From IMG/VR virus record IMGVR_UViG_3300021131_000003, positions 17,659-81,658 of that record: DNA of 64,000 nucleotides. One strand, written 5' to 3'. Both the position numbers and the translations under genes were made by a program. This stretch comes from a virus. Under the pieces are notes generated by a model that had not been told where the DNA came from, made no database searches, and saw only the letters and a program-made list of their open reading frames with translations. Of this stretch, positions 1-64,000 are shown piece by piece (position 1 is the stretch's first letter; every line of letters starts with the position of its first letter).

Positions 1-1750
1 TAGCTCCACCACCACTTGTGGTCCATGGCGTAACAACTGGTGAGCTATTCGTTCCACTGATTAAGTTAAAGCTAGGGTTAGTCAGCTCATTAATTCGATT
101 AGCCTTAAGGGTTAAGTGGAGCTGACGAGCATCATCAAACGCTGTGATAGTAGATGCCTGCTCAAACTGTGCGGCATCAAAGTATTGGTATTCGTTGCTA
201 GCTGAACCTGCAGCGGAGGCAATAGAGATAAGTGGTATTGCGTAGGTTGCTCCTGTAGGGGCTGTAGCCGTATAAGAAGGTCTGACAGAGAACGCACCAG
301 TTCCACTAGCTAAAGCTGTGCCATAAGTATCGGAACCGATTTGCACGGAGAAGCGGTCGTACCAACGGATACCTACTTTAACATTTTTGCTTGTAGACGA
401 GTTAGTCGTGTACACACTAAAGATGTAAGACAGACCAGCAGTTACTGGTATGCCCTTAGTTACTGGCTTTGTTGCTCCGCATTGAAGATTAAGAGTCTGT
501 GCACTAGTACTGGTATTTGTTACAGCCATGATTCCCTGTTGCTTATTTGGATACAGAGTTAGCGCTGTAGGTTCATTCCATGGAAGTGGGTATGGATAAA
601 TTACTGGGTATGCCTGTGTTGTAAAGTTCCAAGCATTTGTAGTTGGCAAGGTAAGACTGACGCCAATAGTAAATGAAATAGTGGTTGATGTTACCGCCGT
701 AATAGTAATAGGAGCTGAGCTTGTGCTATTAAACAACGGCTTATCACTGCCAGTTATGTATGCCTTGTTTCCAACCTTATAGTTGTGATTAGGTACTGTA
801 ATAGTTGCGGTAGTGCCAGATGCTGCTATATAAGTAACGTTTCTGCTTCTCATTACAGAGACTAGAGCAGTAGAGTCGCTGCTTGCCCAGTGACCCACAG
901 ATTCTTCAAAAGAAGAATCGTTATAATCAAGCATTAGATTGTGTCCAACTTGAACACCATTAACAGGTGAGTTAGCTGCCGAACTATTAACAGCTGGCAC
1001 AGACCATCCAGTAAATGCTTTTAAGAACTCCTTTAACCCATCGGACGTTCCCTTAGACTTATAAAGCTCTGAAGCGCTACGCGCTAGAACACGAGTTTGT
1101 TGGTAGCCAATCTCAGGTTCATAGGAGATAGCAAGCTCTTGTAAAAGGGGGGGAAGAAGTAACCCACTAATCTTAGTGGTGTCGTATCGATTGACAATTA
1201 AATTAGCCATAGTTTGATACTGGCTAAGCTGGAACCCAAATAAAGCTAAGAACTGATAGAGAGTTGTATTTTGGTCTGTTAAGTTAAATACTGTATTGGC
1301 GCCTTCATTTACGGTAGAGGCTTTATAAATCTCTGGCAGATACCCGTATAGGTTATCAGCAAAGTCATAGTCTTTAACAGATAGTCCTAGCGCGTCTGCT
1401 GCCCTAGTCCACTTAAAGTTAACTCGGTCAAAGATAAACAGTGAGTAGTAAAAGAAAGAGTTCTCAGCTAAAGGGGCGTCTGTGTACTTTCCAGGGTCTG
1501 TTTCTTTATACGCTTGGTAAGACTTATCGCCTTGAAGGTCAAGCTGAACGCCATCAAGTTCGTTTACAGGAAAACCATAAGTATTACGCACAAGCTTAAT
1601 CTTTGACCAAGCTCCTGATGGGCTTGTCCAGCTCAGCTTAATTGTTTTGTAACCAACAGGAGTTGCTTTAAAATTGTTGGCAGCATAGCTAACTGGAATG
1701 TCTCCGCCATATAGAGAAAGACCATAGTAGTTAATACCATAGCGAGCCAT
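1..1750 (-). CDS. Baseplate wedge / P2 gpI-like tail protein, partial (runs off the left edge; absent from the ORF track)
   Basis: ATG at 1750 overlaps the upstream stop (TAATG). Manual translation MARYGINYYGLSLYGG...LYGYLPEIYK...YKSKGTSDGLKEFLKAFTGW matches the tail protein I motif; follows baseplate J. Confidence 0.8.
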   Translation of the reverse strand, partial: MARYGINYYGLSLYGGDIPVSYAANNFKATPVGYKTIKLSWTSPSGAWSKIKLVRNTYGFPVNELDGVQLDLQGDKSYQAYKETDPGKYTDAPLAENSFFYYSLFIFDRVNFKWTRAADALGLSVKDYDFADNLYGYLPEIYKASTVNEGANTVFNLTDQNTTLYQFLALFGFQLSQYQTMANLIVNRYDTTKISGLLLPPLLQELAISYEPEIGYQQTRVLARSASELYKSKGTSDGLKEFLKAFTGWSVPAVNSSAANSPVNGVQVGHNLMLDYNDSSFEESVGHWASSDSTALVSVMRSRNVTYIAASGTTATITVPNHNYKVGNKAYITGSDKPLFNSTSSAPITITAVTSTTISFTIGVSLTLPTTNAWNFTTQAYPVIYPYPLPWNEPTALTLYPNKQQGIMAVTNTSTSAQTLNLQCGATKPVTKGIPVTAGLSYIFSVYTTNSSTSKNVKVGIRWYDRFSVQIGSDTYGTALASGTGAFSVRPSYTATAPTGATYAIPLISIASAAGSASNEYQYFDAAQFEQASTITAFDDARQLHLTLKANRINELTNPSFNLISGTNSSPVVTPWTTSGGGA

Positions 1751-3456
1751 TAGTTATTGATTCCCCCTGTAAAGGTAAGTACTAACCCAGTTGCTGTGTT
1801 GTTGAGCGTAGGGATTTCGTTAGCTCCGCAGATAACATCTTTGGTTGTCAACTTATACGCAGTACCTGTAGAGGTTGTAGTTGTTACTACAGAAGAAATT
1901 AACGCATAAGTAAAGGTAGTAGTTGTAGGTACGCCTGTAACAACAAATGTGCCACTAAAGGTCGTGTCACTGCTAATGCTTACCTGCACAGTGTCACCCA
2001 CGTTAAGCCCATGAGCCGCTGAAGTTGTTATAGTAGCTACTGTTCCGCTTGCAGCCTTGTTGCTAATTGTGGCGTATACGTCGGCATCATTTCTTACAAG
2101 GCGAGTAACCTGTGTATACCCCACGCCAGCAACAGAATTAATAGCCTTTGTTACATCGTTAAGGGTAATTTTATCTGCAAAGCTAACGTTATCAAAAGCT
2201 AGCAAGCTAGCTAGAACAGAGTTAACCGCAGTGGTAACTAAGCTTGAACGATACTGCGGAAGAACAGTAATGTTTGCGCTAATGTTAACGGGTACATAAG
2301 AAGGTGGCTGGAAGGTTACAGTTGTATTGGCTGGAATCTTTCCAATTAAAAACGTCTTAACTGTAGCCGCTAAGTTGTTAAAGATATTTGAAGGGGTTAC
2401 GCCATCAATTTGAACTCCACTATCTCCGTACGGAGCAAAGAACACAGTAACGCTTGAGTATACGTCTGCAATTGCGTTAGCCTTAGCCACACCTGCTGAC
2501 TTAACCAATGAGGCATAATCCGCTAAAGATACGGCTCTGTTGAGAGACTTTAAGCTTAAAGGCGCGTTAGCTCTAATAGAGTCTGTTGATTCTTGGTCAG
2601 CTCCACCGCTGGCAGCTGCTAAGTTAGTTACGCTTAGGCCGCTTGTGCTATTTGTCAAGACAGACTTGATGGCACCAATAGCCACGTTTCCTGTTGCACC
2701 TCCACCTACACGGTAGGTGGCTGTTAGTGCAGCGTTTGCATCTGGGACACGTCCGCTAATGTTATCGCCAAACAAAACATAAGAGGTTCCAGCGGCATTT
2801 GTATAAACAGAGAACACTGGGTCATAGTTTGTATAGTCAATAAGGTAAGGCACCTGTGTATAAGGTACCGTCCCTGCAGTAACTGACAATGAACCTTGGA
2901 TAAGAGGAGACTTGGCGAGCGCCCATACTTGGTTAATCTCACCTGTAGAGATGCCAACAGGTTCGTTTGTAACTGTATAGCCCTGTGTGCAAGCAACATC
3001 AGCCTGCCCGTTAACTGTTCCTGATTTAGCTGGTACGGTAACTGATGTATTAGTTTCAAAAATAATTTGTGTGCCTGCTGTGCTTGAAGCAGTAGTGGCC
3101 ACCTGAGTAAGTGCGGGTACAGTAATAGGGTTGCTAGATGAGTTATAAAAACGAACAGTTACAGTTGAGGCTGTTGCTGCTGATGGAGCATAACCAAGAA
3201 GTCGAGCAATCTGCAGAACACTATCGCGCTGGGTAGCAGTACCGATAAAGGCTTCATTAGCCGCGCGGTCAATGTAATAGTTAAGAATGTCACCCATGTA
3301 AGCAAAGAGCTCAATAAGAGTAATACCAAAGTCTGCTGGGTCGCGGTTGGTCCAGTTAGGTAGGTAGTTTGGAATAAGGCTAATCATGTCGTCACGAATA
3401 GCGGCAAAGTCTTTGGAGGTGTAGTCCACCTGTGGAACGTAGTTAATATCAGCCAT
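1750..3456 (-). CDS. Baseplate J-like wedge protein
   Basis: DYTSKDF..IR, DFGITLIELFAY, GGADQES..SIR, RAVSLADY motifs. Start moved to MADINY at 3456. Confidence 0.93.
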   Translation of the reverse strand: MADINYVPQVDYTSKDFAAIRDDMISLIPNYLPNWTNRDPADFGITLIELFAYMGDILNYYIDRAANEAFIGTATQRDSVLQIARLLGYAPSAATASTVTVRFYNSSSNPITVPALTQVATTASSTAGTQIIFETNTSVTVPAKSGTVNGQADVACTQGYTVTNEPVGISTGEINQVWALAKSPLIQGSLSVTAGTVPYTQVPYLIDYTNYDPVFSVYTNAAGTSYVLFGDNISGRVPDANAALTATYRVGGGATGNVAIGAIKSVLTNSTSGLSVTNLAAASGGADQESTDSIRANAPLSLKSLNRAVSLADYASLVKSAGVAKANAIADVYSSVTVFFAPYGDSGVQIDGVTPSNIFNNLAATVKTFLIGKIPANTTVTFQPPSYVPVNISANITVLPQYRSSLVTTAVNSVLASLLAFDNVSFADKITLNDVTKAINSVAGVGYTQVTRLVRNDADVYATISNKAASGTVATITTSAAHGLNVGDTVQVSISSDTTFSGTFVVTGVPTTTTFTYALISSVVTTTTSTGTAYKLTTKDVICGANEIPTLNNTATGLVLTFTGGINN

Positions 3457-3865
3457 TTGTTGGTACCTCCAGTAGTACATCTCCCGACCTGCTTAGAATA
3501 GCAGTTTTTATCGTTACACTCTGTTCAATGTCTGTTTCACGAAGCTTATAAGTAACGGTTAATACTAAGTTATCGTTACTAGAGTCTGATGTTCCTGCAA
3601 CAGATAGCAATGTAAGTTCCTTAAGCCATGTAGAAAATGCAATGTTTACTGCTTGACGAACTAAAGCTAAAGCCTCACCTGTGTTTAAAAAGGTAGCTTG
3701 AGAAGCGGTGCTACCAAAAGTAGGTCTCATCACTCGCTCCCCTAAGCTGGTCATAACCGCAAGTACAACACGGTCTTGCCAAATTTTGGTTAAGTCAGTT
3801 GTATAACCAACTCCGCCAGCGTCATTAATTGAAAATGGCAAACTAATAGCTGAGTTAATAGCCAT
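3449..3865 (-). CDS. gp25/gpW-like sheath initiator
   Basis: AISLPF...T.LGERVMRPTFGS signature; position before baseplate J. Confidence 0.9.
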   Translation of the reverse strand: MAINSAISLPFSINDAGGVGYTTDLTKIWQDRVVLAVMTSLGERVMRPTFGSTASQATFLNTGEALALVRQAVNIAFSTWLKELTLLSVAGTSDSSNDNLVLTVTYKLRETDIEQSVTIKTAILSRSGDVLLEVPTNG

Positions 3866-3867
3866 GG

Positions 3868-4374
3868 TTATACTCCCATCCATACTGGAAAGTTAGGGTC
3901 TCCTGCTACAAACATAACCCATACTTGCTGTCCTACATTTGGTACGGCTCTGTGATAAGTATGCTCAGCGGCGGTCAACCCGCTCTCTGAACCGTCTTTA
4001 TCTAGCGCATCTGTAGAGGTTTGATGCGGGTGTTTAAGGGTATTGGTGTTACCAGTGTGGTTATTGGTATGAGAAACGGTAGCCGTAAAAGTATGAGTAT
4101 GAGTGCCGCTTGGGTAAGAAGGGCCAGTGCCTGTTGTACCGCTTACTACATGGTCAGCATGGGAATTAAGCATGGCGGCAACTTCAGTGGCTAGGTGCGC
4201 TACATGGTCAGGGTGGTTTGCATTATCAGTTACAGGAGTACACGGCAAAGCCCAGCTAGTTATCTCTGTGCCAAATAGCTGCGGTACCTGAAGCGTAATC
4301 TTATTGGCATTGTCTGGGTCATTGTTATCCATACAGACGCCTCTGTAGATTCCATAAAATCTTTTGTCTGTCAT
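3868..4374 (-). CDS. Baseplate spike, gp5/gpV OB-fold with His-rich insertion
   Basis: FYGIYRGVC.DNNDP...VPQ...WA.PC and VPNVGQQVWVMFVAGDPNFPVWMG are the two halves of the gp5/VgrG OB fold. Confidence 0.85.
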   Translation of the reverse strand: MTDKRFYGIYRGVCMDNNDPDNANKITLQVPQLFGTEITSWALPCTPVTDNANHPDHVAHLATEVAAMLNSHADHVVSGTTGTGPSYPSGTHTHTFTATVSHTNNHTGNTNTLKHPHQTSTDALDKDGSESGLTAAEHTYHRAVPNVGQQVWVMFVAGDPNFPVWMGV

Positions 4375-5717
4375 CGTCCCGCCCTCTTATTAGCCAACCG
4401 CTCTGTAACAGCAGGTGGTTTCTTGACTGTGGGTACGATTGTATCTAAAGACTTAGTCTGGCTCTTCCAAGTGCTTGGCTTAGGGTCCCTAGCGTTTGTT
4501 TGCCCAGAACGATTTGATAAAGTTCCAAAGCTTCCTTTATTAGATGGACTAATGATTTTAGTTCTAGTACTTAGCTTAGTAACAGGCTTTACCTTAGTCT
4601 GTTTAACATTAGGGATGATAGTTCTTGCTGGTCTTTTATCAGGAACTACAATTGCTTTATTGTCTACCCATGTGGTGGCGTCCCCTAGAGAGTCAGAGCC
4701 TACTGTTAACACGGTTGTGTACATAAAAGTATTAAGCTGCGTCTCTATAATCTTATGCTCTGCCTCTAAGATAACCCAAAAACCAGAGTATGGTGAACCA
4801 ACTCCGCCCAAGTAAACAGGCATGTCTGGTCTTAAGCTAGGTGTACCAAGAACCTCAACAACAGCTCTATAAGGAAAAGAGTTTCTATCCTCAGCTGATT
4901 GAGATTCAAACCCAGCCACTTCTGGAGTAAGAGCTACAGTGTCAACATCAAACTTATCAAAGAACTCAATCTTCTGATTAAATCTTGTTTTCTTATTTCT
5001 TACCTGTGTTGCAACGGAAAGAGTTTCACCAGTAAGTACGTTAACTCCACTTACAGCAACCGCGGCCTTAGTCTCATCCTCTTCGTATGGCATAGATTCG
5101 CTGATTAATGGTTTAAAAGAGTAGATGCTAGACCCGTCTGGATGGTTCTGATTTCTCATTACAAAGTGATGAGCTTCAGACCTATAGTTTTTATAGTCCT
5201 CTAGAACAGGTTGGAAGTAAAGTTCGGTATTTTCTGTGCGCAGACTGTAACCGCTCTGCTTAGCTAAACGAACCATGAGTTCCCAATCAGATAGCCCAGC
5301 TTGAGCTATATGAGGATATATACGAGAGGTCGGAATGGTTCTAGCTACAAAATGATAGGTGTCAGCAATCTTAGAAACTACCTGGTCAGCTGTTACATCT
5401 TTGTATAAAGTTTGACGTCGTTGTTTCATAGGAAAAGAACCACCAATAAAGGTAACTGTAGTAAAGTGTTTACCTGGGGTTCTATCCAAGGAGATGTGGT
5501 GCACATACCCGTAAAAGTCTCTGCGCTCAGTCAGGTTAGCAAATTCCATATGAACTGGGGAGCCTGTAGAAACAACATCGTATTCCACGCCCCAATCTTT
5601 AAACTCAACTACAACAACTTCATGGGCATATCGCTTTTGATATAACGTAGCCTCATACACAGTCTTAGGGTTGAGCCCTGAAGTATCTGGAAAGTTAATA
5701 GATATGTATTTAAACAT
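4371..5717 (-). CDS. Baseplate hub (gp27/gpD-like)
   Basis: FYGYVHH, Q.GLSDWE...RLAKQSGY, G.PSLRP motifs; synteny. Start MFKYIS at 5717. Confidence 0.8.
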   Translation of the reverse strand: MFKYISINFPDTSGLNPKTVYEATLYQKRYAHEVVVVEFKDWGVEYDVVSTGSPVHMEFANLTERRDFYGYVHHISLDRTPGKHFTTVTFIGGSFPMKQRRQTLYKDVTADQVVSKIADTYHFVARTIPTSRIYPHIAQAGLSDWELMVRLAKQSGYSLRTENTELYFQPVLEDYKNYRSEAHHFVMRNQNHPDGSSIYSFKPLISESMPYEEDETKAAVAVSGVNVLTGETLSVATQVRNKKTRFNQKIEFFDKFDVDTVALTPEVAGFESQSAEDRNSFPYRAVVEVLGTPSLRPDMPVYLGGVGSPYSGFWVILEAEHKIIETQLNTFMYTTVLTVGSDSLGDATTWVDNKAIVVPDKRPARTIIPNVKQTKVKPVTKLSTRTKIISPSNKGSFGTLSNRSGQTNARDPKPSTWKSQTKSLDTIVPTVKKPPAVTERLANKRAGR

Positions 5718-5991
5718 TAGGTATAACCAATACGGTGCCAGGAGTAATGTTATTGAAGTCGTCAATGCCAGGGTTAAATTCTGGTATTACCCACCAAAAC
5801 TCTGGGCGCTTATAGTATTTATAAGCAATCTGGTCTAGGCGCTCGCCGTCTTGATATGTATGCTGCCAGTAATTTACTAACCCAAGATTAGTAAAAGCGT
5901 ATAGAACTAATGGTTTTTCTACGTAGTCTGTGTTAGTTGCTACGTAGTCAATGGTTGAGTACTCGTACCTAGAGCCTTTATAAATAGTCAT
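5710..5991 (-). CDS. LysM-like / tail X (gp53-like) baseplate protein
   Basis: GERLDQIAYKYY..PEFWWVI..FNP...PGTVLVIP. Confidence 0.88.
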   Translation of the reverse strand: MTIYKGSRYEYSTIDYVATNTDYVEKPLVLYAFTNLGLVNYWQHTYQDGERLDQIAYKYYKRPEFWWVIPEFNPGIDDFNNITPGTVLVIPNV

Positions 5992-7094
5992 TAGTTACCT
6001 GCCACAATTCCAGAACCAGAGAAGCAATCAATACTTAATGATACCGTTGTGCGTACAGGTATCATGTTCTCCGTAAAATCAGTGTGTTGAATACCCATAG
6101 TGGTAATCCACCCAACATAGCTCAAGCTGTCTAATGTAGGTCCAATTTGGATACCAACCAGGGTAGGCATCAAGAACCCAATGTTAGCTGTTTCTTTTCC
6201 TAATAGGTTTGTCCAACCACCATTTGCTTGACCACCGTTTAAAGTTTTAAATAGATACTCAAGGTCAGCCATGGTGCCCTGTGCCATAAGCTGTTGAATC
6301 TTATCGGCAGTTGTAATTTCATTTGACTGAATTGGGTAGGCGTTACCGTCGTAGTAACTGGTGAACTGGGAGTAGTTTACGCCCTTAGGGTCATTGCCTC
6401 CACCATATGCTTTGACGCAGGCAAAATCATTTACTCGGTCAAGTTGCAAGGTTAAAGATACAGTCTCTTGCCCAGGAAATGCTCCAGAGACAACCTTTAG
6501 AGAGTCTGCTGGGCTTGGGGTAATATCCATATTACGGGTAACGCTTGTGCTAATAGATGTAGGGTTCCACATAAATTGAAAACCCCAGTGGTTGCTCATT
6601 GAGCTAAGAACTGTTCCCGCATCAGTGTTTTTAGTCCCAGTATTTTTAGCAGCTGTAGCGCCAGCAGTAGTTACGTTACCGCTATCGTCAAAGGTACTAA
6701 CGTTATTAGCGCCTGAGTAATACCAGATACGACCTCGGCGCATACCATGGAACGCGTCGTAGTTGTTTGCCCCTACAAGCTCAGAATCCATCTGGCGTGG
6801 GCGAACAGGCAAGCTCCAATTATGCGGAGGAAGATTCCACTTGTAATCAGCAGTAGGCATTTTATTAATTTCAGCGCTTGTATCGGTGCTTATAGTTTTG
6901 GTGCTTACTGTAGGCTTCTGTAAATCTAAACTTAAGTAATCATCTAAGCGTAGACGGGTAGAGGTACTGTTAGCTGAGTAGTTAACAGCGGATACCGCTT
7001 GTTGATTAGCTAGCTGTAATTGGCGCTCAACTTGTATATCTGTAGTGGCGGTAGTTCCAATGAACCCGCCATCGTCTGCATAGTAACTAGCCAT
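5991..7094 (-). CDS. Tail tube initiator-like protein
   Basis: FQFMWNPTSI, FTENMIP.RTTV.LS motifs; lies between tape measure and LysM genes. Confidence 0.7.
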   Translation of the reverse strand: MASYYADDGGFIGTTATTDIQVERQLQLANQQAVSAVNYSANSTSTRLRLDDYLSLDLQKPTVSTKTISTDTSAEINKMPTADYKWNLPPHNWSLPVRPRQMDSELVGANNYDAFHGMRRGRIWYYSGANNVSTFDDSGNVTTAGATAAKNTGTKNTDAGTVLSSMSNHWGFQFMWNPTSISTSVTRNMDITPSPADSLKVVSGAFPGQETVSLTLQLDRVNDFACVKAYGGGNDPKGVNYSQFTSYYDGNAYPIQSNEITTADKIQQLMAQGTMADLEYLFKTLNGGQANGGWTNLLGKETANIGFLMPTLVGIQIGPTLDSLSYVGWITTMGIQHTDFTENMIPVRTTVSLSIDCFSGSGIVAGN

Positions 7095-9364
7095 TATTTA
7101 GTTGCCACCCATTTACTAGTCTGTAGGTCTTTAACTGCTTGTTGAATAGCCGCTTGTATCTTTTTAGGGTCTCCGCCCATTACATTCATATTGAAGGTAA
7201 CACCGCCGTAATTGACTGTGCTTCCTCCTCCACCGCCCAAAAGCTGTGAAGCATAACCAGCAGCATCACCACCCAAAATACTGGACAGGGTTGTTCCCTT
7301 AGCAATTGAGCCTGTCTTTAAGTATTGCTGGAACGCTGCGTTAAAGGCTTTTCCATTAGTACCGAAGAAAGAAGTAATAGCTGAAGCCGTTCCAGCGTCT
7401 TCAGTAATGCTTGAGTGCGTTTTAAAAGTTCCCCATGGGGAAGCGCCAACTATTGCTCTAAAGTCTTCTGCTGAAACGTTTCCAGCAGATAATGCTCCCA
7501 AAATTTCATTATAACGAGAGTCACCCTTAAGGGTTTTAATTGTAGCTTCCACTCCTTGTTTATAAGAAGTATAGTTTTTAACTCCATCTTTATTATTGGT
7601 AAATCCTTCTGCCTTGCCCGCGTCAACTGCCCCTGGCATAGGTTGTGTGGTAGCTAATGGATTGAACTTAGCTTTAGTATTTTCTCCAGACATCCACATT
7701 AAAATATCTGCTATAGCACTTGGTGTAGCTTTATCACCTAAACCAGCTAGTAAGTCTTTAGCAAATACATCTCCACCACCAGCGCGTCCCCCTTTATACT
7801 TAAAGAGTTGACTAGTTATGTTGTTTGGAATGATGGTTCCATCTACCTTAGGAACAAATAGCTCAGGTCCCTTTTCACCAACCATATACATATTGGATGC
7901 CGCAGTAGGTCCGCCAGAAGCTTTACCTGATATACCAAGGAGAGCTGTAAGGAATTGGATTAGCTTGTCGCCCATACCGTTACCTGCAGCGCCTAAGGTT
8001 TGAAGTAGAGCAGCCATACTATTAAGACCAAGTACGCCCTGAGGGTTAATGTTGTTCTGTATGTTGCCCATATCAGTTAAGAAGTTCTTAGTTCCAGCAA
8101 ATGTTTTAGCTCCAGCTGGGGATGCAAGAATCAACCCCTGAGTAGCAACTGCATTGCCGCGGCTAAATGCCTGGACAGCCTCGGTGGTTAACCCAGCAGC
8201 TTTAGCGTTGGCAGCATTAATAGTTGTATCCGCGCCAGCAGCAGTCTGACGAGCTTTAAATACAAGACCGTTCTTAATCATGTTATAGACAAGTGGGTCT
8301 TGGCCAAATAGATTCTGAACCAAAGAGTCCATAGAGTTTCCTGGTTGGAAACCAATCAAGACTTCGCGCTCAGATGGCTTTCTTCCAGCGCCATAAGCTT
8401 GCCCGTAGTCTCTACAAATCTTTGTCCACAAGTCATCAATAATCTTATCTGGCGGCTTTAAGTTTCCATCCGCATCACGAATAGAGATACCAACACCGCG
8501 AAGCATGTTTACATTTCTGCCTTGTTGCATAGCACCGTATGCGCGCATAGCGCCTTCAGCGCCAATACCTGGGGTGAGGTTAGATACGTTAGCTACGCCT
8601 TGCGCAATACTTCCATTGAAGTTACCGCCAGCGCCCTGTAATAAGTTAGTTCCATTAAGTCCGTAGCTTTGAGCAGCAGCAATGGCATTGATAGCATCCA
8701 TCTTGTCATTTACAGAGCCTTGAAGACCCATCTTCATCATGGCGTCTTTTACATAGTTCTGTTGATTGTCAAGAACCATAGCTGAAGGCAGAGTTGCGCC
8801 AGGGGTTGTTGGTCCCATAGCAACCTTGTTGCCCATCATGGCGTTAGCTCTTACATAAAGAAGCTGAGCTTGAACCATGTCAGATGTAGCGTTAGCTCCC
8901 ATAAGAGCTGTGCCCATTCCGTAAAGAGCCGCCGCTCCAGGGTTCTGACTTACATAATCAGATAGGTTACGGAACATGCCTCCGCCGCCAGAGGAGCCAG
9001 ATGAGCTTCCGCTTATTCCGCCACCACTAAAGGCTCCGCCACCTATTACAGTAGGCGCAGGTCCTGCAGCAATTTGATTTTGTCCACCGCCATATACAGC
9101 AGGGGCATTGTGAAAGACTGGGTCTGGAGCTACGTGATTTCCATAAACTCCGCCACCGCCGTAGCCACCGCCGTAGCCGCCAACAAAACCGCCTTGAGTT
9201 TGAACAAGCCTCTGATTACCAGACTGCATTGTTTGAACAAGGCTTGTCCACTCTTGTCTTAGAAGGGAGGTTTCTTGGCGCATACTAGAGATGCTGCTCT
9301 TGATATCAGAGACTACAAAGCTAGTACGAGACGGTAAGTTCATACCGCTCTTGCTATCAGCCAT
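7094..9364 (-). CDS. Tape measure protein, possible C-terminal lysozyme-like domain
   Basis: Gly/Ala-rich; ASGGP...YMVGEKGPELFVP..DGTIIPN motif; EN...FNPLATT..SPWGT segment; follows the chaperone. Confidence 0.88.
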   Translation of the reverse strand: MADSKSGMNLPSRTSFVVSDIKSSISSMRQETSLLRQEWTSLVQTMQSGNQRLVQTQGGFVGGYGGGYGGGGVYGNHVAPDPVFHNAPAVYGGGQNQIAAGPAPTVIGGGAFSGGGISGSSSGSSGGGGMFRNLSDYVSQNPGAAALYGMGTALMGANATSDMVQAQLLYVRANAMMGNKVAMGPTTPGATLPSAMVLDNQQNYVKDAMMKMGLQGSVNDKMDAINAIAAAQSYGLNGTNLLQGAGGNFNGSIAQGVANVSNLTPGIGAEGAMRAYGAMQQGRNVNMLRGVGISIRDADGNLKPPDKIIDDLWTKICRDYGQAYGAGRKPSEREVLIGFQPGNSMDSLVQNLFGQDPLVYNMIKNGLVFKARQTAAGADTTINAANAKAAGLTTEAVQAFSRGNAVATQGLILASPAGAKTFAGTKNFLTDMGNIQNNINPQGVLGLNSMAALLQTLGAAGNGMGDKLIQFLTALLGISGKASGGPTAASNMYMVGEKGPELFVPKVDGTIIPNNITSQLFKYKGGRAGGGDVFAKDLLAGLGDKATPSAIADILMWMSGENTKAKFNPLATTQPMPGAVDAGKAEGFTNNKDGVKNYTSYKQGVEATIKTLKGDSRYNEILGALSAGNVSAEDFRAIVGASPWGTFKTHSSITEDAGTASAITSFFGTNGKAFNAAFQQYLKTGSIAKGTTLSSILGGDAAGYASQLLGGGGGSTVNYGGVTFNMNVMGGDPKKIQAAIQQAVKDLQTSKWVATK

Positions 9365-9526
9365 TAGGCCCTCCCTCCGCTATAACGTAAAGCTCGGTCT
9401 ATCCAGTTCTTTCTGTCTCTAACTGAGAGCTCTTTAATCTCAGTTAAAGTCCAGCCACCAAAAACTCTGGTTAACAACTCGTACTCATTAAGTAGAGCTG
9501 TGTACTCTAGAAGCCTAGAGTCGAAA
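9364..9526 (-). CDS. Frameshifted C-terminal extension of the tail assembly chaperone (gpT-like)
   Basis: +1 frame reads FDSRLLEYTALLNEYELLTRVFGGWTLTEIKELSVRDRKNWIDRALRYSGGRA*. No ATG; its stop overlaps the tape measure ATG. Confidence 0.8.
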
Positions 9527-10303
9527 CAAATCTAGCAAGCTCAGCGGTAGAGGAATCTGCTCACCACATGCCTTGCATGGCTTCTTCACCTCCCCAAGGC
9601 GTGGGCCTGGGTTACGTTCAAGAATGTCATCTACTAGCTTTGTTCTATCTGCCATACCTAAGCTAAGAGCGGTAGGTGCTCCAATAGCTGGCTTATCTGC
9701 CAGTGATAGTAAGCAGCCTGCTAATAGCAAGGTATTAATCTCAGAGGCAGTCTTATCGGCGTTGTCCATAAGGCGCTTCTGCACTCGACCAACAGGAAGA
9801 GTAAGAACGGCTGTTCCCATCTTTGTCTCTACTGACCACTCGCGAGATGCTTGGTCATCTAAAGTTTTAACTGGAACATCCTCTGAAAGATTGATTGTAA
9901 TGTCCTGGTCTTGATTACAGTTAAAGCAACGACCTTGAAGCTCTAGCTCATCTCCAAATGTAATTGTTCTAATACCAATCAAGATGGCGTCCCTGTCTCC
10001 AGAGAGCAGACTGTCAAGGTCATCCTTACCAACCTCCTTGCCACCTAGACCTATTAATCCACGCTGTAGTAAAAGGTTTAGGGCTTTGGCTCGGCTACCT
10101 GCTTTAGAGATAGCTTCCTCATCTGCTCCATTTAACTCTCGTACTTCAGCAGTAGTTACTAAACCAGAGTCTGAAATAAATCCGCCAGGAAGTTTCACCT
10201 CTGGGTCGGAAGGGGCCCGAGATGTGATAACCACCTCGGGCTCTTCCATAGCCTGTTGCGCGTACTTTGATACAAGTTCTGCGTCAGTAATAATGTTACT
10301 CAT
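9515..10303 (-). CDS. Tail assembly chaperone
   Basis: VKLPGG, EVRELNGADEE, GDRDAILIGIR..TFG, two CxxC; lies between tube and tape measure. Confidence 0.82.
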   Translation of the reverse strand: MSNIITDAELVSKYAQQAMEEPEVVITSRAPSDPEVKLPGGFISDSGLVTTAEVRELNGADEEAISKAGSRAKALNLLLQRGLIGLGGKEVGKDDLDSLLSGDRDAILIGIRTITFGDELELQGRCFNCNQDQDITINLSEDVPVKTLDDQASREWSVETKMGTAVLTLPVGRVQKRLMDNADKTASEINTLLLAGCLLSLADKPAIGAPTALSLGMADRTKLVDDILERNPGPRLGEVKKPCKACGEQIPLPLSLLDLFRL

Positions 10304-10321
10304 TGTGCTCCTTTAGTTTAA

Positions 10322-10954
10322 TTAAGCTAAGCTGCGACCATCTGTTGGGTTGAAGGAGGTGTCAGTGAAGAACACTGATAGACCTTCATGTACCAAGCTC
10401 ATTGACTCAAACAGGATTGCTCCATCGTTAGCGTTTAAGTCGGTATAGCTTAGCTGAGTAATCCAAGCGTTACGGACGTCAAATCCCATGCGAGGCGTAT
10501 TAGCTGCCTGAGAGTTTGGGTGGTCCATAACATAGATTTTCATGTTAACGCGGAAGCCCTGCTTATTGGTAGCTCCAGCTTGGATACCGTCACCAGATAC
10601 GGCAGCAAACATGCCGCGCATCCAAGTAATGCCTTGGTCGTTTCCGTACAAGACACCACGTTGTAGTGAGATAGGTGTGAAGGTTGTCATTCCAGGGACC
10701 TGGTGAACAGTGGTGTTGTAGCCACCCTCACGGTATTGGATTGATTGGGTGGTGATATTCAATCCTGAGATTGAAGTAAAACCACCAAGGAAGCCTGTTG
10801 ACTTTCCAGTCGTAAGGCTTGGTACAGCACCAGACACTGTGGTTAGACGAGTGTCGAAGGTGTTATCTACTGCGGTGAACTCTACGTTAAACCGAAACGA
10901 GCGTAACGGGTCGGTTGCCAAAGTAGAGAACCGATTAAGCGATGTATCTGCCAT
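10322..10954 (-). CDS. Tail tube protein (gp19-like)
   Basis: DPLRSFRF.VEF, GFTSISGL...IQYREGG, PG.T.F.PISLQRG, ESM.LVHEGL. Confidence 0.95.
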   Translation of the reverse strand: MADTSLNRFSTLATDPLRSFRFNVEFTAVDNTFDTRLTTVSGAVPSLTTGKSTGFLGGFTSISGLNITTQSIQYREGGYNTTVHQVPGMTTFTPISLQRGVLYGNDQGITWMRGMFAAVSGDGIQAGATNKQGFRVNMKIYVMDHPNSQAANTPRMGFDVRNAWITQLSYTDLNANDGAILFESMSLVHEGLSVFFTDTSFNPTDGRSLA

Positions 10955-10969
10955 TTTTTATTTTCTCCT

Positions 10970-12544
10970 TTACGCCACGGTAACGGTAATGCCACCGTTA
11001 AATTGACCGATTTTGATGATTACAAATTCAGCAGGGCGCTGTAAAGCTACGCCTACATCAATGTGTAGTTCACCATTATCGATGGATGCCTGTACGTTAT
11101 TTGTAGCATCACACTTAACGAAGTAAGCCTGTGCAGGTGTTGCACCAACAAGACCACCTTGTGACCAGAACTGTGTCAAGAAGGTAGAGAATGTTGCGTT
11201 AATGCGGCGCCACAAAGCTGGGTCATTTGGCTCAAAGATTGCAAACTGGCTGAGGTCCTTGAGAGCCTTCTCAAGATAGATAAGGGTACGACGAACTGGT
11301 ACATACTTATCTACATAACCTTGCTTGAGTGTGCGTGAGCCCATAACTACGATGCCTGTGCCAGGAACATACTTAATAGCGTTAACAGGAACACCTGCTG
11401 AGTTAAGGCTATCCAAGTCTGAGTTAGACAAAGACGGAACAGAGACCACGTTAGCTAAGCGAGCTTGAAGTCCAGCTGGCGCCTTAAATACTCCGCGAGA
11501 AGCATCAGTAGACGCATAGACTCCAATAACAGCTCCACCAGGAGCAACGGTCTTTACCGTATTTGAAGCAGAACCGACTGTTGATGTTGGGTCTGAGATA
11601 GAGATACGAGGGTAGTAGACCGCTCCATATGAACCAGTTGATGAGGTTCCATATGCAGAAGCTGTACTGATTGCTGTAGCTGCAGATGAGCTTGTGTCTC
11701 CGTCAATAACAACAAACACATCTCCTCGGCCTGAGGCGTAGGTAAGAGCGTTATTGATATTTGTAGAGTCTATGATACCAGGTAGGTTCAGAATCAAAGA
11801 CTGTTGGATAGTATCAAAGCTGCTAAGAGCTGTTGAGTACTGAGCAGTAGTCAATGTTAGAAGGCCATTTGCGCCACCAGCCAAAGCTGTTGGAGTTGGT
11901 ACATTGTTAGTAACAGTGCTGAGAGCTGGATTACGTGTTGCTCCAGTAGACGCGGCTCCTGCATCAGCTGCAAAGATGTATGAAGAGCTAGCGTTAATTA
12001 CTGTAGGTGCGTAACGAGCATCAGTAGCTGTCATAGAAATATCTGTGTAGCGCTCAACAATGTATGCTTCATTGTAAGTAGCAGGCATGTTGTAAGCCAC
12101 AAAGAGGTTAAAGTAACCAGTAACAGAAGAATCTGTAACGATTACGCTTGTGCTGTTACCCCATGCTCCAGCGTTAGTAGCGTTAAGGGTAAGTGTGTTT
12201 AGTGCAGTTCCTGAGGTACGGTCCTTCAAAGTAATAGCTGCTGTAGTAGCGTTGTTTGAAGGTGTTACGGTATCGCCAGAGTAAACTACACGACGGATAT
12301 AAGCCTGACGACCACCATTTGCAAAGAATAGATAAACAGCGATAGGCAGGTCATTTGAGTTTGCAGTATTCCATGTGCCATACAAAGTTGTGTATGCGCT
12401 CCATGAAGTTACAAGAGTAGGTACGGTTGGGCCACGGTCTGTAGGGCCTACAAAAGCCGCTACTGAATCCGAGTTAGGACCTACTGTGGGTTGAACGGGG
12501 TTTAGCGTTTCTTGAACGTAAACTCCAGGCCGTAGATATGCCAT
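10970..12544 (-). CDS. Tail sheath protein
   Basis: MAYLRPGVYVQE, RGVFKAPAG, YVPVRR, FEPND, AYFVKCD, RPAEFV. Confidence 0.97.
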   Translation of the reverse strand: MAYLRPGVYVQETLNPVQPTVGPNSDSVAAFVGPTDRGPTVPTLVTSWSAYTTLYGTWNTANSNDLPIAVYLFFANGGRQAYIRRVVYSGDTVTPSNNATTAAITLKDRTSGTALNTLTLNATNAGAWGNSTSVIVTDSSVTGYFNLFVAYNMPATYNEAYIVERYTDISMTATDARYAPTVINASSSYIFAADAGAASTGATRNPALSTVTNNVPTPTALAGGANGLLTLTTAQYSTALSSFDTIQQSLILNLPGIIDSTNINNALTYASGRGDVFVVIDGDTSSSAATAISTASAYGTSSTGSYGAVYYPRISISDPTSTVGSASNTVKTVAPGGAVIGVYASTDASRGVFKAPAGLQARLANVVSVPSLSNSDLDSLNSAGVPVNAIKYVPGTGIVVMGSRTLKQGYVDKYVPVRRTLIYLEKALKDLSQFAIFEPNDPALWRRINATFSTFLTQFWSQGGLVGATPAQAYFVKCDATNNVQASIDNGELHIDVGVALQRPAEFVIIKIGQFNGGITVTVA

Positions 12545-12582
12545 TAGTTAGTCTCCTTTAGGTTTGACGGAATTTCCATGTG

Positions 12583-13209
12583 TTATGCCCAAACGTATCC
12601 AGTAGGTGGGGTCCCAATTTTGTCCAGATACACTGTCTGTACTGCCTTGCCTGCAACAGCGTTTGCCACTGTAGGTGACATCTCGCTTACTACACGCACA
12701 GACAATATGTTTCTAAAGGTACGGCGGTTGCCCGTCTCACCTTCAACAGCGTCTCTTTTCACAAATCCATCTAAGAACATAGAGCGATAACCTGTCTCAG
12801 TACCAAGTTGGTTTGGGACAGCTAGCTTTCCGAACTTAGCTGGAAACTTATTGAAGAGCTGAAACATCAAAGCTCTATCATGGCGCGGGTGTCTCGAGTG
12901 GGTTGTAATCTGATAGACAAGGTCATAGGCCACAGGAGCGTCATAGGCGTAAGTAATTCCTGAGGCTGGTGCGATTGTGCCGTTGTAATCAACATCAGTA
13001 ATAACGCCAGAGGTTTGACGGTCACGAGTAGCAACGATATCGATAAGGTCGATAGTTACATATGGGAAGCTTTGGTCACGAACTTCAATATCTGGATAGC
13101 CAAACCAAACCTGCACTGGGCGGGTTGCGTTCTTATTATCAGATACGGTCATACCCTGACACAAGGACTTAAGCGCTTGGTCCTCAGCAATGATAAATGG
13201 ATTACCCAT
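12583..13209 (-). CDS. Tail terminator / completion protein
   Basis: Directly upstream of sheath; VWFGYPD..FPYVTIDL, YQIT..SRHPRHDR. Confidence 0.65.
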   Translation of the reverse strand: MGNPFIIAEDQALKSLCQGMTVSDNKNATRPVQVWFGYPDIEVRDQSFPYVTIDLIDIVATRDRQTSGVITDVDYNGTIAPASGITYAYDAPVAYDLVYQITTHSRHPRHDRALMFQLFNKFPAKFGKLAVPNQLGTETGYRSMFLDGFVKRDAVEGETGNRRTFRNILSVRVVSEMSPTVANAVAGKAVQTVYLDKIGTPPTGYVWA

Positions 13210-13544
13210 TAGAACACATCCTCATACTGCATCAGTAAGTCAAAGGTCTCATTGGCTAGCATCTCTTTTACATACGCATCCGCGCGGTAGCTAAAGCTTC
13301 TAAGTACAGACTTTGGGGGCTGTCCGATTACCCCATACTCAAGGCCGAAGACCGTATCCTCAAGCTCGTCAGGGTATTGAATTACTAGAGAGCCTTCTAC
13401 ATAGCCAAGTGATAGCTGCGAGGCAATCTCTGTAGGCCAGCCGCTAGCTTCAGCTTCAAACTTAAGCTTATCCTCTAGCTCTGGGATTAAATAATATGCG
13501 GCGTCTGACGCCAAGGTCTCTATCTCTTTATTTGCTTCGTACAT
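13209..13544 (-). CDS. Neck / tail completion protein
   Basis: LEYG...PP.SVLR motif; synteny. Start MYEANK at 13544. Confidence 0.5.
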   Translation of the reverse strand: MYEANKEIETLASDAAYYLIPELEDKLKFEAEASGWPTEIASQLSLGYVEGSLVIQYPDELEDTVFGLEYGVIGQPPKSVLRSFSYRADAYVKEMLANETFDLLMQYEDVF

Positions 13545-13680
13545 TCTTAACCACTTTGCCAAGTACGTACGCTGCGCCCATGCCTACAACCAGTTTGTTC
13601 TTGTCCTCAGACGACGGAAGATGGTTTGCAATCTCTTGCGCAAACGCTACTTCATCTGGTCTGTCTATGTACTTAGACAT
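13528..13680 (-). CDS. Small hypothetical protein (50 aa, not in ORF track)
   Basis: AGGAG SD then MSKYIDRPDEVAFAQEIANHLP...; overlaps the next gene. Confidence 0.7.
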   Translation of the reverse strand: MSKYIDRPDEVAFAQEIANHLPSSEDKNKLVVGMGAAYVLGKVVKNVRSK

Positions 13681-13762
13681 GGCAATCTCCTAAGGAGTTG
13701 GGCAACATACTTAGCATGGGTCAAGCTTTAGTTCCCGCATGGAACTACTTTAAGGATAAAGC

Positions 13763-13785
13763 AAAAGGCCCCCTTTCGGGGGCCT
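13763..13785 (-). terminator. Intrinsic terminator
   Basis: AGGCCCCC-GAAA-GGGGGCCT followed by TTT on the minus strand. Confidence 0.85.
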
Positions 13786-13790
13786 AACGC

Positions 13791-13982
13791 TTACTTCTTT
13801 TTGACCTTCTTGGCCAAAGCTTTATCCATCTTGTCATCTTCTTTACGAGATGGCTTCTTCTTATCCATCTTCTTGTCAGCCTTTTCAAAAGCTGCTTTTT
13901 GCTTTGGGGTCATGCCCTTTTCAAGCTTTGCATCCTGTTTCTTATCAGCCTTCTTCTTGGCTGCTTCGTTGTGATGAGACAT
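13791..13982 (-). CDS. Small Lys-rich protein
   Basis: 63 aa; TAATG-coupled to the upstream gene. Confidence 0.75.
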   Translation of the reverse strand: MSHHNEAAKKKADKKQDAKLEKGMTPKQKAAFEKADKKMDKKKPSRKEDDKMDKALAKKVKKK

Positions 13983-14107
13983 TACTTCTTCTTTCCCATC
14001 TTCTTCATAGCTGCCTTTGGCATTGCAGACTTCTTAGAATCTGCCTTCTTACCTTTGCCATATCCTGGCTCGCCTTTTTTCTTACCGCATCCGCATGCCA
14101 TGCACAT
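13982..14107 (-). CDS. Lys-rich micro-protein with N-terminal MCxxCGC (41 aa, not in ORF track)
   Basis: MCMACGCGKKKGEPGYGKGKK...MGKKK*; fills the gap exactly, TAATG overlap. Confidence 0.75.
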   Translation of the reverse strand: MCMACGCGKKKGEPGYGKGKKADSKKSAMPKAAMKKMGKKK

Positions 14108-14109
14108 AA

Positions 14110-14517
14110 TTATTCGTCTCCGTTTTCGAAGTCTTCTACAAGCTCTTCGATATCTTCGATGAGCTCTTCAATAATATCATCATCAGCATCTGCTGAATCA
14201 TCTGCTGCTGGAGCATCTGCAGCAGGTGCTGCGTCGGCTGCTGGAGCATCAGCTACTGGTGCAGCTGGCTCAGCTGGTGCTTCTGCAGGAGCAGCTGGAG
14301 CTGCATCCGCTACAGGAGCAGTTGCATCAGTTGCAGGGGCTGGTGTTGCATCTGCAACAGGGGCTGCAGGTGCAGCTACTGGTGCGGCATCTGCGGCTGG
14401 AGCGGCAGGTGCGTCGGTTGTTGCAGGCGCTGTTGCGTCTGCTGCTGGTGCGGCTACTGGAGCAGCATCAGCCGCGGGTGCTGTTGCATCCGCTACTGGG
14501 GTTGTCTCATCGGTCAT
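14110..14517 (-). CDS. Ala/Pro/Asp low-complexity protein with acidic C-terminal helix
   Basis: AAAGGA SD; PAADAAP-type repeats then IIEELIEDIEELVEDF. Confidence 0.75.
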   Translation of the reverse strand: MTDETTPVADATAPAADAAPVAAPAADATAPATTDAPAAPAADAAPVAAPAAPVADATPAPATDATAPVADAAPAAPAEAPAEPAAPVADAPAADAAPAADAPAADDSADADDDIIEELIEDIEELVEDFENGDE

Positions 14518-14558
14518 AATGGTTCCTTTGCAAAGAGGGGGTTTAGTAAAAGGGTATC

Positions 14559-14699
14559 TTACTTCTTACCTTTTTGGGCCTTCTTCTTGACTTTCTTTGG
14601 AAGCTTAGCTCCCTTGGGAGTGTGCTCCTCCCATTGGCGGGCCATCTCAGGATGGGTAGCCCACATCCACTTTTCTTGCTGCTTGGACTTAAAAGGCAT
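14559..14699 (-). CDS. Small basic protein (46 aa, not in ORF track)
   Basis: MPFKSKQQEKWMWATHPEMARQWEEHTPKGAKLPKKVKKK... Confidence 0.75.
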   Translation of the reverse strand: MPFKSKQQEKWMWATHPEMARQWEEHTPKGAKLPKKVKKKAQKGKK

Positions 14700-14700
14700 T

Positions 14701-14982
14701 TTAGACCTGTGAGTAGAGAACCGAAACTGCGTTAGCGGCTGTGCCTGCGGCTGAGATAGCGTAGATAGTGTCGTTAGCGCGAAGCCAGATTTGGAAGGTA
14801 GTTCCGTTAGCTACGGTGTGGCCCTTGTTAGCTCCAGAGGTTGAAATAGAAGAGTCGCCTACATAGATGGCGGCTGTGTCATTATTTTGGATAGATACCG
14901 CTGTGTATTCTGTTATTGCGTCTAGAGTAGTTAACGCGGTAGGCGTAGTCGCCACCGTCTTATTAAGATGTACAACTGCCAT
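14701..14982 (-). CDS. Hypothetical beta-rich virion protein
   Basis: GGAG SD; SIQNN....IYVG motif of small phage structural proteins. Confidence 0.7.
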   Translation of the reverse strand: MAVVHLNKTVATTPTALTTLDAITEYTAVSIQNNDTAAIYVGDSSISTSGANKGHTVANGTTFQIWLRANDTIYAISAAGTAANAVSVLYSQV

Positions 14983-14991
14983 GGTATCTCC

Positions 14992-15510
14992 TTAGTTGGC
15001 GTAGCTAGAAAATTGAGGGTCATTGACCATTTCATCAGGCATAACCTGCTGGCAATCAACGCTCAATAATGTGAAGTTCTCTCCAATGATACCAACCTGC
15101 TGGGCATCAAATGGGCGCCAAACCTCACCCTTCCAAACAATACGGCTGCGGTCTTGGTAGTCAGGGTTATCCATAACACCTGGCGCAATCGCGTTAATAT
15201 CATTTGCATTAAGGGTTAGATGTAACTGGTCAGCATTGTAGAAACCAGCTTCAGATACCTTAGATGTACCCTGCTTAATTACTGCTCTTACTACAGCAAT
15301 TTGGAAAGGTCCGCGCCATTCACGACCGCCATGTACTGATGGAACGTAACCCGTATCGTAAATTGGGTCGAGAACAGTATCGGTGGGGTCGTATATATAC
15401 CAGAGGGCGTGGGTGCCTACTGGACTCTTCAAGTCAGAGTCAATACCTACAAAGATATCTTTCTGCTCAAAGTCGGCGTCAAACCTACCGCCAGGGTTAT
15501 AGGCTTTCAT
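14992..15510 (-). CDS. Putative head-closure / neck protein
   Basis: GFYNADQLHLT, RIVWKGEVW, PDEMVNDPQF; position in the morphogenesis module. Confidence 0.55.
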   Translation of the reverse strand: MKAYNPGGRFDADFEQKDIFVGIDSDLKSPVGTHALWYIYDPTDTVLDPIYDTGYVPSVHGGREWRGPFQIAVVRAVIKQGTSKVSEAGFYNADQLHLTLNANDINAIAPGVMDNPDYQDRSRIVWKGEVWRPFDAQQVGIIGENFTLLSVDCQQVMPDEMVNDPQFSSYAN

Positions 15511-15746
15511 TAGCCAAGCATTGCAGCAATCTCATCAGCTGTCAGACCAAGCTTTGCTAGCTTATCTGTAGCTGAAGCTTTTGCAGCAGCTTTGGCTTCA
15601 GCTTCTGCAGCATCTGCTGCTCTTTTAGCTGCAGTATCAGCAGCTTGAGCTTCCATAGCAGCTAGTTCTTCGGCTGTCATATCGCGAGTAACGGCTTCTC
15701 CTGTAGAGCAGTCCACTTCTACGATTTGAGGTACTGTGGTTGTCAT
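15510..15746 (-). CDS. Tail fibre chaperone-like small protein
   Basis: RDMTAEE..., KLAKLGLTADEIAAMLG; follows the fibre-associated genes. Confidence 0.6.
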   Translation of the reverse strand: MTTTVPQIVEVDCSTGEAVTRDMTAEELAAMEAQAADTAAKRAADAAEAEAKAAAKASATDKLAKLGLTADEIAAMLG

Positions 15747-15761
15747 TATGTTTCTCCTTAG

Positions 15762-16283
15762 TTATGAGTTTTTAATTCCGTACACTGTAAAGCTTGAGTA
15801 CTGAGCAAAGTTCTGCCCTTGTGTTGCTGAGTCAAACATGATACTAGTTATGGCTGCTGTATTAGTCCACAACTCTGAAACTAACGAGGTACTTGCGGTA
15901 GTAGTTGCTGCTTCAAGCGCAGAATCAGCAAGAATATGTTTAGACGTAGTTGTGCTTGAATAGTTACTTATATGTATTTTATAAGTAGTAAACGAGTTAG
16001 TTGCGGCAGTAGTTCCCCCAGATGCCATGGAGCCAAAAGCTCTATATGTGCTTGTGCTTTGGTTAATAGCTGTGCCAGTGCTTAAAACCATCAGATTAGA
16101 TATATTAGCCTGACTACCATTAAAGTAAAGACCCAAAGTATCGTACGTGCCTGCGGTACCCCGCACCGAAACAAGAATATATAAGTCTTGATAGGCTTGG
16201 GATAGAGAGCTAAATGTTATATTGTTTGCAGTGCCGCTAGCTGGCACCACATAGCTTCCTAGTTTAGTTATTGTATTTGCCAT
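15762..16283 (-). CDS. Paralogous beta-rich domain protein, copy 1
   Basis: ITFSSL.QAYQDL...W..TAAITSI...FTVYGI family signature. Confidence 0.8.
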   Translation of the reverse strand: MANTITKLGSYVVPASGTANNITFSSLSQAYQDLYILVSVRGTAGTYDTLGLYFNGSQANISNLMVLSTGTAINQSTSTYRAFGSMASGGTTAATNSFTTYKIHISNYSSTTTSKHILADSALEAATTTASTSLVSELWTNTAAITSIMFDSATQGQNFAQYSSFTVYGIKNS

Positions 16284-16284
16284 T

Positions 16285-16800
16285 TTATGCCGCCGCTATT
16301 CCGTATAGAGTGAAAGTAGACCCAGCAGCAAAGTTCTGGGTAATAGCCGTTAAATCAATTCTGTTAATTGCTGCTGTAGAGCGCCACATCTGTACCTCAA
16401 GTTTATTTGAGCTTTGCCCATTAGCTGCTCGCTCTAAATACGTTTTATAAATGTTCTGGTTAGCATAATTTAAAAAGTAAAACTTAAAAGTAGATAGTGT
16501 AGTAGCACCATATATACCAAAGTTATAAGTGGCGTACATAGGACCTGTTTGATTGTAGCTGTGGGCACTTGAAGTAGTAGAGCCGCTTGTTCCTAAGTTT
16601 GTATAAGAGTAGTTAGAGCCAGTATCGGAGTTAATTTGTATTTTCATGTCAGACACAGTTGATACAGTGCTGGCGTTAAAAACTCCTATATTTAATTCTA
16701 AATCTGTGTAGGTAGCAGGTATAGAAGAAAAAGTAACTGTTCCTGTAGAGCTACCTAAAGTGTAAGTAGCTATTGGGGTGTAAGTTGATTGAGCAGCCAT
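16285..16800 (-). CDS. Paralogous beta-rich domain protein, copy 2
   Basis: PIATYTL..VTFSSIPATYTDL...WRSTAAI...TFTLYGI. Confidence 0.8.
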   Translation of the reverse strand: MAAQSTYTPIATYTLGSSTGTVTFSSIPATYTDLELNIGVFNASTVSTVSDMKIQINSDTGSNYSYTNLGTSGSTTSSAHSYNQTGPMYATYNFGIYGATTLSTFKFYFLNYANQNIYKTYLERAANGQSSNKLEVQMWRSTAAINRIDLTAITQNFAAGSTFTLYGIAAA

Positions 16801-16808
16801 AGTATCTC

Positions 16809-18149
16809 CTAAGACAATCCGTATAAAGCAAAGTGAGAATATTGAACAAAGTTACCAGCTGAAGGGTTTAATGTTATAGTTGTTATAGGAGAAAAACTAG
16901 TCCACATAGATGAACTTAAAGCAACTGTTTCATTATTTGTGCTTACTGAAGAGTTGTTTGAATCAAAACCAGATATAGACTCAGCCACTTTCCATTTATA
17001 AGGGCTAGTGTAATCTAAAATATCTGCAATAGTTATTCCAAACATATTAGCGTACGAACCGTTGCCCGCCCCGTTTAGCCCAATGTGGGTGTACGTGGCA
17101 GCATAGTTATTAGTTGCGCTGACAGCAGACCCGTTAGCATACATACCATGCCAGCTATAGTTAGCTGACGCGTCTCCGTTATAATTTAAGTTTACATCTT
17201 GAGAGTTTGTAGAGCTTGTTAAACAAAAAGCTCTAAGTTGTAAATGTGTATAGTTTTGTGGAATGTTATAAAATGTAATGCTAGATACTGGCGTTGATAC
17301 AACAGTAGTCGCTATGCTGGAAAAACTATTAGCTCCAGTTATTGGGTTAGACACAGACGACGTTCCAGTGCCTTGAGAGTTAATTGCTTTAGCTGTAAAG
17401 GTAGTTGCTGACCCTAAAGTTAATGGCGCAACAATAGGACTTGCTGACCCGTATGATGTGTTGTTATTGTTATCAGTAACCGCATAAACAGCAGCTTGGT
17501 CACCTGCTGTAGGTGTAAACGCAATCGAAGCAAAGCCGCCCTGGTCTGTAACAGATGTTAATGTGGGGGCTGCGGGAGGCAACGAAGCGTATTGTTCTGT
17601 AACACCATATAACGTAAACACACTATATTGAACGTATGTAGTAGTTAAGTTAGCTGTATCAGGAGTTAGAGTAATAGAGGTTATAGGCGCAGTGCTTAAA
17701 TAGGAAGACGCAGCTGTCAAGATAATGTTTGCAACAGCATTGTTTTCTGCAGTACCGTCTACAATTAATTGTTTGTAGTTTCCAGACGTGTAATTTGGAA
17801 TATACATTTCAGTATTGCTAAAAATGTTAGCACTACTTCCAGCATTAGGTATATAAACAATTCCGTTATTTCCAGCGTTATACGCATTTGCAACTCCTTG
17901 CGTAATGTTTACCGTTGTAGGGGAGTTTGTAGCTTCCCACATAATAGTTCTTGAAGGAAAAAGCGTAGTGGTATTTCCATTAAAAGTAACTTGAGTATCT
18001 GAGAATGTTCCGCCACCAGTTAAAGAGTCTCTTGCAGATACCTTTAATACTAAGTCAGTGTAGGTCTGAGGTATGTTGCTAAACGTTACGCTAGACACTC
18101 CGCCAGCTCCCACTGTGTAAGTGGCGATTGGCTGCATAAAGATAGTCAT
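16809..18149 (-). CDS. Paralogous domain protein: two copies joined by an Fn3-like domain
   Basis: FSNIPQTYTDL...FTLYG; Fn3-like PPAAPTL...FTAKAIN; FYNIPQNYTHLQ...FALYG. Confidence 0.8.
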   Translation of the reverse strand: MTIFMQPIATYTVGAGGVSSVTFSNIPQTYTDLVLKVSARDSLTGGGTFSDTQVTFNGNTTTLFPSRTIMWEATNSPTTVNITQGVANAYNAGNNGIVYIPNAGSSANIFSNTEMYIPNYTSGNYKQLIVDGTAENNAVANIILTAASSYLSTAPITSITLTPDTANLTTTYVQYSVFTLYGVTEQYASLPPAAPTLTSVTDQGGFASIAFTPTAGDQAAVYAVTDNNNNTSYGSASPIVAPLTLGSATTFTAKAINSQGTGTSSVSNPITGANSFSSIATTVVSTPVSSITFYNIPQNYTHLQLRAFCLTSSTNSQDVNLNYNGDASANYSWHGMYANGSAVSATNNYAATYTHIGLNGAGNGSYANMFGITIADILDYTSPYKWKVAESISGFDSNNSSVSTNNETVALSSSMWTSFSPITTITLNPSAGNFVQYSHFALYGLS

Positions 18150-18680
18150 TTAGGCCGCCTTAATCCCATAAATGTCAACTCTAGTGCCCGCCGCAATTAG
18201 GTTAAACCCAGCTAAAGTTATGTTATTAATTGCGGCAGTGTTCTTCCATACATAAGAGTTCATACAGATGTTCCCATTAGTAGTGCTTACATTGTTATCA
18301 TCCCAGCCTCCAAATACTTTTACAGACTTGTATTTATTAGTATTTGTATAATCTAAGATTTCCACAATATATGTAGCAAACGTGTTAGCTAAAGATGTGG
18401 TTATGGGCATACTTGCAGATACTAAACCAACACTACCTGCAACGCTTTGTCCAGCAGTTGCTACTCCAGCAGTGCCGTTTCCAGACATGTAGTGGTTATA
18501 GTAGTTAGCGTTTGTAACGTCTGCATTAAAGTTACAACGAAAAGAATCATAAGAGCTGGTCGCAGACCTAGCAAATACTCTAACTTGTAGATGAGTATAG
18601 GTTTGAGGAAGGTTAGTAAAATCAAACCCATAACCTAAAGAATCAGCTTTTACCGAAGATGCTATTGGATACATGCTCAT
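18150..18680 (-). CDS. Paralogous beta-rich domain protein, copy 5
   Basis: FTNLPQTYTHLQ...ILDYTNTNKYK...WKNTAAI...IYGI. Confidence 0.8.
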   Translation of the reverse strand: MSMYPIASSVKADSLGYGFDFTNLPQTYTHLQVRVFARSATSSYDSFRCNFNADVTNANYYNHYMSGNGTAGVATAGQSVAGSVGLVSASMPITTSLANTFATYIVEILDYTNTNKYKSVKVFGGWDDNNVSTTNGNICMNSYVWKNTAAINNITLAGFNLIAAGTRVDIYGIKAA

Positions 18681-19249
18681 TGGTTTACGCCCCTGACTCC
18701 ATAAAGGGTTGCTGTAGTTCCTACTCTTAAGTAAAGACCTGGAATATTAAATTGTATAGATGTAACAGGGGACGTGCTTCTATAAAGTCCAACACTCATG
18801 TCATTGTAAGAAGGACCATTGTTGTTATCCGCTGCACATCTAGAAATCATTGTTTTATTAAAAGATGAATTTGTATAGTTTAATACATGAACAATAAGCG
18901 AAGAGAACAAAGCGGCTGGTCCATTAGACACGGTCATACCCATTTGAGAACCACCTTGAGCTAATAAACGGGTACTTGTAGCTGTGGTTAGGTTGGCCCC
19001 ACTTAATCCAGCAGCTGATAGGTTTGTAATAGAATATATGTTTGAACCATCGTTATTTAAGTTTACATATATACCGTAGCCGTTTGTATAAGAGGCGTTA
19101 GCTACAGATGCTACTAACATAAGGTCTTGATATGCTTGCGGCACGTTATTAAATATAACGTTAGCGGTTGTTGTATTAGTTACTGTTGAGTAAGCTATAG
19201 GTACAACAGCGCCTTTTGTTGAACCCGCAGCTGGGGCAAATACTGGCAT
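18677..19249 (-). CDS. Paralogous beta-rich domain protein, copy 6
   Basis: FNNVPQAYQDL...YRSTSPVTSI...TLYGV. Confidence 0.8.
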   Translation of the reverse strand: MPVFAPAAGSTKGAVVPIAYSTVTNTTTANVIFNNVPQAYQDLMLVASVANASYTNGYGIYVNLNNDGSNIYSITNLSAAGLSGANLTTATSTRLLAQGGSQMGMTVSNGPAALFSSLIVHVLNYTNSSFNKTMISRCAADNNNGPSYNDMSVGLYRSTSPVTSIQFNIPGLYLRVGTTATLYGVRGVNQ

Positions 19250-19258
19250 TTAAACCCC

Positions 19259-19846
19259 CTACGCAGTAATGTCGCCGACAAGTACCCAAGTATCTGTGGC
19301 ACGTTTTAACAAAGTTGCAAAAGACCATTGACCACGAGTTTTAAGTCCTGGGTTAGCGTTCACAGTTACGCCTGATGCCCCAGCTACAGTAATCTGTCCA
19401 ACACCAGTTTGAAGCAGTTGAATCTGTGTTCCAATAGCAAAAGGCACTGTTGCGTTAGTAGGTACGGTTACCGTGCTACCACCAGAGTTAGACATTTCAA
19501 TAACAAGACCGTCATCTGACAAAGCCAAAGTATAAGTAGAGCCGCCTTGTGTGTTGGTAGGTATGTGGTAAACCACGTTATTAGTAACCGCAAGAGAGGT
19601 CAGAGTTCCAACAGATGTAAGGGAAGAAGAAACTACGTTAGAGGCAAGGGATGTTCCAGAGAGCTGAGTGGCTGGGAATGAGCCCAGTACATAAGATAAA
19701 GAGTTGTAGGCGGTTGTGCCGTTACCAATCTTGCCCTTGTTAGTATCGGTCTCGTAACCAAACTCACCAGCGGCTAGTACTGGATTCTGGGAAGCCCAAA
19801 GAGCCGCGGTACCACGGCGAAACTGTAGTACTGTCTGTGCTGCCAT
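19259..19846 (-). CDS. Fibre adaptor with Mtd_N-like N-terminus
   Basis: QFRRGTA..W...NPVLAAGEFGYETDT.K.KIGNG; C-terminus WVLVGDITA. Confidence 0.8.
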   Translation of the reverse strand: MAAQTVLQFRRGTAALWASQNPVLAAGEFGYETDTNKGKIGNGTTAYNSLSYVLGSFPATQLSGTSLASNVVSSSLTSVGTLTSLAVTNNVVYHIPTNTQGGSTYTLALSDDGLVIEMSNSGGSTVTVPTNATVPFAIGTQIQLLQTGVGQITVAGASGVTVNANPGLKTRGQWSFATLLKRATDTWVLVGDITA

Positions 19847-19993
19847 TTAGGGTGTTCCTCCATCTAGCGTGTTAATTACATCCGTGCTCTGTCTACTTGC
19901 TAGTCCTGCATCTACTGAGGAAGTAGAATCTGGCTCTCCGCCGTCAAAGCCACCGCTAAGTAGGCGAGCTACTTGATAAGCTCTTGAAGTCAT
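19847..19993 (-). CDS. Small DGG-motif protein (48 aa, not in ORF track)
   Basis: MTSRAYQVARLLSGGFDGG...LDGGTP*; ATGA overlap with the upstream gene. Confidence 0.65.
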   Translation of the reverse strand: MTSRAYQVARLLSGGFDGGEPDSTSSVDAGLASRQSTDVINTLDGGTP

Positions 19994-20349
19994 TTAGACA
20001 CCCACTCTTTTTTATCTTCGTTCCAATTATATAGTTTACCGTCATTTGGATACTTTTTAGGGGGAACCCAAGTGCAGGTTTCTTTGTCTAGAGTCCAAGA
20101 CGCGTAAGTTCTAGGCGGTATAAACGCGTCAAGGTCTTTATCATAGGTATACCCTATTCCAGCGTAGTTTTTACGAAAAGGTTTTCCGCCCAGTATGTGA
20201 GCACCTGCTCTAGTGTTATAAGAAGTTTGAACCCAAGTGCCGCCAAGGTTATCAACTAACCACTGGTAACCTTTATCAGGTTCGTTGTCATCACCTATTA
20301 ATACCTGTACTACTACATTGTTTTTATCAATCTCAGCCCAGTGTGCCAT
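19990..20349 (-). CDS. Putative fibre assembly chaperone
   Basis: MAHWAEID.NNVV, WVQTSYN, FRKNYAGIGYTYD...DAFIPP; family commonly found after Gly-rich fibre genes. Confidence 0.7.
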   Translation of the reverse strand: MAHWAEIDKNNVVVQVLIGDDNEPDKGYQWLVDNLGGTWVQTSYNTRAGAHILGGKPFRKNYAGIGYTYDKDLDAFIPPRTYASWTLDKETCTWVPPKKYPNDGKLYNWNEDKKEWVSK

Positions 20350-23054
20350 TACCCACCTACCTGCGAACGAGCGTAACGAACAATAACTAAACCTGAACCA
20401 CCTGTACCAGATGCAGAGTTTGATAGGTACTGAATAGAAGACCCTCCGCCTCCACCGCCAGTATTGGCAAGGCCATTTCCTCCAGCAGCAACAGCAGCAA
20501 AACCGCTTACAGGGTATGTAACGCCTCCGCTACCCCCACCACCAAGGCCTCCAGCTCCAGCGGTAACTCCTTCTCCAGGGCAATTAACGATACCATTAGT
20601 AATAGTTCCTGTAGGCGCGCTAGGCACTACAAATTGGAAAGTTGTTGCGGTAGGGGCAGAAGTGACAATCCAGTTACCGTTAGGCGCATTGCTTCCTGCG
20701 GTAGTTCCATACACACTTATATACTGACCTACGATTAAACCGTGAGCTGCTGGTGTTGTACATGTAATAGTTGTACCAGAATACGTAAATGAGGCAGTAG
20801 GTGTTGCTATAACTGGGGCACCTGTAATAGTTCCTGGGGTTGTTCCGTTAACTGGGGCTACGGGTACTGTAAACGTAAATACTGTTGTAGAGGTTACAGA
20901 AGCAACTGTATATAAACCATTTGGTGAGTTGGTCATCGTTTGTACAAGAGTTGCGGCCCCTGTTTGCATAACATAAACGTATTGACCAGCTGTAAGGCCG
21001 TGAGCGGCTGGAGTTGTTACTGTAATAGTAGTTCCAGAATAAGTCATTGTGGCGCTTTGTAAACCAGAGGCGTACTCAATCAGTGTTTGACTAGCGCCCC
21101 CGCCACCACCACCAAAGTAGTAAGTTCCTCCAGAGTTTTGTCCGTAACCTGTTGCAAGTCCCCATGAAGAATATGCACTTGTTCCAGCTCCGCCAAAACC
21201 TCCTCCTAGAGGACCACCGTTGCCACCTGCAGCGTTAGCTCCACCACCACCTGAACCACCAAAAACACCAATTGCTGAGTCGTAGCCAATTCCGCCATTA
21301 TAGCCTTGACCAGAAGTTCCAGAGCCACCTCGGTTACCCGCACCATTGTGGTTACCACCACCGCCTGAACCGCCATTGCCACCATCTACGCCAACGTTTC
21401 CACCAGAGAGTGTTCCCGTTGGAGTAAGGGTAGCTGTAAATGTAAATTGAGTAGAGGAGTTAATAGCCGTAACTGTCCAAGGGTTAAGGCCTGCATAGTT
21501 GTAAGAAGGCGTTTGTAGTACCGTTGTTGTGCTAGCTGGAAGACTAATTGTTCCAACAGGAGGTGTTGCCACAATTACAGTAAACTGTGTAGTGCTTAGT
21601 ACTTGGTAAACAGTCCAGTTTCCGTTAGGGGCAGCTGAACCGCTAATAGTAGTATTTGCAATTTGAATAGATTGACCAACACTTAAGCCATGAGCAGCCA
21701 CAGTTGTTACAGTTACTACTGCTCCAGAAGAGGTTATAGAGGACACTCCAGACGCTGGAGTAATAACAGCGTTACTTAAACTGTTTGGTGCGTTTGTTCC
21801 TGTAGTAGCAATTCCCACTGTTGTTACTAATGAGCCCACTGCTAAGTTATTTGGGGTAGTTGTTGTTACTGTAATTGTGGTTCCCACGTAAGTAACTGTA
21901 GAAATAGCAAATGATGCGGAGCCTCCACCGTTACCTCCACCTATAGCAGTAAGTCCAGCAAAAGTAGAGTTAGCTCCATTTGATGGGACAGCGCCGCCCG
22001 CACCAACTGTAACAGCAGCACTAGAAGCAATAGTCTGGTTTGGTGAATAAAGAACACCGCCCGCACCGCCGCCACCTGATGTACGGTCAGTGGTATACCC
22101 TCCACCGCCACCGCCAGCAATAGCAAGAACGTCAGCGGTAAGCCCTGGTCCACCGCTAACTGCAAGTGTTCCGTTAGCCGTAAACGTTCTATAGTAGTAA
22201 GTACTATCAGATGTTAGAGTACCACCTGTTACTACGTTACCAGGAGTTACGATTGCGTTAGAAGCTCCACTTGGTATGCCAACACCAATAGAGTTTGTAG
22301 TAGTTGCTGTAAAGGTATAAGAAGTATATTGGTTTAAACCAGATACTGTTATTGGGCTAGTGGTTCCTGTACCTGTGGCACCTCCAGGAGATGCTGTAAC
22401 TGTGTAGCTTATTGGGCTTCCCGAAGATGCGGGGGTAAAGGATACGCTGGCCGTATTGTAAGCTGTTACTGTTGCAAAAAGGTTAGTTGGAGGTGGGGCA
22501 TAAGCAGCGGTAGAGAACGAGGAAGAAGCAATACTTGGATTACTTGAACCAAAGCTGTTATTAGCAACAACAGTAACTGTATAAGCGGTTGCGTTTTCTA
22601 AGTTACTTAAAGTAATAGGTGAAGAAGAACCTGTAGTTAATCTAGGAGAGGATGAAGCTGAAACTGGAGTAGCGGTTACAGTATACGAAGTAATTGCTGA
22701 GTCACCAGAATAAGTTGGAGGTGTAAAAGATATTACAGAACCTTTAACTACGTTAGACGTTCCTGATACGTTTGTTGGAAGACCAGGAACATTTCCGCTT
22801 AACGCTGCACTAGACCAAGATGTACCGTTAAATACCTCAATAGATTTAGTATCAGTGTTAAATCTAACATAACCAGTTTGTGGGTTTGCTGGTCTTTGCG
22901 CAGTAGTACCTGTAGGCAGACCTAAACTTTGGTTTCCTATAAATACTGGGTTTTTAGATATGTCTTGCCCAGAAACGTATAAGCTTCCATCGATGTTTAC
23001 TGAAGACGTCTTTAACGCATCCGAGTACGGGTGATTGTACTTGTTTTCAGCCAT
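20349..23054 (-). CDS. Gly-rich fibre/appendage protein with two Fn3 domains and four FCCH-like beta modules
   Basis: LPTGTTAQRP..GYVRFNT head, Fn3 repeats, GGGGAGG...GGSGLVIVRY, TTxAAHGL.VGQ modules. Confidence 0.8.
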   Translation of the reverse strand: MAENKYNHPYSDALKTSSVNIDGSLYVSGQDISKNPVFIGNQSLGLPTGTTAQRPANPQTGYVRFNTDTKSIEVFNGTSWSSAALSGNVPGLPTNVSGTSNVVKGSVISFTPPTYSGDSAITSYTVTATPVSASSSPRLTTGSSSPITLSNLENATAYTVTVVANNSFGSSNPSIASSSFSTAAYAPPPTNLFATVTAYNTASVSFTPASSGSPISYTVTASPGGATGTGTTSPITVSGLNQYTSYTFTATTTNSIGVGIPSGASNAIVTPGNVVTGGTLTSDSTYYYRTFTANGTLAVSGGPGLTADVLAIAGGGGGGYTTDRTSGGGGAGGVLYSPNQTIASSAAVTVGAGGAVPSNGANSTFAGLTAIGGGNGGGSASFAISTVTYVGTTITVTTTTPNNLAVGSLVTTVGIATTGTNAPNSLSNAVITPASGVSSITSSGAVVTVTTVAAHGLSVGQSIQIANTTISGSAAPNGNWTVYQVLSTTQFTVIVATPPVGTISLPASTTTVLQTPSYNYAGLNPWTVTAINSSTQFTFTATLTPTGTLSGGNVGVDGGNGGSGGGGNHNGAGNRGGSGTSGQGYNGGIGYDSAIGVFGGSGGGGANAAGGNGGPLGGGFGGAGTSAYSSWGLATGYGQNSGGTYYFGGGGGGASQTLIEYASGLQSATMTYSGTTITVTTPAAHGLTAGQYVYVMQTGAATLVQTMTNSPNGLYTVASVTSTTVFTFTVPVAPVNGTTPGTITGAPVIATPTASFTYSGTTITCTTPAAHGLIVGQYISVYGTTAGSNAPNGNWIVTSAPTATTFQFVVPSAPTGTITNGIVNCPGEGVTAGAGGLGGGGSGGVTYPVSGFAAVAAGGNGLANTGGGGGGSSIQYLSNSASGTGGSGLVIVRYARSQVGG

Positions 23055-23066
23055 TTGGCTACTACC

Positions 23067-26000
23067 TTAAGCCTGAGCTTCAGACCAAGCAATACGACCG
23101 AGAACGTTAACGGCGGCGTTACCAACGTTAGTTACTGTAATAGTAAGTACGTCTGGTCCGTCTGGATAGATACCAGCGTTTGAGTAAGGGCTAACTCCGC
23201 CACCCAAGACTGCGTTACCAAGGTCTCGAACTAGTGATAAGTCAAGCGAGCCCGTTGAGTTAGTAAAGAATCCACCAGTGTTTTCACCGCCAGTTACTGA
23301 TGTAATAGAGCCGTTAGCGTTGAGTGCATAATCTGCAATCTGTGCAAGTGAAGAGTTAGTCTTACCCACTACGTTACCTACAGCGTTAGTCCAAGATGTA
23401 GATGTAGTCGCAACTCCGTTAAGTACAGCAGTAACCAGGATGTTAGCTGGGCTGGAAGTAGTTGAGATATCTAGCGCACGAAGGATTAACTGCATACGGT
23501 TAGTAAGTTCACGAGCACCAAATGGAGCAGCTACGCCGTTATCTACAGAAGGAGCAATTCGGATTGAGAACAAAGCCTTAGGTGCGCCTGTAAATGTAAG
23601 TGGTATTGATGAGATAGTGATGGCTTGTGTAACAGTAATCTGAGTACCAGAGACCACAGTTGCTACGTAAGTACCAGCTGGAACACCTGTTCCAGTAACT
23701 AGCATACCTGCAATAATGCTGGTGTTAGAAGCTGCTAGGTTTACTGTAGTAGAGGCTGAAGCTGTACCAGTTGCGGTAGTTGTTGCGTTAACTGGCGCGA
23801 TAGCTGTCTGATAAGTCTGGCCGTAAGTAAAGAGAAGAGACTTATCATCATCGTAACGGCCATCCATGATAACTGATGTACCCCAGTGAGAGATGGATGG
23901 TGCAAATGTAGGCCACCCAAACTCAACTGCTACGGGAGCAGTTGATGAGTATGTAAATGATTGTCCAGATGCAGCACCCATAGGAAGAACAGCCACTGTT
24001 GGGTTATTTGCAGTTACTGCTTGGTTAAGCGTAACTGTAGTTCCAGAGATAGAGGAAATAAATGTTCCATCAAGAATGTTAGCTCCAAATACACGCTGAC
24101 CAACTTGTAGTCCAGAAGTAGAGGACACTGTTGCAATGTTAGAACCAGAGTTAACTGTAAGAGCAAGCGAGGCGTTGCCTGCCTGTCCTCTAGTTAATCC
24201 AGTAAACGTTGTAGAAGTTATTCCTGTGTAGTTAACAAACTCATAAGTAGAGGCGTTACGAATGCAAAGAGTTCCAGATGATGGGAAGTTTGCAGTGCTT
24301 GCTACAGTAATGCTTGAATCTGTTGAGCCTACTGAAGATGTGATGTATGTAGTAGGTGGGATTGTAGAAGTCTCATAACGTCCTGGAAGGTTACCTGAGC
24401 GCATGTAGGCTTCAGTGTTAACGTTGTTGTTCATCATACGGTGGCAGTAGGTAACGTCTCCACGTGAGCCACGAAGACCCCAGCGGACAAAACCAGCGCC
24501 GTACCAAGTAAAGTCGATGTAGAACATCTGCATGTTTGCAAGGTTAAGGGTATAACCAGAAGGTCCAGTTCCGTCCATCTTGTCAATGTTCCACTGAGAT
24601 TGAGGAATCTTAGTATCTACTGTACGTGAAAGAACTACATAGCTTGATGAAGCTCCACGATATGAAGGACTGATTGTAAGCGAGGTGTCAGATGCAATAT
24701 CGGTTACGCGATAAGACTGTCCGCGAAGAACGATGTAATCGCCAACAACTAGCTGTTTAGAAAATACTGTAGGGAATGATGAGTTTGTCTGCGTAACTGT
24801 ATTTGAGCCCTGAGTTACGGTTACCTTACCTGCTACTTGGAAAGTAGAGTTACGACGTACTGCGTAGATGTTGTTACCGTCGTACTCAAAGAATAAACCG
24901 TTCTGCTGGTCAAAGATACCGAGGCGGCCTACGGCACCATTCCAGTTAAGTACCGAGATGTTAAACGCACCAGAGGCTGTAGAGGCTGAAGGTGTTGTTA
25001 ATGCTGTATAGGTAAAGGTGTTATAGCCAGTTACTGAAGTAACTGTATAAGTTCCATTGTATGCAGATTCATTAGCTCCGTAAACAAGAATGGTAGAGCC
25101 AGGGTTAATGTTGTGCTTTTCCTTTGTTTGCGCGGTAATAGTTGTACCAGACGCTGTCAAAGAATCAAGAGAGGTATAAGGCTTAAGAACAGTACCAGAG
25201 GACATCTGGATGCCCTTACCTGACTGGTATCGGAAGTAACGTCGAGTTTGACGGATTGCAGATTCAAAATTAGATTGAGCGTTGCTAGAAAAAAGAACTC
25301 CGCCATCAAATGCACGGTGTAGGAACTGAGCCTGTGGGCGCATGTAAACCGCAGCTCCAGAGTACACAATAGTTCCTGTTGGTGTGTTTAAGGTGTAGTA
25401 AGAGAATGTGGTGTTGTTTGTAATCGTTGCTACAACAAAAGAACCATTTGGTGCGTTAGTAGAGGCGGTAAGACCTGTAACAGCAATTTCATTACCAAGT
25501 GAAAGGCCGTGAGGGACAGAAGTTGTAACAGTCACTACGTTACCTGAGTATGTAACAGAGGTAGGAGCTGTTCCAATCTGAGCTCCTGTATATAGGGTAC
25601 CGAAGTAGATAGCGGTTTTGTTAGTATCAAAAACTGAAGTGATAGAGGTAGTGTTTACTGCTCTAGCTGTATAGGTAAAAGTAGTTGTGCTTGGGATTGT
25701 TTCAATAACAAAGTTACCGTTAGCAAGGGATAGGTAACAGTCTTGAACGGTGATAGGGGTTACGTTTGTAGGGATTGTGCCAGTCGCTGCAATACCGTGA
25801 GCTGTTGAAGTTGTAACAGTCACAGTACGACCGCCGTTTGCGATTTGGATATCTGAGATGTTAGAAAGAGGCGCTGATGACTGAAATGCAAATGGGCGAT
25901 TATCAATAAGAGCAAGGTTTTCCCACTTAGAAATCTGGGTACCATATTCAAAGTCGGTATCAATCAAAGCCTGTGGCTGAGATACGCGGAACTTGTTAGT

Positions 26001-26318
26001 TGGGTCAGTTTGGGTTTCAGCTGGCTGGAAGGACTCGTTGTACTCGTCTATTGTAATCTGCAACTTATCAGTGGCTGACATAGCTGAAGTGTTGTAGTTA
26101 AGTACGATGGTTGTGTATTCACTGTAGTCGGTTGAGCTTGTTGCGATTGAGTACGAGGTTGCACTAAGCGATGGGTCAGAGAAGTTATAGATAACTTTAT
26201 TTTTGGTTACGTTAGTAATTAAGACAAGGCGCTCCTGCAAAACGGCGCGTGGGATAACAATAGTTCTAGTAGAAGGCGTAAAGGTGTACGCGGTCTGAAG
26301 GATTACTTTTCTTGCCAT
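23067..26318 (-). CDS. Large virion structural (fibre/baseplate-associated) protein
   Basis: YTFTPS..LITNVT..IYNFSD N-terminus; LIDTDFEYG; RQTRRYFRYQSGKG; HGL modules. Confidence 0.75.
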   Translation of the reverse strand: MARKVILQTAYTFTPSTRTIVIPRAVLQERLVLITNVTKNKVIYNFSDPSLSATSYSIATSSTDYSEYTTIVLNYNTSAMSATDKLQITIDEYNESFQPAETQTDPTNKFRVSQPQALIDTDFEYGTQISKWENLALIDNRPFAFQSSAPLSNISDIQIANGGRTVTVTTSTAHGIAATGTIPTNVTPITVQDCYLSLANGNFVIETIPSTTTFTYTARAVNTTSITSVFDTNKTAIYFGTLYTGAQIGTAPTSVTYSGNVVTVTTSVPHGLSLGNEIAVTGLTASTNAPNGSFVVATITNNTTFSYYTLNTPTGTIVYSGAAVYMRPQAQFLHRAFDGGVLFSSNAQSNFESAIRQTRRYFRYQSGKGIQMSSGTVLKPYTSLDSLTASGTTITAQTKEKHNINPGSTILVYGANESAYNGTYTVTSVTGYNTFTYTALTTPSASTASGAFNISVLNWNGAVGRLGIFDQQNGLFFEYDGNNIYAVRRNSTFQVAGKVTVTQGSNTVTQTNSSFPTVFSKQLVVGDYIVLRGQSYRVTDIASDTSLTISPSYRGASSSYVVLSRTVDTKIPQSQWNIDKMDGTGPSGYTLNLANMQMFYIDFTWYGAGFVRWGLRGSRGDVTYCHRMMNNNVNTEAYMRSGNLPGRYETSTIPPTTYITSSVGSTDSSITVASTANFPSSGTLCIRNASTYEFVNYTGITSTTFTGLTRGQAGNASLALTVNSGSNIATVSSTSGLQVGQRVFGANILDGTFISSISGTTVTLNQAVTANNPTVAVLPMGAASGQSFTYSSTAPVAVEFGWPTFAPSISHWGTSVIMDGRYDDDKSLLFTYGQTYQTAIAPVNATTTATGTASASTTVNLAASNTSIIAGMLVTGTGVPAGTYVATVVSGTQITVTQAITISSIPLTFTGAPKALFSIRIAPSVDNGVAAPFGARELTNRMQLILRALDISTTSSPANILVTAVLNGVATTSTSWTNAVGNVVGKTNSSLAQIADYALNANGSITSVTGGENTGGFFTNSTGSLDLSLVRDLGNAVLGGGVSPYSNAGIYPDGPDVLTITVTNVGNAAVNVLGRIAWSEAQA

Positions 26319-27155
26319 TTACGCTCCTAGTAAGATATCTACTGCCTTGAAGGGGTAGGTTGGGTAGTTAATTACGTTCGAGCCTGGTTGGACTAGACCG
26401 TAAAAGGTTGACCCTGCTGGAGGAACTTCAGAGAAGGTTATGTACCCGTCCGAGTCCACCATAAAGCCATCCATCGGCATGCCTGATTGCCAGACATACT
26501 CAGGAAAGCTTACTGTTTGAATAATACCATTTATTGTAATTAAAATACGCAAAGGGTTGGTAATACTTATTCTGGACCCTTGGTAAGTAGGGTAAAAACG
26601 GTTTTCAATACCATCAAACTGGTAGTAGAGGTTGTCTAGCGGGACGATTGTGTAGTCCTGCCAGCTCATACCTACAGTAGCTGTTGAGTCTGCAGCAAGG
26701 ATAGTTCCGTCTGCGCCTACGTTTAATACCTGAGCTACGTTGGCGATAACACCTACGCTAAGGTCGCCCTTAGCTGTGGGTTGGGCAGAGCCAGTGGTGT
26801 TGATGCTTAGAGTGTTATAAGAGATTACGTCTACTACATCTCCAAAGAGAAGAGCGGACGCAAAAGTAATTGAGCTCTGGGTAGTTGCGGTGTAGTCGTT
26901 ACCGCGAACCATGAGGACACCATTTAGGTATACCTCTTCATTACCGACTACATAAGAAAGCGTGGTTGTGGTATTGGTTCCTGTGTTGGCTACCCCAGAG
27001 AGTACTGTTTCTCCGCCCGCGGCAAGGTAAGACCAACGAGTCTGGTTAGCTCCGCCTAATACTAGGTTCCAGCTTGTTCCATCCCAGGTCCACTGACGAC
27101 CTGAATAGTAGATAGAGGCGCCAAGGGCGGGGGATGCAGGAAATTGAATAGCCAT
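26319..27155 (-). CDS. Virion structural protein
   Basis: IQFPASP..W.WDG..W; VYLNGV...DY beta module. Confidence 0.7.
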   Translation of the reverse strand: MAIQFPASPALGASIYYSGRQWTWDGTSWNLVLGGANQTRWSYLAAGGETVLSGVANTGTNTTTTLSYVVGNEEVYLNGVLMVRGNDYTATTQSSITFASALLFGDVVDVISYNTLSINTTGSAQPTAKGDLSVGVIANVAQVLNVGADGTILAADSTATVGMSWQDYTIVPLDNLYYQFDGIENRFYPTYQGSRISITNPLRILITINGIIQTVSFPEYVWQSGMPMDGFMVDSDGYITFSEVPPAGSTFYGLVQPGSNVINYPTYPFKAVDILLGA

Positions 27156-28738
27156 TAGTACGATGGTATTCCGTATTTAGACGCTAGGTACGCTTCAACT
27201 TGTTGATACTCAGTGGAAGACAATGTTCTGTTAAACCATATCATTTCCGCTACGTCAGCGTATGAAGCTTCAGCTCCACCAGAGAAGTTATTAATGCAAG
27301 GTGTACTGCCTGATGTAAAAGTTCCGCTATTTGCAGTGTGGCTAATACCATTAGAGCGGTATAGGTTATTTTGGTCTGTTGAGTAAATCCAAGGCCCTCC
27401 ACCAGCAGTTGCTGTATACGTAAATTGGGAGGTCGGACCTACCAGCCAGTTTTGGTGAAACGCCACGCCTACCACACCGCCCCAAAAACCAGATAGCCAG
27501 TTATATGTACTATCAGTAAAGATACGGGCTTGAACGCTGCTGTCATATCGAGCTACGTGGAAGAATGTGTAAGCGGCTGAAGAGCTGCTTACTGCTATAC
27601 CCATAGTGCTAAGAGTTGGTAATTGAATTTTAGTTGAGGTTGGTATGTAAACATAATTAAAAGTTCTAGATGCCCCGTAAAGAGAGTTAGACCCAGTAAA
27701 CACGTTTTGTATACTCATACTACCTACGTTAGTTATGTTGCTTCCTAAAATGTGTCTAGCATTTCCAGACAAGTCATTCCATTGTGTTCCATTAAATGAA
27801 TCTGCAGTAAACCAAGCTGCAAGTCCAGAGGTAACTGGAAGAGAAGTTTGAGTGGTTATAGAAGCAGCAAGGTTAGTTGAGTTTCCTCCAGAATCCGTAG
27901 CTGTAAGCGTAAAGTTATAAGTTTGAGAGCTGCCACTCGGGTTTCCGCTAATAACTCCTGTAGCAGCGTTAAATGAAAGTCCCGTAGGTAGAGAACCACC
28001 TGTTAATGAATAAGTAACAGCGGAACCTCCATCGGCATCAGTTGCTGATACAGAATACAAATACGTACTAATACCAGGATAAGCATTTGGAAGCGGGCTT
28101 GTTGTTACCCATACTGGGTTGACACCTGCGCTAATTGTGGGACTTGCAAGAATATGAGAGTTGGTGCCTATTGGGGCGTTTACCCCTGGATTGGTAGCTG
28201 TTAATGTGTAAGGGGAATACGCAACTGGAAAAGTATCTGGTCGTGTAACAATAGCTGAGTTAGGCGAACCTACAACAACAGATTTAGCTGAACGTGATAC
28301 TAAGTCCGAACCAGTAAAAGTAACAGACATTCCATTATTAAAGTTTAAACCAGTTAAAGTTAAAGAATTATTAATGTTTGCAAGGGTTGTTGGGGTAGCT
28401 CCTGTTAGCACAGGGGCCGCTCCTGTTTCAGTAGTTTCTGCGGCTGTAGTAAATGTAGTCTTATAAGAAAAACTAAGAAGGTCACCAACGGTTCCTCCAA
28501 GAACCACTAGCTTATTAAAACCGCCTGTAGCAGTAAATGATTTAGTCCCTGTATAGCCAACAAGGGTACCAAGAGAGTTATAACCGTAAATATCAATACT
28601 TGTATCGTTAGCTGCAGATGTAATACTGTAAGAGCCTGACGGATATTCTTTATCAAATGTAACTGTAGAATAAGTAGAAACAATGTTTACGTTAAAGTCA
28701 TTAGCATTAGAAGATGAAGTAAATTTAGAAACAGCCAT
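27155..28738 (-). CDS. IPT + Ig (He_PIG) + LamG-like lectin domain protein
   Basis: LTLTGLNF; GSLPTGLSF...G.ISG.P; W.DLSGN.RH...E.IWFNR.LS..E..QVE.YL..KYG. Confidence 0.8.
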   Translation of the reverse strand: MAVSKFTSSSNANDFNVNIVSTYSTVTFDKEYPSGSYSITSAANDTSIDIYGYNSLGTLVGYTGTKSFTATGGFNKLVVLGGTVGDLLSFSYKTTFTTAAETTETGAAPVLTGATPTTLANINNSLTLTGLNFNNGMSVTFTGSDLVSRSAKSVVVGSPNSAIVTRPDTFPVAYSPYTLTATNPGVNAPIGTNSHILASPTISAGVNPVWVTTSPLPNAYPGISTYLYSVSATDADGGSAVTYSLTGGSLPTGLSFNAATGVISGNPSGSSQTYNFTLTATDSGGNSTNLAASITTQTSLPVTSGLAAWFTADSFNGTQWNDLSGNARHILGSNITNVGSMSIQNVFTGSNSLYGASRTFNYVYIPTSTKIQLPTLSTMGIAVSSSSAAYTFFHVARYDSSVQARIFTDSTYNWLSGFWGGVVGVAFHQNWLVGPTSQFTYTATAGGGPWIYSTDQNNLYRSNGISHTANSGTFTSGSTPCINNFSGGAEASYADVAEMIWFNRTLSSTEYQQVEAYLASKYGIPSY

Positions 28739-29067
28739 TATGCAAGCTCCGTACCGTACAAGTTATAAGCAACACCTTGAGTTGTGTTATAAACGTAGAT
28801 GGTTGCTCCCGCTTCTAGCGTAATACCAACAGTGATAAAGTTAGTATCATTTCCAGCTACCTTAGAGTCGTAGGCAATGTAAGAAGCGCTTCCTAAAGTA
28901 CCTCCGCTTGGTACTGTAGCAATACGGAATGTAAGTTGTGAGCCTGTTGTGTTACAGACAGCAATGGTGGAAATAACCGCAGACTTACCAGCCCCAACTG
29001 TGTAAAGAGCGGTGCTTGTTGCTGCCGATGGATAGGCTTGGGCCAGAATCTTCATTGTAGCTGCCAC
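28738..29067 (-). CDS. Small structural protein
   Basis: KILAQ..P...LYTV...ISTIAVCN...GITL. Confidence 0.7.
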   Translation of the reverse strand: MAATMKILAQAYPSAATSTALYTVGAGKSAVISTIAVCNTTGSQLTFRIATVPSGGTLGSASYIAYDSKVAGNDTNFITVGITLEAGATIYVYNTTQGVAYNLYGTELA

Positions 29068-29068
29068 G

Positions 29069-29419
29069 TTATGCCCCCATCGTTAAGAAGTTATAGGCAA
29101 GAACAGTTGCTGGGTCTAAAGTTGCAGAGCTACCAGAACCGCTTCCCGCACCAATTTCTAACCAGTAATTATTATAGTAAACAAAAGTCTGTCCTGTATT
29201 GGAATCAAACCACAAAGAACCAGAGATAACAGTTGGACCTGTAGGTGGTGTTGCTGAGACAGTTACGCCTCCGCCAGAACCTACGGCATTCCACAGAGTT
29301 CCGTTATAAACCTTAACTTGATTAAGTACCGTATTAAAGTAAAGGTCACCAGCGGCGGCAGAAACAGGGTCACTTGCCGCGCTAACTAGGTTAAGGCTGG
29401 CTAATACGCGAACTGACAT
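29069..29419 (-). CDS. Short fibre-segment protein
   Basis: GDLYFNT..KVYNG..W; GSLWFDSNTG. Confidence 0.7.
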   Translation of the reverse strand: MSVRVLASLNLVSAASDPVSAAAGDLYFNTVLNQVKVYNGTLWNAVGSGGGVTVSATPPTGPTVISGSLWFDSNTGQTFVYYNNYWLEIGAGSGSGSSATLDPATVLAYNFLTMGA

Positions 29420-29422
29420 TTA

Positions 29423-30994
29423 CTATCCTATTACTACGACGTTATATGCGTTTACTCCTGGTGCTGTAGCAAAGGATACCGTAACAGTATTAACAGTTGA
29501 ATTCACCACGTCGGTGAATACCTGAGCATATGTCGAAGCGTCAAAGATAGTAACTTGTACAAATCTTGTATTGAGATTGTGGGTAACTGTATAGGAAGTA
29601 GTAGAGCCATCACCGATTGTGGTTGTGTATTTGCGGGCTACTACGTCAGTATTGATAGCTACCTGGTTAGTGGTAGCCGCTCCCGCGGCTCCCTGACCAG
29701 AGATAGTGATACCAAGACCTGGAGTTACCGCCAAACCTGTAGAGGTTGTATTAAGACCTGAAGTACCTGGTAGGAGGATTAATGAACCAGATGAGCTGGT
29801 TGTAAGACCGCCAGTGCTGGTTGGGTTGAGGGCAAGACCATTTACGTCTGTCTTCAAACCTGAGGTAGTTGGAAGAAGTACTGCCGCACCTGTTGTGCCT
29901 GTTTGCAAACCACCTGTTGAAAGTGGGTTAAAGGTAAAGTTGTTACCTGAAAGAGTTACGCCGTTAGACGCTGTATAGGTACCAGCACCAGAGAACTGGC
30001 TGAAGACGATAGCGTCTGTGCCAATCTTAATACCGTTAAGTGGTGTTGTAGAGGTACCTGTTGCGGTTTGTACCCAACCACTTGACTGGTTAAGGGTTCC
30101 AGAAGATACGAATACAAAGTCACCAGCAACAACTTCACCAGCAACAACTCCGTTATCAGAGTCAACAGCACGTGTAAGGACTGCGCTTACTCCAGTTGTA
30201 CCCGCAGTTGTTACTACATAGATACCGTTTTGAAGAGCAGTTGTTTGATTCTTTACAAGGATGCGGTCGTTAGCTGCAACAACTTGGCCGTCAATAGAAA
30301 GCGCACCTGTAGCTGTAATAGTAAGCGTTGCGCCTACACCAAGACCGCCGTCTTGGCCAGCAGTTCCGTTTGCGTATGTAGCAACAAGGTTTGCAGTAGT
30401 TGCAAGACGAACGCTACCGTGAACGTTAAGGCCTTGAGCAGTGGTGTCTACATAGTTCTTGTTAGCAGCGTCTGTTCCAGATACTGGAGTTGCAACGTTA
30501 GTGACTTTATAGCCACCCATTGAGTAGTCGCCAGTTGCGGCAGCTAAAGCGTTAAGGTGAATGCTTCCATGGTCTGCGTCTGTGTGACGGTGAACGTGGT
30601 CAGCGCGAGAAACTTTAAGTGATGTACCTTGTGCGTTAGCTGAGCCAAGCGCAGCCATATCCGCAGTAAGGCCGTAAGGCATAACTGGAATCCAGTTAGA
30701 GGAGTTTGTAGTTCCATTAGATACGTAGACAACGCTATTGGTGAGGTCCAAGTACATTGAACCTGTAGACATAGGCGTAGACGCTGGTGCGCCTGAACCT
30801 GTAGCAACTCCACCTACTGGAGCCCAGCCAGTACCTTCATAGACTTTAAGCTGATTAACTGTGTTGTCATAAACAATCTGACCAGTGACTGGAGCGCCGA
30901 TGGCGTTAATCTGGGTGCTGGAGAGATTTTGGATTCGGGCATTCTGAAGCTCAAGCTGATTAAGGTTAATCGGCGTTAAGAAACTACGTGACAT
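29423..30994 (-). CDS. Tail fibre-like protein
   Basis: SRADHVH, DAANKNYVD, NDRILVKNQ...NGIYVV, VTHNLN. Confidence 0.8.
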   Translation of the reverse strand: MSRSFLTPINLNQLELQNARIQNLSSTQINAIGAPVTGQIVYDNTVNQLKVYEGTGWAPVGGVATGSGAPASTPMSTGSMYLDLTNSVVYVSNGTTNSSNWIPVMPYGLTADMAALGSANAQGTSLKVSRADHVHRHTDADHGSIHLNALAAATGDYSMGGYKVTNVATPVSGTDAANKNYVDTTAQGLNVHGSVRLATTANLVATYANGTAGQDGGLGVGATLTITATGALSIDGQVVAANDRILVKNQTTALQNGIYVVTTAGTTGVSAVLTRAVDSDNGVVAGEVVAGDFVFVSSGTLNQSSGWVQTATGTSTTPLNGIKIGTDAIVFSQFSGAGTYTASNGVTLSGNNFTFNPLSTGGLQTGTTGAAVLLPTTSGLKTDVNGLALNPTSTGGLTTSSSGSLILLPGTSGLNTTSTGLAVTPGLGITISGQGAAGAATTNQVAINTDVVARKYTTTIGDGSTTSYTVTHNLNTRFVQVTIFDASTYAQVFTDVVNSTVNTVTVSFATAPGVNAYNVVVIG

Positions 30995-31005
30995 TCACTC
31001 TCTCC

Positions 31006-31308
31006 TTATGAAAGGTAGGCGTTACCGCTAAAGGCTGATTGAAAGTGGACCGTAAGTTGTTTAGGACTTGTGTATGTGATTTCGCCTTCAACTATGGTAC
31101 CAGTGGAATCTTGAACCGTCACGTTAGGGTAAAAACCTAAATTATGTGTGATGGCCCAATCTGTTGCGACTACCCCCTGAACATGGTGGTAGGCAATCGA
31201 TGGTGCATTGATAGCTCCAGCCGTAATGTTAGTTACGGTTACTGCTGCTGGGGCCGTTTGTGGAACTGTAATGACAACGGGTTGTGTCTGTGGGTATATG
31301 TTAGTCAA
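31006..31308 (-). CDS. Small structural protein
   Basis: W.ITHNLGFYPNVTV.D..G...FSG.AYL. Confidence 0.75.
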   Translation of the reverse strand: MTNIYPQTQPVVITVPQTAPAAVTVTNITAGAINAPSIAYHHVQGVVATDWAITHNLGFYPNVTVQDSTGTIVEGEITYTSPKQLTVHFQSAFSGNAYLS

Positions 31309-32359
31309 GGGTCACCTGCTGCTGCACGAATACTTGTCCTTTAATGTAGGTCTGTTCGAAGTCTGTATTAGAAGAGTTGGTTGCCTGCAAATCCCAGAAT
31401 GCGCGTACTGGTAGGTACTGGGTAGCTGAAGACGTTAATGACAAAGTAATAACGCCGTCTGCTGGGTTAGTCTTTGCGATATCAAAGGTGGCATAAAGAG
31501 AAGGCGCATTTGGATAGGTTCTAATCTGAGCCTTAAAGGTTAGGTTAGTAACATCAAATGGGAAGATAAATTGCTGAGACCAAGAATCTCCTTGGTAAAT
31601 CTGGATGTCATATACGCCCGCATACTCTGGAAGAGGAGTGCGGCCAAGCATATCGTTTTGAAGGTATACCCGCTCTGGTTGACGGCTATCGTCAATTTCT
31701 TGAGGCATGTAGATTGGGACAAGCTTATTGGTTGTGCGTGAGACGCGACGTAGGGTGCCAATCTCAAGGCGCCATAGTCCAATGTTAAGCGCTGAGCAAA
31801 GCTGCTTATATTGTTCCCATCGCTGAGCAATAATTCCAGTTAGCTGCTCGTAGCGTTGTGCGCGTGGGATGGTTACCCCATCTGGAGCAGTAATATTAAT
31901 GTCAAAGGCTGCATCTGTAGCAAGCGCCCATAGAGCCTCAATAGCAGCCAAGATAGCAATTGGATACTCTTCAACAGGCTGAATGCTGTTAAGGGTAACT
32001 GTGCTGCCAAAGCTATCTGTGCGGTTATAGGTATGCTGAGTTACCGCTGTATTGATAAAGGTAGTTAGGTCTGCGTCTAAGAAGTAGCGGACTGTGGACC
32101 CCTGAACCACGATTGCCGCGCCGTTAGCTGGGGCAGATACAAAGGTTAGAAGTCCAGTGTTGCCCTCTAAAGAGTATTGGTTTGGATAGACCTGGGCGGT
32201 GCCGTTTACGGTCACATAGAGGTTAGTAAGCTCAACAGGCTTAACGTTTAGATAGAAGGTCTTAGTTGACCCATCGCCTGTTCCAGTAAAAGTAAAAGCT
32301 TTAGAGGTGTCGCCTAGCTCTGTACGAACTCTTGTTAAAAGGTCTGCAAGTAGGGCCAC
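31301..32359 (-). CDS. Head-tail adaptor-like protein with extra beta domains
   Basis: VRTELGD; GDGS...F insert; IYQGDSW..AQIR..FWDLQ (BppU-like) C-terminus. GTG start with AGGAG SD. Confidence 0.65.
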   Translation of the reverse strand: MALLADLLTRVRTELGDTSKAFTFTGTGDGSTKTFYLNVKPVELTNLYVTVNGTAQVYPNQYSLEGNTGLLTFVSAPANGAAIVVQGSTVRYFLDADLTTFINTAVTQHTYNRTDSFGSTVTLNSIQPVEEYPIAILAAIEALWALATDAAFDINITAPDGVTIPRAQRYEQLTGIIAQRWEQYKQLCSALNIGLWRLEIGTLRRVSRTTNKLVPIYMPQEIDDSRQPERVYLQNDMLGRTPLPEYAGVYDIQIYQGDSWSQQFIFPFDVTNLTFKAQIRTYPNAPSLYATFDIAKTNPADGVITLSLTSSATQYLPVRAFWDLQATNSSNTDFEQTYIKGQVFVQQQVTLD

Positions 32360-32384
32360 CAACCACTCCTAACTCTTAACCTAA

Positions 32385-32420
32385 ATGGTTTCAGTTTTTA
32401 ATTAAAAAATCTGTATAAAC
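32385..32420 (-). promoter_or_regulatory. Putative late promoter GTTTAT-N24-AACCAT
   Basis: Member of the recurrent fixed-spacing motif. Confidence 0.55.
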
Positions 32421-32421
32421 G

Positions 32422-32444
32422 AATAAGCGGGCCCGAAAGCCCGC
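32422..32444 (-). terminator. Intrinsic terminator
   Basis: GCGGGC/GCCCGC stem followed by TTATT. Confidence 0.7.
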
Positions 32445-32462
32445 CCACTCTCGCTAATTATT

Positions 32463-32831
32463 TTATAGCGTATTAGCTAAGTAACCCTTTTCCTTAAGGT
32501 GCTGAGCTACCTGCTTAGTTACTGTATAGCGCTGACCAGCTTTGAAGTTGTAGTTATTACCAGCTCCGAGAGTCATATTTTCAATGGTCTCAATAACTCT
32601 AATCTCTACAGCATCGTTATCTGGGTTTCCTACTGTGATAACTTCATCGACAATTACTGTCTGACGGTCTGGGACTCGTGCATCAATAACTTCTTCTGAA
32701 AGCTTAGCGGCTGCGGTAACGGATGCCATTGACATCTCATTTGCTCGTTCAGCCTGAACCTCTGCATTAGCTGCAAGAGCCTCTTCACGTGCGCGACCAG
32801 TTACATCTGTGGGCTTCTTTGTAGATGCCAT
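32463..32831 (-). CDS. Hypothetical head-associated protein
   Basis: AGGAG SD; directly after the capsid gene; F.AG.RY.V...VA.HL..KG. Confidence 0.75.
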   Translation of the reverse strand: MASTKKPTDVTGRAREEALAANAEVQAERANEMSMASVTAAAKLSEEVIDARVPDRQTVIVDEVITVGNPDNDAVEIRVIETIENMTLGAGNNYNFKAGQRYTVTKQVAQHLKEKGYLANTL

Positions 32832-32861
32832 TTGGATTCTCCTTGTTAATGTCTCAGTTAG

Positions 32862-32887
32862 ATAAGGCGGGCCCTCACGAGCCCGCC
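32862..32887 (-). terminator. Terminator after the major capsid gene
   Basis: GGCGGGC/GCCCGCC stem followed by TTAT. Confidence 0.7.
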
Positions 32888-32908
32888 CTTTAAGCTATTT
32901 AGTTGTAA

Positions 32909-33979
32909 TTAGTTGGTTTCTGCAATGATTACAGACTGGTCAGTGATAAGACCAAGACCGAAGATTGAGTACCAAGCAAGTGCATGCTCACGACCGAAGT
33001 CGAGGATTCCGCCATCGCGGAGTTCGACTGGGAGTGAGATAGCGTGACCGAATGCGTTGTCTCCAATGAAGATAGCGCTATAGCGGTCTGAACCACCGTT
33101 ACCTGTGTAGGTAGCTGGAGTTGTGTATCCTCCACCAGCTGTGACAGTTGGGTTAGCAACTGCAGTATCAGCTGTGTAAGAAGTACCAGCTCCACCAGCA
33201 ACCTTGAGGACCTGTGTGGTCTCAATGAAGACTGTGTCGTACAAGCGACCAATTTCACCGAGCATGAAGTTACCAGGTGCTGCGTACTTGGTTACTTCGA
33301 TGAATTCTGGATTGTCACGAAGCTTACGGCTTTGGTGTGGGTGCACAAAGCAAACGTAAGTCTCGCCCAACCGAGGGATGTTCTTGGTTGCGAGTGTCTC
33401 GACAGCGTCCTTGACAGTGTGAGGTGTCAAGTAGAAAGTACCAGTCATTGACGCACGGGATGTACCCTTTGTGCCATCTGCGTACCAGTTGTTAACTGCT
33501 GAGAGGTTTGAGCGGTCTTCACCATAGATGGTTGAAGTAGCTGCGTAGAGGGTATCGCGTGAAAGCTGGTCTAGGTAGATAGCCATGTTGCGACCCAATA
33601 AACGTGAGGCTGAAGCCATTACGTCATCGAATGAAGCATTGAGCAAGAGCTCAGATACTGCAAGAGCATAACCATGCTCAGTTACAGTGATTGAGAATTG
33701 CTGTGCTGTAAGTGCGTTAGTCTGCATGCGAACACCTTCAACAAGCGCTGAAGCGAAGCCGAGGTTGTTGTAACGCATGAAGTTGATTTGAAGACCAGGA
33801 GCAACACCGAGTTCAGTCTTCTTGACTGCGAACTGCTCAAAGCGAAGGATTGGCATGGCCTGGAAAAGAATTTCCTTGGACCAGATTGTCTGAATCGCCT
33901 GAGTTAGCTGGGTGTTGGTACCTGAGTATGCTGTAGGTGCTGCGGCAAGATTGCCTGTACCTGTAATACTTGATGCCAT
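32909..33979 (-). CDS. Major capsid protein (HK97 fold, N4 gp56-like)
   Basis: IWSKEILFQA.PILRFEQFA, GEIGRLY..VFIET, DFGREHALAWY. Confidence 0.93.
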   Translation of the reverse strand: MASSITGTGNLAAAPTAYSGTNTQLTQAIQTIWSKEILFQAMPILRFEQFAVKKTELGVAPGLQINFMRYNNLGFASALVEGVRMQTNALTAQQFSITVTEHGYALAVSELLLNASFDDVMASASRLLGRNMAIYLDQLSRDTLYAATSTIYGEDRSNLSAVNNWYADGTKGTSRASMTGTFYLTPHTVKDAVETLATKNIPRLGETYVCFVHPHQSRKLRDNPEFIEVTKYAAPGNFMLGEIGRLYDTVFIETTQVLKVAGGAGTSYTADTAVANPTVTAGGGYTTPATYTGNGGSDRYSAIFIGDNAFGHAISLPVELRDGGILDFGREHALAWYSIFGLGLITDQSVIIAETN

Positions 33980-34021
33980 TTAGCTATGACTCCTTGTTAG
34001 ATTTTTATGGGTTGGGGGGTA

Positions 34022-34795
34022 TTAACCGAACAGCCCGCGAGACTTACCACGAGCAGATTCGCTCATGATGCGGTCTCTGTATTTCGCGTATTCGTTCATC
34101 GGCATGGCTGCAATCTCTTGAGCCGTTAACGTACGTTGCTCCATATTGGTTTCCAGTGGTCCAGCGGGAGGAGTAGTAATACTCGTTCCCTTCATTTCTT
34201 TTCTGGCTGTCTGCATAGCAGACTGCGCAGATTCAAGAATACTTGCTGAGCGTTCCTTTAACTGTTCCACGCTTGCTGTAATCTCTTCACGGCTATTGCC
34301 TTGAATGAAATCAACAAGTTGTGGAATGATATTGTCGCGCTCGGTTTCAATCACTTGCTGGCGATAAGCTTGCAAGTCTGCAAAGGTCTTTTCGCGCTCC
34401 AGAAGAGCGAAGGCTCGTTCGCGTTCTGAACGCTCACGCTCCAACTGCTCCTGCAACTCTTTTGTCTTTAGTTCTGCATAAGACTTCGCATCGAGCTCAG
34501 ACTCTTGTGCTTCCTTAAGACGTGCCGCCTCAGCTTCCGCTTCAGCCGACTTACGAGATGCTTCTTCTTCTTTTTCTTTCCGTAGAGAGTTTAGCTCTTC
34601 CTTCAAAGATTCAATCTGTGGGTAGAGCTTGTCCTTCTCTTGCGAACGGACTTTAGCTAAATCCTCATCTGTGTAGAACTTAGTTGAGTTCGTAGTAGTA
34701 ACAGTAGGCGCGTCAACGCCCGACACATTTACGACTGGAGCCGTTCCAGCTTCTGCTTCAAAAGCAGTAGCCATGTTTTCTGCAGTATCTGACAT
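34022..34795 (-). CDS. Capsid scaffolding protein
   Basis: YTDEDLAKVRSQEKDKLY, charged coiled coil; between portal and capsid. Confidence 0.85.
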   Translation of the reverse strand: MSDTAENMATAFEAEAGTAPVVNVSGVDAPTVTTTNSTKFYTDEDLAKVRSQEKDKLYPQIESLKEELNSLRKEKEEEASRKSAEAEAEAARLKEAQESELDAKSYAELKTKELQEQLERERSERERAFALLEREKTFADLQAYRQQVIETERDNIIPQLVDFIQGNSREEITASVEQLKERSASILESAQSAMQTARKEMKGTSITTPPAGPLETNMEQRTLTAQEIAAMPMNEYAKYRDRIMSESARGKSRGLFG

Positions 34796-34862
34796 GCTTA
34801 TATCCTTTGTATTCTAGGGGTCGTTTTCCGAAGTGAGAGCTCATATGACCTAACGTTGTTTA

Positions 34863-34898
34863 ATTTTCTCGGTACCTACAAAAAAATACAGGCTAAAC
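34863..34898 (-). promoter_or_regulatory. Putative late promoter GTTTAG-N24-GAAAAT
   Basis: Recurrent motif upstream of scaffold/capsid; TTTAGCCTGTATTT is identical to the site near 37.55 kb. Confidence 0.6.
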
Positions 34899-34902
34899 AC
34901 CT

Positions 34903-36639
34903 TTATTTTTCGTAGTCTTGCGGAACCCTTCTCTGTGGGAGCTGTGTTCCGTAAGCTTGAGTTACCAAAGAGTTACGTAGCGCTTGGTCCGCTGTCTGTG
35001 CCTCAAGAACTGCTGGGTCAAGAATCTGTGGCATCTGTGATTCAGGAACGCCCATGTTCTCTACGCCCTTAGAGCCTGCAGGTGTTCCAGCCTGTTGAAT
35101 AGGTTGAGCTGGGTTACCGCCAGCTGGAGATTGCATTCCAGTTAGGCTCATAATGTCGTTTTCAATCTGGGTCTGTACGAGCTTAAGTGCGCCATCAGAT
35201 ACGGCGTCATCAATAAGCTCTTGACGAATCTCTGTGAGCTTCTCAGCTGGGAACTCTTCGCCGAGTGAGCGCAATGCGCCTTCCTTAGACTCAAGGCCAA
35301 GAGAGAGCTTGCTCTGGATTTCGTTAAGAGCAATAAGCTTGTCGAGAGGAAGTGGCTGTGGGAAGTGCACATAAGAACGGTAGGTAAGTGGGTCGTTAGG
35401 GTCTAGCTGAGGAACTTGTCCTGGCTTTAGTGGAACCTGGCTAGCGTTAGGGTCCCAAATAAAGGTCTCTGGCTCTTTAATAGCAAGCGATAGAAGGATA
35501 AGTTCATTAACGCGCTCTAGACCGTGGGCGTATTGAATAATCTTTTGATGGTAGCGATTCATCAAAGGCTGGAACTGAATGCTGAGCGCAACACCTGAAG
35601 TGTTAGAGATAGGCTGTGCCTGACCAAGAGCGGTCTCTGGCACACCAATCATTTCGTGCATAGCCTTCTTGAGCATCATCAAGAAGTCCATAGCGCCCTT
35701 TAGACCTTGCGCGCCACCTTCTAGGTTTTCTACCTTTGCGTCTTTTGGTAGTCCGCCCCAGACTTTATTAGCACCCTTCTCGAGCTGAGAAGCCTTTGCA
35801 CCGATGATGACTGTGACTGGGGCCGCATGATAGTTGACAATGTCTGCAATGTCAGTCGCGGTTTCGTTATAAGCCCTATTGATATTAATAATAGGCTCGC
35901 AGTCGCTGAGACCCCAAGGACTACCAGAAATACGAACGTTAGGAATATGAATAACGGGAATCGTGCCAAGCGGGTTAGGGCGCGAGTCAATGAGTTCATC
36001 ATTTATGTATTCCTCGATGATGTCTTCTGTGAGGATTTCCGTGTAGGTAAACACCTGTCGAGTACCTTCCAAAGAAGTACCCCAGAAACGATACTTAAGC
36101 TTGAAACGGATAAGGCGTTCGCGGTCGTGTGGATGGAACTCGGGGAAACAAAAAGAAGAGTTAAGAGGCAGAATTCGTACACGACCAGGATGAGGACGAC
36201 CTGAAGGGTCCACATAAGCTTCTTCATAAGCCACTTTAATAAAGACATCGCCCGACACCGTTCCTTGCTGACCGATTTCCCATAGGACTGTAGCTTTGTT
36301 GTTATCTACTTCCCATACACGCTCAAGTAGGTCTGGGACGATTGCTTCGGTCTGCTTAGGGCTGCGGAAGGTCACACCTTTACCAAAGGTAAAGTTAATA
36401 ATGAAATCAGAGAATGCTTTGTAATAGTTAAGCATAATCTGGGCTTCGCCAGTTTGACGGCGATAAGAATAGTGATGGCCTAGATACATAGCCCAGTTAA
36501 GGCTATAGCGATTTAATCGAGGGCCGTGTACTTCAAACTCTTCATCCGCTAGCTCTACTAAGCCTAGTGGGGAGATGGAGATAGTTAAGTCAGAGGAGGC
36601 TGCACGATAACTCGGAGGAGAGAAATCAATCGAGCTCAC
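34903..36639 (-). CDS. Portal protein (SPP1 gp6-like)
   Basis: NPLGTIPVIHIPN...PWGLSD, ISNTSGVAL; between terminase and scaffold. Confidence 0.9.
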   Translation of the reverse strand: MSSIDFSPPSYRAASSDLTISISPLGLVELADEEFEVHGPRLNRYSLNWAMYLGHHYSYRRQTGEAQIMLNYYKAFSDFIINFTFGKGVTFRSPKQTEAIVPDLLERVWEVDNNKATVLWEIGQQGTVSGDVFIKVAYEEAYVDPSGRPHPGRVRILPLNSSFCFPEFHPHDRERLIRFKLKYRFWGTSLEGTRQVFTYTEILTEDIIEEYINDELIDSRPNPLGTIPVIHIPNVRISGSPWGLSDCEPIININRAYNETATDIADIVNYHAAPVTVIIGAKASQLEKGANKVWGGLPKDAKVENLEGGAQGLKGAMDFLMMLKKAMHEMIGVPETALGQAQPISNTSGVALSIQFQPLMNRYHQKIIQYAHGLERVNELILLSLAIKEPETFIWDPNASQVPLKPGQVPQLDPNDPLTYRSYVHFPQPLPLDKLIALNEIQSKLSLGLESKEGALRSLGEEFPAEKLTEIRQELIDDAVSDGALKLVQTQIENDIMSLTGMQSPAGGNPAQPIQQAGTPAGSKGVENMGVPESQMPQILDPAVLEAQTADQALRNSLVTQAYGTQLPQRRVPQDYEK

Positions 36640-36707
36640 CAATCACCTCTTTCACTTGAACTGCCTTAGGGTACCACTAATTGTCGATAAAACTATTTAC
36701 CGACACG

Positions 36708-37016
36708 TTATCTGAAGCGTTCGCCTCGAATGTTGCCTTGGCCTACTGGCTTGGTAACTTTCTTCTTTGCAGACTCTTCTTGTTTTTCTTTTTCTTCCTG
36801 CACGTAATCGCGGAAGCGTGGGTCAATCTCTTTTTTAGAAGTAACAAACTTGCCGCCTAGTGACGCATACTTAGCGTGAACCCAGTGGGCTGCGGCTGGA
36901 GATGGATATGTGCTGAATCTGGAGCGCGCTTGAGCGACAACCATGTTCCACATTTTAGGGTTAGCAGGTAGCTGCTTAGGACCCTTCTTTACTTCTTTAC
37001 CTGAGATGAGTGCCAT
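36708..37016 (-). CDS. Small basic protein
   Basis: PANPKMW...ARSRF..YPSPAA..WV...Y...GG. Confidence 0.75.
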   Translation of the reverse strand: MALISGKEVKKGPKQLPANPKMWNMVVAQARSRFSTYPSPAAAHWVHAKYASLGGKFVTSKKEIDPRFRDYVQEEKEKQEESAKKKVTKPVGQGNIRGERFR

Positions 37017-37089
37017 CGTTAATCCTTAATAGGTTCCCGCCCCCGCGGGAAAGGAAAAAAGGCGGGGGTCGAGAATTGCTATTTAATTA

Positions 37090-37488
37090 TTAGTCGTTGA
37101 CGACTGAAGGGTTAAGGGCAGCTTGACGTGCGCCATTGCGGACAACCTCTTCAAAACGGTTATCGCCATGGTCAGCAAATCCACCAGCAGCAAACTCTTG
37201 TAGGTGAGTTGGTGCTTCTACCCAAGCTGCAGAACCAACGTGTGCGCGCTCGCGCATAGTCTCTTCTGGAAGCTTTTCAAAAACATTTGCATTGCGGTTA
37301 GCACGACCTGCAGCAGGAACATAGCCCTGCATTGCGCCCTTTGTGAATTCCTGTGGGACGTCTGTATCTGTAGCGATACCTTCTTCAAAACGAAGTGGGC
37401 CGCGTTGTCCTGGGACAGCAGCTGAAAGCTTGCGGTCGTATACAGGACTGTGCTTCTCTGGGAAGCGTGGTTCTGGGGCAATTGCCAT
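37090..37488 (-). CDS. Conserved hypothetical protein
   Basis: AGGAG SD before MAIAP; GPLRFEEGIATDTDVP, ERAHVGSAAWVEAP. Confidence 0.75.
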   Translation of the reverse strand: MAIAPEPRFPEKHSPVYDRKLSAAVPGQRGPLRFEEGIATDTDVPQEFTKGAMQGYVPAAGRANRNANVFEKLPEETMRERAHVGSAAWVEAPTHLQEFAAGGFADHGDNRFEEVVRNGARQAALNPSVVND

Positions 37489-37526
37489 TGTTAATCTCCT
37501 AAATTGGTTTGAGGACCTCAAGTAAA

Positions 37527-37562
37527 AGTGTGCTACGTATTGGGGTTAAATACAGGCTAAAG
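37527..37562 (-). promoter_or_regulatory. Putative late promoter CTTTAG-N24-CACACT
   Basis: Recurrent motif. Confidence 0.6.
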
Positions 37563-37568
37563 TCTTAT

Positions 37569-39152
37569 CTATCTAAAGAAGGGGGAGCTAGAGACCTCTA
37601 CCGATGGCATTGTTAAATCCATAGTTAGAGATACAGCAATAGCCAAACTATCGGCATAGTCATCATGGGCATGGGCTTCCTCAGGAGCATGTGCTAAGAA
37701 GTTAGGCCCAGTGAACTTAGTCTCTAGGTCTGTCATCTGTTGATAGAACCGTTTCCATGTGCGTAGACGACGCGTTTTTGCATGAGCAGGCCAACCAACC
37801 ATACGACGGTCAATAAGAGCCTTAAGATGCTTCCACCTCTTAGACTGCTCTGGTTGGCTACTGCCAAGTGCATGAACTTCTGCTTTAGGTAGTAATAGCT
37901 TAAGTCTTTGGGCTACTGCATCGCCCACGCCATTTGAGTCAACTCCAACAGCAAGCACGTCATAGTTATTTAAAAAACTAACAATCTGGAAGTACTGGTC
38001 TTCCCAGTCATCACCCTGCAGCTCAAGCCAGTTGAGGATGCGGTGGTCAAAGTAACCAAACTCATCTGGGCGGTCCCAGTCAACCCAGACCACAGTTACA
38101 ACAGTAGAGTCAATCTTACGCGCTGGGTCAATACCAACAACTACAGGCGTACGGTGCCAGGCTTTGACTGTTTCTTGAGAAGTGTCACCAAGCTCATCCA
38201 TAACAGTAGACGTTACGAACATACCTCGTTCAAGAAGCCACTTGCAGTTGTACGACATCTGAAACTCGTCTGAGTCCTCGCCGATACGTAGCATCTCTTT
38301 CTTGATGTACTTAGCATAGTTGGCGTTAACCTTAGCCACATCTCGCCAATCCCATTGGAAGTGGTTCTGTCTAGAACGGGCTGTCTGAGCTCTTTTGTTT
38401 AACTGTATGCTTCTGTAAAAATTGTTCTTAGACGTTGTAGGCGTTCCTGTTTTAACCATGGTGCCAGAATAATAAGCAAGCATAGGGCTAATGGATTTAG
38501 AAACAACAAAATCATCCGCCTCTTGGCACTCGTCAATAACAATAAGATGAAAAGATTTAGATTCAATCTTGGCCCTAGGGTTAGCGGTCATCATCATAAG
38601 AGATGAACCTGAGTTCTTTAATTTAATCTGCCGTGTTACTCCAGGCACCTTGCCCAAGCTATCGTCAATCTCTGGGTCGCCTAGAATCTCTAAAGCGCGC
38701 TCGCTGGTTAGTCGGTTAACTGTACGACCGAATAGAGTTTCTACCTGACCCTCAACTGGGGCAAACATGCCAATCCAGATACCTTCTTTGAACTTCCCTA
38801 GAAGGTCTGGGTACATCTTGGCTAGGCGTGGCAGGAGAACCATAAGCGTAGCCACAGTGTTGGCGATAGTCTCTGACTTACCCGACTGACGAGCGGCAAG
38901 GGCGGTGATTTCCTCACCATCATTGATAATAACTGACTCGATAATCCGCTTAGCTAACGGCATCTGATATGGGTGAAGCTCATGCCCTACCAGCGCAGTC
39001 TGGAACTGAATGCAGCGCTCTACTATCTTTTTGACAAACTCCTTAGAGAGCTCGTCTAGTTCATCCTCGGGCTCTTCTTGAACAAGCTCGTCTTCTTCCT
39101 CTTCGGGAAGGAACTCGTCCTCATCAAAATCATCTATTAATGGTTGGCTCAT
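37569..39152 (-). CDS. terL: Terminase large subunit
   Basis: Walker A ARQSGKS, Walker B LIVIDE, coupling motif GTP, nuclease GIDPA...D and HDDYADS. Confidence 0.95.
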   Translation of the reverse strand: MSQPLIDDFDEDEFLPEEEEDELVQEEPEDELDELSKEFVKKIVERCIQFQTALVGHELHPYQMPLAKRIIESVIINDGEEITALAARQSGKSETIANTVATLMVLLPRLAKMYPDLLGKFKEGIWIGMFAPVEGQVETLFGRTVNRLTSERALEILGDPEIDDSLGKVPGVTRQIKLKNSGSSLMMMTANPRAKIESKSFHLIVIDECQEADDFVVSKSISPMLAYYSGTMVKTGTPTTSKNNFYRSIQLNKRAQTARSRQNHFQWDWRDVAKVNANYAKYIKKEMLRIGEDSDEFQMSYNCKWLLERGMFVTSTVMDELGDTSQETVKAWHRTPVVVGIDPARKIDSTVVTVVWVDWDRPDEFGYFDHRILNWLELQGDDWEDQYFQIVSFLNNYDVLAVGVDSNGVGDAVAQRLKLLLPKAEVHALGSSQPEQSKRWKHLKALIDRRMVGWPAHAKTRRLRTWKRFYQQMTDLETKFTGPNFLAHAPEEAHAHDDYADSLAIAVSLTMDLTMPSVEVSSSPFFR

Positions 39153-39161
39153 ATTACTCCA

Positions 39162-39197
39162 AGTGTATTTGCAAACAAAAAGCCTGGGTTATTAAAC
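39162..39197 (-). promoter_or_regulatory. Putative late promoter GTTTAA-N24-TACACT, overlapping a terminator
   Basis: Recurrent motif directly upstream of terL. Confidence 0.55.
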
Positions 39198-39204
39198 CCA
39201 GGTT
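39177..39204 (-). terminator. Intrinsic terminator
   Basis: AACCTGGGTT/AACCCAGGCT stem followed by TTTT. Confidence 0.85.
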
Positions 39205-39266
39205 CTTTGTTCCACTACGGGGATGAGAGAGAGTGGTAAGCGTAGTCTAGCAGATTGTCGACAAAT

Positions 39267-39518
39267 CTACTTAACGCGTGTCGTCCTAGAGTTAAGCTCG
39301 TCTACAACAGCATGTAAAGCTTCTGCTCCAGTGAGAGCTTCAGTCAGATAAACAGTCTCTCGGTTCTTTGAGTAAGAGCTCATGCACCTGCCAATTTCAT
39401 AAAGAGATTGGTCAATCCACATCTCTAGCTCTGCAGTTGGTATCTTGGCAACCCTCTTAGCCACCCGTTCAGAGAAGGGCTTTGTCCAAGCTTCATTCTT
39501 TTTCCCGAACACGGGCAA
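39267..39518 (-). CDS. Hypothetical protein
   Basis: ORF with GAAGGG SD. Confidence 0.7.
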   Translation of the reverse strand: MPVFGKKNEAWTKPFSERVAKRVAKIPTAELEMWIDQSLYEIGRCMSSYSKNRETVYLTEALTGAEALHAVVDELNSRTTRVK

Positions 39519-39786
39519 CCCCTTCCTCGTCGGTTCTAGCCTTTAATGCTTTAGCAATAATTTCATCAATATCTTCGTCTGAGAGGTCCCACTGAGGGTT
39601 CTTTACTGTATTGAAGAGAACTCCAATGTAGTAGCCAGGGATTGTAAAGGGGACTCTAAACACCAAGCAATGACCGTAGCGGTAAGGCATATCAGTCTCT
39701 TGGGTATGTCCAACCTCAACAATGGGTAGGAACTTGCGGTGATAGTAGTTCAGCTTGCCTACGTATAGTGGTCCAAGTGTTTTCAT
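39493..39786 (-). CDS. Hypothetical protein
   Basis: AAGGAG SD before MKTLGP. Confidence 0.7.
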   Translation of the reverse strand: MKTLGPLYVGKLNYYHRKFLPIVEVGHTQETDMPYRYGHCLVFRVPFTIPGYYIGVLFNTVKNPQWDLSDEDIDEIIAKALKARTDEEGVARVREKE

Positions 39787-39788
39787 TA

Positions 39789-40328
39789 TTACTCCTTCGG
39801 AAAGAAGACTTCTTCCCAAGTAGGTATCTTAGTAGAGGAGTTCTGCATCCTGCTGGCTGTAGAGGCGGTATAGCTGAGTCTAGCCTTAGCACCTTCAGAG
39901 AGCACATCTAAATTAGCAGCGTGGTGGGAACTGCAGTTGTTTTCTAGCGTTTTTAAATAATCATTTGTAGAAGAGCTGTTCTTAAGACCAAGCCATATCT
40001 CTGGGGATACATCATTATATTGCCACCAAGCGCCAGACCTAAAGACAATCAATACAGTACTGGTGTTGTGGTTGTAGCCAATCGTATAAGCGCGTGGGCG
40101 ACTAGGGTTTGCGGTAGGGGCTGTATAAACCTCAGAACCTGCATCCTTTACATCGTTTGGTAGCTCAATCGACCAATCGCCAGGCTTATCAGATGAAGCC
40201 TCGCCCTCTGGTGTAGAGGAATTGCGAGAGAAGGTGTTTGCATTACGCTCTCTTGCTTGTTGAAGCTCTACCATCGCCTCATTAAGGCGTTCGGACATGA
40301 GCTTCTTCATGTCATCGCGTTTAGCCAT
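39789..40328 (-). CDS. KTSC-domain protein
   Basis: IGYN.....LIVFRSG..WQYNDVSPEIW..L..S.S. Confidence 0.65.
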   Translation of the reverse strand: MAKRDDMKKLMSERLNEAMVELQQARERNANTFSRNSSTPEGEASSDKPGDWSIELPNDVKDAGSEVYTAPTANPSRPRAYTIGYNHNTSTVLIVFRSGAWWQYNDVSPEIWLGLKNSSSTNDYLKTLENNCSSHHAANLDVLSEGAKARLSYTASTASRMQNSSTKIPTWEEVFFPKE

Positions 40329-40588
40329 TATTCCTCGCAGTGATGGTTTTCGGTCTCTGTCTCCAGTACTCTAACTAAACAGAGCGAACACCGCAAGTAG
40401 CGCGGTGGTTTATAGTTATTCTGAACGGTAGCGCCCAGTGGAACATCTTCGCCGTATTCGCTACGGTCATAGTTATCCGTAACAATCTCAGGCTCTTTAA
40501 AGAGGTCACGTGGGAACGGCCCCTTAGGGTCAACTATGCGGTCAGGTACGGGGTGTACCTGAACCGCTTGATAGGTTGTGACCCGCAT
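40328..40588 (-). CDS. Small Cys/His protein
   Basis: C-terminal CSLC...HHC. Confidence 0.65.
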   Translation of the reverse strand: MRVTTYQAVQVHPVPDRIVDPKGPFPRDLFKEPEIVTDNYDRSEYGEDVPLGATVQNNYKPPRYLRCSLCLVRVLETETENHHCEE

Positions 40589-40782
40589 TACTTAGACTCT
40601 GTAGAATCCTCAGCAGGTGTGGCTGTTGACTTAGCCGCCTTTGGCTTGATTAATGGGAACTGACCAGCGTGTGCGCGCTCAGTCAACCAAGGTGGTAGAC
40701 AAGCTTCGCAATAGTTAATTGGCTCTGCGTTACCTTCATCAACAAGGTAGATAGATTCCATCTCACAGTTAAAGCACTTCAT
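40588..40782 (-). CDS. Small Zn-finger-like protein
   Basis: CFNC...YCEACLP; AGGAGG SD. Confidence 0.7.
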   Translation of the reverse strand: MKCFNCEMESIYLVDEGNAEPINYCEACLPPWLTERAHAGQFPLIKPKAAKSTATPAEDSTESK

Positions 40783-40815
40783 ATGTCCTCCTAAGAACAG
40801 ATATCAGTATAGATG

Positions 40816-40846
40816 AAAAAGAGGGGCAAGGTTACCCCTGCCCCTC
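40816..40846 (-). terminator. Terminator of the lysis operon
   Basis: GAGGGGCAGG/CTTGCCCCTC stem followed by TTTTT. Confidence 0.85.
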
Positions 40847-40858
40847 GATTTCTAGTTA

Positions 40859-41065
40859 TTACTTAGATGCGTCTGAAGATGCGCCTACGCCGAATGCGCC
40901 ATCCTTAGGGTTCAATGCACGGAGCAATGGACCTGCAACTGATGCAACTGCTGCGCTGATAAGCGCCTTTGAGTTGTGATTTCCTGCCATGTACATGGCG
41001 AGTACTGCGGAGACAGCTGTGCGAGCGTATGAGGCTGCTGCTGCTTGTAGTGCCTTTGAGTTCAT
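40859..41065 (-). CDS. Putative holin
   Basis: Two hydrophobic helices, SYART...LRALNPKD.AFG; directly after the endolysin. Confidence 0.75.
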   Translation of the reverse strand: MNSKALQAAAASYARTAVSAVLAMYMAGNHNSKALISAAVASVAGPLLRALNPKDGAFGVGASSDASK

Positions 41066-41079
41066 GTTTATCCTTTTTA

Positions 41080-41628
41080 TTAGGCTGTGTACTTTGGACG
41101 TCCAAAGCCAACAACAGTTGCCCAGAGGTGGCGTTTGTTATCCACACGGTAACCGCGGACGTTGGAAGCAACTTCTCCGCCGTTATCTGGACTACCAGAA
41201 GGCTTGTGGTCAGGAGATGTGTTCCCTTCCACAGTTGTAATCGTACCATCACCGTTATCTTTTAACACGACTCCTACGTGCTGAACTGGGGAGGTAGGCA
41301 GCGCATGTTGAATAAAACTGAAGAAAATAAGGTCTCCAGGCTGTGGGGTACCTGTAGCTGGGTCGATAATTGCATGGGTGTTCTTAAACGCCTCGTACCC
41401 AGCTGGTGTGTAAACAACGTTTGGAATTGTTACGTTCGCTTGTTTTGCACACCACATCATGAAGCTTCCGCACCATGCTTGACCGTCGTGGCCTGTGAAC
41501 TTGCCGTAATCAGTCTCGTTGTCTTTAGGGCCTTCTACGACACCTACCTGAGACATAGCTACTTCTAGAAAGCGCGCAGCTGAACCTGCAGGCTTAGTTG
41601 TTACTGGTGGTACTGGCTTTGCACTCAT
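41080..41628 (-). CDS. CHAP-domain endolysin
   Basis: WCGSF catalytic Cys, HVGVV, TVEGNT. Confidence 0.9.
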   Translation of the reverse strand: MSAKPVPPVTTKPAGSAARFLEVAMSQVGVVEGPKDNETDYGKFTGHDGQAWCGSFMMWCAKQANVTIPNVVYTPAGYEAFKNTHAIIDPATGTPQPGDLIFFSFIQHALPTSPVQHVGVVLKDNGDGTITTVEGNTSPDHKPSGSPDNGGEVASNVRGYRVDNKRHLWATVVGFGRPKYTA

Positions 41629-41936
41629 CCGTGCTCCTTTATGTGTTGTTCGAACGAACCCTCTAGCTTTGATAGTTTATCTCCGATATCAACTTGTCGG
41701 TCGGTTAGATTCTCAAGCATAGGGATAATCTGTAGGTTAATCTTATCATGCACAGAACCGCCGCCATTGGGGGTGAGCTCTTGAATTGCTGGGGCCATAG
41801 ACTTCTTTAAGTCTTCGGACTGCTCTGTTATTACGTGATAGATAGCCTTCTTAGCTATAAACCATAATACGCTTCCTACCGCACCTGTTACGAAGGTGTA
41901 TGAGTAGATTACTGTTGCCCAGTCAGATGATGTCAC
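41625..41936 (-). CDS. Membrane protein with coiled coil (lysis cassette)
   Basis: N-terminal TM helix; EL.PNGGGS..D motif. Confidence 0.7.
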   Translation of the reverse strand: MTSSDWATVIYSYTFVTGAVGSVLWFIAKKAIYHVITEQSEDLKKSMAPAIQELTPNGGGSVHDKINLQIIPMLENLTDRQVDIGDKLSKLEGSFEQHIKEHG

Positions 41937-42161
41937 GCGTATATCCGTTCATGAGTGTGATGTCAATGGATAAGCTTAGTGAGTATGTTCTACATGTAAG
42001 AATCACGAAATATACGAATAAACATAAGTTTACAGATAAATTGTGTATTTTCTATGTGAAGTCAGCGTTTATGACTTGACATGCTCCGTAACTCTTTGGT
42101 TTGCTAGTACATGACAGGGGGCACCAGCGATGGTGCCCTTAGCCAACTGAGAGGAGCAGCG

Positions 42162-42683
42162 ATGCTCAATATCAGAATTAATCTAACGATTAATCTAAGA
42201 AAGGTGTTTGCGGCAGGCCTAGCAATCTTTATGTTAGCGTCACACCTCATCTCACCTGCATATGCACTGACACGTACATCCTCTGTTCTACATGAGAGGG
42301 TCGTCACAGTGAATCTTACTTATTTAAAGGTAAGTACAACCAAATCCCAAGCAGAAGCCGCTGTAGCGAGCCCATATGCTAAGTACTTTGACCCAGAAGC
42401 CCTTGCGTTCCTGACAACCTATGCTCAGGGTATGCCTATGGCCGAATGGAAGTGCTTAGACAACATCTGGCAGCATGAGAGCCACTTCAACCCTAAAGCC
42501 CTAAACATGGGGTCTAAGGCTTTTGGTATCGCTCAATTCTTGCCAAGCACGTGGGGCAACTATAAGGTTACGAAGACAGCTAGCGCTGCACTACAAATTA
42601 AATACGGCCTACGGTACATCCACAACAGATACGGAGACGCATGTAATGCTTGGAACTTCTGGAAAACTCACGGGTGGTACTAA
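42162..42683 (+). CDS. Lytic transglycosylase (SLT/Rpf-like), secreted or membrane-anchored
   Basis: GAGGAG SD, signal-like N-terminus, W.CL..IW.HES.FNP.A, AFGIAQ, QI.YGLRYI..RYG..C.AW...GWY. Confidence 0.88.
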   Translation: MLNIRINLTINLRKVFAAGLAIFMLASHLISPAYALTRTSSVLHERVVTVNLTYLKVSTTKSQAEAAVASPYAKYFDPEALAFLTTYAQGMPMAEWKCLDNIWQHESHFNPKALNMGSKAFGIAQFLPSTWGNYKVTKTASAALQIKYGLRYIHNRYGDACNAWNFWKTHGWY

Positions 42684-42927
42684 TGCACCTTATTTTGATG
42701 GGAGCCAGGTCTGCGCTCAAGTAGACCCAGAGCTCTTCTTTCCCGAAGTAGATTCATCTAAACACGATATAAAACGAGCGCTTGCTATATGCAGCGACTG
42801 TGAGTTTAAGGAACCGTGTTTAGAGTTTGCCCTCACTCACGAGAACGAATACATATACGGTATATGGGGCGGTACAACCCCAAAGCAGCGTAGGTTAATA
42901 AAACAAGCTAGAAGAAGGCGTAGATAG
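42646..42927 (+). CDS. whiB: WhiB-family Fe-S transcription factor
   Basis: C..VDPELFFP...CxxC-x5-C, GIWGG, basic tail RRRRR. ATG at 42646 with GGAG SD. Confidence 0.93.
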   Translation: MLGTSGKLTGGTNAPYFDGSQVCAQVDPELFFPEVDSSKHDIKRALAICSDCEFKEPCLEFALTHENEYIYGIWGGTTPKQRRLIKQARRRRR

Positions 42928-42928
42928 C

Positions 42929-42960
42929 AAAAAGCCCCAGCCGATTGGCTGGGGCTTTTT
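42929..42960. terminator. Bidirectional terminator
   Basis: AAAAAGCCCCAGCC-GATT-GGCTGGGGCTTTTT between convergent genes. Confidence 0.92.
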
Positions 42961-42970
42961 ATTTAAGCTA

Positions 42971-44065
42971 TTAGGCCCAAGGTGTGAGTGTAACTGCAGC
43001 ACCTGCTGAGATTGATGCAGCACCAGCTGCAACGCTCTGGGTCTTGATTGTTCCTGTGGTTCCCTTAACTGTTGGGGTACCTGTAGGAGAAGCCACAGCG
43101 ATAGCGGTGGTGTTGTTAGATACGAACGATACAGTGTTTGTAGCGTTTGCAGTAACAGTCCATGTGCCGTTAAGTTCTGTGGTTGTAGCATCTGCAAGAC
43201 CAGCAATTGTAATCTTTGTACCAACTGGGAAGGCTGCGCCTGCGCCAGTAGCTGTTACAGTTGCGGTTGAAGAGCTAGCTGTACGAGCAGCAGCTGTGAT
43301 TGAGATTGGTGTGTTTGTAGCAGCTGAAGCTGTGGTCTGTACGAGTTCAGCGTCAGTCATAGCATCTACAGCATTTGCTGTGGTGAAGCCAAGGACGTTT
43401 GGAACTACTACATAATCTGTTCCGCTAACGTAAGCACCGTCACCAGCTGTAATAGCATTTGTGTACTCTGCCTTAGCGTATTGACCTGTAAGAGTTACGC
43501 CTGAACCAGCTGCGTTAGTCACTGTGAATGACTGACGTGTAGATGTAGCTACTGTTGCGTTTGAAAGGTTAAACGCGTTATTTGTGAAGCCTGTGATGTT
43601 TACAGCATCTCCTGGGTTCAAGAAGTTAAGAGATGTGTAGGTGATTGTTGTACCGTTACCTGAAGCCGCTGTAACAATGAAGTTACCTGGAGCTGGGGTG
43701 TATGAAGGGTATCCGCCCCAACCAGCTTCAGCACGAACGTGGTTGTCTGAAGGAACTGATTGTGTAATACCGTTATTAAGAGTTACTGTTGTGTTGCCAT
43801 AAGCAAGGTTACCTGAAGCAACATATGTGGTCTGTGACCAACCAGTGTCGCCTGTTGAACCGCCAGTCTGTGAGGCCGAAGCGCGGCGCTCATCGTTTGG
43901 CATAAGAGGGGTCTGACCCCATACAAAGTCAACTACTACGTTTCCTGCGGAATCTGTAGCGTGACCATCATTATTAACGCCGCCAGCTTGTGCCGCAATA
44001 GCTACTGCGTAAGCACCTGTAGCCTTTGGGTCACCAACCGCAGCTGGGTTGCTGTAACTTGACAT
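42971..44065 (-). CDS. PASTA-like domain protein with beta-module insertions
   Basis: VVVPNVLG.T.A.A...L ... GTIKTQSVAAG....GAAVTL. Confidence 0.7.
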   Translation of the reverse strand: MSSYSNPAAVGDPKATGAYAVAIAAQAGGVNNDGHATDSAGNVVVDFVWGQTPLMPNDERRASASQTGGSTGDTGWSQTTYVASGNLAYGNTTVTLNNGITQSVPSDNHVRAEAGWGGYPSYTPAPGNFIVTAASGNGTTITYTSLNFLNPGDAVNITGFTNNAFNLSNATVATSTRQSFTVTNAAGSGVTLTGQYAKAEYTNAITAGDGAYVSGTDYVVVPNVLGFTTANAVDAMTDAELVQTTASAATNTPISITAAARTASSSTATVTATGAGAAFPVGTKITIAGLADATTTELNGTWTVTANATNTVSFVSNNTTAIAVASPTGTPTVKGTTGTIKTQSVAAGAASISAGAAVTLTPWA

Positions 44066-44152
44066 GAATTACCTTTTCTCTAGAGAGGTGTAACGCCTGA
44101 TATCATGGGCGCAAGATTAAGTATCCCTTAGAGAATTGGATATTGTCAGGGC

Positions 44153-44932
44153 TTATCGATTAGCTTGTTCCCAAGTCTTAACTGCTGAGTCAGGGTCGGC
44201 TTGATATGGGGCAGTTGTGCCATCTGGTCTAGGAATCTTAACGTCTTCTCTGATTGGGTCAGAAGGCATGCGCTTACCCCAATAACCCATTGGATAGATA
44301 AACGGCTCAGCGTTAGGATTGTTAGTGGGAGTTGGAAGCGGGTTCTCGTTCCATACGCCTTCTTCGGTAACTAATGAGGTTATGCAATAGCGTTCTCCAG
44401 AGGTTACTAATTCAACCCCGTGCTTAGTATCTCCGCTATGAAACACTACTGAACCTGCGACTGGCTTATATTTAAATCCGTACTCTGGGTATGAAATCTC
44501 CCCGCCCTCATAATCATCGTTAGGATAGATTACGGCGCCCCAAATGATTGGCTGCGGCATGTGGCGTTGATTATCAATGTGATAGAACATCTCCACAGTC
44601 GTATCACCCGTTGGGTTAGAGCCAGGCCACATCTTGATAAAGCTAACAGGGTTAGGTTTCCACTCTGTTTGGCGAACTGTATTTAATGTATCAATAATAC
44701 GTTGTACTAGATTAGGTGCTATATCGTTTACAGGTTCAAATGAGTTCTCTAGACCAGGTAGGTTAGAGGAAGAGAGATTGAACAAACGCTGTTTCCAGAA
44801 CTTAACTGGGTTTACAGGTAACTTATCCCACTCATAGTGCCTCATCCACTCCGATACGCGCTTGGTCTCTTCTGGTGTGAAGAAGTCGTAAGCAATCATA
44901 ACGTTTCCGTCGCAATGGGTCTCTATTCTCAT
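44153..44932 (-). CDS. 2OG-Fe(II) oxygenase, prolyl-4-hydroxylase-like
   Basis: HID, IYPNDDYEGGEI.YP, HGVELVTSGERY. Confidence 0.9.
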   Translation of the reverse strand: MRIETHCDGNVMIAYDFFTPEETKRVSEWMRHYEWDKLPVNPVKFWKQRLFNLSSSNLPGLENSFEPVNDIAPNLVQRIIDTLNTVRQTEWKPNPVSFIKMWPGSNPTGDTTVEMFYHIDNQRHMPQPIIWGAVIYPNDDYEGGEISYPEYGFKYKPVAGSVVFHSGDTKHGVELVTSGERYCITSLVTEEGVWNENPLPTPTNNPNAEPFIYPMGYWGKRMPSDPIREDVKIPRPDGTTAPYQADPDSAVKTWEQANR

Positions 44933-44941
44933 TTTAAGCTC

Positions 44942-45715
44942 CTAATTAAACTTGTAAAATAGCTCGTCAGTTGAGTATACGTGATAATCAGTTCTTATTT
45001 TAGGCCAAATATGCCTTTTAGCCTCTTCATCAAAGTCTTCAGAGAACTTTTTAACATCAGGCACTACTATTAGCTCGTTAAGCCTATTCAAATACGGAAG
45101 TCGAGTTTCATAGTCTTTCTTAACCTGCTCAAGGCTTACCGACAACCCTAAGTCTTTAATTAGCTTATCTGCTATGACCATAGGGTCTTTAGGGATGTCT
45201 TCCATACGCATTAAGAAGTTTACGCGCTTAGCTCTTTCTAATACTGTCAAGATTCCAGCCTCAGCATCAATAGACGGGTCAATTGGCCCGTGAATGAATG
45301 GTCGCGTATATAAGAAGTTTTTAGCTTGAAAGTTATTCATCATGTGCGGGATAACGCCATCTTGACCGTAATACAAAGAGCCTATAAGGATGCGCTTATC
45401 AAACAGGGAGGGGTCATACGATGGCGGATTAGGGTAAATTTGAGGCTTACTCTTATTAGCCACTATAAGTTGAAAGAATAAACTTGATATGTGCGTAGAC
45501 GGGTCTCTAAGAGTAGACATGATGTAGGTATTCTCATCAATGTCTGGGTGCCAACAAGCGTGAGCCGTTGGGTTCTCAATAGGCACAGGGTTTATAACGT
45601 TTATTCCGTCTTCCCGCATGTAGGGGATTAGAAAGTTTATAACGTTATTTAATATGAACCGCCCGCCAGTTCTAGGTATGTGTAGATGATAAAACGATTT
45701 ATAAGAGGTTCTCAT
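44942..45715 (-). CDS. Sulfotransferase (PAPS-dependent)
   Basis: 5'-PSB loop HLHIPRTGG; 3'-PB LRDP....SS; NFQ; C-terminal D..VY. Confidence 0.82.
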   Translation of the reverse strand: MRTSYKSFYHLHIPRTGGRFILNNVINFLIPYMREDGINVINPVPIENPTAHACWHPDIDENTYIMSTLRDPSTHISSLFFQLIVANKSKPQIYPNPPSYDPSLFDKRILIGSLYYGQDGVIPHMMNNFQAKNFLYTRPFIHGPIDPSIDAEAGILTVLERAKRVNFLMRMEDIPKDPMVIADKLIKDLGLSVSLEQVKKDYETRLPYLNRLNELIVVPDVKKFSEDFDEEAKRHIWPKIRTDYHVYSTDELFYKFN

Positions 45716-46413
45716 TATAGATACTTAGCTTTTTCCTCATCAGAGGCATACATTAAGTTTGCATCCCTATGAGCATACGCATTTCTATCATTCATAATTA
45801 CAAATGCGTATTTGAACTTATCATCAAGTATAGGTTCAGCTTTATGAGCATATACGTAATTAGACGGCATAATAACAAAGTCACCAGCTGTCGCTTTATA
45901 TTTTACGTTAAAGTTTGAAAAAGTTAGCTCTCCACCCTCGTAGTCATCATTGGGGTAGCCTACAGCAGATACTACGCACCTATACGAGTGACCATCATCA
46001 GAGTGCTCATTGAAGTATTCACCCATGCCATATCTGACTACGCTATTGACTTCGTGAAACTTCATTATCCCACAGCGGTATAGGGTTGAGTAATGCTGTA
46101 GGCATTGCTCTAAAGCCTCCGTAATAAGCTTATCTACTTCAAATAAGTCTTTTGAGTATTCATCCTCTTCACCAAGTAATCTTGGTGCAAGTTTAAAGTC
46201 CTTACAACGTCTATGCTCGGTGTTTAATGATTCGAACCCAACTCGCGCATCTTTCCAAGCAAAACGGGTACCTTCTTTAGCTAAAGCCGCTTCAATACGG
46301 TTTACTAGGTTCCACTCTTGCTTTAAAGAGTTTTTATAAACAACTATGCCAGGACCTAAGGTTTCATACTCAAGTTGGACTGGAGTGCCGTTCCAATCAA
46401 TAGTTGCGTTCAC
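45715..46413 (-). CDS. 2OG-Fe(II) oxygenase, prolyl-4-hydroxylase-like
   Basis: EHSDD, YPNDDYEGGELTF, PSNYVYAH.A.PI...KY. Confidence 0.9.
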   Translation of the reverse strand: MNATIDWNGTPVQLEYETLGPGIVVYKNSLKQEWNLVNRIEAALAKEGTRFAWKDARVGFESLNTEHRRCKDFKLAPRLLGEEDEYSKDLFEVDKLITEALEQCLQHYSTLYRCGIMKFHEVNSVVRYGMGEYFNEHSDDGHSYRCVVSAVGYPNDDYEGGELTFSNFNVKYKATAGDFVIMPSNYVYAHKAEPILDDKFKYAFVIMNDRNAYAHRDANLMYASDEEKAKYL

Positions 46414-46676
46414 TCACGACCCCACTTTACCTTGTTCCAAATGCGTTCGTGATAGTAGTACAGAACAATCTTAACAACTAGCTCAATACCAGAAGCCGCC
46501 AAAGCCAACTTACCGTTATGCGTTAAGCCATAGATAATCAAGAACGAGATTAAGTTTCCAAAGAATCTCCAGCTCACTGCCTTAGCAAGTGAACGTGCGT
46601 GAGATACCCACATAATTGGTTCTCTTTCCATATCTGTAGACCATAACCTTTCTTCGGCGTCTCCAATACCTTCCAT
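46410..46676 (-). CDS. DUF2061-like small membrane protein
   Basis: RSLAKAVSWR..G...K.VLYY.HERIW..V.WG. Confidence 0.8.
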   Translation of the reverse strand: MEGIGDAEERLWSTDMEREPIMWVSHARSLAKAVSWRFFGNLISFLIIYGLTHNGKLALAASGIELVVKIVLYYYHERIWNKVKWGRE

Positions 46677-46680
46677 ACCC

Positions 46681-47433
46681 TCATATACCCATTTCGCGGC
46701 GCTTTTGAGTGGCGCTAATAGCTTCAATGTCGTCTCCTAACTTAACTTGCTCAATCCTGTATCCAACGTCTCGACCGTAAACGATGTTAGTAATGTTTGG
46801 CATCTTGACAACCATAGGGTTAAAGAGATGTTCGTCTTCCTCAATATAGCCTTTGACCTCTGAAAAAGTTAGCGGGTCTTTCTCACTTGTGCCTTGAGTA
46901 TCGCGTACACCAATCATGACCTGTGGGGTACGCTCAGTGGCTGCATCATAGAGAGCATGATGACCTTCATGCCAAGGTTGATAACGACCAAGCATGAGAG
47001 TTGTAGGCGCTTTCCAATCAGGAAGGCCAAAGTACTGCACAATGTCTTTTGCAAGTATCTTAGCATTCTTCTCTAAACACTTGTAATCCCAGCGTGTAGG
47101 CGTTTCCCATAGCTTGTTAGTGTCTTCAAAACGGCCTTCTTGGATAGTATCCATCCAAATAACAATATCAGCTTCACCAAAAGCTTCACGCGTTGCCTGG
47201 GTTGGGCAGATAAAGTCAACCACTACATCAAGGTTTTGGTTTGAAAGCATCTTAGCCATCTCACCCATGCGTCGAGAGTGCTCAATACGGTCTTCTGGTG
47301 AAAAACCCAAATCCGAATTAATAGTGGACCGTACATAGTCTGCGTTTAGGTGAACGGCGTTTATTCGGCTGGCTAGTTCTGTAGCCAGAGTGGTCTTTCC
47401 AGACCCTGGTAAACCAATAATCTGGATAATCAA
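46681..47433 (-). CDS. cysC: Adenylylsulfate kinase fused to an HxGH nucleotidyltransferase (putative mini PAPS synthase)
   Basis: GLPGSGKTT, LNAD.VR, DLGFSPEDR, FICP; C-terminal GRYQPWHEGH, YGRDVG, ISAT..R. Confidence 0.85.
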   Translation of the reverse strand: MIIQIIGLPGSGKTTLATELASRINAVHLNADYVRSTINSDLGFSPEDRIEHSRRMGEMAKMLSNQNLDVVVDFICPTQATREAFGEADIVIWMDTIQEGRFEDTNKLWETPTRWDYKCLEKNAKILAKDIVQYFGLPDWKAPTTLMLGRYQPWHEGHHALYDAATERTPQVMIGVRDTQGTSEKDPLTFSEVKGYIEEDEHLFNPMVVKMPNITNIVYGRDVGYRIEQVKLGDDIEAISATQKRREMGI

Positions 47434-47444
47434 ATGGGTACTCC

Positions 47445-49001
47445 TTAGGTCTTGGTTGGTGGGCGGTAGTTGTGGGTAAGTATACCCTCTGCGTAGAACA
47501 AATCGTTAGGTTCGACATCCAACATAGAGACTTCAATAGGCTCCTGTTTGATATCAATAGAGGTGATGTTGACAGGTGCGTTATTCTCATCAACAAGCCT
47601 ATCGCCAACCTTAAGGTTAGCCATCTGCTGGAACTGCCATACGCCATCGCGCTCAATGAACATCCAGTGTTCCCACGTGAGTTTGTACTGTCCGTTTACT
47701 AGGTAGTAATAAGGCTCTGTATATTGATGGTTGTAGGTGACCTTAGTGGTGCGCTTAGTAATGGTTGAAACAGTATCAGTAGACCAAACAGAGCTTGGGA
47801 ACCATTTAGAACTATCTTCACCGTTTGGATAGGTTGGGATATCAGCGGTCATAACCTCATCGCCAACCTGAAGGTACTCAATAGCAATCTTAGTTCCATC
47901 TGCCTTTGTAACCATAGAACCAACTGCCCAACATCCACCAAAGCTTGGAGTAGCAATAATTACGGTTGGGGTAGCAATAATAACAGGATGGCTAATAGGC
48001 GTAGCGATAATTACTGGCGTAGCAATAATAACTGGCGTAGCAATAATAACTGGGGTAGCAATAATAACAGAATGGCTAATTGGCGTAGCAATAATAGGAG
48101 CGCTGGTAATAGTCAAGGAAGTTCCAATAACTGGTACCTGACCGTCGTAGAGGGTTACTGAGTAGCCACCGTTTGATAATGATGGACAGGTAAATGACAC
48201 CGAGTAAAGACTCTGACTATAACCAACATAGGTATTTCCAACAGTAAGATTAGTAAGAGCCTTAGGGAAGTAGCCGCTAACGGTAACTGTTTGACCCGCA
48301 TAAGCTGGGTTTGGAGAGATACCAGAGATAGAGTTTTGCTGAGCTGGGGTAGCAATAATAAAGCTTGGAGTAGCGATAATTGGGGCAGCAGCTACGGTTA
48401 CTGAGTTACTTGCAACAGAGGCGACGCCAGTTCCATTAGCATTAGTAGCAGTAATAGTAAATGTGTACGGAACACCAGAGCTTAGTCCAGTTACTGTAAT
48501 AGAACCAGCAGTTGTAGCTGTTCCAGTTTTACCGCCTGGTGAAGATGTAGCTGTATAAAGAGTAATGGTTTTTCCGCCATTATCAACTGGTGCAGCAAAG
48601 CTAACAGTGGCAGCACCGCTTCCAGCGCTACCTGCAGTAGCGGAGATAGTCTGAACAGTAGTAGGTACTGTTGTTACGTTAGCGGTTGCAGCTGGGGATG
48701 ATGGTGTTGATGAGCCTTGAGAGTTAACCGCCGTAACCGTAAATGAATAAGGTGAAAGCTGAGAGGGCATGCCTGTAATCTGTATAGGAGAGGCACTTCC
48801 AGTAGCTGTAAATGAAACACCAGAAGCAGTAGCAGTAGCTATATAACTTGTAGCTGGCGCGCCAGTAGATGCTGCAGTAAACGCTACGTTAGCCGCGCCG
48901 TTATACCAAGGCCTATTTGTTCCTACGTCAGTTGCTGTTACGCCAGTAGGTGGGTTTGGGCCTACCTGACGTGATGAGTGGGTAACACCAATAATAGGCA
49001 T
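47445..49001 (-). CDS. Fn3/Fn3/IPT protein with IIATP repeats and a C-terminal Hint (BIL-like) domain
   Basis: GG|CWAVGSMV..ADG...IE.L.VGDEV; block B TWEH; LKVGD; FYAEGILTHN|Y. Confidence 0.88.
   Translation of the reverse strand: MPIIGVTHSSRQVGPNPPTGVTATDVGTNRPWYNGAANVAFTAASTGAPATSYIATATASGVSFTATGSASPIQITGMPSQLSPYSFTVTAVNSQGSSTPSSPAATANVTTVPTTVQTISATAGSAGSGAATVSFAAPVDNGGKTITLYTATSSPGGKTGTATTAGSITVTGLSSGVPYTFTITATNANGTGVASVASNSVTVAAAPIIATPSFIIATPAQQNSISGISPNPAYAGQTVTVSGYFPKALTNLTVGNTYVGYSQSLYSVSFTCPSLSNGGYSVTLYDGQVPVIGTSLTITSAPIIATPISHSVIIATPVIIATPVIIATPVIIATPISHPVIIATPTVIIATPSFGGCWAVGSMVTKADGTKIAIEYLQVGDEVMTADIPTYPNGEDSSKWFPSSVWSTDTVSTITKRTTKVTYNHQYTEPYYYLVNGQYKLTWEHWMFIERDGVWQFQQMANLKVGDRLVDENNAPVNITSIDIKQEPIEVSMLDVEPNDLFYAEGILTHNYRPPTKT
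47948..48095 (-). repeat. Coding tandem repeats of (V)IIATP, 18-bp core, 7 copies (2 more near 48345-48385)
   Basis: Repeated gtagcaataat(a/t)ac units on the plus strand. Confidence 0.9.
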
Positions 49002-49799
49002 TTAAGCACTCAAATCGCCAACAAGCACCCAGTTATTCGTACCTAAACAGATTAAGGTAGCAGAAGAGTATGCCGTTCTTAGTTTTAGTCCTGGTGTTCC
49101 GTTAAGAGTAACGCCCGTTCCCGCTACGCTTACTCCTGATGTTAAAGCTAGTAAGTGAATCTGCGCACCCGCAGAGAGCGAGCTCAAGCTAGTTGTTACG
49201 TTAAATGCAAAAGCGCCGTTCATCTGAACCATAGTTGCAGAGTCGCTTGGAGCTAATGTGTAGGCCGCAGTCTTAGCCGAGGTATTGACTGCAAAAGAGA
49301 TATAAGAAGTAGAGTCTGTGGACCCATCGGCTTTTAAGAACTGGCTAGAGGTTCCGCTGCTTTTAACAAAAGAGGTTGCAGTAAGGTTACCGCTCTGGTC
49401 AACAGAGGCAAGGGTTGAGCCAGTGTTGCTTTGCCAATCCTGTAGCACTACAGACTGTCCAGATACGCCTTTTATCGTTAAACCCTTAGTTGTTGTGTTA
49501 GGGGTTGTAATAACGTTAGCGTTATCGCTAGTCTTACGGATGTACTGTGTATGGGTATCGGTTACGATTCCCGCTTCAAGGTTATTAAGACGAGCAGCTA
49601 CTGTTCCAAAGGTACCAGTTGGGGTTGTATAAGAGCTAGAAGATGTAGCGTTAGAGCCAACAGCTGGGTTAGCTCCCACAGTCTGCTCAATGATGGTGAT
49701 TTCATCCATCATGTTGTTAATATCTGTAGCGTCTACAATATCTACAGTATTAGCTCTGTGGACAAATCCAGGGTTGGTTCCACTTGGATACGTTGCCAT
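49002..49799 (-). CDS. Fibre adaptor-like protein
   Basis: MATYP...V.A.DIN...EI..IE..VG.NP head; C-terminal domain paralogous to 19259-19846 (PGLK.R...ATL...WVLVGDLSA). Confidence 0.75.
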   Translation of the reverse strand: MATYPSGTNPGFVHRANTVDIVDATDINNMMDEITIIEQTVGANPAVGSNATSSSSYTTPTGTFGTVAARLNNLEAGIVTDTHTQYIRKTSDNANVITTPNTTTKGLTIKGVSGQSVVLQDWQSNTGSTLASVDQSGNLTATSFVKSSGTSSQFLKADGSTDSTSYISFAVNTSAKTAAYTLAPSDSATMVQMNGAFAFNVTTSLSSLSAGAQIHLLALTSGVSVAGTGVTLNGTPGLKLRTAYSSATLICLGTNNWVLVGDLSA

Positions 49800-49825
49800 C
49801 TTGTTCCCTTCAAGCCGTAGGTTCT

Positions 49826-49861
49826 ATTGTCGAGCAAATAGAACGTATTTTCCGCCTAAAC
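49826..49861 (-). promoter_or_regulatory. Putative late promoter GTTTAG-N24-GACAAT driving the adaptor-Hint-sulfation operon
   Basis: Recurrent motif. Confidence 0.6.
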
Positions 49862-49862
49862 G

Positions 49863-50024
49863 CTAGTTTTGCGATTCTCCGTTTTGACCTTTACCCATAG
49901 AACTGTAAGTTTTGATACGTGGACGCTCTTGAGAGTTCAAGAACATGCGACGAATGCCAAACCTTGAGTCGTTAATTGTAACAGGCTTAGCTAACGGCTC
50001 TTTAAATACTTTATTGCGTTTCAT
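49863..50024 (-). CDS. Small basic protein (53 aa, not in ORF track)
   Basis: MKRNKVFKEPLAKPVTINDSRFGIRRMFL...; ATGA overlap. Confidence 0.65.
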   Translation of the reverse strand: MKRNKVFKEPLAKPVTINDSRFGIRRMFLNSQERPRIKTYSSMGKGQNGESQN

Positions 50025-50203
50025 GGAGAATATCTATTCCACTGACGGCTTTGAGTCGTAATCCCTTTTATGGGGGTTGTGATTCTTGTTAATTGGTCTC
50101 TTCCTTTACGACTAGCGCCTTTGGTTGCGCTTAAAACTTCAGCTTGAGCCGTAGTTTTGGTCTCAGATAGAAGTGGATGAGCTTTTTTACGCCTTGTTGC
50201 CAT
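50021..50203 (-). CDS. Small basic protein
   Basis: AAGGGA SD; coupled to neighbours. Confidence 0.65.
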   Translation of the reverse strand: MATRRKKAHPLLSETKTTAQAEVLSATKGASRKGRDQLTRITTPIKGITTQSRQWNRYSP

Positions 50204-50570
50204 CTGTTCCCTTAAACTGACGAGTGCTTCTCATGCCAGGAAGGGTTGGCTGCTTCCATTTTGGAGATTTTGTTGTTGGTACTTGCGTAATAACAGTTTG
50301 TGGCTTTTGTGGAGCTGGCAAAGACTTCTGCGGAGCTGAAATCTGACGAGGAGCTGTTCCTAATTTAGGATGAACAATCTCAGCGTCAACAATATCGTCC
50401 TCGTGAGCAGTTACTGGAGTGTTTGTAGGCTCAATGACCTCACCCTCAACAACTTCCTTGCCACCGCGAACCTTTTTAGAGCTCTTCTTCTTAGGTTTGG
50501 TTGGGCGAATTGGGTTTTTAGAGTGAATACCCTTACCGATACGCTGGGCGTTAGTTACCTCAAGACTCAT
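50187..50570 (-). CDS. Hypothetical protein, probably leaderless
   Basis: ATG 6 nt after TACAAT; QPTLPGM near the C-terminus. Confidence 0.7.
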   Translation of the reverse strand: MSLEVTNAQRIGKGIHSKNPIRPTKPKKKSSKKVRGGKEVVEGEVIEPTNTPVTAHEDDIVDAEIVHPKLGTAPRQISAPQKSLPAPQKPQTVITQVPTTKSPKWKQPTLPGMRSTRQFKGTDGNKA

Positions 50571-50664
50571 ACTCTGATTGTAAGTGCTTTTCCTCGCAGT
50601 TACGTGCTAAAGAAGGCACCACAAAGGTAATCCCGCATATATCGCAGGTCCAACGGTTGCTCAC
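50560..50664 (-). CDS. Micro Zn-finger (34 aa, not in ORF track)
   Basis: GTGA overlap; MSNRWTCDICGITFVVPSLARNCEEKH (CxxC-x12-CxxxH). Confidence 0.55.
   Translation of the reverse strand: MSNRWTCDICGITFVVPSLARNCEEKHLQSEYES
50577..50612 (-). promoter_or_regulatory. Putative promoter CTTTAG-N24-TACAAT
   Basis: Recurrent motif. Confidence 0.6.
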
Positions 50665-50942
50665 TTAGTCTGCTTTGAGGCCTCTACTGCTAAATCTTCC
50701 TCTGTTTTAGCGCGCTTATCCACTTGAGAGAACGCTGCATTAACTTCGTTATCGTCTAGCTTGCCATCGTCCATAAAAGAACGTGCTAAGCGCTCAACTA
50801 CAGTTGCAACGCCAGTAATGCCAGCAACTAGCACAGCTTTTAATGTGCCAATACCAGCTAGGGCACCAGCTCCAATTACAGATAGACCGCTAGCCGCAAA
50901 GACAGCGATAATTCTAACGATAGTGTTCCAGAGCTTATTCAT
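50661..50942 (-). CDS. Small membrane protein
   Basis: Two hydrophobic segments; DDGKLD..E.NAAF. Confidence 0.75.
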   Translation of the reverse strand: MNKLWNTIVRIIAVFAASGLSVIGAGALAGIGTLKAVLVAGITGVATVVERLARSFMDDGKLDDNEVNAAFSQVDKRAKTEEDLAVEASKQTK

Positions 50943-51123
50943 CTTTTTTCTCCTTTGGGTTACGTAGTCGGAAGGTTGCTACCCACAAAAAGACAGAGAT
51001 GAGGATTGCGTCTCCCACTACAGTCTTGGCAGAACCAGTTAATACAAGCCATGCAGAGAAGAGACCAACAAAGGTCCAAATCTGATTAGCTAAGTCGGCT
51101 AACAAGCCTTTAATGAACTTCAT
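50935..51123 (-). CDS. Small two-TM membrane protein
   Basis: QIWTFVGLFSAWLVLTGSAK.VVG. Confidence 0.75.
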   Translation of the reverse strand: MKFIKGLLADLANQIWTFVGLFSAWLVLTGSAKTVVGDAILISVFLWVATFRLRNPKEKKDE

Positions 51124-53738
51124 CCGAGTCTCCTTCTGAATCGAATAATCGCGCCGCCAACAATGGTGGCTACTAGTATTTTCTTTGCTTTCTTACGGGT
51201 TACTGGAGACATGTCGTTTCCGATATTAGATAGAGCAACAAAAGCTTTATTAACGGCTTCTGCGCCTGGTATTGCAGCAACGGTTGATGGGAGAGGTGTT
51301 AGAACAACAGGGACAGCAACATCTGGAGCATTAAAAGTAGCTCCTCCTGGTTGACCAATAAATGTCTCGCTAGTAGTAATAGCGTCTGGTGGAATTGGTA
51401 AGCCAGAACCTGGTGGTGGCGCTGGAGGAGTGAGCTTTCCATCTTCGCCAACAACCTGTGGAGCGCTCTGAGTACCAAAGAACTGAATGCCACCGTTCTC
51501 AACACCAACCTTGTCTACTTGGACATGCGCTACTAAAACCTCAGCTGGTGGTACCAAAGGTGTATCCTTAGGCAGAGTAGATGGATTATTTGGAATTAAG
51601 TTAGGGACAGGTGCAGCTGGTGTCGGATTATCCTGAGGTGCGGGTGGAGTTGGCGCGGGTGCTGGTGCGGGACCTGGAGCAACAGGTGCTGGAGTCGGAG
51701 CAGGAGCTGGCGCGTCTGAAGGTGATGAAGGTACAGGCTTCGGCTCTTCTGGGGTTGCTGGAGAGGGGTCTTTAGGTGCGTCAGGAGCGGGAGCTGGTGC
51801 TGGGGCAGGTTCAGGATTTGCTGGTGCTGGTTGAGGGTCTGCGGGTGCTGCAGGTGCGGGCGCAGGGTCAGGTTGAGGATTGGGTGCTGGGTCTGGAACG
51901 GGCGCTGGGTCAGGTGCTGGAGCTGGAGCAGGTTCAGGCGCCGCAGGAGCAGGGGCTGCTACAGGAGCTGGCTCAGGGGCCACTGGTGGAGTTATAGATG
52001 AAGTGGTTGAAGAAGTTGTTGTTGAACTTTCTGTATTTGATGCCGACTGAGACGAAGTATGAGAGGCGTCAACAGTTGAGGACTGGGAAGCACTATCGGA
52101 GGGGGCGCTAGATGTCTGAGAACTTGAACCCTGAGATTGATTCTGAGACGAATCAGTACTTGGAGCAGGCTGCGCAGCAGCTGCTGCAGCGGCTGCAGCA
52201 GAAGCAGCTTCTTGAGCAAGCCGAGCAGATTCAGCCTCAGCAGCCGCTTTCTGAGCAGCAGCTTCAGCATCTTTCTGAGCTTGCAACTGAAGCTGAGAGG
52301 CAACATACTGAGAAGCAGCAATGGAGACTGTGGTAACTGCTGTTTCTAATGCAGTCTTAGCGTCGTTTGCAGCAACCACCGCTGTATTTGCTAGACGATT
52401 AGCCGTATTGACGGCTGTATTTAAATTACTCTGTGCAGTTGCTAAATCCGCTACTGATTGGTCATATGCAGATTGAGCTGCAGCAATCGCAGACTTTTGT
52501 ACACCTACTGCCGTCAATGCTGTCTGCAAAGCTTGATATGCCGCGTCTTTAACAGCTAGTTGTGAATTATACGTAGATTGAGCGCTATCTACAGTTGTTT
52601 GCGCAGTGGAGACCGCAGATACCAAAGTTGGGTCTGGAGCACTAGTAGTAGAGGTGACATGGCTATAGTTAGTTGAAGTTGGAGATGTCCAGATATTGTT
52701 ATATCCCCATCCCATAGTGACGCCTGCGCCACCGCCGTTTTCATAATAATAAAGAGTTATATCTTGAGTTTGGCCTGGAGTTACTGAATACCATTGGCTG
52801 TACGGGCTCCAAGTTAATCCTTGGTCTCTCCAGTTACTTATTGATAGCTGACCGTTTATGTAAAGTTTAGAGCCATCGTCAGAATATACGGCGTACTTTA
52901 TAGAGGTAGTATCTGGAACAGTTATCTGTCCTTTAAACACCACTATCACATGGTCTGATAGACCAGAGTTAAGTATTTGACCGCTTCCCCAGTTAAAAGC
53001 AATAGAAGGGACAACAGTTGTTAGTACAGGCGTTCCAAGGTTATCTAGAGAAGGAGAAGCCCCGTTAGCAGCTTTATAAACAGTTGCTACGATTCCTGGG
53101 GCAGTAGTTGCTACTGAAACAAGAGGCGCTGTAGATAATGCGGTTTGGGCATCCGTAAGAGAAGTTTGAGCGGTGGATAAGTTTGTAGACGCCGAATTTA
53201 AATCAGAGGTAGCTTTAGATAGAGAAGAATTAGCCGTATCGGCGGTGCTTTGTAAAGGTGGAAGAGCCGCTTGAGCTGTTGTAAGGGTAGTTTGATTAGT
53301 AGCAGCAGTTACTGTTGCTGAATCAACAATCTCTTGCGCTGGCGGTATCTGTGCAGCAGCAGTTGTAGCGGCAGCAATAGCGGTATTAGCTACCGATATC
53401 TTATTAGAAGCTTCAGTTACAGAGGTAACAACTGCCGTATCAACAGTTACAGCCTGCGTTATTTCTGGAGTTGGAAGAAGAGTGGTAACCGCATCATTGG
53501 CTTTAGTTACAGCGGTAGCTACCGTCGCAGTTGCTGTATCAATCTTGCTTTGAATAGTAGATAGGTCAACAGTAGTTACTGTTGCAGTATCTTGCACTGA
53601 CGCTGGTGCTAAAGAATCTGTCGGGGCAGGCGAAACTACCGCCTGGTTAGCGGTGTCATCGGCGTATGCGTTTGAGTGACCTAATAAGTAAAAAGCTGGT
53701 GCTGCGGCTAGTGCTGCGATATGTCGCAGTTGTTTTAT
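51120..53738 (-). CDS. Secreted, C-terminally anchored PA14-domain protein with coiled coil and Pro-rich stalk (ATA start)
   Basis: PA14 motifs FNWGSG, F.GQI, SDDGS.LYING, YYENGGGA. In-frame signal peptide upstream of the ORF-track GTG; TM segment then RRR. Confidence 0.82.
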   Translation of the reverse strand: MKQLRHIAALAAAPAFYLLGHSNAYADDTANQAVVSPAPTDSLAPASVQDTATVTTVDLSTIQSKIDTATATVATAVTKANDAVTTLLPTPEITQAVTVDTAVVTSVTEASNKISVANTAIAAATTAAAQIPPAQEIVDSATVTAATNQTTLTTAQAALPPLQSTADTANSSLSKATSDLNSASTNLSTAQTSLTDAQTALSTAPLVSVATTAPGIVATVYKAANGASPSLDNLGTPVLTTVVPSIAFNWGSGQILNSGLSDHVIVVFKGQITVPDTTSIKYAVYSDDGSKLYINGQLSISNWRDQGLTWSPYSQWYSVTPGQTQDITLYYYENGGGAGVTMGWGYNNIWTSPTSTNYSHVTSTTSAPDPTLVSAVSTAQTTVDSAQSTYNSQLAVKDAAYQALQTALTAVGVQKSAIAAAQSAYDQSVADLATAQSNLNTAVNTANRLANTAVVAANDAKTALETAVTTVSIAASQYVASQLQLQAQKDAEAAAQKAAAEAESARLAQEAASAAAAAAAAAQPAPSTDSSQNQSQGSSSQTSSAPSDSASQSSTVDASHTSSQSASNTESSTTTSSTTSSITPPVAPEPAPVAAPAPAAPEPAPAPAPDPAPVPDPAPNPQPDPAPAPAAPADPQPAPANPEPAPAPAPAPDAPKDPSPATPEEPKPVPSSPSDAPAPAPTPAPVAPGPAPAPAPTPPAPQDNPTPAAPVPNLIPNNPSTLPKDTPLVPPAEVLVAHVQVDKVGVENGGIQFFGTQSAPQVVGEDGKLTPPAPPPGSGLPIPPDAITTSETFIGQPGGATFNAPDVAVPVVLTPLPSTVAAIPGAEAVNKAFVALSNIGNDMSPVTRKKAKKILVATIVGGAIIRFRRRLG

Positions 53739-53762
53739 TCTCTCTCCCCTGGTTGTGCTTAG

Positions 53763-53960
53763 TTATACGAGATTAAGTTCACCTTCTGGGTCCCAGACCT
53801 CTACGGACTTAACAACAAGAGCGTCTTTCATAGCCCGTGCGTGATGGCCGCAGAACATTAATTCACCGTTTAGTAACGTAGCTACAACTTTTGCGGCTGC
53901 GCTGCAAGAATCACAGCGGTCCTGAAGGGTAAGTTCTCTATGGATTACCTCAGTTGCCAT
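53763..53960 (-). CDS. Actinobacterial-type Zn-ribbon protein
   Basis: LT..DRCD.C.AAA...GELMFCGHH. Confidence 0.75.
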   Translation of the reverse strand: MATEVIHRELTLQDRCDSCSAAAKVVATLLNGELMFCGHHARAMKDALVVKSVEVWDPEGELNLV

Positions 53961-53963
53961 GTA

Positions 53964-54476
53964 TTAAATATAGCTCCAAAAACATAAAATTATGTAACGA
54001 ACTGCCCCAGAGTACGGCTGTATCGCATGCAGAGTATACGCATCGTGTACAGTGAGTAAACCAGGCTTTGGCGTGAGTTTATAATCCTGCTCTGGATATA
54101 GCAACTCTCCGCCGTCAAAGTCATTATTTAAATATAATACGCAAGCGTACTTTAATGGGTCTTCAGGTGATGAAGAATCTCTATGTGGTAGTGAGAGGTT
54201 CTCAGGTTTTCTGCGAGAAAAGTAAATATGTCCTTTGATAGGTTTAGTTTCTTTAAACTCATCAACTATAAACTTATATATTCGGTCTTTAATGCTATTA
54301 GTTAATTCAACTGCTTCAGGAAAATGCTGCATTAAAGTATTAAGCTGCATAGTTGTATTAGGTAAGATTGGGCCAGTATCGCCCGTGTTCCAAGGCTCTA
54401 TATTTAAAATGGTTTCTAGTAAAAAAGAAACCTCAGACTCTGATAAGAAGCCCTCAGCAACCTTTATGTTATCCAT
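53964..54476 (-). CDS. 2OG-Fe(II) oxygenase, prolyl-4-hydroxylase-like
   Basis: PHRD, LYLNNDFDGGEL.YP, LH.I.....VRY. Confidence 0.88.
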   Translation of the reverse strand: MDNIKVAEGFLSESEVSFLLETILNIEPWNTGDTGPILPNTTMQLNTLMQHFPEAVELTNSIKDRIYKFIVDEFKETKPIKGHIYFSRRKPENLSLPHRDSSSPEDPLKYACVLYLNNDFDGGELLYPEQDYKLTPKPGLLTVHDAYTLHAIQPYSGAVRYIILCFWSYI

Positions 54477-54652
54477 TAGAATGGTGGATTAGGGTTCTGG
54501 TTCTTCTCGTGCTCTTTAGCAATCTTATCTTGCTCAGCAAAGTGTCTACCCATCTCATCTTGAGTTTCAGCGTTCCAAGACCAATCATGACCCTCAAGGT
54601 CTAAGTCTGGTTGACGCTTAGGGTTATGCTCTCTACGCTTTGGGGTTGACAT
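54476..54652 (-). CDS. Small hypothetical protein (58 aa, not in ORF track)
   Basis: AAGGA SD; MSTPKRREHNPKRQPDLDL...; TAATG overlap. Confidence 0.65.
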   Translation of the reverse strand: MSTPKRREHNPKRQPDLDLEGHDWSWNAETQDEMGRHFAEQDKIAKEHEKNQNPNPPF

Positions 54653-54661
54653 AGCTGTTCC

Positions 54662-55333
54662 TTACTTTTGATATCTAACTGGAACCATTGAGTTAGGGTC
54701 AATGTCATTTGCTACTGATAGTCTATGCGTTCCATCAAAAATTTGTGGTTTAGTAATAAATGAGAATCTTTGAGTACCAGGTTGCTGTAAGACGATAGGA
54801 TTCTTAATACCTTCGCTTTGAATCTGGTTATATAGCCCATTGTTCTTTGCAGCGTCTAGTTTTGCTGCGTATGATGATTTTGAAGTAAACTGCCCTGGCA
54901 ATCTATCAGGGTTAACAAAGTTCTTTTTAACATCGGCAGCTTTCATAAAGCTTACATCTGGACCAAACTGAGAGGCAGAAAGTCTAGAAGCTTTTGCTGC
55001 ATCTGCTGCCTTAAACATATCAGCACCTTTAACAGCTGCATTTAAACCAATATCGGCAGCTTTTACGCCTTCACCAACTCCAGGTACTGCCATAGCCGCT
55101 GTAGAAGCCGCATTAATGCCGCCCATAATAGAGTGACCGATTCCGCCAGCAATGCCGCTAATACCACCGCGTGAGAAGTCCTGACCCGCTTGTTTAAAGT
55201 CAGTAACACCTGTAGTTGCCTTAACAGCATTACCAAGCTGATTACCTAGTTTAGTGCTTCCCGCTGAGGTAACAGTAGAGTCTACAGAGCTAGGTAGTTG
55301 AAAGTTAAACTGAGGAGTACTTGGAACTGTCAC
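54662..55333 (-). CDS. Protein with C-terminal ParB/Srx-like domain
   Basis: IQSEGIKNPIVL...IFDGTHRL..A. Confidence 0.7.
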   Translation of the reverse strand: MTVPSTPQFNFQLPSSVDSTVTSAGSTKLGNQLGNAVKATTGVTDFKQAGQDFSRGGISGIAGGIGHSIMGGINAASTAAMAVPGVGEGVKAADIGLNAAVKGADMFKAADAAKASRLSASQFGPDVSFMKAADVKKNFVNPDRLPGQFTSKSSYAAKLDAAKNNGLYNQIQSEGIKNPIVLQQPGTQRFSFITKPQIFDGTHRLSVANDIDPNSMVPVRYQK

Positions 55334-55626
55334 TTCTCATTCTCTTTCTTACCAGCGCGGCGCTTGTTCTCTTTAGCTGTGTTCTTGCCTTTATCTAGAA
55401 GACGAAGGTTGCCCTTAGAATCGTTATTGTGGTTATTGTCTTTATGGTCAACAGTCTTGTCTTTAGACTTAATCTTGCCATTCTTAGACTCATAATCCGC
55501 ACGAGCTTTATTCTTAGAAGTGGTATGCCACTTACCGTCCTTACCCTTTGTCTTATAGACATAGATAGGACGGCCACCATTGGCATCTGAACCCTTATAG
55601 GGTCCAAACTTCTTAGTCTCAGCCAT
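55330..55626 (-). CDS. HNH-like basic protein
   Basis: TVDHKDNN..ND...NLR.L....N. Confidence 0.7.
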   Translation of the reverse strand: MAETKKFGPYKGSDANGGRPIYVYKTKGKDGKWHTTSKNKARADYESKNGKIKSKDKTVDHKDNNHNNDSKGNLRLLDKGKNTAKENKRRAGKKENEK

Positions 55627-55772
55627 TACTTCTTCTTTTTAGCCTTGAGGGCCTTGAAGTCTTCGCCAGTAATCTTATCTTTTGGATTAGCGGCTCCAGC
55701 AATCTTCTTTTGCTTTGGAGATAGCTTCTTAGCTGACTTTTTCTTTCCCATACATCCACAAGTAGCGCACAT
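55626..55772 (-). CDS. Lys-rich micro-protein with N-terminal MCxxCGC (48 aa, not in ORF track)
   Basis: MCATCGCMGKKKSAKKLSPKQKKIA...; TAATG overlap at both ends. Confidence 0.75.
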   Translation of the reverse strand: MCATCGCMGKKKSAKKLSPKQKKIAGAANPKDKITGEDFKALKAKKKK

Positions 55773-55915
55773 TATTTTTTTCCCGCCTTAGCTTTAGGTT
55801 TTGACTTTGGAACTTTGTTTTTTCCAGAGCCTGCTGGAACACAGTTAGGGACTTCTTTACCGTTCTTAATCTTCATGCCAACTTGACGATAGTTAGCCCA
55901 GCATGGGTCAGCCAT
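55772..55915 (-). CDS. Small basic CW...VPNCVP protein (47 aa, not in ORF track)
   Basis: MADPCWANYRQVGMKIKNGKEVPNCVP...; TAATG overlap at both ends. Confidence 0.75.
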   Translation of the reverse strand: MADPCWANYRQVGMKIKNGKEVPNCVPAGSGKNKVPKSKPKAKAGKK

Positions 55916-56184
55916 TAGCAATCCCACTTTCTTAGAGACTTGTTGATACGTGAGTTAGGGTCTTTAGCTGTCTTAGAAGAAGTGTTCTTAGACTTCATGC
56001 CCTCCATGCGAGCACAGAACGACTTGCGGCGAGCAGCAGACTTAGGAGACTTTGCAGCCTTCTCTTTAGAGACAGGAGCTTTAAGGTTGTGGCCTTCTTT
56101 TTTAGCAGAGGCTCGCCCCTTAGCATTTAATCCGCCTTCAGGGTTCTGACCCTCTTTACGAGTCCATGCAGGTGATTTAGCCAT
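55915..56184 (-). CDS. Small basic phage protein (DUF6321-like)
   Basis: AWTRKEG.NP.GGLN.KGR, RRKSFCARM.G, SRINKSLRKWDC. Confidence 0.8.
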   Translation of the reverse strand: MAKSPAWTRKEGQNPEGGLNAKGRASAKKEGHNLKAPVSKEKAAKSPKSAARRKSFCARMEGMKSKNTSSKTAKDPNSRINKSLRKWDC

Positions 56185-56350
56185 GTTTACGATGCCAGTC
56201 CTTTACAGCTTGCTTAGCTTCAGTAACGTTTGTTGCATCTAGTGTATAGGTGCCATCTCCGTTGGGATGGTGAACCTTAAACTTACTGCCGTGCTTATCA
56301 ACAACGTGAGTCTCACCATCAACTTTAAACTGCTCTTTATTCTTCTTCAT
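56177..56350 (-). CDS. Small hypothetical protein
   Basis: MKKNKEQFKV; ATGA overlap. Confidence 0.65.
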   Translation of the reverse strand: MKKNKEQFKVDGETHVVDKHGSKFKVHHPNGDGTYTLDATNVTEAKQAVKDWHRKHG

Positions 56351-57075
56351 AGGATTGAGCTCGGATTCCACTTATCTGGTGTTCCGCTTTGGCTTTTACC
56401 ACCAAAGAGCGCGCCACCAATAGCGGTACCAGCTGCAACGCCAGTAGCTGCAGCAGCGGCTGTTTTAAATAAGCTTGAACGTGAAGTCTGTGGTGTTTCT
56501 ACTGGAGCAGCTGATGGAGCTGGTTCTTCTGCTGGAGTAGCAGATTTAACTCCACCAACCTCTGGAGCAGCACCTACACCTTGTACACCTGGGGCTTTTG
56601 GCTGTGGTGCAGCTTTTGGAACATCTGCATTGATAGGTGGTCGGTCTCCGATAGTCGTACTGCGTGTAGGTTTTGGATAACCTGGTGCAGGCTCTGGAAC
56701 CGTGCGTGGAGCTGTGTACGGCTTTGGAGAAGTAGCTGGCTTAACCTTTGTTGCTGTAGGTGAATCTTCAAAGAAGTGTGCAATTCTAGAACCAGCACCC
56801 TTAAGCGCACGGCCTACAGAAGGAGCAACCTCTTCAATACCAGCAGCGGCGGCTTCTCCTCCAGCGTAACCAGCTTCAGCGCCAGCTGCCTCAGAGGTCC
56901 CTGTTACATCTGCTCCTGGAATAAGTAGTCCAGCGCCAGCTCCAACAAGACCTAAAGCTAAACCAGTTGCTCTCTGAAACGCATCGGCTTTCTTTGGCTT
57001 ACCTGATGGAAGAGCCTTTGGAGTTACTTGTGAAGTAACCGTGCTATCTACTGAGCCAGGTAGGGAATAATCCAT
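56347..57075 (-). CDS. Ala/Pro-rich hypothetical protein
   Basis: Shares LPxSVDSTVTS with 54662-55333. Confidence 0.7.
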   Translation of the reverse strand: MDYSLPGSVDSTVTSQVTPKALPSGKPKKADAFQRATGLALGLVGAGAGLLIPGADVTGTSEAAGAEAGYAGGEAAAAGIEEVAPSVGRALKGAGSRIAHFFEDSPTATKVKPATSPKPYTAPRTVPEPAPGYPKPTRSTTIGDRPPINADVPKAAPQPKAPGVQGVGAAPEVGGVKSATPAEEPAPSAAPVETPQTSRSSLFKTAAAAATGVAAGTAIGGALFGGKSQSGTPDKWNPSSIL

Positions 57076-57282
57076 TTATGCGCCTCTTCTCTTTAGAATA
57101 TCTTGAGCTTGCTCAGATACGTTGTACTGTCCATAACCACCGCGGCGGCCTGAATACATTCCAGTTGCGCGCATGCGGGTATTGTTATTACGGTTCTTAA
57201 TAACCTTCTTGGTGCCATCTGGGTTAGTCATCTCACCAAATGCGCGCATCTGGCGCGTAGGTCCTAGGGCTGGGTCATACAT
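57076..57282 (-). CDS. Small basic protein
   Basis: AGGTGA SD; tight gene packing. Confidence 0.65.
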   Translation of the reverse strand: MYDPALGPTRQMRAFGEMTNPDGTKKVIKNRNNNTRMRATGMYSGRRGGYGQYNVSEQAQDILKRRGA

Positions 57283-57289
57283 AGGTTAA

Positions 57290-58129
57290 TCACCTAAAAC
57301 TTTCAGGAGGCAGGGTCATCCCTGGTAAATTAGGCTGGAAGTTTGCTAAGCGTGATTCGTTTTTACCCTTACCAGTAGCTAAACCGAATGTTTCTGGGTT
57401 TTCAACTACAACACCAGAGTCTCCCTTTTGTGTTAGGCCTCTTGCTTTTTCTGCAGCAAGTAAACGCCTTGCAAAGGTTCTTCCACTTTGAGAAAATTCC
57501 TCTGGGTCTACCTGTGTTGTGTCAGACTCATCCCAATACCGTGCTTTTTCATTTGATGCGTTTTGAATAATGTCATGCGCTTGGTGCCAATCATAAGGGT
57601 TTCCTACATCTTTAATCTCAGGGCCCTTAGCAATTCCAGCTCTGATTAGACGATTAACTAAAGGCAGGCTGTGCATAGAAAGATTATCGGAATGCTCAAC
57701 GTCCTGTCCCCATCGCTTTTGCGATTCATTATTTGCAGTTTCTAATAAAGCAGGGACTGTGTGGTCTACGTCTTTAGTTGCTGCCATTAAATCTACTTTA
57801 GGTGGTTTACGAGTATCGTTAAATAAAACGCCTTGTCTAACTGGACGTCTCCAACCTTCAGAATCATTTTCGTAAACTACATCATCATTTTCATCTCTTA
57901 CTGCTGGGAATGCGGTATCGTCGTTTGTAACATCATTACCATAGTATTCAGCCCTGCGACTTAAGTCTTTATAATCTCTATAGCTTCCGCTAGGGCCTTC
58001 TATCTTAACAAGAGAACCTGATTGGGTACCAATTGCGTTTTGTCCAGCGCCGTGAAAAAGCGTGAATCCGTTATTGCCTGGGTCATTCATATAAGTTCCG
58101 TTTACGAACTCTTTGTTACTTCTACCCAC
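57290..58129 (-). CDS. Hypothetical protein, paralogue of 58130-58627
   Basis: Shared AT....H.VPA.L...NLS.HS motif. Confidence 0.7.
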   Translation of the reverse strand: MGRSNKEFVNGTYMNDPGNNGFTLFHGAGQNAIGTQSGSLVKIEGPSGSYRDYKDLSRRAEYYGNDVTNDDTAFPAVRDENDDVVYENDSEGWRRPVRQGVLFNDTRKPPKVDLMAATKDVDHTVPALLETANNESQKRWGQDVEHSDNLSMHSLPLVNRLIRAGIAKGPEIKDVGNPYDWHQAHDIIQNASNEKARYWDESDTTQVDPEEFSQSGRTFARRLLAAEKARGLTQKGDSGVVVENPETFGLATGKGKNESRLANFQPNLPGMTLPPESFR

Positions 58130-58627
58130 CTAGACCTCCAAGTAAAAAGGCAACTCCATCTGGGCTGGTCCGCCCTTGAGAACGTCTAGGACAAAGTCTT
58201 TACCCTGTCGCAAAAGTTCTAGGTCTAGAATATCGGTTTTACTTTGATTAAAAAGGCTAGACATGGTGTTAACCATTTCTACGCTAGAGAACCAGTTTTC
58301 CATATTTAGCACAGCATCGTGAGGAAGCTGGCCTAGAAGAGGCGCGAGCTTATTCTGAATACGAATACTGTGGCAAGAGAGGTTTGCATCTCCAACAGGA
58401 AGCTCACCGTAGGTATTAATGGAATGAAGCCCTAGCGCACCCAATACAGCAGGTACATAGTGGCGGGACTCGCGGGTTGCGTAAAGCATCATTACTACGC
58501 CTGGGTTCTTCTTAGTGGGAACTGTGTAGTTAGCCCAAACGCCAGATGGAGTTCCAAAAGGAGTGGTTCCAGTCTGTAGTAAGAAGTGGTGCAGGTTGCC
58601 TGCACGGAGGTGTTTGAATGTTGTCAT
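58130..58627 (-). CDS. Hypothetical protein, paralogue of 57290-58129
   Basis: Same shared motif; ends QMELPFYLEV. Confidence 0.7.
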   Translation of the reverse strand: MTTFKHLRAGNLHHFLLQTGTTPFGTPSGVWANYTVPTKKNPGVVMMLYATRESRHYVPAVLGALGLHSINTYGELPVGDANLSCHSIRIQNKLAPLLGQLPHDAVLNMENWFSSVEMVNTMSSLFNQSKTDILDLELLRQGKDFVLDVLKGGPAQMELPFYLEV

Positions 58628-58664
58628 ACCTAAACCCTATATCAAGGGCAGGTATGGAAGCAAC

Positions 58665-58865
58665 TTATTTAGCTGTACCTGTTCCGCCGCAGTTTGTGCA
58701 AGTAGCGCCCATGTGTGTGCCGCCAATGCCAGCGGTAATCTTAAGCCCGTACTTGTTCATGTGCTTCTCTTGGTTCTTAGGTGTCATAGGAACGAGGTCA
58801 GTCGCACCATGACCAGAACATGTAGCACAGCTTGCAGGAGCTGCTGGTTTCTTAGGAGCTGCCAT
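58665..58865 (-). CDS. DnaJ-type Zn-finger micro-protein
   Basis: CATCSGHG ... CTNCGGTG (CxxCxGxG twice). Confidence 0.75.
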   Translation of the reverse strand: MAAPKKPAAPASCATCSGHGATDLVPMTPKNQEKHMNKYGLKITAGIGGTHMGATCTNCGGTGTAK

Positions 58866-58916
58866 AATCATCCTCGCTTCAACGAATTTTTAGATGTAAT
58901 ACACTCTTAGTATAAC

Positions 58917-59144
58917 TTACTTAGCTGCAAGAGCTTTCTTATACTCCTGGAAAGATACAAAAAGCTGATAGGTCAGGTCAGAGCGATTATCGTAGTGCTT
59001 CTCATCGAAGTGCCTAATCCAATCGGAAGCTGAGAAAGCTGCAGAGGCACAGCCATTATTAACATCATTCCAAGCTACCTTGGCAAAGCCTGCTTGGTCA
59101 CCGAGGTCATCAACCTGATTCCATAACCATGAAGTAAAGCGCAT
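58917..59144 (-). CDS. Small helical protein (YozE-like?), probably leaderless
   Basis: F..WL..Q....G..A; ATG 6 nt after CATAAT. Confidence 0.6.
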   Translation of the reverse strand: MRFTSWLWNQVDDLGDQAGFAKVAWNDVNNGCASAAFSASDWIRHFDEKHYDNRSDLTYQLFVSFQEYKKALAAK

Positions 59145-59150
59145 GCGAAA

Positions 59151-59186
59151 ATTATGGGGGTTACACCCGAATACGTCAGTGTAAAT
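59151..59186 (-). promoter_or_regulatory. Putative promoter ATTTAC-A-CTGACG-N17-CATAAT
   Basis: Recurrent motif with a recognisable -35. Confidence 0.65.
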
Positions 59187-59220
59187 GGGCAGTTTATCGT
59201 CTTGCCCAGGACAGCGCGGT

Positions 59221-59724
59221 TTACTTGATTTTGATTGTCTTTGGCTGGAGCTCCTCAGGAAGGTTGCGCTCCAACTTGATTGTCAAGATGCCGTCCGCCA
59301 TCTCAGCGGAAACGACCTCTAGATAGTCCGCCAGTGGGAAGGTCTGTGTGAAGTCCCGCTTAGCGATACCGTGATGGATGTAGTCCAACTCGCCCTCTGA
59401 CAAGAAGCTGTCAATGCCCTCGCCTGTAACTGTTAGAACATTGTTCTGGACTGTTACGTCGATATCCTTCTTGGTGAATCCCGCCAGAGCAAAGCGAATC
59501 TCATACTTATCCTTGCCCATAGAGATGATGTCGTATGGGGGATATTTGCTAATTGAGCTCCCGCTGAGAATCTCTTCGAAGAACTTGAACTGATTGCCAA
59601 AGCCCACGCCCCGAGTGATAAGGGTTGTAGTTAGGTTTGGAGTTGGAACCGTGTATGTGCTCTTGTGAGGCTCACTTGAATACGGGCCTACATGAGGATT
59701 GTATTGACTGATGCTTGAAGCCAT
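59221..59724 (-). CDS. hsp20: Small heat-shock protein (Hsp20/IbpA family)
   Basis: YPPYDI, ALAGF...IDV, YIHHGIAKRDF..TF.LA, A.M.DGIL.I.LER..PEE..PK.I.I. Confidence 0.95.
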   Translation of the reverse strand: MASSISQYNPHVGPYSSEPHKSTYTVPTPNLTTTLITRGVGFGNQFKFFEEILSGSSISKYPPYDIISMGKDKYEIRFALAGFTKKDIDVTVQNNVLTVTGEGIDSFLSEGELDYIHHGIAKRDFTQTFPLADYLEVVSAEMADGILTIKLERNLPEELQPKTIKIK

Positions 59725-59971
59725 AATTATCTCCTTAGACGATAACTAGTTAAATAGGACCCAATCGGCGTCCTGGATTAATTATAAACCGCCCCCGCGC
59801 CATATTCCATCGAAAAAGGCTACTGCCTGCCAATTCAAGGTGTTACCTGCATTTCTCACCTGGTGGCCTAATTGTCGACAAATCGACTTAACCCTCGGGG
59901 GGTGAGAAGTCTGAGAAAAGGCTGAGACCCAAACTCTCAGGATACTTTAAGGAAATAAGCGTGTGGAATAG

Positions 59972-60000
59972 TTGCGTGGGGTGGTGGGGTGGTATAGCGT
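59972..60000 (+). promoter_or_regulatory. Sigma-A-type early promoter TTGCGT-N17-TAGCGT
   Basis: Upstream of the first plus-strand gene; preceded by CTGAGA repeats. Confidence 0.55.
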
Positions 60001-60048
60001 ACGTGGTGTTGGGGCAGGGTGTCCCTACGATTAGGAAAGGCAAGGCAA

Positions 60049-60330
60049 ATGGAATTAAATCTATATGGTGCTATCGAGGAACAGTATAACAGCACCCCCG
60101 TCAATGTCATTGTGCGCGACAGTATCTATGACCAAGTATCCCTCATCATCACGCAGGGTTCAGATAGCGTTAATCTCTTCCTCTCTCTCGAACAACTCGA
60201 ACAGGTGTTCGGCAAGATTAACAACTACCTCCAAGAGCGTGAGGATAAGAAGGCTCACGCCGAGGCGGTCGCTCTCGCTCAATTCGACGCACAACGCGAC
60301 GACCAAGCAGAAAGTATCTCCCTTGCGTAG
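60049..60330 (+). CDS. Early hypothetical protein
   Basis: AAGG SD before MELNLY. Confidence 0.7.
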   Translation: MELNLYGAIEEQYNSTPVNVIVRDSIYDQVSLIITQGSDSVNLFLSLEQLEQVFGKINNYLQEREDKKAHAEAVALAQFDAQRDDQAESISLA

Positions 60331-60481
60331 CCCGACTTACTATCGAATCCGTCTAGGCGTTAGGGTAGCCTTCTGGGCTACCCTAGCGGTCGGGCTCGTC
60401 TATCTCGTCGGTCATATAAATTGGGTGGGTAATCACTATTGCTGGGGCACTATTGCCAAGTGTTATGGATTGGAGGGGTAA
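60323..60481 (+). CDS. Small membrane protein (TTG start)
   Basis: RSPTYYRIR..VRVAFWATLAVGLVYLVG TM segment; stop overlaps the next ATG. Confidence 0.65.
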   Translation: MRSPTYYRIRLGVRVAFWATLAVGLVYLVGHINWVGNHYCWGTIAKCYGLEG

Positions 60482-60681
60482 TGCTATCCGAGAACGGTAT
60501 TCAGAAATTACTAGGTGTAAAGGTACACAACGCGCTAGAAGGTAGCGTGAAGGTAGATGAACAGGCTATGAATCGAACGGCAACCTGTAAGCGTTGCGGT
60601 TCACAACTAACTAGTTTCTTTAATGAGGACGAAGACCGCTACGGCTGGTCTGCGTGGAAAGGGGATAAGACCTGTGAGTAA
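60481..60681 (+). CDS. Small Cys-containing protein
   Basis: GGAGG SD; CKRCG. Confidence 0.65.
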   Translation: MLSENGIQKLLGVKVHNALEGSVKVDEQAMNRTATCKRCGSQLTSFFNEDEDRYGWSAWKGDKTCE

Positions 60682-60781
60682 CACAATGACTATTACTCGC
60701 ACGGTTACCACGACGGTAACCGTCAATAAGCCTAAGCCTGTCGAGGTTTGGGAACAACTAGAATTACCGCTAGAGTGGTAA
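60674..60781 (+). CDS. Micro-protein ending QLELPLEW (35 aa, not in ORF track)
   Basis: GTG or ATG start, overlaps the upstream gene; open frame fills the gap. Confidence 0.55.
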   Translation: MSNTMTITRTVTTTVTVNKPKPVEVWEQLELPLEW

Positions 60782-60816
60782 TACACAGATTAGGAGAAGC
60801 AGGGGAGGTGATATAA

Positions 60817-61119
60817 ATGGCATACACAGACCTAGAAGCATTAAAAGAACGTCTGAAGGCAGGGCAATCAAAGCCACGTCCGAAGCGTACTTATCGTAAG
60901 CGGGTAACCCTATCGCCGAGCAAGAAGGTAGAAATCGTAACAATGTTACGTGAAGCCTGCGAGTTCGCAGATGAGGCTCTTATCGAGCGCGAAGCAAAAA
61001 TGTACCAAGCCTACAAGATGGGCTTATCGGGTGCTGATATAGCGGAAGCGATGGGAATTAACCAAAGCGCGCTAGCAAAGCGACTCGCACGTGTTAAGGC
61101 AAAACTTAACGCCAACTAA
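60817..61119 (+). CDS. Helix-turn-helix DNA-binding protein
   Basis: GGAGGTGA SD; GLSGADIAEAMGINQSALAKRL. Confidence 0.85.
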   Translation: MAYTDLEALKERLKAGQSKPRPKRTYRKRVTLSPSKKVEIVTMLREACEFADEALIEREAKMYQAYKMGLSGADIAEAMGINQSALAKRLARVKAKLNAN

Positions 61120-61198
61120 TAGGATTCTCGTGTCCTAATCCACGAGAATGGCTATCCCGTCCGCGCCCGAGTGGCTGCAAAGATACGGTAATTGCCAC

Positions 61199-61228
61199 GA
61201 GCCCCAAGTGTCCCTGCGCTTGGGGCTC
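61199..61228 (+). terminator. GC-rich hairpin before T-shaped element 1
   Basis: GAGCCCCAAG/CTTGGGGCTC. Confidence 0.65.
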
Positions 61229-61235
61229 ACTCATT

Positions 61236-61327
61236 TGTTTGTGTTGGGCTATATACGGCAATCAGCAGCTTGCTGTGATTGCAAAAATATGCCTCGCATA
61301 TTTTTCGTATATAGCCCAACACAAACA
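61236..61327. repeat. T-shaped inverted-repeat element, copy 1
   Basis: Perfect 22-bp arms enclosing two internal hairpins. Confidence 0.9.
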
Positions 61328-61330
61328 TTC

Positions 61331-61440
61331 CTGAGAGTTGGCTGAGAGTATGCCGAGAGATTGCTGAGAGAAAACACACAGGATATTCACAGGAAGATAG
61401 GCTTAGCGAGAGTTGCATTCTGAGAGAGTGAGAGTAGGCT
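61331..61440 (+). promoter_or_regulatory. CTGAGAG array (11-bp period) plus promoter TTGCAT-N16-TAGGCT
   Basis: Copies at 61331, 61342, 61353, 61364 and 61420. Confidence 0.6.
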
Positions 61441-61484
61441 AGGCCTGTCCTAGCATCCGCTAGGCTTTACGAAAGGTTAGGCTC

Positions 61485-62489
61485 GTGAACCAAAACACGA
61501 TTCACAAGTCAGAAGTGGATTCGGGCGAAGTATCGTTCGCAATCCGCGAAGACTTAAATCCAACGTGGCATTCGTTCGCTAATGCGACATTCGACCACGA
61601 CGCACAAGTCACAACAGCAGAAATGCTCAAGTCTGCAGAACTCTCTGATTGGAACGTTCGCTTAGAACCTGCAATCTACCCTGCCGATTACCGTCCTGTA
61701 TCTGAGGCGTTCAATGTAATCCGTACCAATCCGCGCGATGGTGGCGTGGATGTCCTTGCAACTGTAGGCAAGAAGTATCGCGCCTATCAGAACGAACAAC
61801 TGTTCGCATTCGGCGATAACCTCCTAGATGGTGGCGGTCGCTGGGATTCTGCAGGTTCTGTAAAGGATGGACGCGTCGCGTTCGGTTCTCTCATTCTTGA
61901 GCGTGAACTAGTTCTCGACCCACAGGGCGCAAGTGACGCCACACGTCACTATCTCCTAGTGACTACCTCACACGATGGCTCTAGTTCTATTAAGGCTCTC
62001 GTTACACCTGTTCGCGTTCTCTGCCAAAACTCTCTGAACGTGGCAATTCGTGGCGCAAAGCAATCGTTCTCCGTTCGCCACACTACTGGCACAGATGGAC
62101 GCTTGCAGGAGGCTCGCAAGGTTCTAGGGATTACTCACCAGTATCTCGACGAATTCGATACTCTCGCTCAAGAACTATTCCAGAGTGAAATCACCAATGC
62201 CGAATTCGATAAGATTGTCGCACAGGTTTATCCTGCTCCCGACGCTACCGCAAAGGCTGCCGTTACACGTTACACCGAGAAGGTCGACCTCATTCGCGGG
62301 CTCTACCTCAACTCTCCTACTCAGACCAATATCGTGGGAACTAAGTGGGGCGCGCTCAATGCCCTAACCGAACACCTCGATTACTTCCGCAAGGGTGACG
62401 CTACCAATTTAGCTGCTGCCGCTAGCGGATTCGAGGCAGGCGTCCTCAATCAGAAGGCGCGAATCCTTGAGATTGTGCAAGCCGCCTAA
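61485..62489 (+). CDS. DUF932 (TIGR03299-like) protein
   Basis: VG..Y...QNE.LF, AGS.KDGR, YLL..TSHDGS, TPVRV.CQNSL, VRHT, GT.WGA.NA..E..D. Confidence 0.9.
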   Translation: MNQNTIHKSEVDSGEVSFAIREDLNPTWHSFANATFDHDAQVTTAEMLKSAELSDWNVRLEPAIYPADYRPVSEAFNVIRTNPRDGGVDVLATVGKKYRAYQNEQLFAFGDNLLDGGGRWDSAGSVKDGRVAFGSLILERELVLDPQGASDATRHYLLVTTSHDGSSSIKALVTPVRVLCQNSLNVAIRGAKQSFSVRHTTGTDGRLQEARKVLGITHQYLDEFDTLAQELFQSEITNAEFDKIVAQVYPAPDATAKAAVTRYTEKVDLIRGLYLNSPTQTNIVGTKWGALNALTEHLDYFRKGDATNLAAAASGFEAGVLNQKARILEIVQAA

Positions 62490-62506
62490 GGTTAGCCAAT
62501 AAGTTC

Positions 62507-62532
62507 AGCCCCCCGACTTCCCTCGGGGGGCT
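62507..62532 (+). terminator. GC-rich hairpin before T-shaped element 2
   Basis: AGCCCCCCGA/TCGGGGGGCT. Confidence 0.75.
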
Positions 62533-62538
62533 TGACTT

Positions 62539-62633
62539 GTTTGTGTTGGGGCATATAGCGGTAAATTACAGCCTGCTGAATTTACAAAAAATAACGTAAG
62601 TTATTTTTTCGCTGTATATGCCCCAACACAAAC
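62539..62633. repeat. T-shaped inverted-repeat element, copy 2
   Basis: GTTTGTGTTGGGGCATATA/TATATGCCCCAACACAAAC arms enclosing two internal hairpins. Confidence 0.9.
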
Positions 62634-62739
62634 TCTCAGGAGATTCACAGGTTCTCAGGAAACTCTAAGCATTCTCAGGAAACTCTAAGCAAAAAGAGAG
62701 CATTGTGGCTTGACCGAGAGATAAGAGAGGGCATAGAGT
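62633..62739 (+). promoter_or_regulatory. CTCAGG array (including a 20-bp tandem duplication) plus promoter TTGACC-N18-TAGAGT
   Basis: TTCTCAGGAAACTCTAAGCA twice (62652-62691); -35 at 62710, -10 at 62734. Confidence 0.65.
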
Positions 62740-62788
62740 ACGCGTACAAGGTAATCATTAGGGATTACCACTAAGAGAAAGCACGATA

Positions 62789-63298
62789 ATGGAATACACG
62801 CAACCCGCCCTCTTTTACACAGAGGAAGAAGTAGCCGCTAAGGTTACTGAAGCCCGTCTAACCGACGCGTTAGACCACGCACACCAAACGCAACGCGCAA
62901 AAGATAACACCAATTTTAATTGCGCTCTCGTTTTGGAGGAGGAACTCCGAAACGCAGTATCCGACGATAAGATTAGTGCCGAGGATGCTAACCAACTATT
63001 CGCCAATATCGCTGGACGTCTAGGGTGGCAAGCCTCCGTAGACTTCACCACCAAACTATGGACAGTAACCCTATCCTGCAATTACGACGAAATCGCCACC
63101 TTTGACGATATCGAAGCCGAGGATGAGGACGACGCCGTAGAAATCGTGCGCGATAACCTTAATCTATATGACGTATCCGCCACCGCTACCTTCGAGTATG
63201 AGGGTAGCCAATACACCTACGAAGTAACCTCAGTAGAACACGACTTGGGTGATTACTTTACCGATAACCTAGAGTTCGAGGCTCGTCGCCAAGGATAA
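62789..63298 (+). CDS. Acidic early hypothetical protein
   Basis: GAAAG SD; N-terminal QPALF. Confidence 0.75.
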   Translation: MEYTQPALFYTEEEVAAKVTEARLTDALDHAHQTQRAKDNTNFNCALVLEEELRNAVSDDKISAEDANQLFANIAGRLGWQASVDFTTKLWTVTLSCNYDEIATFDDIEAEDEDDAVEIVRDNLNLYDVSATATFEYEGSQYTYEVTSVEHDLGDYFTDNLEFEARRQG

Positions 63299-63406
63299 GG
63301 TTAGTGGGCTTGGCAGGGTAGTCGTGTACCCCTAACCCCTAACAATCGGATAGGCTTAGTGCCAAGTAGAGCCTATCCACCCCAACTACTAATAGAAAGT
63401 ACGACA

Positions 63407-63946
63407 ATGTCCACAACCGCAAGAGTTTTATTCGACCAAATCACGCAAGAAGTAGAGGACGGCAAGAAGTACGTCATCCACTACGACACCTCCGACCTAG
63501 AGGACGGCGGTAAGGGTATGGAAGTCCTAGAGGCTTTGCCACTAGACGCAGGTACTTTAGCCTTTGGTAACTACAAGGTGCGCGACGCGCTCCTAGTAGA
63601 AGCCAACAAGGATGAGGAGTTCGCCTTTGTCCTAGTCAATAAGATTATGACGCACGTTAAGCAGAAGTCTGATGATAACGCTATCGTGCAGAGTGATATC
63701 GAAGCAGTAGCCACCGCCAGCCATATTCTCGCTATGTGGGAGTTAATCGAGCCAGCCGTAGGTACTTTAGAAATCGCTAAGATGATTATTGACTCTAATG
63801 AGGTAGAAACACCTAACCTTCTTAAATCAACTATGCAGGTAATCACCGCAGGTACTATGTTTGACCGCGATATCTCCAAATTGCGCCAGCAGATGGTTCA
63901 GGATATCGGTCAGGAAATCCTAGATAACCTAGACGACGAGGAATAA
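63407..63946 (+). CDS. Acidic early hypothetical protein
   Basis: GAAAG SD before MSTTARV. Confidence 0.75.
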   Translation: MSTTARVLFDQITQEVEDGKKYVIHYDTSDLEDGGKGMEVLEALPLDAGTLAFGNYKVRDALLVEANKDEEFAFVLVNKIMTHVKQKSDDNAIVQSDIEAVATASHILAMWELIEPAVGTLEIAKMIIDSNEVETPNLLKSTMQVITAGTMFDRDISKLRQQMVQDIGQEILDNLDDEE

Positions 63947-63959
63947 TCCTAGCGTGAAC

Positions 63960-63983
63960 CGCTGGCGGGTTTCCCCGCCAGCG
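63960..63983 (+). terminator. GC-rich hairpin, followed by the probable start of T-element copy 3
   Basis: CGCTGGCGGG-TTTC-CCCGCCAGCG, then TTGTTTGTG at 63992-64000. Confidence 0.75.
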
Positions 63984-64000
63984 AGCGCAGATTGTTTGTG

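Follow-up and report, generated by a model that had tools for sequence, protein, structure and literature searches.

In the present study, comparative genomics strongly supported a link between a phage-encoded, prolyl-hydroxylase-like oxygenase and a hydrophobic Ile-Ile-Ala-Thr-Pro (IIATP) repeat encoded in the same gene run. The run is on the minus strand of the DNA of an uncultured phage of actinobacteria, with ORFs within positions 44153-49799 of the 64,000-nucleotide stretch that was analyzed (hereafter, the window). On balance, its gene content suggests a tail-fibre-associated repeat protein followed by enzymes dedicated to the modification of that protein. Given that prolyl-hydroxylase-like and sulfate-transfer enzymes accompany repeats of this kind in related phages, it is probable that the phage itself decorates its fibre.

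The minus-strand ORFs are tightly packed, as an earlier sequence-only reading of this DNA had noted: neighbours overlap by up to 47 bases, if the DUF2061 ORF is counted from its listed TTG codon, or are separated by up to 11 bases. The single promoter motif described in that reading was not recovered: a sigma-70 scan returned 10 sites where 13.4 were expected, and no site was located upstream of 49799. The first gene (49002-49799, minus strand) encodes a fibre-like protein of 265 aa that matches phrog_21978 at residues 153-264. Its former designation as an adaptor is a label only, whereas its C-terminal domain of approximately 90 aa is common to tail-fibre-like genes. The same domain is present in the tail-fibre-like gene at 19259-19846 of the window, a paralogue matching tail-fibre and minor-tail PHROGs, and it forms the end of the gene immediately preceding that of the repeat protein in the related loci L010, L013, L017, L021, L026, and L030 and likewise in L031, L037, L038, L040, and L046. 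The cassette precedes the genes for lysis and terminase in the window; in L003 and L004, it is located directly before homologues of the gene at 14992-15510 and of the sheath and tube genes of the window.

The second gene (47445-49001, minus strand) encodes a protein of 518 aa in which an Fn3 region is followed by two IIATP copies, an Ig-like domain, seven further copies, and a C-terminal Hint domain. The previous count of nine copies was exact (residues 208, 215, 303, 313, 319, 325, 331, 341, and 348). The main tract, comprising seven (V/P)IIATP units at residues 303-352 (47946-48095, minus strand), was described by Tandem Repeats Finder as 3.9 copies of period 18 with 94% matches, and it stops four residues ahead of the Hint cysteine. 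Regarding the two Fn3 domains proposed earlier, one was recovered by Pfam (fn3, 37.3 bits, cut-off 25), whereas the second received no Pfam call; the proposed IPT domain is represented by a single match to the Ig-like domain of SGBP-B (E 8e-4).

The Hint domain (47445-47933, minus strand) was confirmed by a PT-HINT match of 28.8 bits (cut-off 27.7). It extends from Cys357, which is preceded by Gly-Gly, to His-Asn at 512-513, and its Cys1, H154, and N155 are invariant in a three-way alignment of the window with L003 and L010. Since His-Asn is followed by Tyr and a 7-aa tail, the domain is assigned to the non-splicing, self-cleaving type, similar to BIL and Hog domains, with cleavage as the predicted reaction. 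A splicing intein was rejected because splicing needs Cys, Ser, or Thr after the terminal Asn, where Tyr is found, and only 7 residues remain, with no functional C-extein. By contrast, the Hint matches of L022 and L023 are internal and have Cys directly after them. Homologous repeat-protein architectures were found in L003, L010, L013, L017, L018, and L021. Membership among RiPP precursors was also rejected, the protein being 518 aa long with folded Fn3 and Ig-like domains rather than a short leader and core; the resemblance to RiPPs is one of logic alone, namely, a substrate gene adjoining tailoring genes.

The short length of most IIATP proteins (150-380 aa), in which a long repeat is flanked by a short N-terminal part and a Cys-rich tail, favours the view that the repeat protein works with the enzymes without being a virion fibre, either as a scaffold that positions them or as a released or secreted product, which may be RiPP-like and freed by Hint or bear a Cys-rich knot. 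However, the gene is always found among fibre-like genes, after a protein with the tail-fibre C-terminal domain, and the Fn3 and Ig-like domains of the window protein also speak for a fibre. Furthermore, gp112 of Erwinia phage Alexandra, a product of the tail-fibre region with collagen-like repeats and a C-terminal Hint domain, carries the annotation of virion structural protein. We consider a non-fibre role to be improbable and retain the tail-fibre-associated protein as the preferred reading.

The assignment of the first oxygenase (oxy1; 45715-46413, minus strand, 232 aa) as a P4H-like 2OG-Fe(II) enzyme was borne out by a match to 2OG-FeII_Oxy_3 (PF13640; 33.5 bits, cut-off 27). Its relatives directly follow the Hint gene in L003, L013, and L157, and for L003, whose complete record spans 99 kb, this gene holds the sole PF13640 match. 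The second oxygenase (oxy2; 44153-44932, minus strand, 259 aa with a conserved C-terminal extension) had no Pfam match, and its assignment was secured by fold: a structure model (pLDDT 85.3) was nearest to the prolyl hydroxylase of PBCV-1 (5c5t, E 3.8e-8), with PHD2 and the Bacillus anthracis P4H (3itq) also among the nearest structures. The HxD...H...R motif is intact, with H118, D120, H171, and R181 invariant in nine sequences, and end-to-end matches were limited to five representatives among 1.84 billion. A third, small P4H-like oxygenase (oxy3; 53964-54476, minus strand, 170 aa, phrog_61) is encoded 4 kb upstream of the cassette beside a PA14/Pro-Ala-rich protein; it is a homologue of the small cassette oxygenase of relatives, as detected by tblastn with the L024 small P4H, and may be part of the modification system.

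The cassettes of relatives also carry AspH-like (PF05118) and JmjC_2 (PF08007) oxygenases. A Skp1-type GlcNAc transferase (PF11397, 73 bits) follows the Hint gene in L014, and a profile built from this protein located the transferase inside the cassettes of L051 and L052. The cassette enzymes are assigned to families in which the characterized members act as hydroxylases of protein side chains, and the hydroxylation of peptidyl proline by oxy1 and oxy2 is predicted from gene context. Proline is not a universal target since the 1226-aa protein of L157 has proline-free (Asn-Thr-Ile/Val)n repeats before its Hint domain, and a P4H-like gene is nevertheless its immediate downstream neighbour.

The repeat protein and the oxy2 family co-occurred in both search directions and across rearrangements. 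Relatives of oxy2 were found in 38 viral contigs, 18 of which extend at least 3.5 kb upstream; in 16 of these 18, three or more IIATP-type units were present on the same strand 1.3-3.6 kb upstream of oxy2, and in the remaining two (L003 and L037), the Hint domain is preceded by variant repeats of Pro, Ile, and Val, namely, IQIAFNP/IQIQVP or PVIINE/PVVVND. In the reverse direction, DNA patterns for IIATPPPIIATP and IIATPIIATP searched against IMG/VR matched 17 and 5 contigs, respectively, 19 overall. Sixteen of the 19 carry oxy2, and the other three are cut off inside the tract or no more than 0.6 kb beyond it. Among 2.9 million contigs, the pairing is, thus, complete for the 16 informative repeat contigs and for the 18 informative loci of oxy2. 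A single shallow clade of 28 rows dominates the 16/18 count, and independent cases, therefore, number approximately six, not sixteen; at depth, the tree of oxy2 divides into about six lineages, each paired with a repeat protein. The label of Hint or Cys-rich tail changes at least two to three times on this tree, and the pairing is kept across genome positions and both C-terminal ends. The codons of the IIAT units differ widely between loci, which indicates that the peptide is what is conserved.

On this comparative basis, oxy2 is the signature enzyme accompanying IIATP-type repeats, and it very probably acts together with the repeat protein. The repeat is fairly likely to be the substrate of the oxygenase, and the chance that proline is the target residue appears to be even or slightly better. 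It may be argued instead that the enzymes have nothing to do with the repeat protein and represent auxiliary or moron genes, which were acquired as an accessory insertion near the tail-fibre genes; aquatic phages commonly encode 2OG oxygenases, which are classed with the auxiliary metabolic genes (the phrog_61 category), and among the best 80 of at least 580 contigs with the kinase described below, oxy1-like genes were seen at 27 and a Hint protein within 10 kb at none. The reciprocal co-occurrence and its survival through changes of genome position and C-terminal domain have already placed this explanation at a disadvantage, and we regard it as very improbable in comparison with a joint function.

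Downstream of the repeat protein gene, the fusion of an APS-kinase-like and an HxGH domain (46681-47433, minus strand, 250 aa, phrog_10255) was correctly recognized in the previous reading. APS_kinase (PF01583) matches at residues 2-84 with 63.3 bits (cut-off 21.1), and both WHEGH and ISATQKR are present; this alignment spans only positions 4-91 of the 152 of the model, in a kinase part of approximately 130 aa. The P-loop is GLPGSGKT, and APS kinases in the PDB match at E 1.5e-11. The C-terminal part is an HxGH/ISxTxxR nucleotidyltransferase, to which NMNATs match at E 0.03-0.5 and CTP_transf_like at 19.7 bits, under the cut-off of 21. Full-length coverage is provided by phrog_10255, and identity to relatives is 64-78%. 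A "mini PAPS synthase" with an ATP sulfurylase C-terminus was rejected: PF01747 had no match in the record (E 0.01) with a control positive in 5 of 14 genomes, and the nearest proteins are NMNAT-type HxGH transferases.

The adjoining gene (46410-46727, minus strand) encodes a small membrane protein, the DUF2061 assignment of which held (PF09834, 58.9 bits); its true start is probably Met33 or Met39. DUF2061 adjoins the kinase at 74 of the best 80 of the at least 580 contigs. It is elsewhere fused to a GTP_EFTU-type protein, which we read as CysN-like, and an excerpt of published work places a DUF2061 gene in a nodH-nodP-nodQ locus. Since the kinase/DUF2061 pair is very common, being represented in at least 580 viral contigs and 4975 protein clusters, and no Hint protein was found within 10 kb at any of the best 80 loci, the proposal that phage cysC in general be re-read as a protein modification gene fails. 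In Casjensviridae, NADAR and MazG genes adjoin the kinase fusion and no sulfotransferase is annotated in the vicinity, and in a complete 114-kb genome carrying the pair, neither tested type of sulfotransferase was detected. In a 95-kb record with a completeness of 87%, the kinase and DUF2061 are accompanied by oxygenases and a sulfotransferase of 26% identity, and there was no Hint match.

The identification of a sulfotransferase (44942-45715, minus strand, 257 aa) was upheld by fold and motifs, but not by Pfam, which gave no match even at E 10. Its AlphaFold model (pLDDT 84.6) aligned with heparan sulfate 2-O-sulfotransferase in VIA over 212 residues (Z 11.2, rmsd 5.0), and all 50 VIA matches listed were PAPS sulfotransferases; Foldseek E-values were only approximately 0.02. 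PAPS sulfotransferases are defined by a 5'-phosphosulfate loop of the PKxGxT type near the N-terminus and a 3'-phosphate motif of the RxPxxRxxS type. The loop in the window protein is HIPRTGGR, with Arg for Lys (Lys is present in two of six relatives), and the second motif is LRDPSTHISS, in which R70, P72, and S78 are invariant in seven sequences. A comparison by hhalign linked the protein with 97.6% probability to a phage family positive for Sulfotransfer_2 (ST2), a member of which scored 28.9 bits for PF03567 (cut-off 22); PF03567 itself found nothing in the phage record. In addition, the record contained no GT2 gene and no homologue of those transferases of relatives that were tried.

Sulfotransferase genes of the ST or ST2 type are present in seven of the ten Pro-repeat Hint loci (the window, L003, L010, L017, L018, L021, and L028) and in none of the 24 Cys-tail loci. 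An ST2-type gene directly abuts the Hint gene in L010, L017, L018, and L021, and the sulfotransferase is inside the cassette, between the oxygenases or beside oxy2, in the window, L003, and L004. The evidence for sulfation, which comes from this co-occurrence, is much weaker than that linking oxygenase and repeat. The claim of a dedicated substrate, thus, stands with respect to oxygenase pairing, whereas sulfation of the repeat protein is not supported as originally written, and it is doubtful that this protein is also the sulfate acceptor.

The same loci need to be weighed against a tentative alternative, in which hydroxylation alone is aimed at the repeat protein, the kinase and DUF2061 form a general phage module, and the sulfotransferase acts on another acceptor, such as a small molecule, a host-envelope glycan, or the sugar of a different protein. 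The pair may then provide PAPS for acceptors of this kind or feed host sulfur assimilation. A general module is consistent with the distribution of the kinase (among the best 80 of at least 580 contigs, ST or ST2 genes occur at 17 and Hint at none), with the L117 and L111 records, which have ST2 and no Hint match, and with L005 and L009, in which the sulfotransferase is near a putative NodU-type carbamoyltransferase gene. The closest folds among the matches listed, heparan sulfate 2-O- and 6-O-sulfotransferases, act on carbohydrate. Moreover, relatives of the kinase are named "adenylylsulfate kinase" in databases, and a passage in the COBRA paper files phage cysC under assimilatory sulfur metabolism. 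Nevertheless, the position of the sulfotransferase within the cassette, its abutment on Hint genes at four loci, and its presence at most of the Hint-type loci but at none of the Cys-tail loci argue for a connection with the repeat protein, and neither a PAPS reductase nor an ATP sulfurylase domain was found in the phage record.

Under the preferred reading of a dedicated modification system, oxy1, oxy2, and perhaps oxy3 would hydroxylate the repeat tract in the cytoplasm of the infected cell, most likely at the proline of each (V)IIATP unit. Hint would form a thioester at Gly356-Cys357 and, having no +1 nucleophile, would cleave itself off or hand the new C-terminus to another nucleophile, so that the mature Fn3/Ig-like protein would terminate in the modified repeat. 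In the weakest step, the sulfotransferase would sulfate hydroxyls of the repeat protein, on the new hydroxyproline, Thr, or an attached sugar, with PAPS from the APS-kinase-like fusion in conjunction with DUF2061. The full combination, in which the (V)IIATP tract becomes a hydroxyproline-rich, O-sulfated polyanionic tail that is exposed or ligated by Hint to a virion component, giving a chemically novel fibre tip, and the very common phage "cysC" (kinase/HxGH fusion and DUF2061) is a self-contained PAPS supply for sulfation of viral molecules or those of the host surface and not for sulfur assimilation, is unlikely to be correct in every part.

Among known systems, the prolyl 4-hydroxylase of PBCV-1 (vCPH, 5c5t), the best fold match of oxy2, is also a small virus-encoded P4H with proline repeats in the same virus, and a review reports that it hydroxylates Pro-Ala-Pro-Lys repeats. 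Unlike the window, PBCV-1 infects a eukaryotic alga and has a single enzyme with no gene-level pairing to one substrate and no Hint or sulfation genes, whereas the window combines hydrophobic repeats with several types of oxygenase. The Hint domain resembles those of Hog and BIL proteins in its N-terminal Cys, terminal His-Asn, and absence of a +1 nucleophile, features that predict cleavage or transfer rather than splicing; it differs from Hog in having no sterol-recognition part and in following a phage fibre-like protein that ends in a repeat.

In the Skp1 pathway of Dictyostelium and Toxoplasma, the cytoplasmic P4H PhyA makes hydroxyproline, which the GlcNAc transferase Gnt1 then decorates. 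The PF11397 transferases of L014, L051, and L052 recall this pathway, which acts on one proline of one cellular protein, whereas the cassette has a long repeated tract and, in the window, a sulfotransferase in place of a glycosyltransferase. In the rhizobial NodH and NodPQ system, a dedicated sulfate-activation gene beside a sulfotransferase similarly serves one product, and RaxST acts with RaxPQ in the tyrosine sulfation of RaxX; the window differs in having no recognizable ATP sulfurylase domain, a kinase fused to an NMNAT-like HxGH domain, and an acceptor that is only predicted. Mycobacteriophage virions undergo phage-encoded glycosylation of capsid and tail proteins. These are likewise actinobacterial phages whose structural proteins are decorated by transferases of their own, but they are not known to have a hydroxylase battery, a repeat-plus-Hint substrate, or sulfation.

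A full-text literature search found no paper describing the repeat/oxygenase system. Aquatic viromes abound in phage 2OG-Fe(II) oxygenases and "cysC", which are as a rule classified as auxiliary metabolic genes and have no known substrate. The cysC-like kinase is part of a fusion and nearly always accompanied by a small membrane protein, a pattern that simple sulfur assimilation does not predict. For one oxygenase family, the present locus and its relatives supply a concrete and testable candidate substrate, the repeat encoded next door. They point to a class of phage-fibre modification, hydroxylation followed by the addition of sulfate or sugar, that could alter adsorption, host range, and particle stability.

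Four independent searches of IMG/VR were performed, by the sulfotransferase of the window (257 aa, 44942..45715, minus strand), by the Hint domain, by oxy2 (a 259-aa prolyl-hydroxylase-like oxygenase, 44153..44932, minus strand), and by DNA patterns of the repeat. The oxy2 search yielded 177 stretches and 38 relatives, among which 18 loci had at least 3.5 kb of upstream sequence. Three or more IIATP-type units were present on the same strand 1.3-3.6 kb upstream of oxy2 in 16 of these 18 loci, and the other two carried variant repeats and a Hint domain; the co-occurrence of repeat protein and oxygenase across genomes, part of the check that the sequence-only reading had proposed, was thus borne out at all 18 of these loci. 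The reverse search by repeat DNA patterns recovered 19 contigs, 16 of which contained oxy2, while the remaining three end before the tract is complete or no more than 0.6 kb past it. Most of the repeat proteins at oxy2 loci are short and have a Cys-rich tail in place of Hint, within a cassette that comprises a DUF6171 zinc ribbon, a small P4H (PF13640), DUF6065, an unknown 182-aa protein, oxy2, and a JmjC_2 protein.

In a maximum-likelihood tree of oxy2 (39 rows), 28 rows fall into one shallow clade, beside which there are about five other deep lineages, namely the window, L003/L004, L037/L049, L051/L052, and the L018 group. Since the 28 rows form a single shallow clade, the number of independent cases is about six, not sixteen. 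Every branch with upstream sequence was paired to a repeat protein, and the C-terminal type (Hint or Cys-rich) must have changed at least two to three times over the tree. The pairing of oxy2 with a repeat protein has survived changes of genome position, N-terminal architecture, and C-terminal domain.

The sulfotransferase search (153 pattern stretches, nine relatives) led to two viral contigs, L003 and L004, with the closest relatives and with the same block of kinase, DUF2061, sulfotransferase, and oxy2 genes. In L003, an oxy1-like gene lies ahead of this block, as does the gene of a 460-aa protein that shares the Ig-like domain of the window and carries IQIAFNP/IQIQVP repeats and a Hint domain. 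Homologues of the 14992-15510 gene of the window and of its sheath and tube genes directly follow the block, which thus occupies a genome position different from that in the window, and the sole PF13640 match of this complete record is directly after the repeat-Hint gene. Two genes upstream of the latter, L003 also encodes a GT2 glycosyltransferase fused to TPR repeats (4743-5795), the TPR part of which reached 26.3 bits, under the cut-off of 27, for the prolyl 4-hydroxylase peptide-substrate-binding domain. The Hint-domain search (48 stretches, 11 relatives) left eight loci with a downstream gene after two internal inteins and one repeat of L010 were set aside. After the Hint gene, L013 has a P4H-like gene, L014 one for a Skp1-type GlcNAc transferase, and L015 and L016 one for a Ser/Thr-rich protein; in the other four loci, L017, L018, L021, and L020 (which is the L010 contig), the gene is of the Sulfotransfer_2 type. 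The repeats themselves vary among these loci (FFPP/YFPP, PPSF, IIATP, VSPVG, and Ser/Thr/Trp-rich). L014 encodes a Hint-ended (VSPVG)n protein (7769-11490) followed by the PF11397 GlcNAc transferase, and in L015 (902-2611) and L016 (6923-10558), the genes after the Hint-ended Ser/Thr/Trp-rich repeats encode a second Ser/Thr-rich protein and a 300-aa protein of unknown kind. PF13640 had no match in the L014, L015, and L016 records, all three of which are incomplete.

The repeat protein of the window is 518 aa long, and its description in the sequence-only reading as an Fn3 protein with nine IIATP repeats and a Hint domain agrees with our count of nine units and with the Pfam calls for Fn3 and for the C-terminal Hint domain, which passes its cut-off. 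Seven of the units form a tract ending four residues before Cys357, and an Ig-like stretch matches a domain of that kind in a surface glycan-binding protein of Bacteroides (E 8e-4). The Hint domain ends in His-Asn followed by Tyr, with only seven residues left, which excludes splicing and leads us to expect self-cleavage or transfer; its identification as an intein was rejected because a +1 nucleophile is lacking. The codons of the IIATP units differ from locus to locus, and an expansion at the DNA level without selection on the peptide was rejected on this basis. The Hint domain was matched by 52 deposited phage records, mostly of Erwinia jumbo phages. One Erwinia phage, Alexandra, encodes in its tail-fibre region a protein annotated as a virion structural protein, gp112 (L155, 3017-4459), that combines a C-terminal Hint domain with Gly-X-Y repeats of the collagen type.

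The gene run of the window consists, as had been described, of tightly packed minus-strand genes: seven ORFs extend from 49799 to 44153 with junctions ranging between a 47-base overlap and an 11-base gap. The single promoter motif assigned to this run could not be confirmed: the promoter/terminator scan gave neither enrichment nor a site upstream of 49799, and the motif was not identifiable in the 63-base spacer. The first gene (49002-49799), which precedes the repeat protein gene, encodes a 265-aa protein with nothing in Pfam at E 10. It has a C-terminal domain of ~90 aa in common with the 19259-19846 gene, which belongs to the virion structural genes and comes immediately after those of two large structural proteins; this suggests that the two are alternative fibre tips or docking sites. 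The minus-strand run is closed, 87 bases past oxy2, by a 364-aa Ala/Thr/Ser/Gly-rich protein (42971-44065), the only match of which was a weak one to PASTA and which may be another fibre component.

The viral record is 81.7 kb long, is estimated to be 86% complete, and has nearly all of its genes on the minus strand. Terminase, portal, major head protein, tail sheath, and tail tube were recognised by PHROG matches, so the tail is of the contractile type. Streptomyces phages such as BRock and LuckySocke have major capsid proteins 72-74% identical to that of this phage, which, together with a WhiB-like gene read from the sequence at 42523-42927, makes an actinobacterial host likely. The whole-region DNA had no similarity match among deposited phages, and a tRNA scan found none. 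The DNA was present in four DNA sequencing runs, at shares of 0.05-0.19, with no RNA run among those listed.

Regarding the enzymes of the run, DUF2061 (46410..46727) and oxy1, a 232-aa P4H-like oxygenase (45715..46413), were each above their Pfam cut-offs. The HxD...H...R residues of oxy2 are invariant, and the structures nearest to its model are the PBCV-1 viral prolyl hydroxylase, PHD2, and the Bacillus anthracis P4H. Members of the oxy2 family that include its C-terminal extension are few: five representatives among 1.84 billion match end to end, and among deposited phages only a 68-residue core was matched, in Prochlorococcus phage P-RSM4. The sulfotransferase had no Pfam profile match at E 10 and only chance-level rows against PDB sequences (E 0.17 and above). 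Both PAPS-binding motifs are present and conserved in its few relatives, and its confidently predicted structure matched sulfotransferases only, the best folds being the heparan sulfate 2-O (Z 11.2) and 6-O (Z 10.6) enzymes. In a profile-profile comparison, it matched ST2, a second phage sulfotransferase family that passes PF03567, with 97.6% probability. Profiles for PAPS reductase, ATP sulfurylase, GT2, and Sulfotransfer_2 had no match in the phage record, nor was a homologue found there (E 1e-3) of the GT2-TPR, p182, JmjC, DUF6065, unk228, DUF6171, and GlcNAc-transferase genes of the relatives. A third oxygenase, the small P4H-like oxy3 (170 aa, 53964-54476), lies just upstream of an 825-aa protein (51120-53597) that combines a long stalk rich in Pro and Ala with a PA14 domain (33 bits). 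This protein may serve as a further oxygenase substrate of the phage.

The 250-aa kinase fusion (46681-47433) scored 63.3 bits for APS_kinase in an alignment confined to the first 91 positions of the model, out of 152; the other half of the protein has HxGH and ISxTxxR motifs, is nearest to NMNAT-type transferases, and was not matched by the ATP sulfurylase profile. Few genes of these phages are commoner than this fusion, found in at least 580 viral contigs and in 4975 protein clusters, some of them named adenylylsulfate kinase by the source. With DUF2061 it forms a two-gene module (46410-47433 in the window; L073-L152) that is 64-78% identical across contigs. WhiB-like, endolysin-like, and Hsp20-like genes were read as its neighbours in many loci. 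Among the best 80 of at least 580 kinase loci, DUF2061 was adjacent in 74, a sulfotransferase of the window type or ST2 was present in 17, within about 1.6 kb of the pair by coordinates in 13 of these, and a Hint protein within 10 kb in none; a regular-expression screen for sulfotransferase motifs, which was too narrow, found eight loci, all of the ST2 type. Five long records were picked in which the kinase had no sulfotransferase closer than 10 kb. In three of them one was present elsewhere in the genome, a complete 114-kb genome and a record 73% complete had none of the two types tested, and only one of the five had a Hint protein. Sulfotransferases were found in seven of ten loci with proline-repeat Hint proteins versus none of the 24 Cys-tail loci. 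DUF2061 is tied to sulfate activation by a DUF2061 gene within a nodH-nodP-nodQ locus and by fusion to a GTP_EFTU-type protein read as CysN-like. The fusion is also carried at about 41% identity by Casjensviridae (L001, 7001-7711, Clavibacter phage 33; L002, 7001-7726, Stenotrophomonas phage Bhz60), beside a NADAR-domain gene and near MazG and DNA methyltransferase genes, in 14.7-kb regions with no annotated sulfotransferase, a context suggestive of a function in the chemistry of nucleotides or NAD-related compounds. The kinase/DUF2061 pair is thus tied only loosely to the repeat-protein system. On these data, PAPS for phage sulfotransferases, where these are present, plausibly comes from the kinase; the 518-aa protein as sulfate acceptor is our guess. 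The COBRA paper counts 62 cysC genes in lake phages, takes them to serve sulfur assimilation, and nowhere mentions sulfotransferases.

As a precedent, the PBCV-1 prolyl hydroxylase comes nearest: according to a review, it acts on Pro-Ala-Pro-Lys repeats of that virus. No description of a phage system combining a repeat protein with hydroxylase/sulfotransferase modification was found in the accessible literature, and the titles and abstracts on Hint domains in phage tail fibres had nothing bearing on such a system. In L156, a small ORF (about 10180-10330, minus strand) has seven Ala-Pro-Ala-Lys-Lys units that recall the PBCV-1 substrate; the surrounding island contains ST2, AspH-like, P4H-like, and DUF2061-like genes, a distant GlcNAc transferase relative (own profile, E 3.5e-7), and a gene read as JmjC-like. 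L157 encodes a 1226-aa protein (5198-8878, minus strand) with Cys-rich tandem modules followed by (Asn-Thr-Ile/Val)n repeats, a run of five glycines, and a Hint domain. Since these repeats are without proline and a P4H-like gene follows directly, some members of the system must modify other residues, unless the role of the oxygenase differs there. From the parts list and the co-occurrence, which are observed, we infer each chemical step: the oxygenases would hydroxylate the repeat tract in the cytoplasm, with Pro as the most likely site, and the Hint domain would then cut itself off. In the window, the new hydroxyls, Thr, or a sugar would be sulfated with PAPS made by the phage.

Follow-up and report, generated by a model that had tools for sequence, protein, structure and literature searches.

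T-shaped palindromes between the accessory-gene units of uncultured freshwater phages: a possible DNA-level cassette joint

In a group of uncultured freshwater phages, we identified a family of palindromic elements that occupy a fixed place between the gene units of an oppositely transcribed accessory-gene array; the outer stems are strictly Watson-Crick paired, and the differences in cassettes and in element cores between related phages coincide with the arms of these elements. Two copies, each forming a T, are present in the stretch of DNA analyzed here, which we call the window (64,000 nucleotides; positions 17,659 to 81,658 of IMG/VR record IMGVR_UViG_3300021131_000003). We interpret the element as a DNA-level cassette joint, not an RNA gene, an interpretation that we hold with about as much doubt as confidence; under this interpretation, we read it as similar to the promoter-early stem-loops (PeSLs) of T4-type phages in role and to integron attC sites in logic. 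A literature search that did not extend to supplementary files produced no description of such an element, and the family is apparently undescribed so far. The carriers belong to a group of ~95 kb myoviruses that encode WhiB and are probably actinophages. The features around the copies, in window coordinates, are:

61199..61228, plus strand: terminator-like GC hairpin closing the HTH gene unit (13 pairs, 8 of them G-C), 7 nt ahead of copy 1
61236-61327, no strand assigned: copy 1, T-shaped palindromic joint, a perfect three-way junction
61331..61370, plus strand: operator-like array of four CTGAGAG-type heptamers, read from the sequence, directly 3' of copy 1
61485..62489, plus strand: cassette gene DUF932/TIGR03299, between copies 1 and 2 (Pfam E 2e-47; NCBIfam E 1.1e-48)
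62507..62532, plus strand: terminator-like GC hairpin closing the DUF932 unit (10 pairs, 8 of them G-C), 6 nt ahead of copy 2
62539-62633, no strand assigned: copy 2, T-shaped palindromic joint, a perfect three-way junction
62634..62691, plus strand: CTCTCAGG / TTCTCAGGAAACTCTAAGCA repeats 3' of copy 2, the same heptamer inverted, with tandem 20-mers at 62652-62691
62710..62739, plus strand: sigma-70-like promoter match 3' of copy 2, ahead of the next cassette (TTGACC, 18 nt, TAGAGT; 9/12), a match to the consensus only, of a kind no commoner in this region than in its shuffles
62789..63946, plus strand: next cassette, two genes encoding 169 aa (62789-63298) and 195 aa (63359-63946)
63960..63983, plus strand: GC hairpin closing that cassette (10-bp stem, 4-nt loop), read from the sequence
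63992..64000, no strand assigned: third arm start, TTGTTTGTG, the arm being cut by the contig end

The repeated T-shaped element that an earlier, sequence-only reading of this DNA had claimed is real: both copies fold as perfect three-way junctions, with z-scores between -8.5 and -14. For copies 1 and 2 on both strands, the values are -11.9, -8.6, -11.2 and -9.4 with RNA parameters and -14.0, -12.2, -11.2 and -11.7 with DNA parameters, and 0 of 200 shuffles matched the stability in every case. The arms of copy 1 (61236-61257 and 61306-61327) are, as described, 22 nt long and 100% complementary; they enclose 48 nt that form hairpins A (61258-61282) and B (61283-61305), and the junction contains no unpaired base. 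Copy 2, for which the same 22-bp arms had been claimed, does possess hairpins A' (62561-62585) and B' (62586-62609), but its arms (62539-62557 and 62615-62633; 100% complementary) are 19 nt long and are followed by a 2-nt bulge and 3 further pairs, the outer stem overall spanning 62539-62560 and 62610-62633. The compensatory difference between the arms of the two copies, GGGCTATATA versus GGGGCATATA, is mirrored in the opposite arm, and a terminator-like GC hairpin precedes each copy, both as claimed. The covariance model scores copy 1 at 98.2 bits on the plus strand and 69.1 on the minus strand, and copy 2 at 76.9 and 55.6 bits, respectively. These two copies stand alone as long, perfect, spaced inverted repeats within the window, and the arm motif, expected 0.5 times there, is present 4 times, a count that none of 100 shuffles attains. 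Of the third copy proposed to start at 63992, the arm start is present, about 7-9 nt before the 81,658-bp contig ends; synteny with the relatives L039, L050 and L021 suggests that it is probably a long array-closing form, a T being less likely.

Further copies exist beyond the window: 82 distinct standard elements (76-95 nt), along with longer array-closing forms, were collected from 61 related phage stretches. All share the 12-bp stem base. Because MAFFT alignments had gaps inside stems, pairs were counted from the element ends or from the junction, with shuffled and slid-register controls. Among the 1476 pairs in the outer 18 bp of the 82 copies, 1471 are Watson-Crick and none is G.T; the 5 mismatches are confined to 2 copies, so that this part of the stem is perfect in 80 of the 82. 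Positions 13-18, which the family search left unconstrained, vary freely, yet stay paired: in the first 42 copies, all 252 cells are paired across 22 different hexamers, compared to 44% with shuffled partners (maximum 56% in 2000 shuffles) and 21-29% in a slid register. The arms themselves covary: in 20 of the 82 copies, C:G replaces T:A at pair 8, and pairs 9 and 12 change as well, always on both sides. The stem is 18-25 bp long in 78 of the 82 copies (mode 19-22), and the element lengths spread continuously over their range; each array contains 3-6 internally positioned copies, about 1 kb (0.6-1.4 kb) apart. The assertion that the element represents no named family agrees with the Rfam search of region 59000-64000, which produced 4 matches at E up to 10, none at the gathering threshold; the best of these, MIR827_2 (34.4 bits versus a gathering score of 67; copy 1, minus strand), is a generic long hairpin. 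The tetramer AGCT is found in the cores of 28 of 42 copies (6.5 expected; maximum 14 in 1000 shuffles), an enrichment to which we attach no meaning because it sits at no fixed position and related copies cannot count as independent observations.

The three-way junction itself, taken by the sequence-only reading to be the conserved feature, is the version of a single lineage (11 copies). Cores of different lineages are unrelated, and between the same arms, other lineages carry either a single hairpin with an unpaired stretch, A/T-rich in many family cores, or a long imperfect stem. In the window's own lineage, the fold is selected and covaries: the 10 T copies that were counted all lack unpaired junction bases, and Watson-Crick pairing holds in 67 of 70 pairs of helix A and in 90 of 90 of helix B, values reached by 0 of 2000 partner shuffles. 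Similar cores occupy several slots of one genome both in group c (L022, L023, L007) and among the T cores. In all 6 pairs of homologous cores between groups j and k, one of these within a single genome, the two cores face opposite ways with respect to the genes (scores of 45-63 when inverted and of 12-24 when direct, with a null maximum of 33). The cores of the non-T lineages contain 15-20 unpaired nt, which would hinder cruciform extrusion from duplex DNA.

The usual order in the arrays is terminator, element, operator-like motif, next gene, and 63 of 80 copies directly abut a GC hairpin with a T-run. In the window, terminator-like hairpins precede both copies and a promoter-like match follows copy 2 only, in a scan that does not exceed the shuffle level; the heptamers 3' of copy 1 start at 61331, 61342, 61353 and 61364, an exact 11-bp period. 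The element is not itself an intrinsic terminator: the terminator scan calls the separate upstream hairpins, and what comes after the right arm is ATTCC in copy 1 and TCTCAGG in copy 2, with no T-run. Attempts by eye to read the arms or hairpin B as promoter-like led nowhere.

Comparison of the arrays bears out the suggestion that gene content might switch at these sites between relatives, and does so for whole units, the gains and losses of cassettes ending at elements. Slot 2 holds F11, F16, F25 or a DUF3846 gene; F16 stands before or after DUF932, depending on the relative; F3 is absent from L022 and L007; and the DUF932 gene is found wherever the locus spans its slot. Within the T lineage, an additional element-gene unit is present in L050 and L021 but missing from both the window and L039. 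The homology between L010 and L019 breaks off 12 nt into an element and restarts 7-17 nt beyond, and elements E88 of L023 and E87 of L022 are 97% identical, with flanking genes at 68-72%. Exchange also appears to reach inside the element: window copy 1 has kept the orthologous extension (89%) and B hairpin (91%) and carries another A type (64%), and a mosaic joint in L039 combines the basal A stem of one L050 element with the B hairpin of the next (96% vs 78%), a single case with a weak A-hairpin signal (84% vs 80% overall). The arrays are largely syntenic, and these comparisons capture few independent exchange events, with approximate blastn ends. For the two-gene cassette at 62789-63946, L021, L050 and L039 have weak relatives at that slot (29-33% identity); neither of its products matched a Pfam or NCBIfam family, and the 195-aa gene has no relatives in the viral contigs searched. 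DNA contigs from 4 runs often stop at elements, and among them no mini-circle-type joint between neighboring motifs was detected. One X2 contig joins 61250 to 61313 through 31 other letters, which pair into a simple hairpin and so amount to a different core between the same arms; we give this joint no weight because, at 85% likeness, a related element elsewhere may produce such joints. The same ambiguity attaches to a joint on opposite strands between 62623 and 63383 and to a loose contig end that has a B-type hairpin immediately behind the left arm.

Among the alternatives raised by the sequence-only reading, a folded-DNA signal for recombination fits best. On this interpretation, the palindrome between the intrinsic terminator of one early unit and the operator/promoter of the next would fold back on itself in single-stranded DNA, as arises during replication or recombination, or under negative supercoiling, and in the window's lineage would become a fully paired T. 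The invariant 12-bp stem base would then provide the common sequence for exchange, deletion, insertion and flipping of cores and neighboring cassettes. The likely agents would be the phage's own recombination and replication machinery, for example, the RecA-like protein, or template switching at a stalled hairpin; the phage encodes RecA and PolA together with DnaB-like, DnaC/IstB-like and DnaG-like proteins. A dedicated integrase is not the likely agent: searches of 5 genomes, of which 4 are at least 99% complete, produced no tyrosine recombinase (PF00589; controls 14/14 positive), no serine recombinase (PF00239) and no IS200/RAYT-type transposase (PF01797). Another proposed function, a DNA-entry signal, is not supported: the coordinates of the arrays differ between the two relatives with terminal repeats in their records, and the large terminase is T4-like, both being indirect arguments.

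Since any conserved sequence attracts crossovers, the exchange could be a by-product of another function, and the near-invariant 12 bp exceed what homology-driven exchange needs, which suggests a protein reader. The element might be a boundary or regulatory site at which a phage or host protein binds the stem base, as duplex or as extruded junction, and insulates or shuts off early units, the cassette exchange being a side effect of conservation; we consider this rather unlikely. It would account for the 10 of 12 arm positions that never or almost never vary although the genes of the carrier phages are only ~55-75% identical, for the lone arms with a GCCCACCC-type extension retained at the starts of the L022, L023 and L026 arrays, and for the operator-like motifs that follow (48 of 80 copies have a DnaA-box-like 9-mer behind them, 14 of 80 a CTGAGAG-type motif). 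A small gene for a sigma-70 region-4-like HTH protein, with matches below the curated cut-offs, lies just 5' of copy 1. Duplex binding, however, leaves unexplained the constant complementarity of the variable positions 13-18 and beyond, and the continuous spread of lengths over 76-95 nt puts the half-sites in no fixed helical phase. Nor was a candidate reader found: apart from the weak HTH, the array proteins other than DUF932 match no Pfam or NCBIfam family and no known DNA-binding family.

An RNA-level role has to be weighed in two forms. The first, a structured ncRNA as proposed from the sequence, is unlikely given the lack of G.T pairs in the outer stem, the cores that occur both ways round and the location between terminator and promoter-like site. 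The second, which we regard as improbable, is a helix of ~20 bp in read-through transcripts, serving as an RNase III-type processing site or as a stabilizing hairpin that separates messages; phage T7 has such elements between its early genes. The stem length of about two helix turns and the location between cistrons are consistent with this possibility, and a site that consists of the stem only would be indifferent to core orientation. In 52 copies, the sense strand has the somewhat more stable fold, in 16 the antisense strand, and in 14 the two are equal, the mean difference being -1.65 kcal/mol. A comparable shift, -1.18, is seen in the terminator regions, and T and G are abundant in the sense strand of the cores; RNA or the sense strand may therefore contribute to the cores. 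This bias, together with the single orientation of all 11 T copies relative to the genes, fits an RNA-level role and counts against the cassette-joint reading. Against an RNA helix stand the wobble pairs, absent from the outer stems and amounting to 64 of 826 (7.7%) in the predicted helices of 71 upstream terminator regions; for positions 13-18 alone, the contrast is 0/492 versus 64/826 (Fisher p 7e-14), in an unequal control in which the terminator pairs are predicted, which favors extension by G.U, and the stem pairs are end-anchored. Moreover, the element usually starts directly after the terminator T-run, with the next promoter-like site downstream, and no Rfam family was matched at its gathering score. 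To our knowledge, RNase III substrates are not expected to conserve the sequence of a plain helix.

It is very unlikely, in our assessment, that the folded strand and a DnaA box recruit DnaA and the phage DnaB, DnaC and DnaG for replication priming or helicase loading, in the manner of the single-strand initiation sites of plasmids, which consist of a hairpin and a DnaA box. The perfect TGTGGATAA within 40 nt after the copies counted above, always in the gene direction, the phage replication genes and the A/T-rich unpaired stretch of many cores fit such a signal, but this box is missing from the window's own lineage: in G000, the single perfect one is far from the array, and in G001 and G003 perfect boxes lie only inside terminator stems. 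Furthermore, 3-6 copies ~1 kb apart, each before a promoter, suit transcription control better, and the cores occur in both orientations. Least probable of all is a selfish miniature inverted-repeat element that spread into terminator-proximal gaps: like MITEs and REP/BIME sequences, the elements are small intergenic palindromes 3' of genes, foldable as DNA or RNA, with terminal inverted repeats, and one genome can hold similar cores in several slots (group c and the T cores), but the cores are unrelated between groups, the copies are confined to syntenic slots of one phage array, 185,579 prokaryote species genomes yielded no match, transposases of the RAYT type as well as tyrosine and serine recombinases are missing from the 5 genomes, and inspection of the flanks by eye revealed no clear target-site duplication.

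The cassette-joint reading also draws on likeness to known systems. PeSL cassettes of T4-type phages (PMC2839356, PMC4122927) combine an intergenic terminator stem-loop with the next promoter and lie on either side of small accessory genes without known function; they mark the ends of indels and replacements between close relatives, no dedicated recombinase is known for them, and the phage's own recombination system is invoked. The arrays described here resemble them in the flanked accessory genes, in the bounding of indels and replacements by the elements and in the recombination system proposed; they may also share the composite structure, given the terminator-like hairpins before both window copies and the promoter-like match after copy 2. 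In PeSLs, the terminator and the stem-loop are one and the same, and it is the promoter that is conserved, whereas here a separate palindrome of 76-95 nt with an invariant 12-bp base and a swappable core stands between the terminator and the operator/promoter; PeSL stems are drawn with G-T pairs (PMC2839356 figure legend), none of which occur here; and mini-circles are shown for PeSLs.

The arrays also resemble integrons: single-gene units in one orientation are each followed by a palindromic site with conserved ends, sequence-independent stem pairing and a center that varies in length and may branch, and relatives differ by whole units bounded by the sites at which exchange occurs. The attC stem is imperfect, with extrahelical bases and conserved RYYYAAC...GTTRRRY ends. 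In contrast, the stems here are perfect, with no extrahelical bases; the arms, GTTGGG(C/G)...(G/C)CCCAAC, present core-like heptamers in the reverse of the attC order; the cassettes have their own terminators and promoter-like sites; and no tyrosine recombinase is found in the 5 genomes. With the T-shaped inverted terminal repeats of adeno-associated virus, the elements share a long conserved stem closed by two small palindromes and, in the wider family, cores both ways round, recalling flip and flop; they differ in that they are internal, several per genome, in a double-stranded DNA tailed phage, with one orientation in 11 of 11 T copies and no HUH enzyme of the PF01797 family (0 of 5 genomes). 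A parvovirus-type hairpin telomere was rejected on the same grounds, the internal elements being 0.6-1.4 kb apart. A bolder version of the cassette-joint reading, which we consider improbable, is integron-like gene swapping without an integron integrase: an early protein, for which DUF932, retained in every array, would be the obvious candidate, would read the palindromes, here an AAV-like T, as folded DNA, and cutting or template switching at the stem base and the three-way junction would move whole cassettes and reassort the stem extension, hairpin A and hairpin B as modules. For DUF932, no function was found described in the literature, NCBIfam supplies only the name TIGR03299, and no PDB relatives were detected by sequence or profile (best E 1.1).

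Phages keep host-takeover and anti-defense functions among their accessory early genes, and how such genes move between lytic phages is poorly understood. The element, with its fixed 12-bp stem base, strict Watson-Crick pairing and free core, is a sharply defined and easily searchable marker of exchangeable units in abundant uncultured freshwater phages. If it is read as folded DNA, it would represent a second, recombinase-independent (or new-recombinase) answer to the problem that integrons solve by attC, and the T lineage would offer a natural set of perfect three-way DNA junctions with three reassorting arms.

The 81,658-bp viral contig of which the window forms the last 64 kb is rated 86% complete. 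Nearly all genes of the window up to ~59.7 kb lie on the minus strand, and a short module of opposite direction runs from 60065 to the contig end. Both copies of the T-shaped element were found in this module as described in the sequence-only reading: within the arms (the two strands of the outer stem), each contains two hairpins, A and B, in a three-way junction fold, with folding z-scores of -8.5 to -14 on both strands, whether RNA or DNA parameters are used. No other inverted repeat in the window is at once long, perfect and spaced, and a terminator-like GC hairpin precedes each copy. The third copy proposed to start near 63992 is represented by arm sequence, cut after 7-9 nt by the contig end. 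The element had not been recognised as a named family and, indeed, the Rfam search yielded no family at the gathering score; the top match, a plant microRNA model (34 bits against a gathering score of 67), is a generic hairpin hit.

Features of the window and of its own phage (G000, the window plus stretch L027)
G000:C1:2845-3069, minus strand: WhiB-family gene
42706-42894, plus strand: second WhiB-family gene
60817-61119, plus strand: 100-aa protein with weak matches to region 4 alone of sigma-70/ECF factors, just before copy 1
61236-61257 and 61306-61327: arms of copy 1, perfect, 22 bp
61331-61370: four CTGAGAG-type heptamers after copy 1, exact 11-bp period
62539-62557 and 62615-62633: arms of copy 2, perfect, 19 bp, with three further pairs beyond a 2-nt bulge
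62634-62691: inverted CTGAGAG-type heptamer and two tandem 20-mers after copy 2

As the same reading anticipated, further copies exist outside the window. A scan for two 12-nt arm motifs, 55-85 nt apart, retrieved 17 stretches from a viral collection and 44 from a metagenome collection, and none from prokaryotic genomes (one for each of 185,579 species). In complete relatives, which measure 95-98 kb, a single array holds 3-6 copies; many further such relatives exist, as contigs of 94-98 kb. After removal of duplicates, 89 distinct copies remained, of which 82 are of standard length (76-95 nt) and the other 7 are longer or atypical. Of the 1476 pairs that make up the outer 18 bp of the standard copies, 1471 are Watson-Crick; the 5 mismatches are confined to two copies, G.T pairs are absent altogether, and the perfect stem is 18-25 bp long in 78 copies. 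Arm positions 1-12 are largely fixed by the search, and positions 13-18 are unconstrained; in the first 42 copies, all 252 cells at the latter positions are paired, with 22 different hexamers, compared to 44% with shuffled partners (maximum 56% in 2000 shuffles) and 21-29% with the register slid by 1-3. Within the base, pair 8 changes from T:A to C:G in 20 of the 82 copies, and pairs 9 and 12 change as well, every time on both sides. About a dozen mutually unrelated groups can be told apart among the cores (~40-55 nt) enclosed by the arms. AGCT, often inside TAGCT or AGCTTT, occurs at no fixed position in 28 of 42 cores (6.5 expected).

The three-way junction is one of these cores and is limited to the lineage of the window. 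Eleven T copies were identified: 2 in the window, 3 in L021 (phage G001), 3 in L050, 2 in L039 and 1 in L051, all in one shared orientation. In the ten picked by script, which did not include window copy 2, there are no unpaired junction bases, and Watson-Crick pairs account for 67/70 positions of helix A and 90/90 of helix B, while 5 positions of each helix vary among several pair types; none of 2000 partner shuffles reached these values. Window copy 2, the eleventh, has the same fold. A covariance model built from all 11 copies scores them at 75-98 bits in the sense and 56-73 bits in the antisense orientation and scores other family members at 36-58 bits, nearly alike on the two strands; against the whole of G000, it recovers copies 1 and 2 and nothing further. 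The original claim of a conserved, covarying T thus holds within the lineage of the window, given the helix pairing and the shuffles, but does not extend to the family, where the conserved feature is the perfect stem with its fixed base. One 102-nt member (L057:1568-1669; 63 bits with the T model) contains a different T, with two A/T-rich hairpins on a longer, interrupted stem.

The surroundings were examined for the 80 standard copies with enough flanking sequence. By a strict rule, a GC hairpin with a T-run adjoins the element in 63; in most of the other 17, such a hairpin was found by eye ~10-20 nt farther upstream. On the other side, 48 copies are followed within 40 nt, in the gene direction, by a perfect TGTGGATAA, which corresponds to the DnaA-box consensus on the opposite strand. 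CTGAGAG-type repeats accompany 14 copies, 5 of which have the DnaA-box-like motif as well, and 14 copies have none of the searched motifs. The lineage of the window is of the CTGAGAG type, and its repeats after copies 1 and 2 look like a candidate operator or iteron array on one helix face; copy 2 has a promoter-like site downstream, and G000 contains one perfect DnaA box, distant from the array. Given the terminator hairpins upstream and the operator-like motifs and promoter-like site downstream, the element occupies the interval that separates a terminator from the promoter region following it.

Several additional features were noted in the relatives. The 12-mer CCTGTGGATAA(C/G)T, which contains the perfect DnaA-box 9-mer, lies no more than 40 nt beyond 48 of the 80 copies and in every case reads in the gene direction; the lineage to which the window belongs lacks it. 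Two phages, G001 and G003 (the phage of L022), each have an element whose preceding terminator-like hairpin is built of two inverted DnaA-box 9-mers. Arrays close with a longer element, in which the stretch between a 10-bp arm and its partner holds two CCCACCC-type repeats and then one or two hairpins; every such element directly precedes a gene pair encoding AAA_5 and VWA proteins. Arms that stand alone and carry an extension of the GCCCACCC type occur at the array start (L022:8013-8022 and 8794-8803; L026:4667-4676), and in L022, two facing lone half-sites enclose a 780-bp one-gene unit.

Sites in related phage stretches
L026:5509-5530, 6728-6750, 7371-7395 and 8121-8150, with corresponding places in L023, L019, L010 and L012: CCTGTGGATAA(C/G)T sites
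L021, upstream of element 13070-13158; L022, upstream of element 10982-11071: DnaA-box-built hairpins
L026:9374-9482; L025:7263-7369; L021:9313-9428; L050:4847-4949: array-closing elements
L022:13879-14019: array-closing form of ~140 nt

Comparison of the arrays as strings of gene families shows that gene content switches at the elements between relatives, a possibility raised from the sequence: the maps differ by whole element-bounded units. DUF932 is found in every array whose locus covers its slot, and the next slot is occupied by families F11, F16 or F25 or by a DUF3846 gene; F16 precedes DUF932 in L010, L019 and L020 and follows it in L012, L023 and L007, and the F3 unit is missing in L022 and L007. 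Between L010 and L019, colinear homology stops 12 nt inside the element following DUF932; L019 has an additional core-F25-element unit, and homology returns 7-17 nt beyond the element. Element E88 of L023 is 97% identical to E87 of L022 over 99 nt, compared to 68-72% for the flanking genes, and L023 contains an additional F3 unit between two like elements. L050 and L021 have an additional unit of an element and a 152/158-aa gene between DUF932 and the next genes, which the window and L039 lack; the single joint of L039 combines the basal A stem of the left L050 element with the B hairpin of the right one (96% vs 78%). Window copy 1 retains the stem extension beyond the 12-bp base (89%) and hairpin B (91%) of its orthologues, with a hairpin A of another type (64% to orthologues, 80% to another element). 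These two mosaics suggest, from few cases, that extension, A and B may reassort. Searches of five genomes, of which four are at least 99% complete, detected neither tyrosine nor serine recombinases and no IS200-type transposase, with positive controls matched every time.

The phage is a myovirus in which sheath, baseplate and portal are encoded alongside a large terminase of the T4 type, and one virion protein is ~45% identical to counterparts in T4-like cyanophages. It encodes PolA, RecA, a SNF2 helicase and DnaB-like, DnaC/IstB-like and DnaG-like proteins. In addition to the two WhiB-family genes of G000, four relatives have one or two each; the presence of WhiB in all 5 phage genomes examined and, among 14 control genomes, in Corynebacterium alone supports a probable actinobacterial host. 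The array genes encode DUF932/TIGR03299, in some relatives a DUF3846 protein, and small family-less proteins, including ones of 160-220 aa, and the AAA_5 and VWA pair follows the array end. A 95%-identical DUF932 protein (P0001) is encoded on a contig of 23 kb. The 100-aa protein before copy 1 matches region 4 with E-values of 4e-5 (Pfam) and 3e-5 (NCBIfam), each below the curated cut-off; a reading frame resembling it was seen by eye inside a G001 cassette. DUF932 homologues with 45-46% identity occur in Streptomyces phage records (e.g. PP358745.1 at 1194-2171), 1.2-2.6 kb from the record start and at two places per record, which suggests that they may lie in terminal repeats.

Does the element act as DNA or as RNA? 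Helices predicted in 71 neighbouring terminator regions include 64 G.T among 826 pairs, against none in the outer stems (Fisher p 7e-14 against positions 13-18, bearing in mind that helix prediction is biased towards G.U). All 6 pairings of a group j core (L009:1095, L019:3474) with a group k core (L010:6758, L019:4731, L020:3399), one of them inside a single genome, show homology with the two cores pointing opposite ways relative to the genes (scores 45-63 inverted and 12-24 direct; null maximum 33), and the element starts where the terminator T-run ends. The lack of wobble, the inverted cores and this starting point all point to action at the DNA level. RNA processing ranks lower as an explanation; an RNA-level contribution of the cores may nevertheless exist because the sense strand folds better (52 copies, against 16 antisense and 14 equal) and the 11 T copies are co-oriented. 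The strand difference is slight (mean -1.65 kcal/mol), terminator regions show a shift of similar size, and the sense strand is G+T-rich.

Among known systems, integron attC sites are alike in logic, with conserved ends, a stem set by structure, a centre that varies and sites that serve for exchange; the elements differ in that there is no integrase, stems are perfect, core order is reversed and cassettes are self-expressed, and identity with attC was rejected on these defining features. The T form resembles parvovirus terminal repeats in geometry and nothing more. In role, the elements resemble the PeSL cassettes of T4-type phages, described as units combining a terminator with a promoter, which delimit accessory genes and through which modules are shuffled, no recombinase being known for them (PMC2839356; PMC4122927); a perfect palindrome of its own, fixed at the base and free in the core, is a feature of the elements and not of PeSLs as described there. 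The element itself is not described in the main texts covered by the literature search.

The best-supported reading is that the element is a DNA-level cassette joint. The palindrome would fold when the DNA is single-stranded or supercoiled, the invariant stem base would provide a common site for exchange of cores and cassettes, and the general recombination or replication machinery of the phage would be the agent of exchange. Template switching can occur at a hairpin and, if acting here, would account for the flipped cores as well as for the strictly perfect arms. Foremost among the rivals is a protein that would recognise the stem base and serve a boundary or regulatory purpose, with exchange as a by-product; the near-invariance of the 12 bp argues for some such reader. 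Replication priming and a selfish element rank lower. Within a family of cassette joints so understood, this window brings out a fully paired T subclass with fixed orientation, a link to CTGAGAG repeats instead of DnaA boxes, three-arm mosaicism and a sense-strand folding bias.
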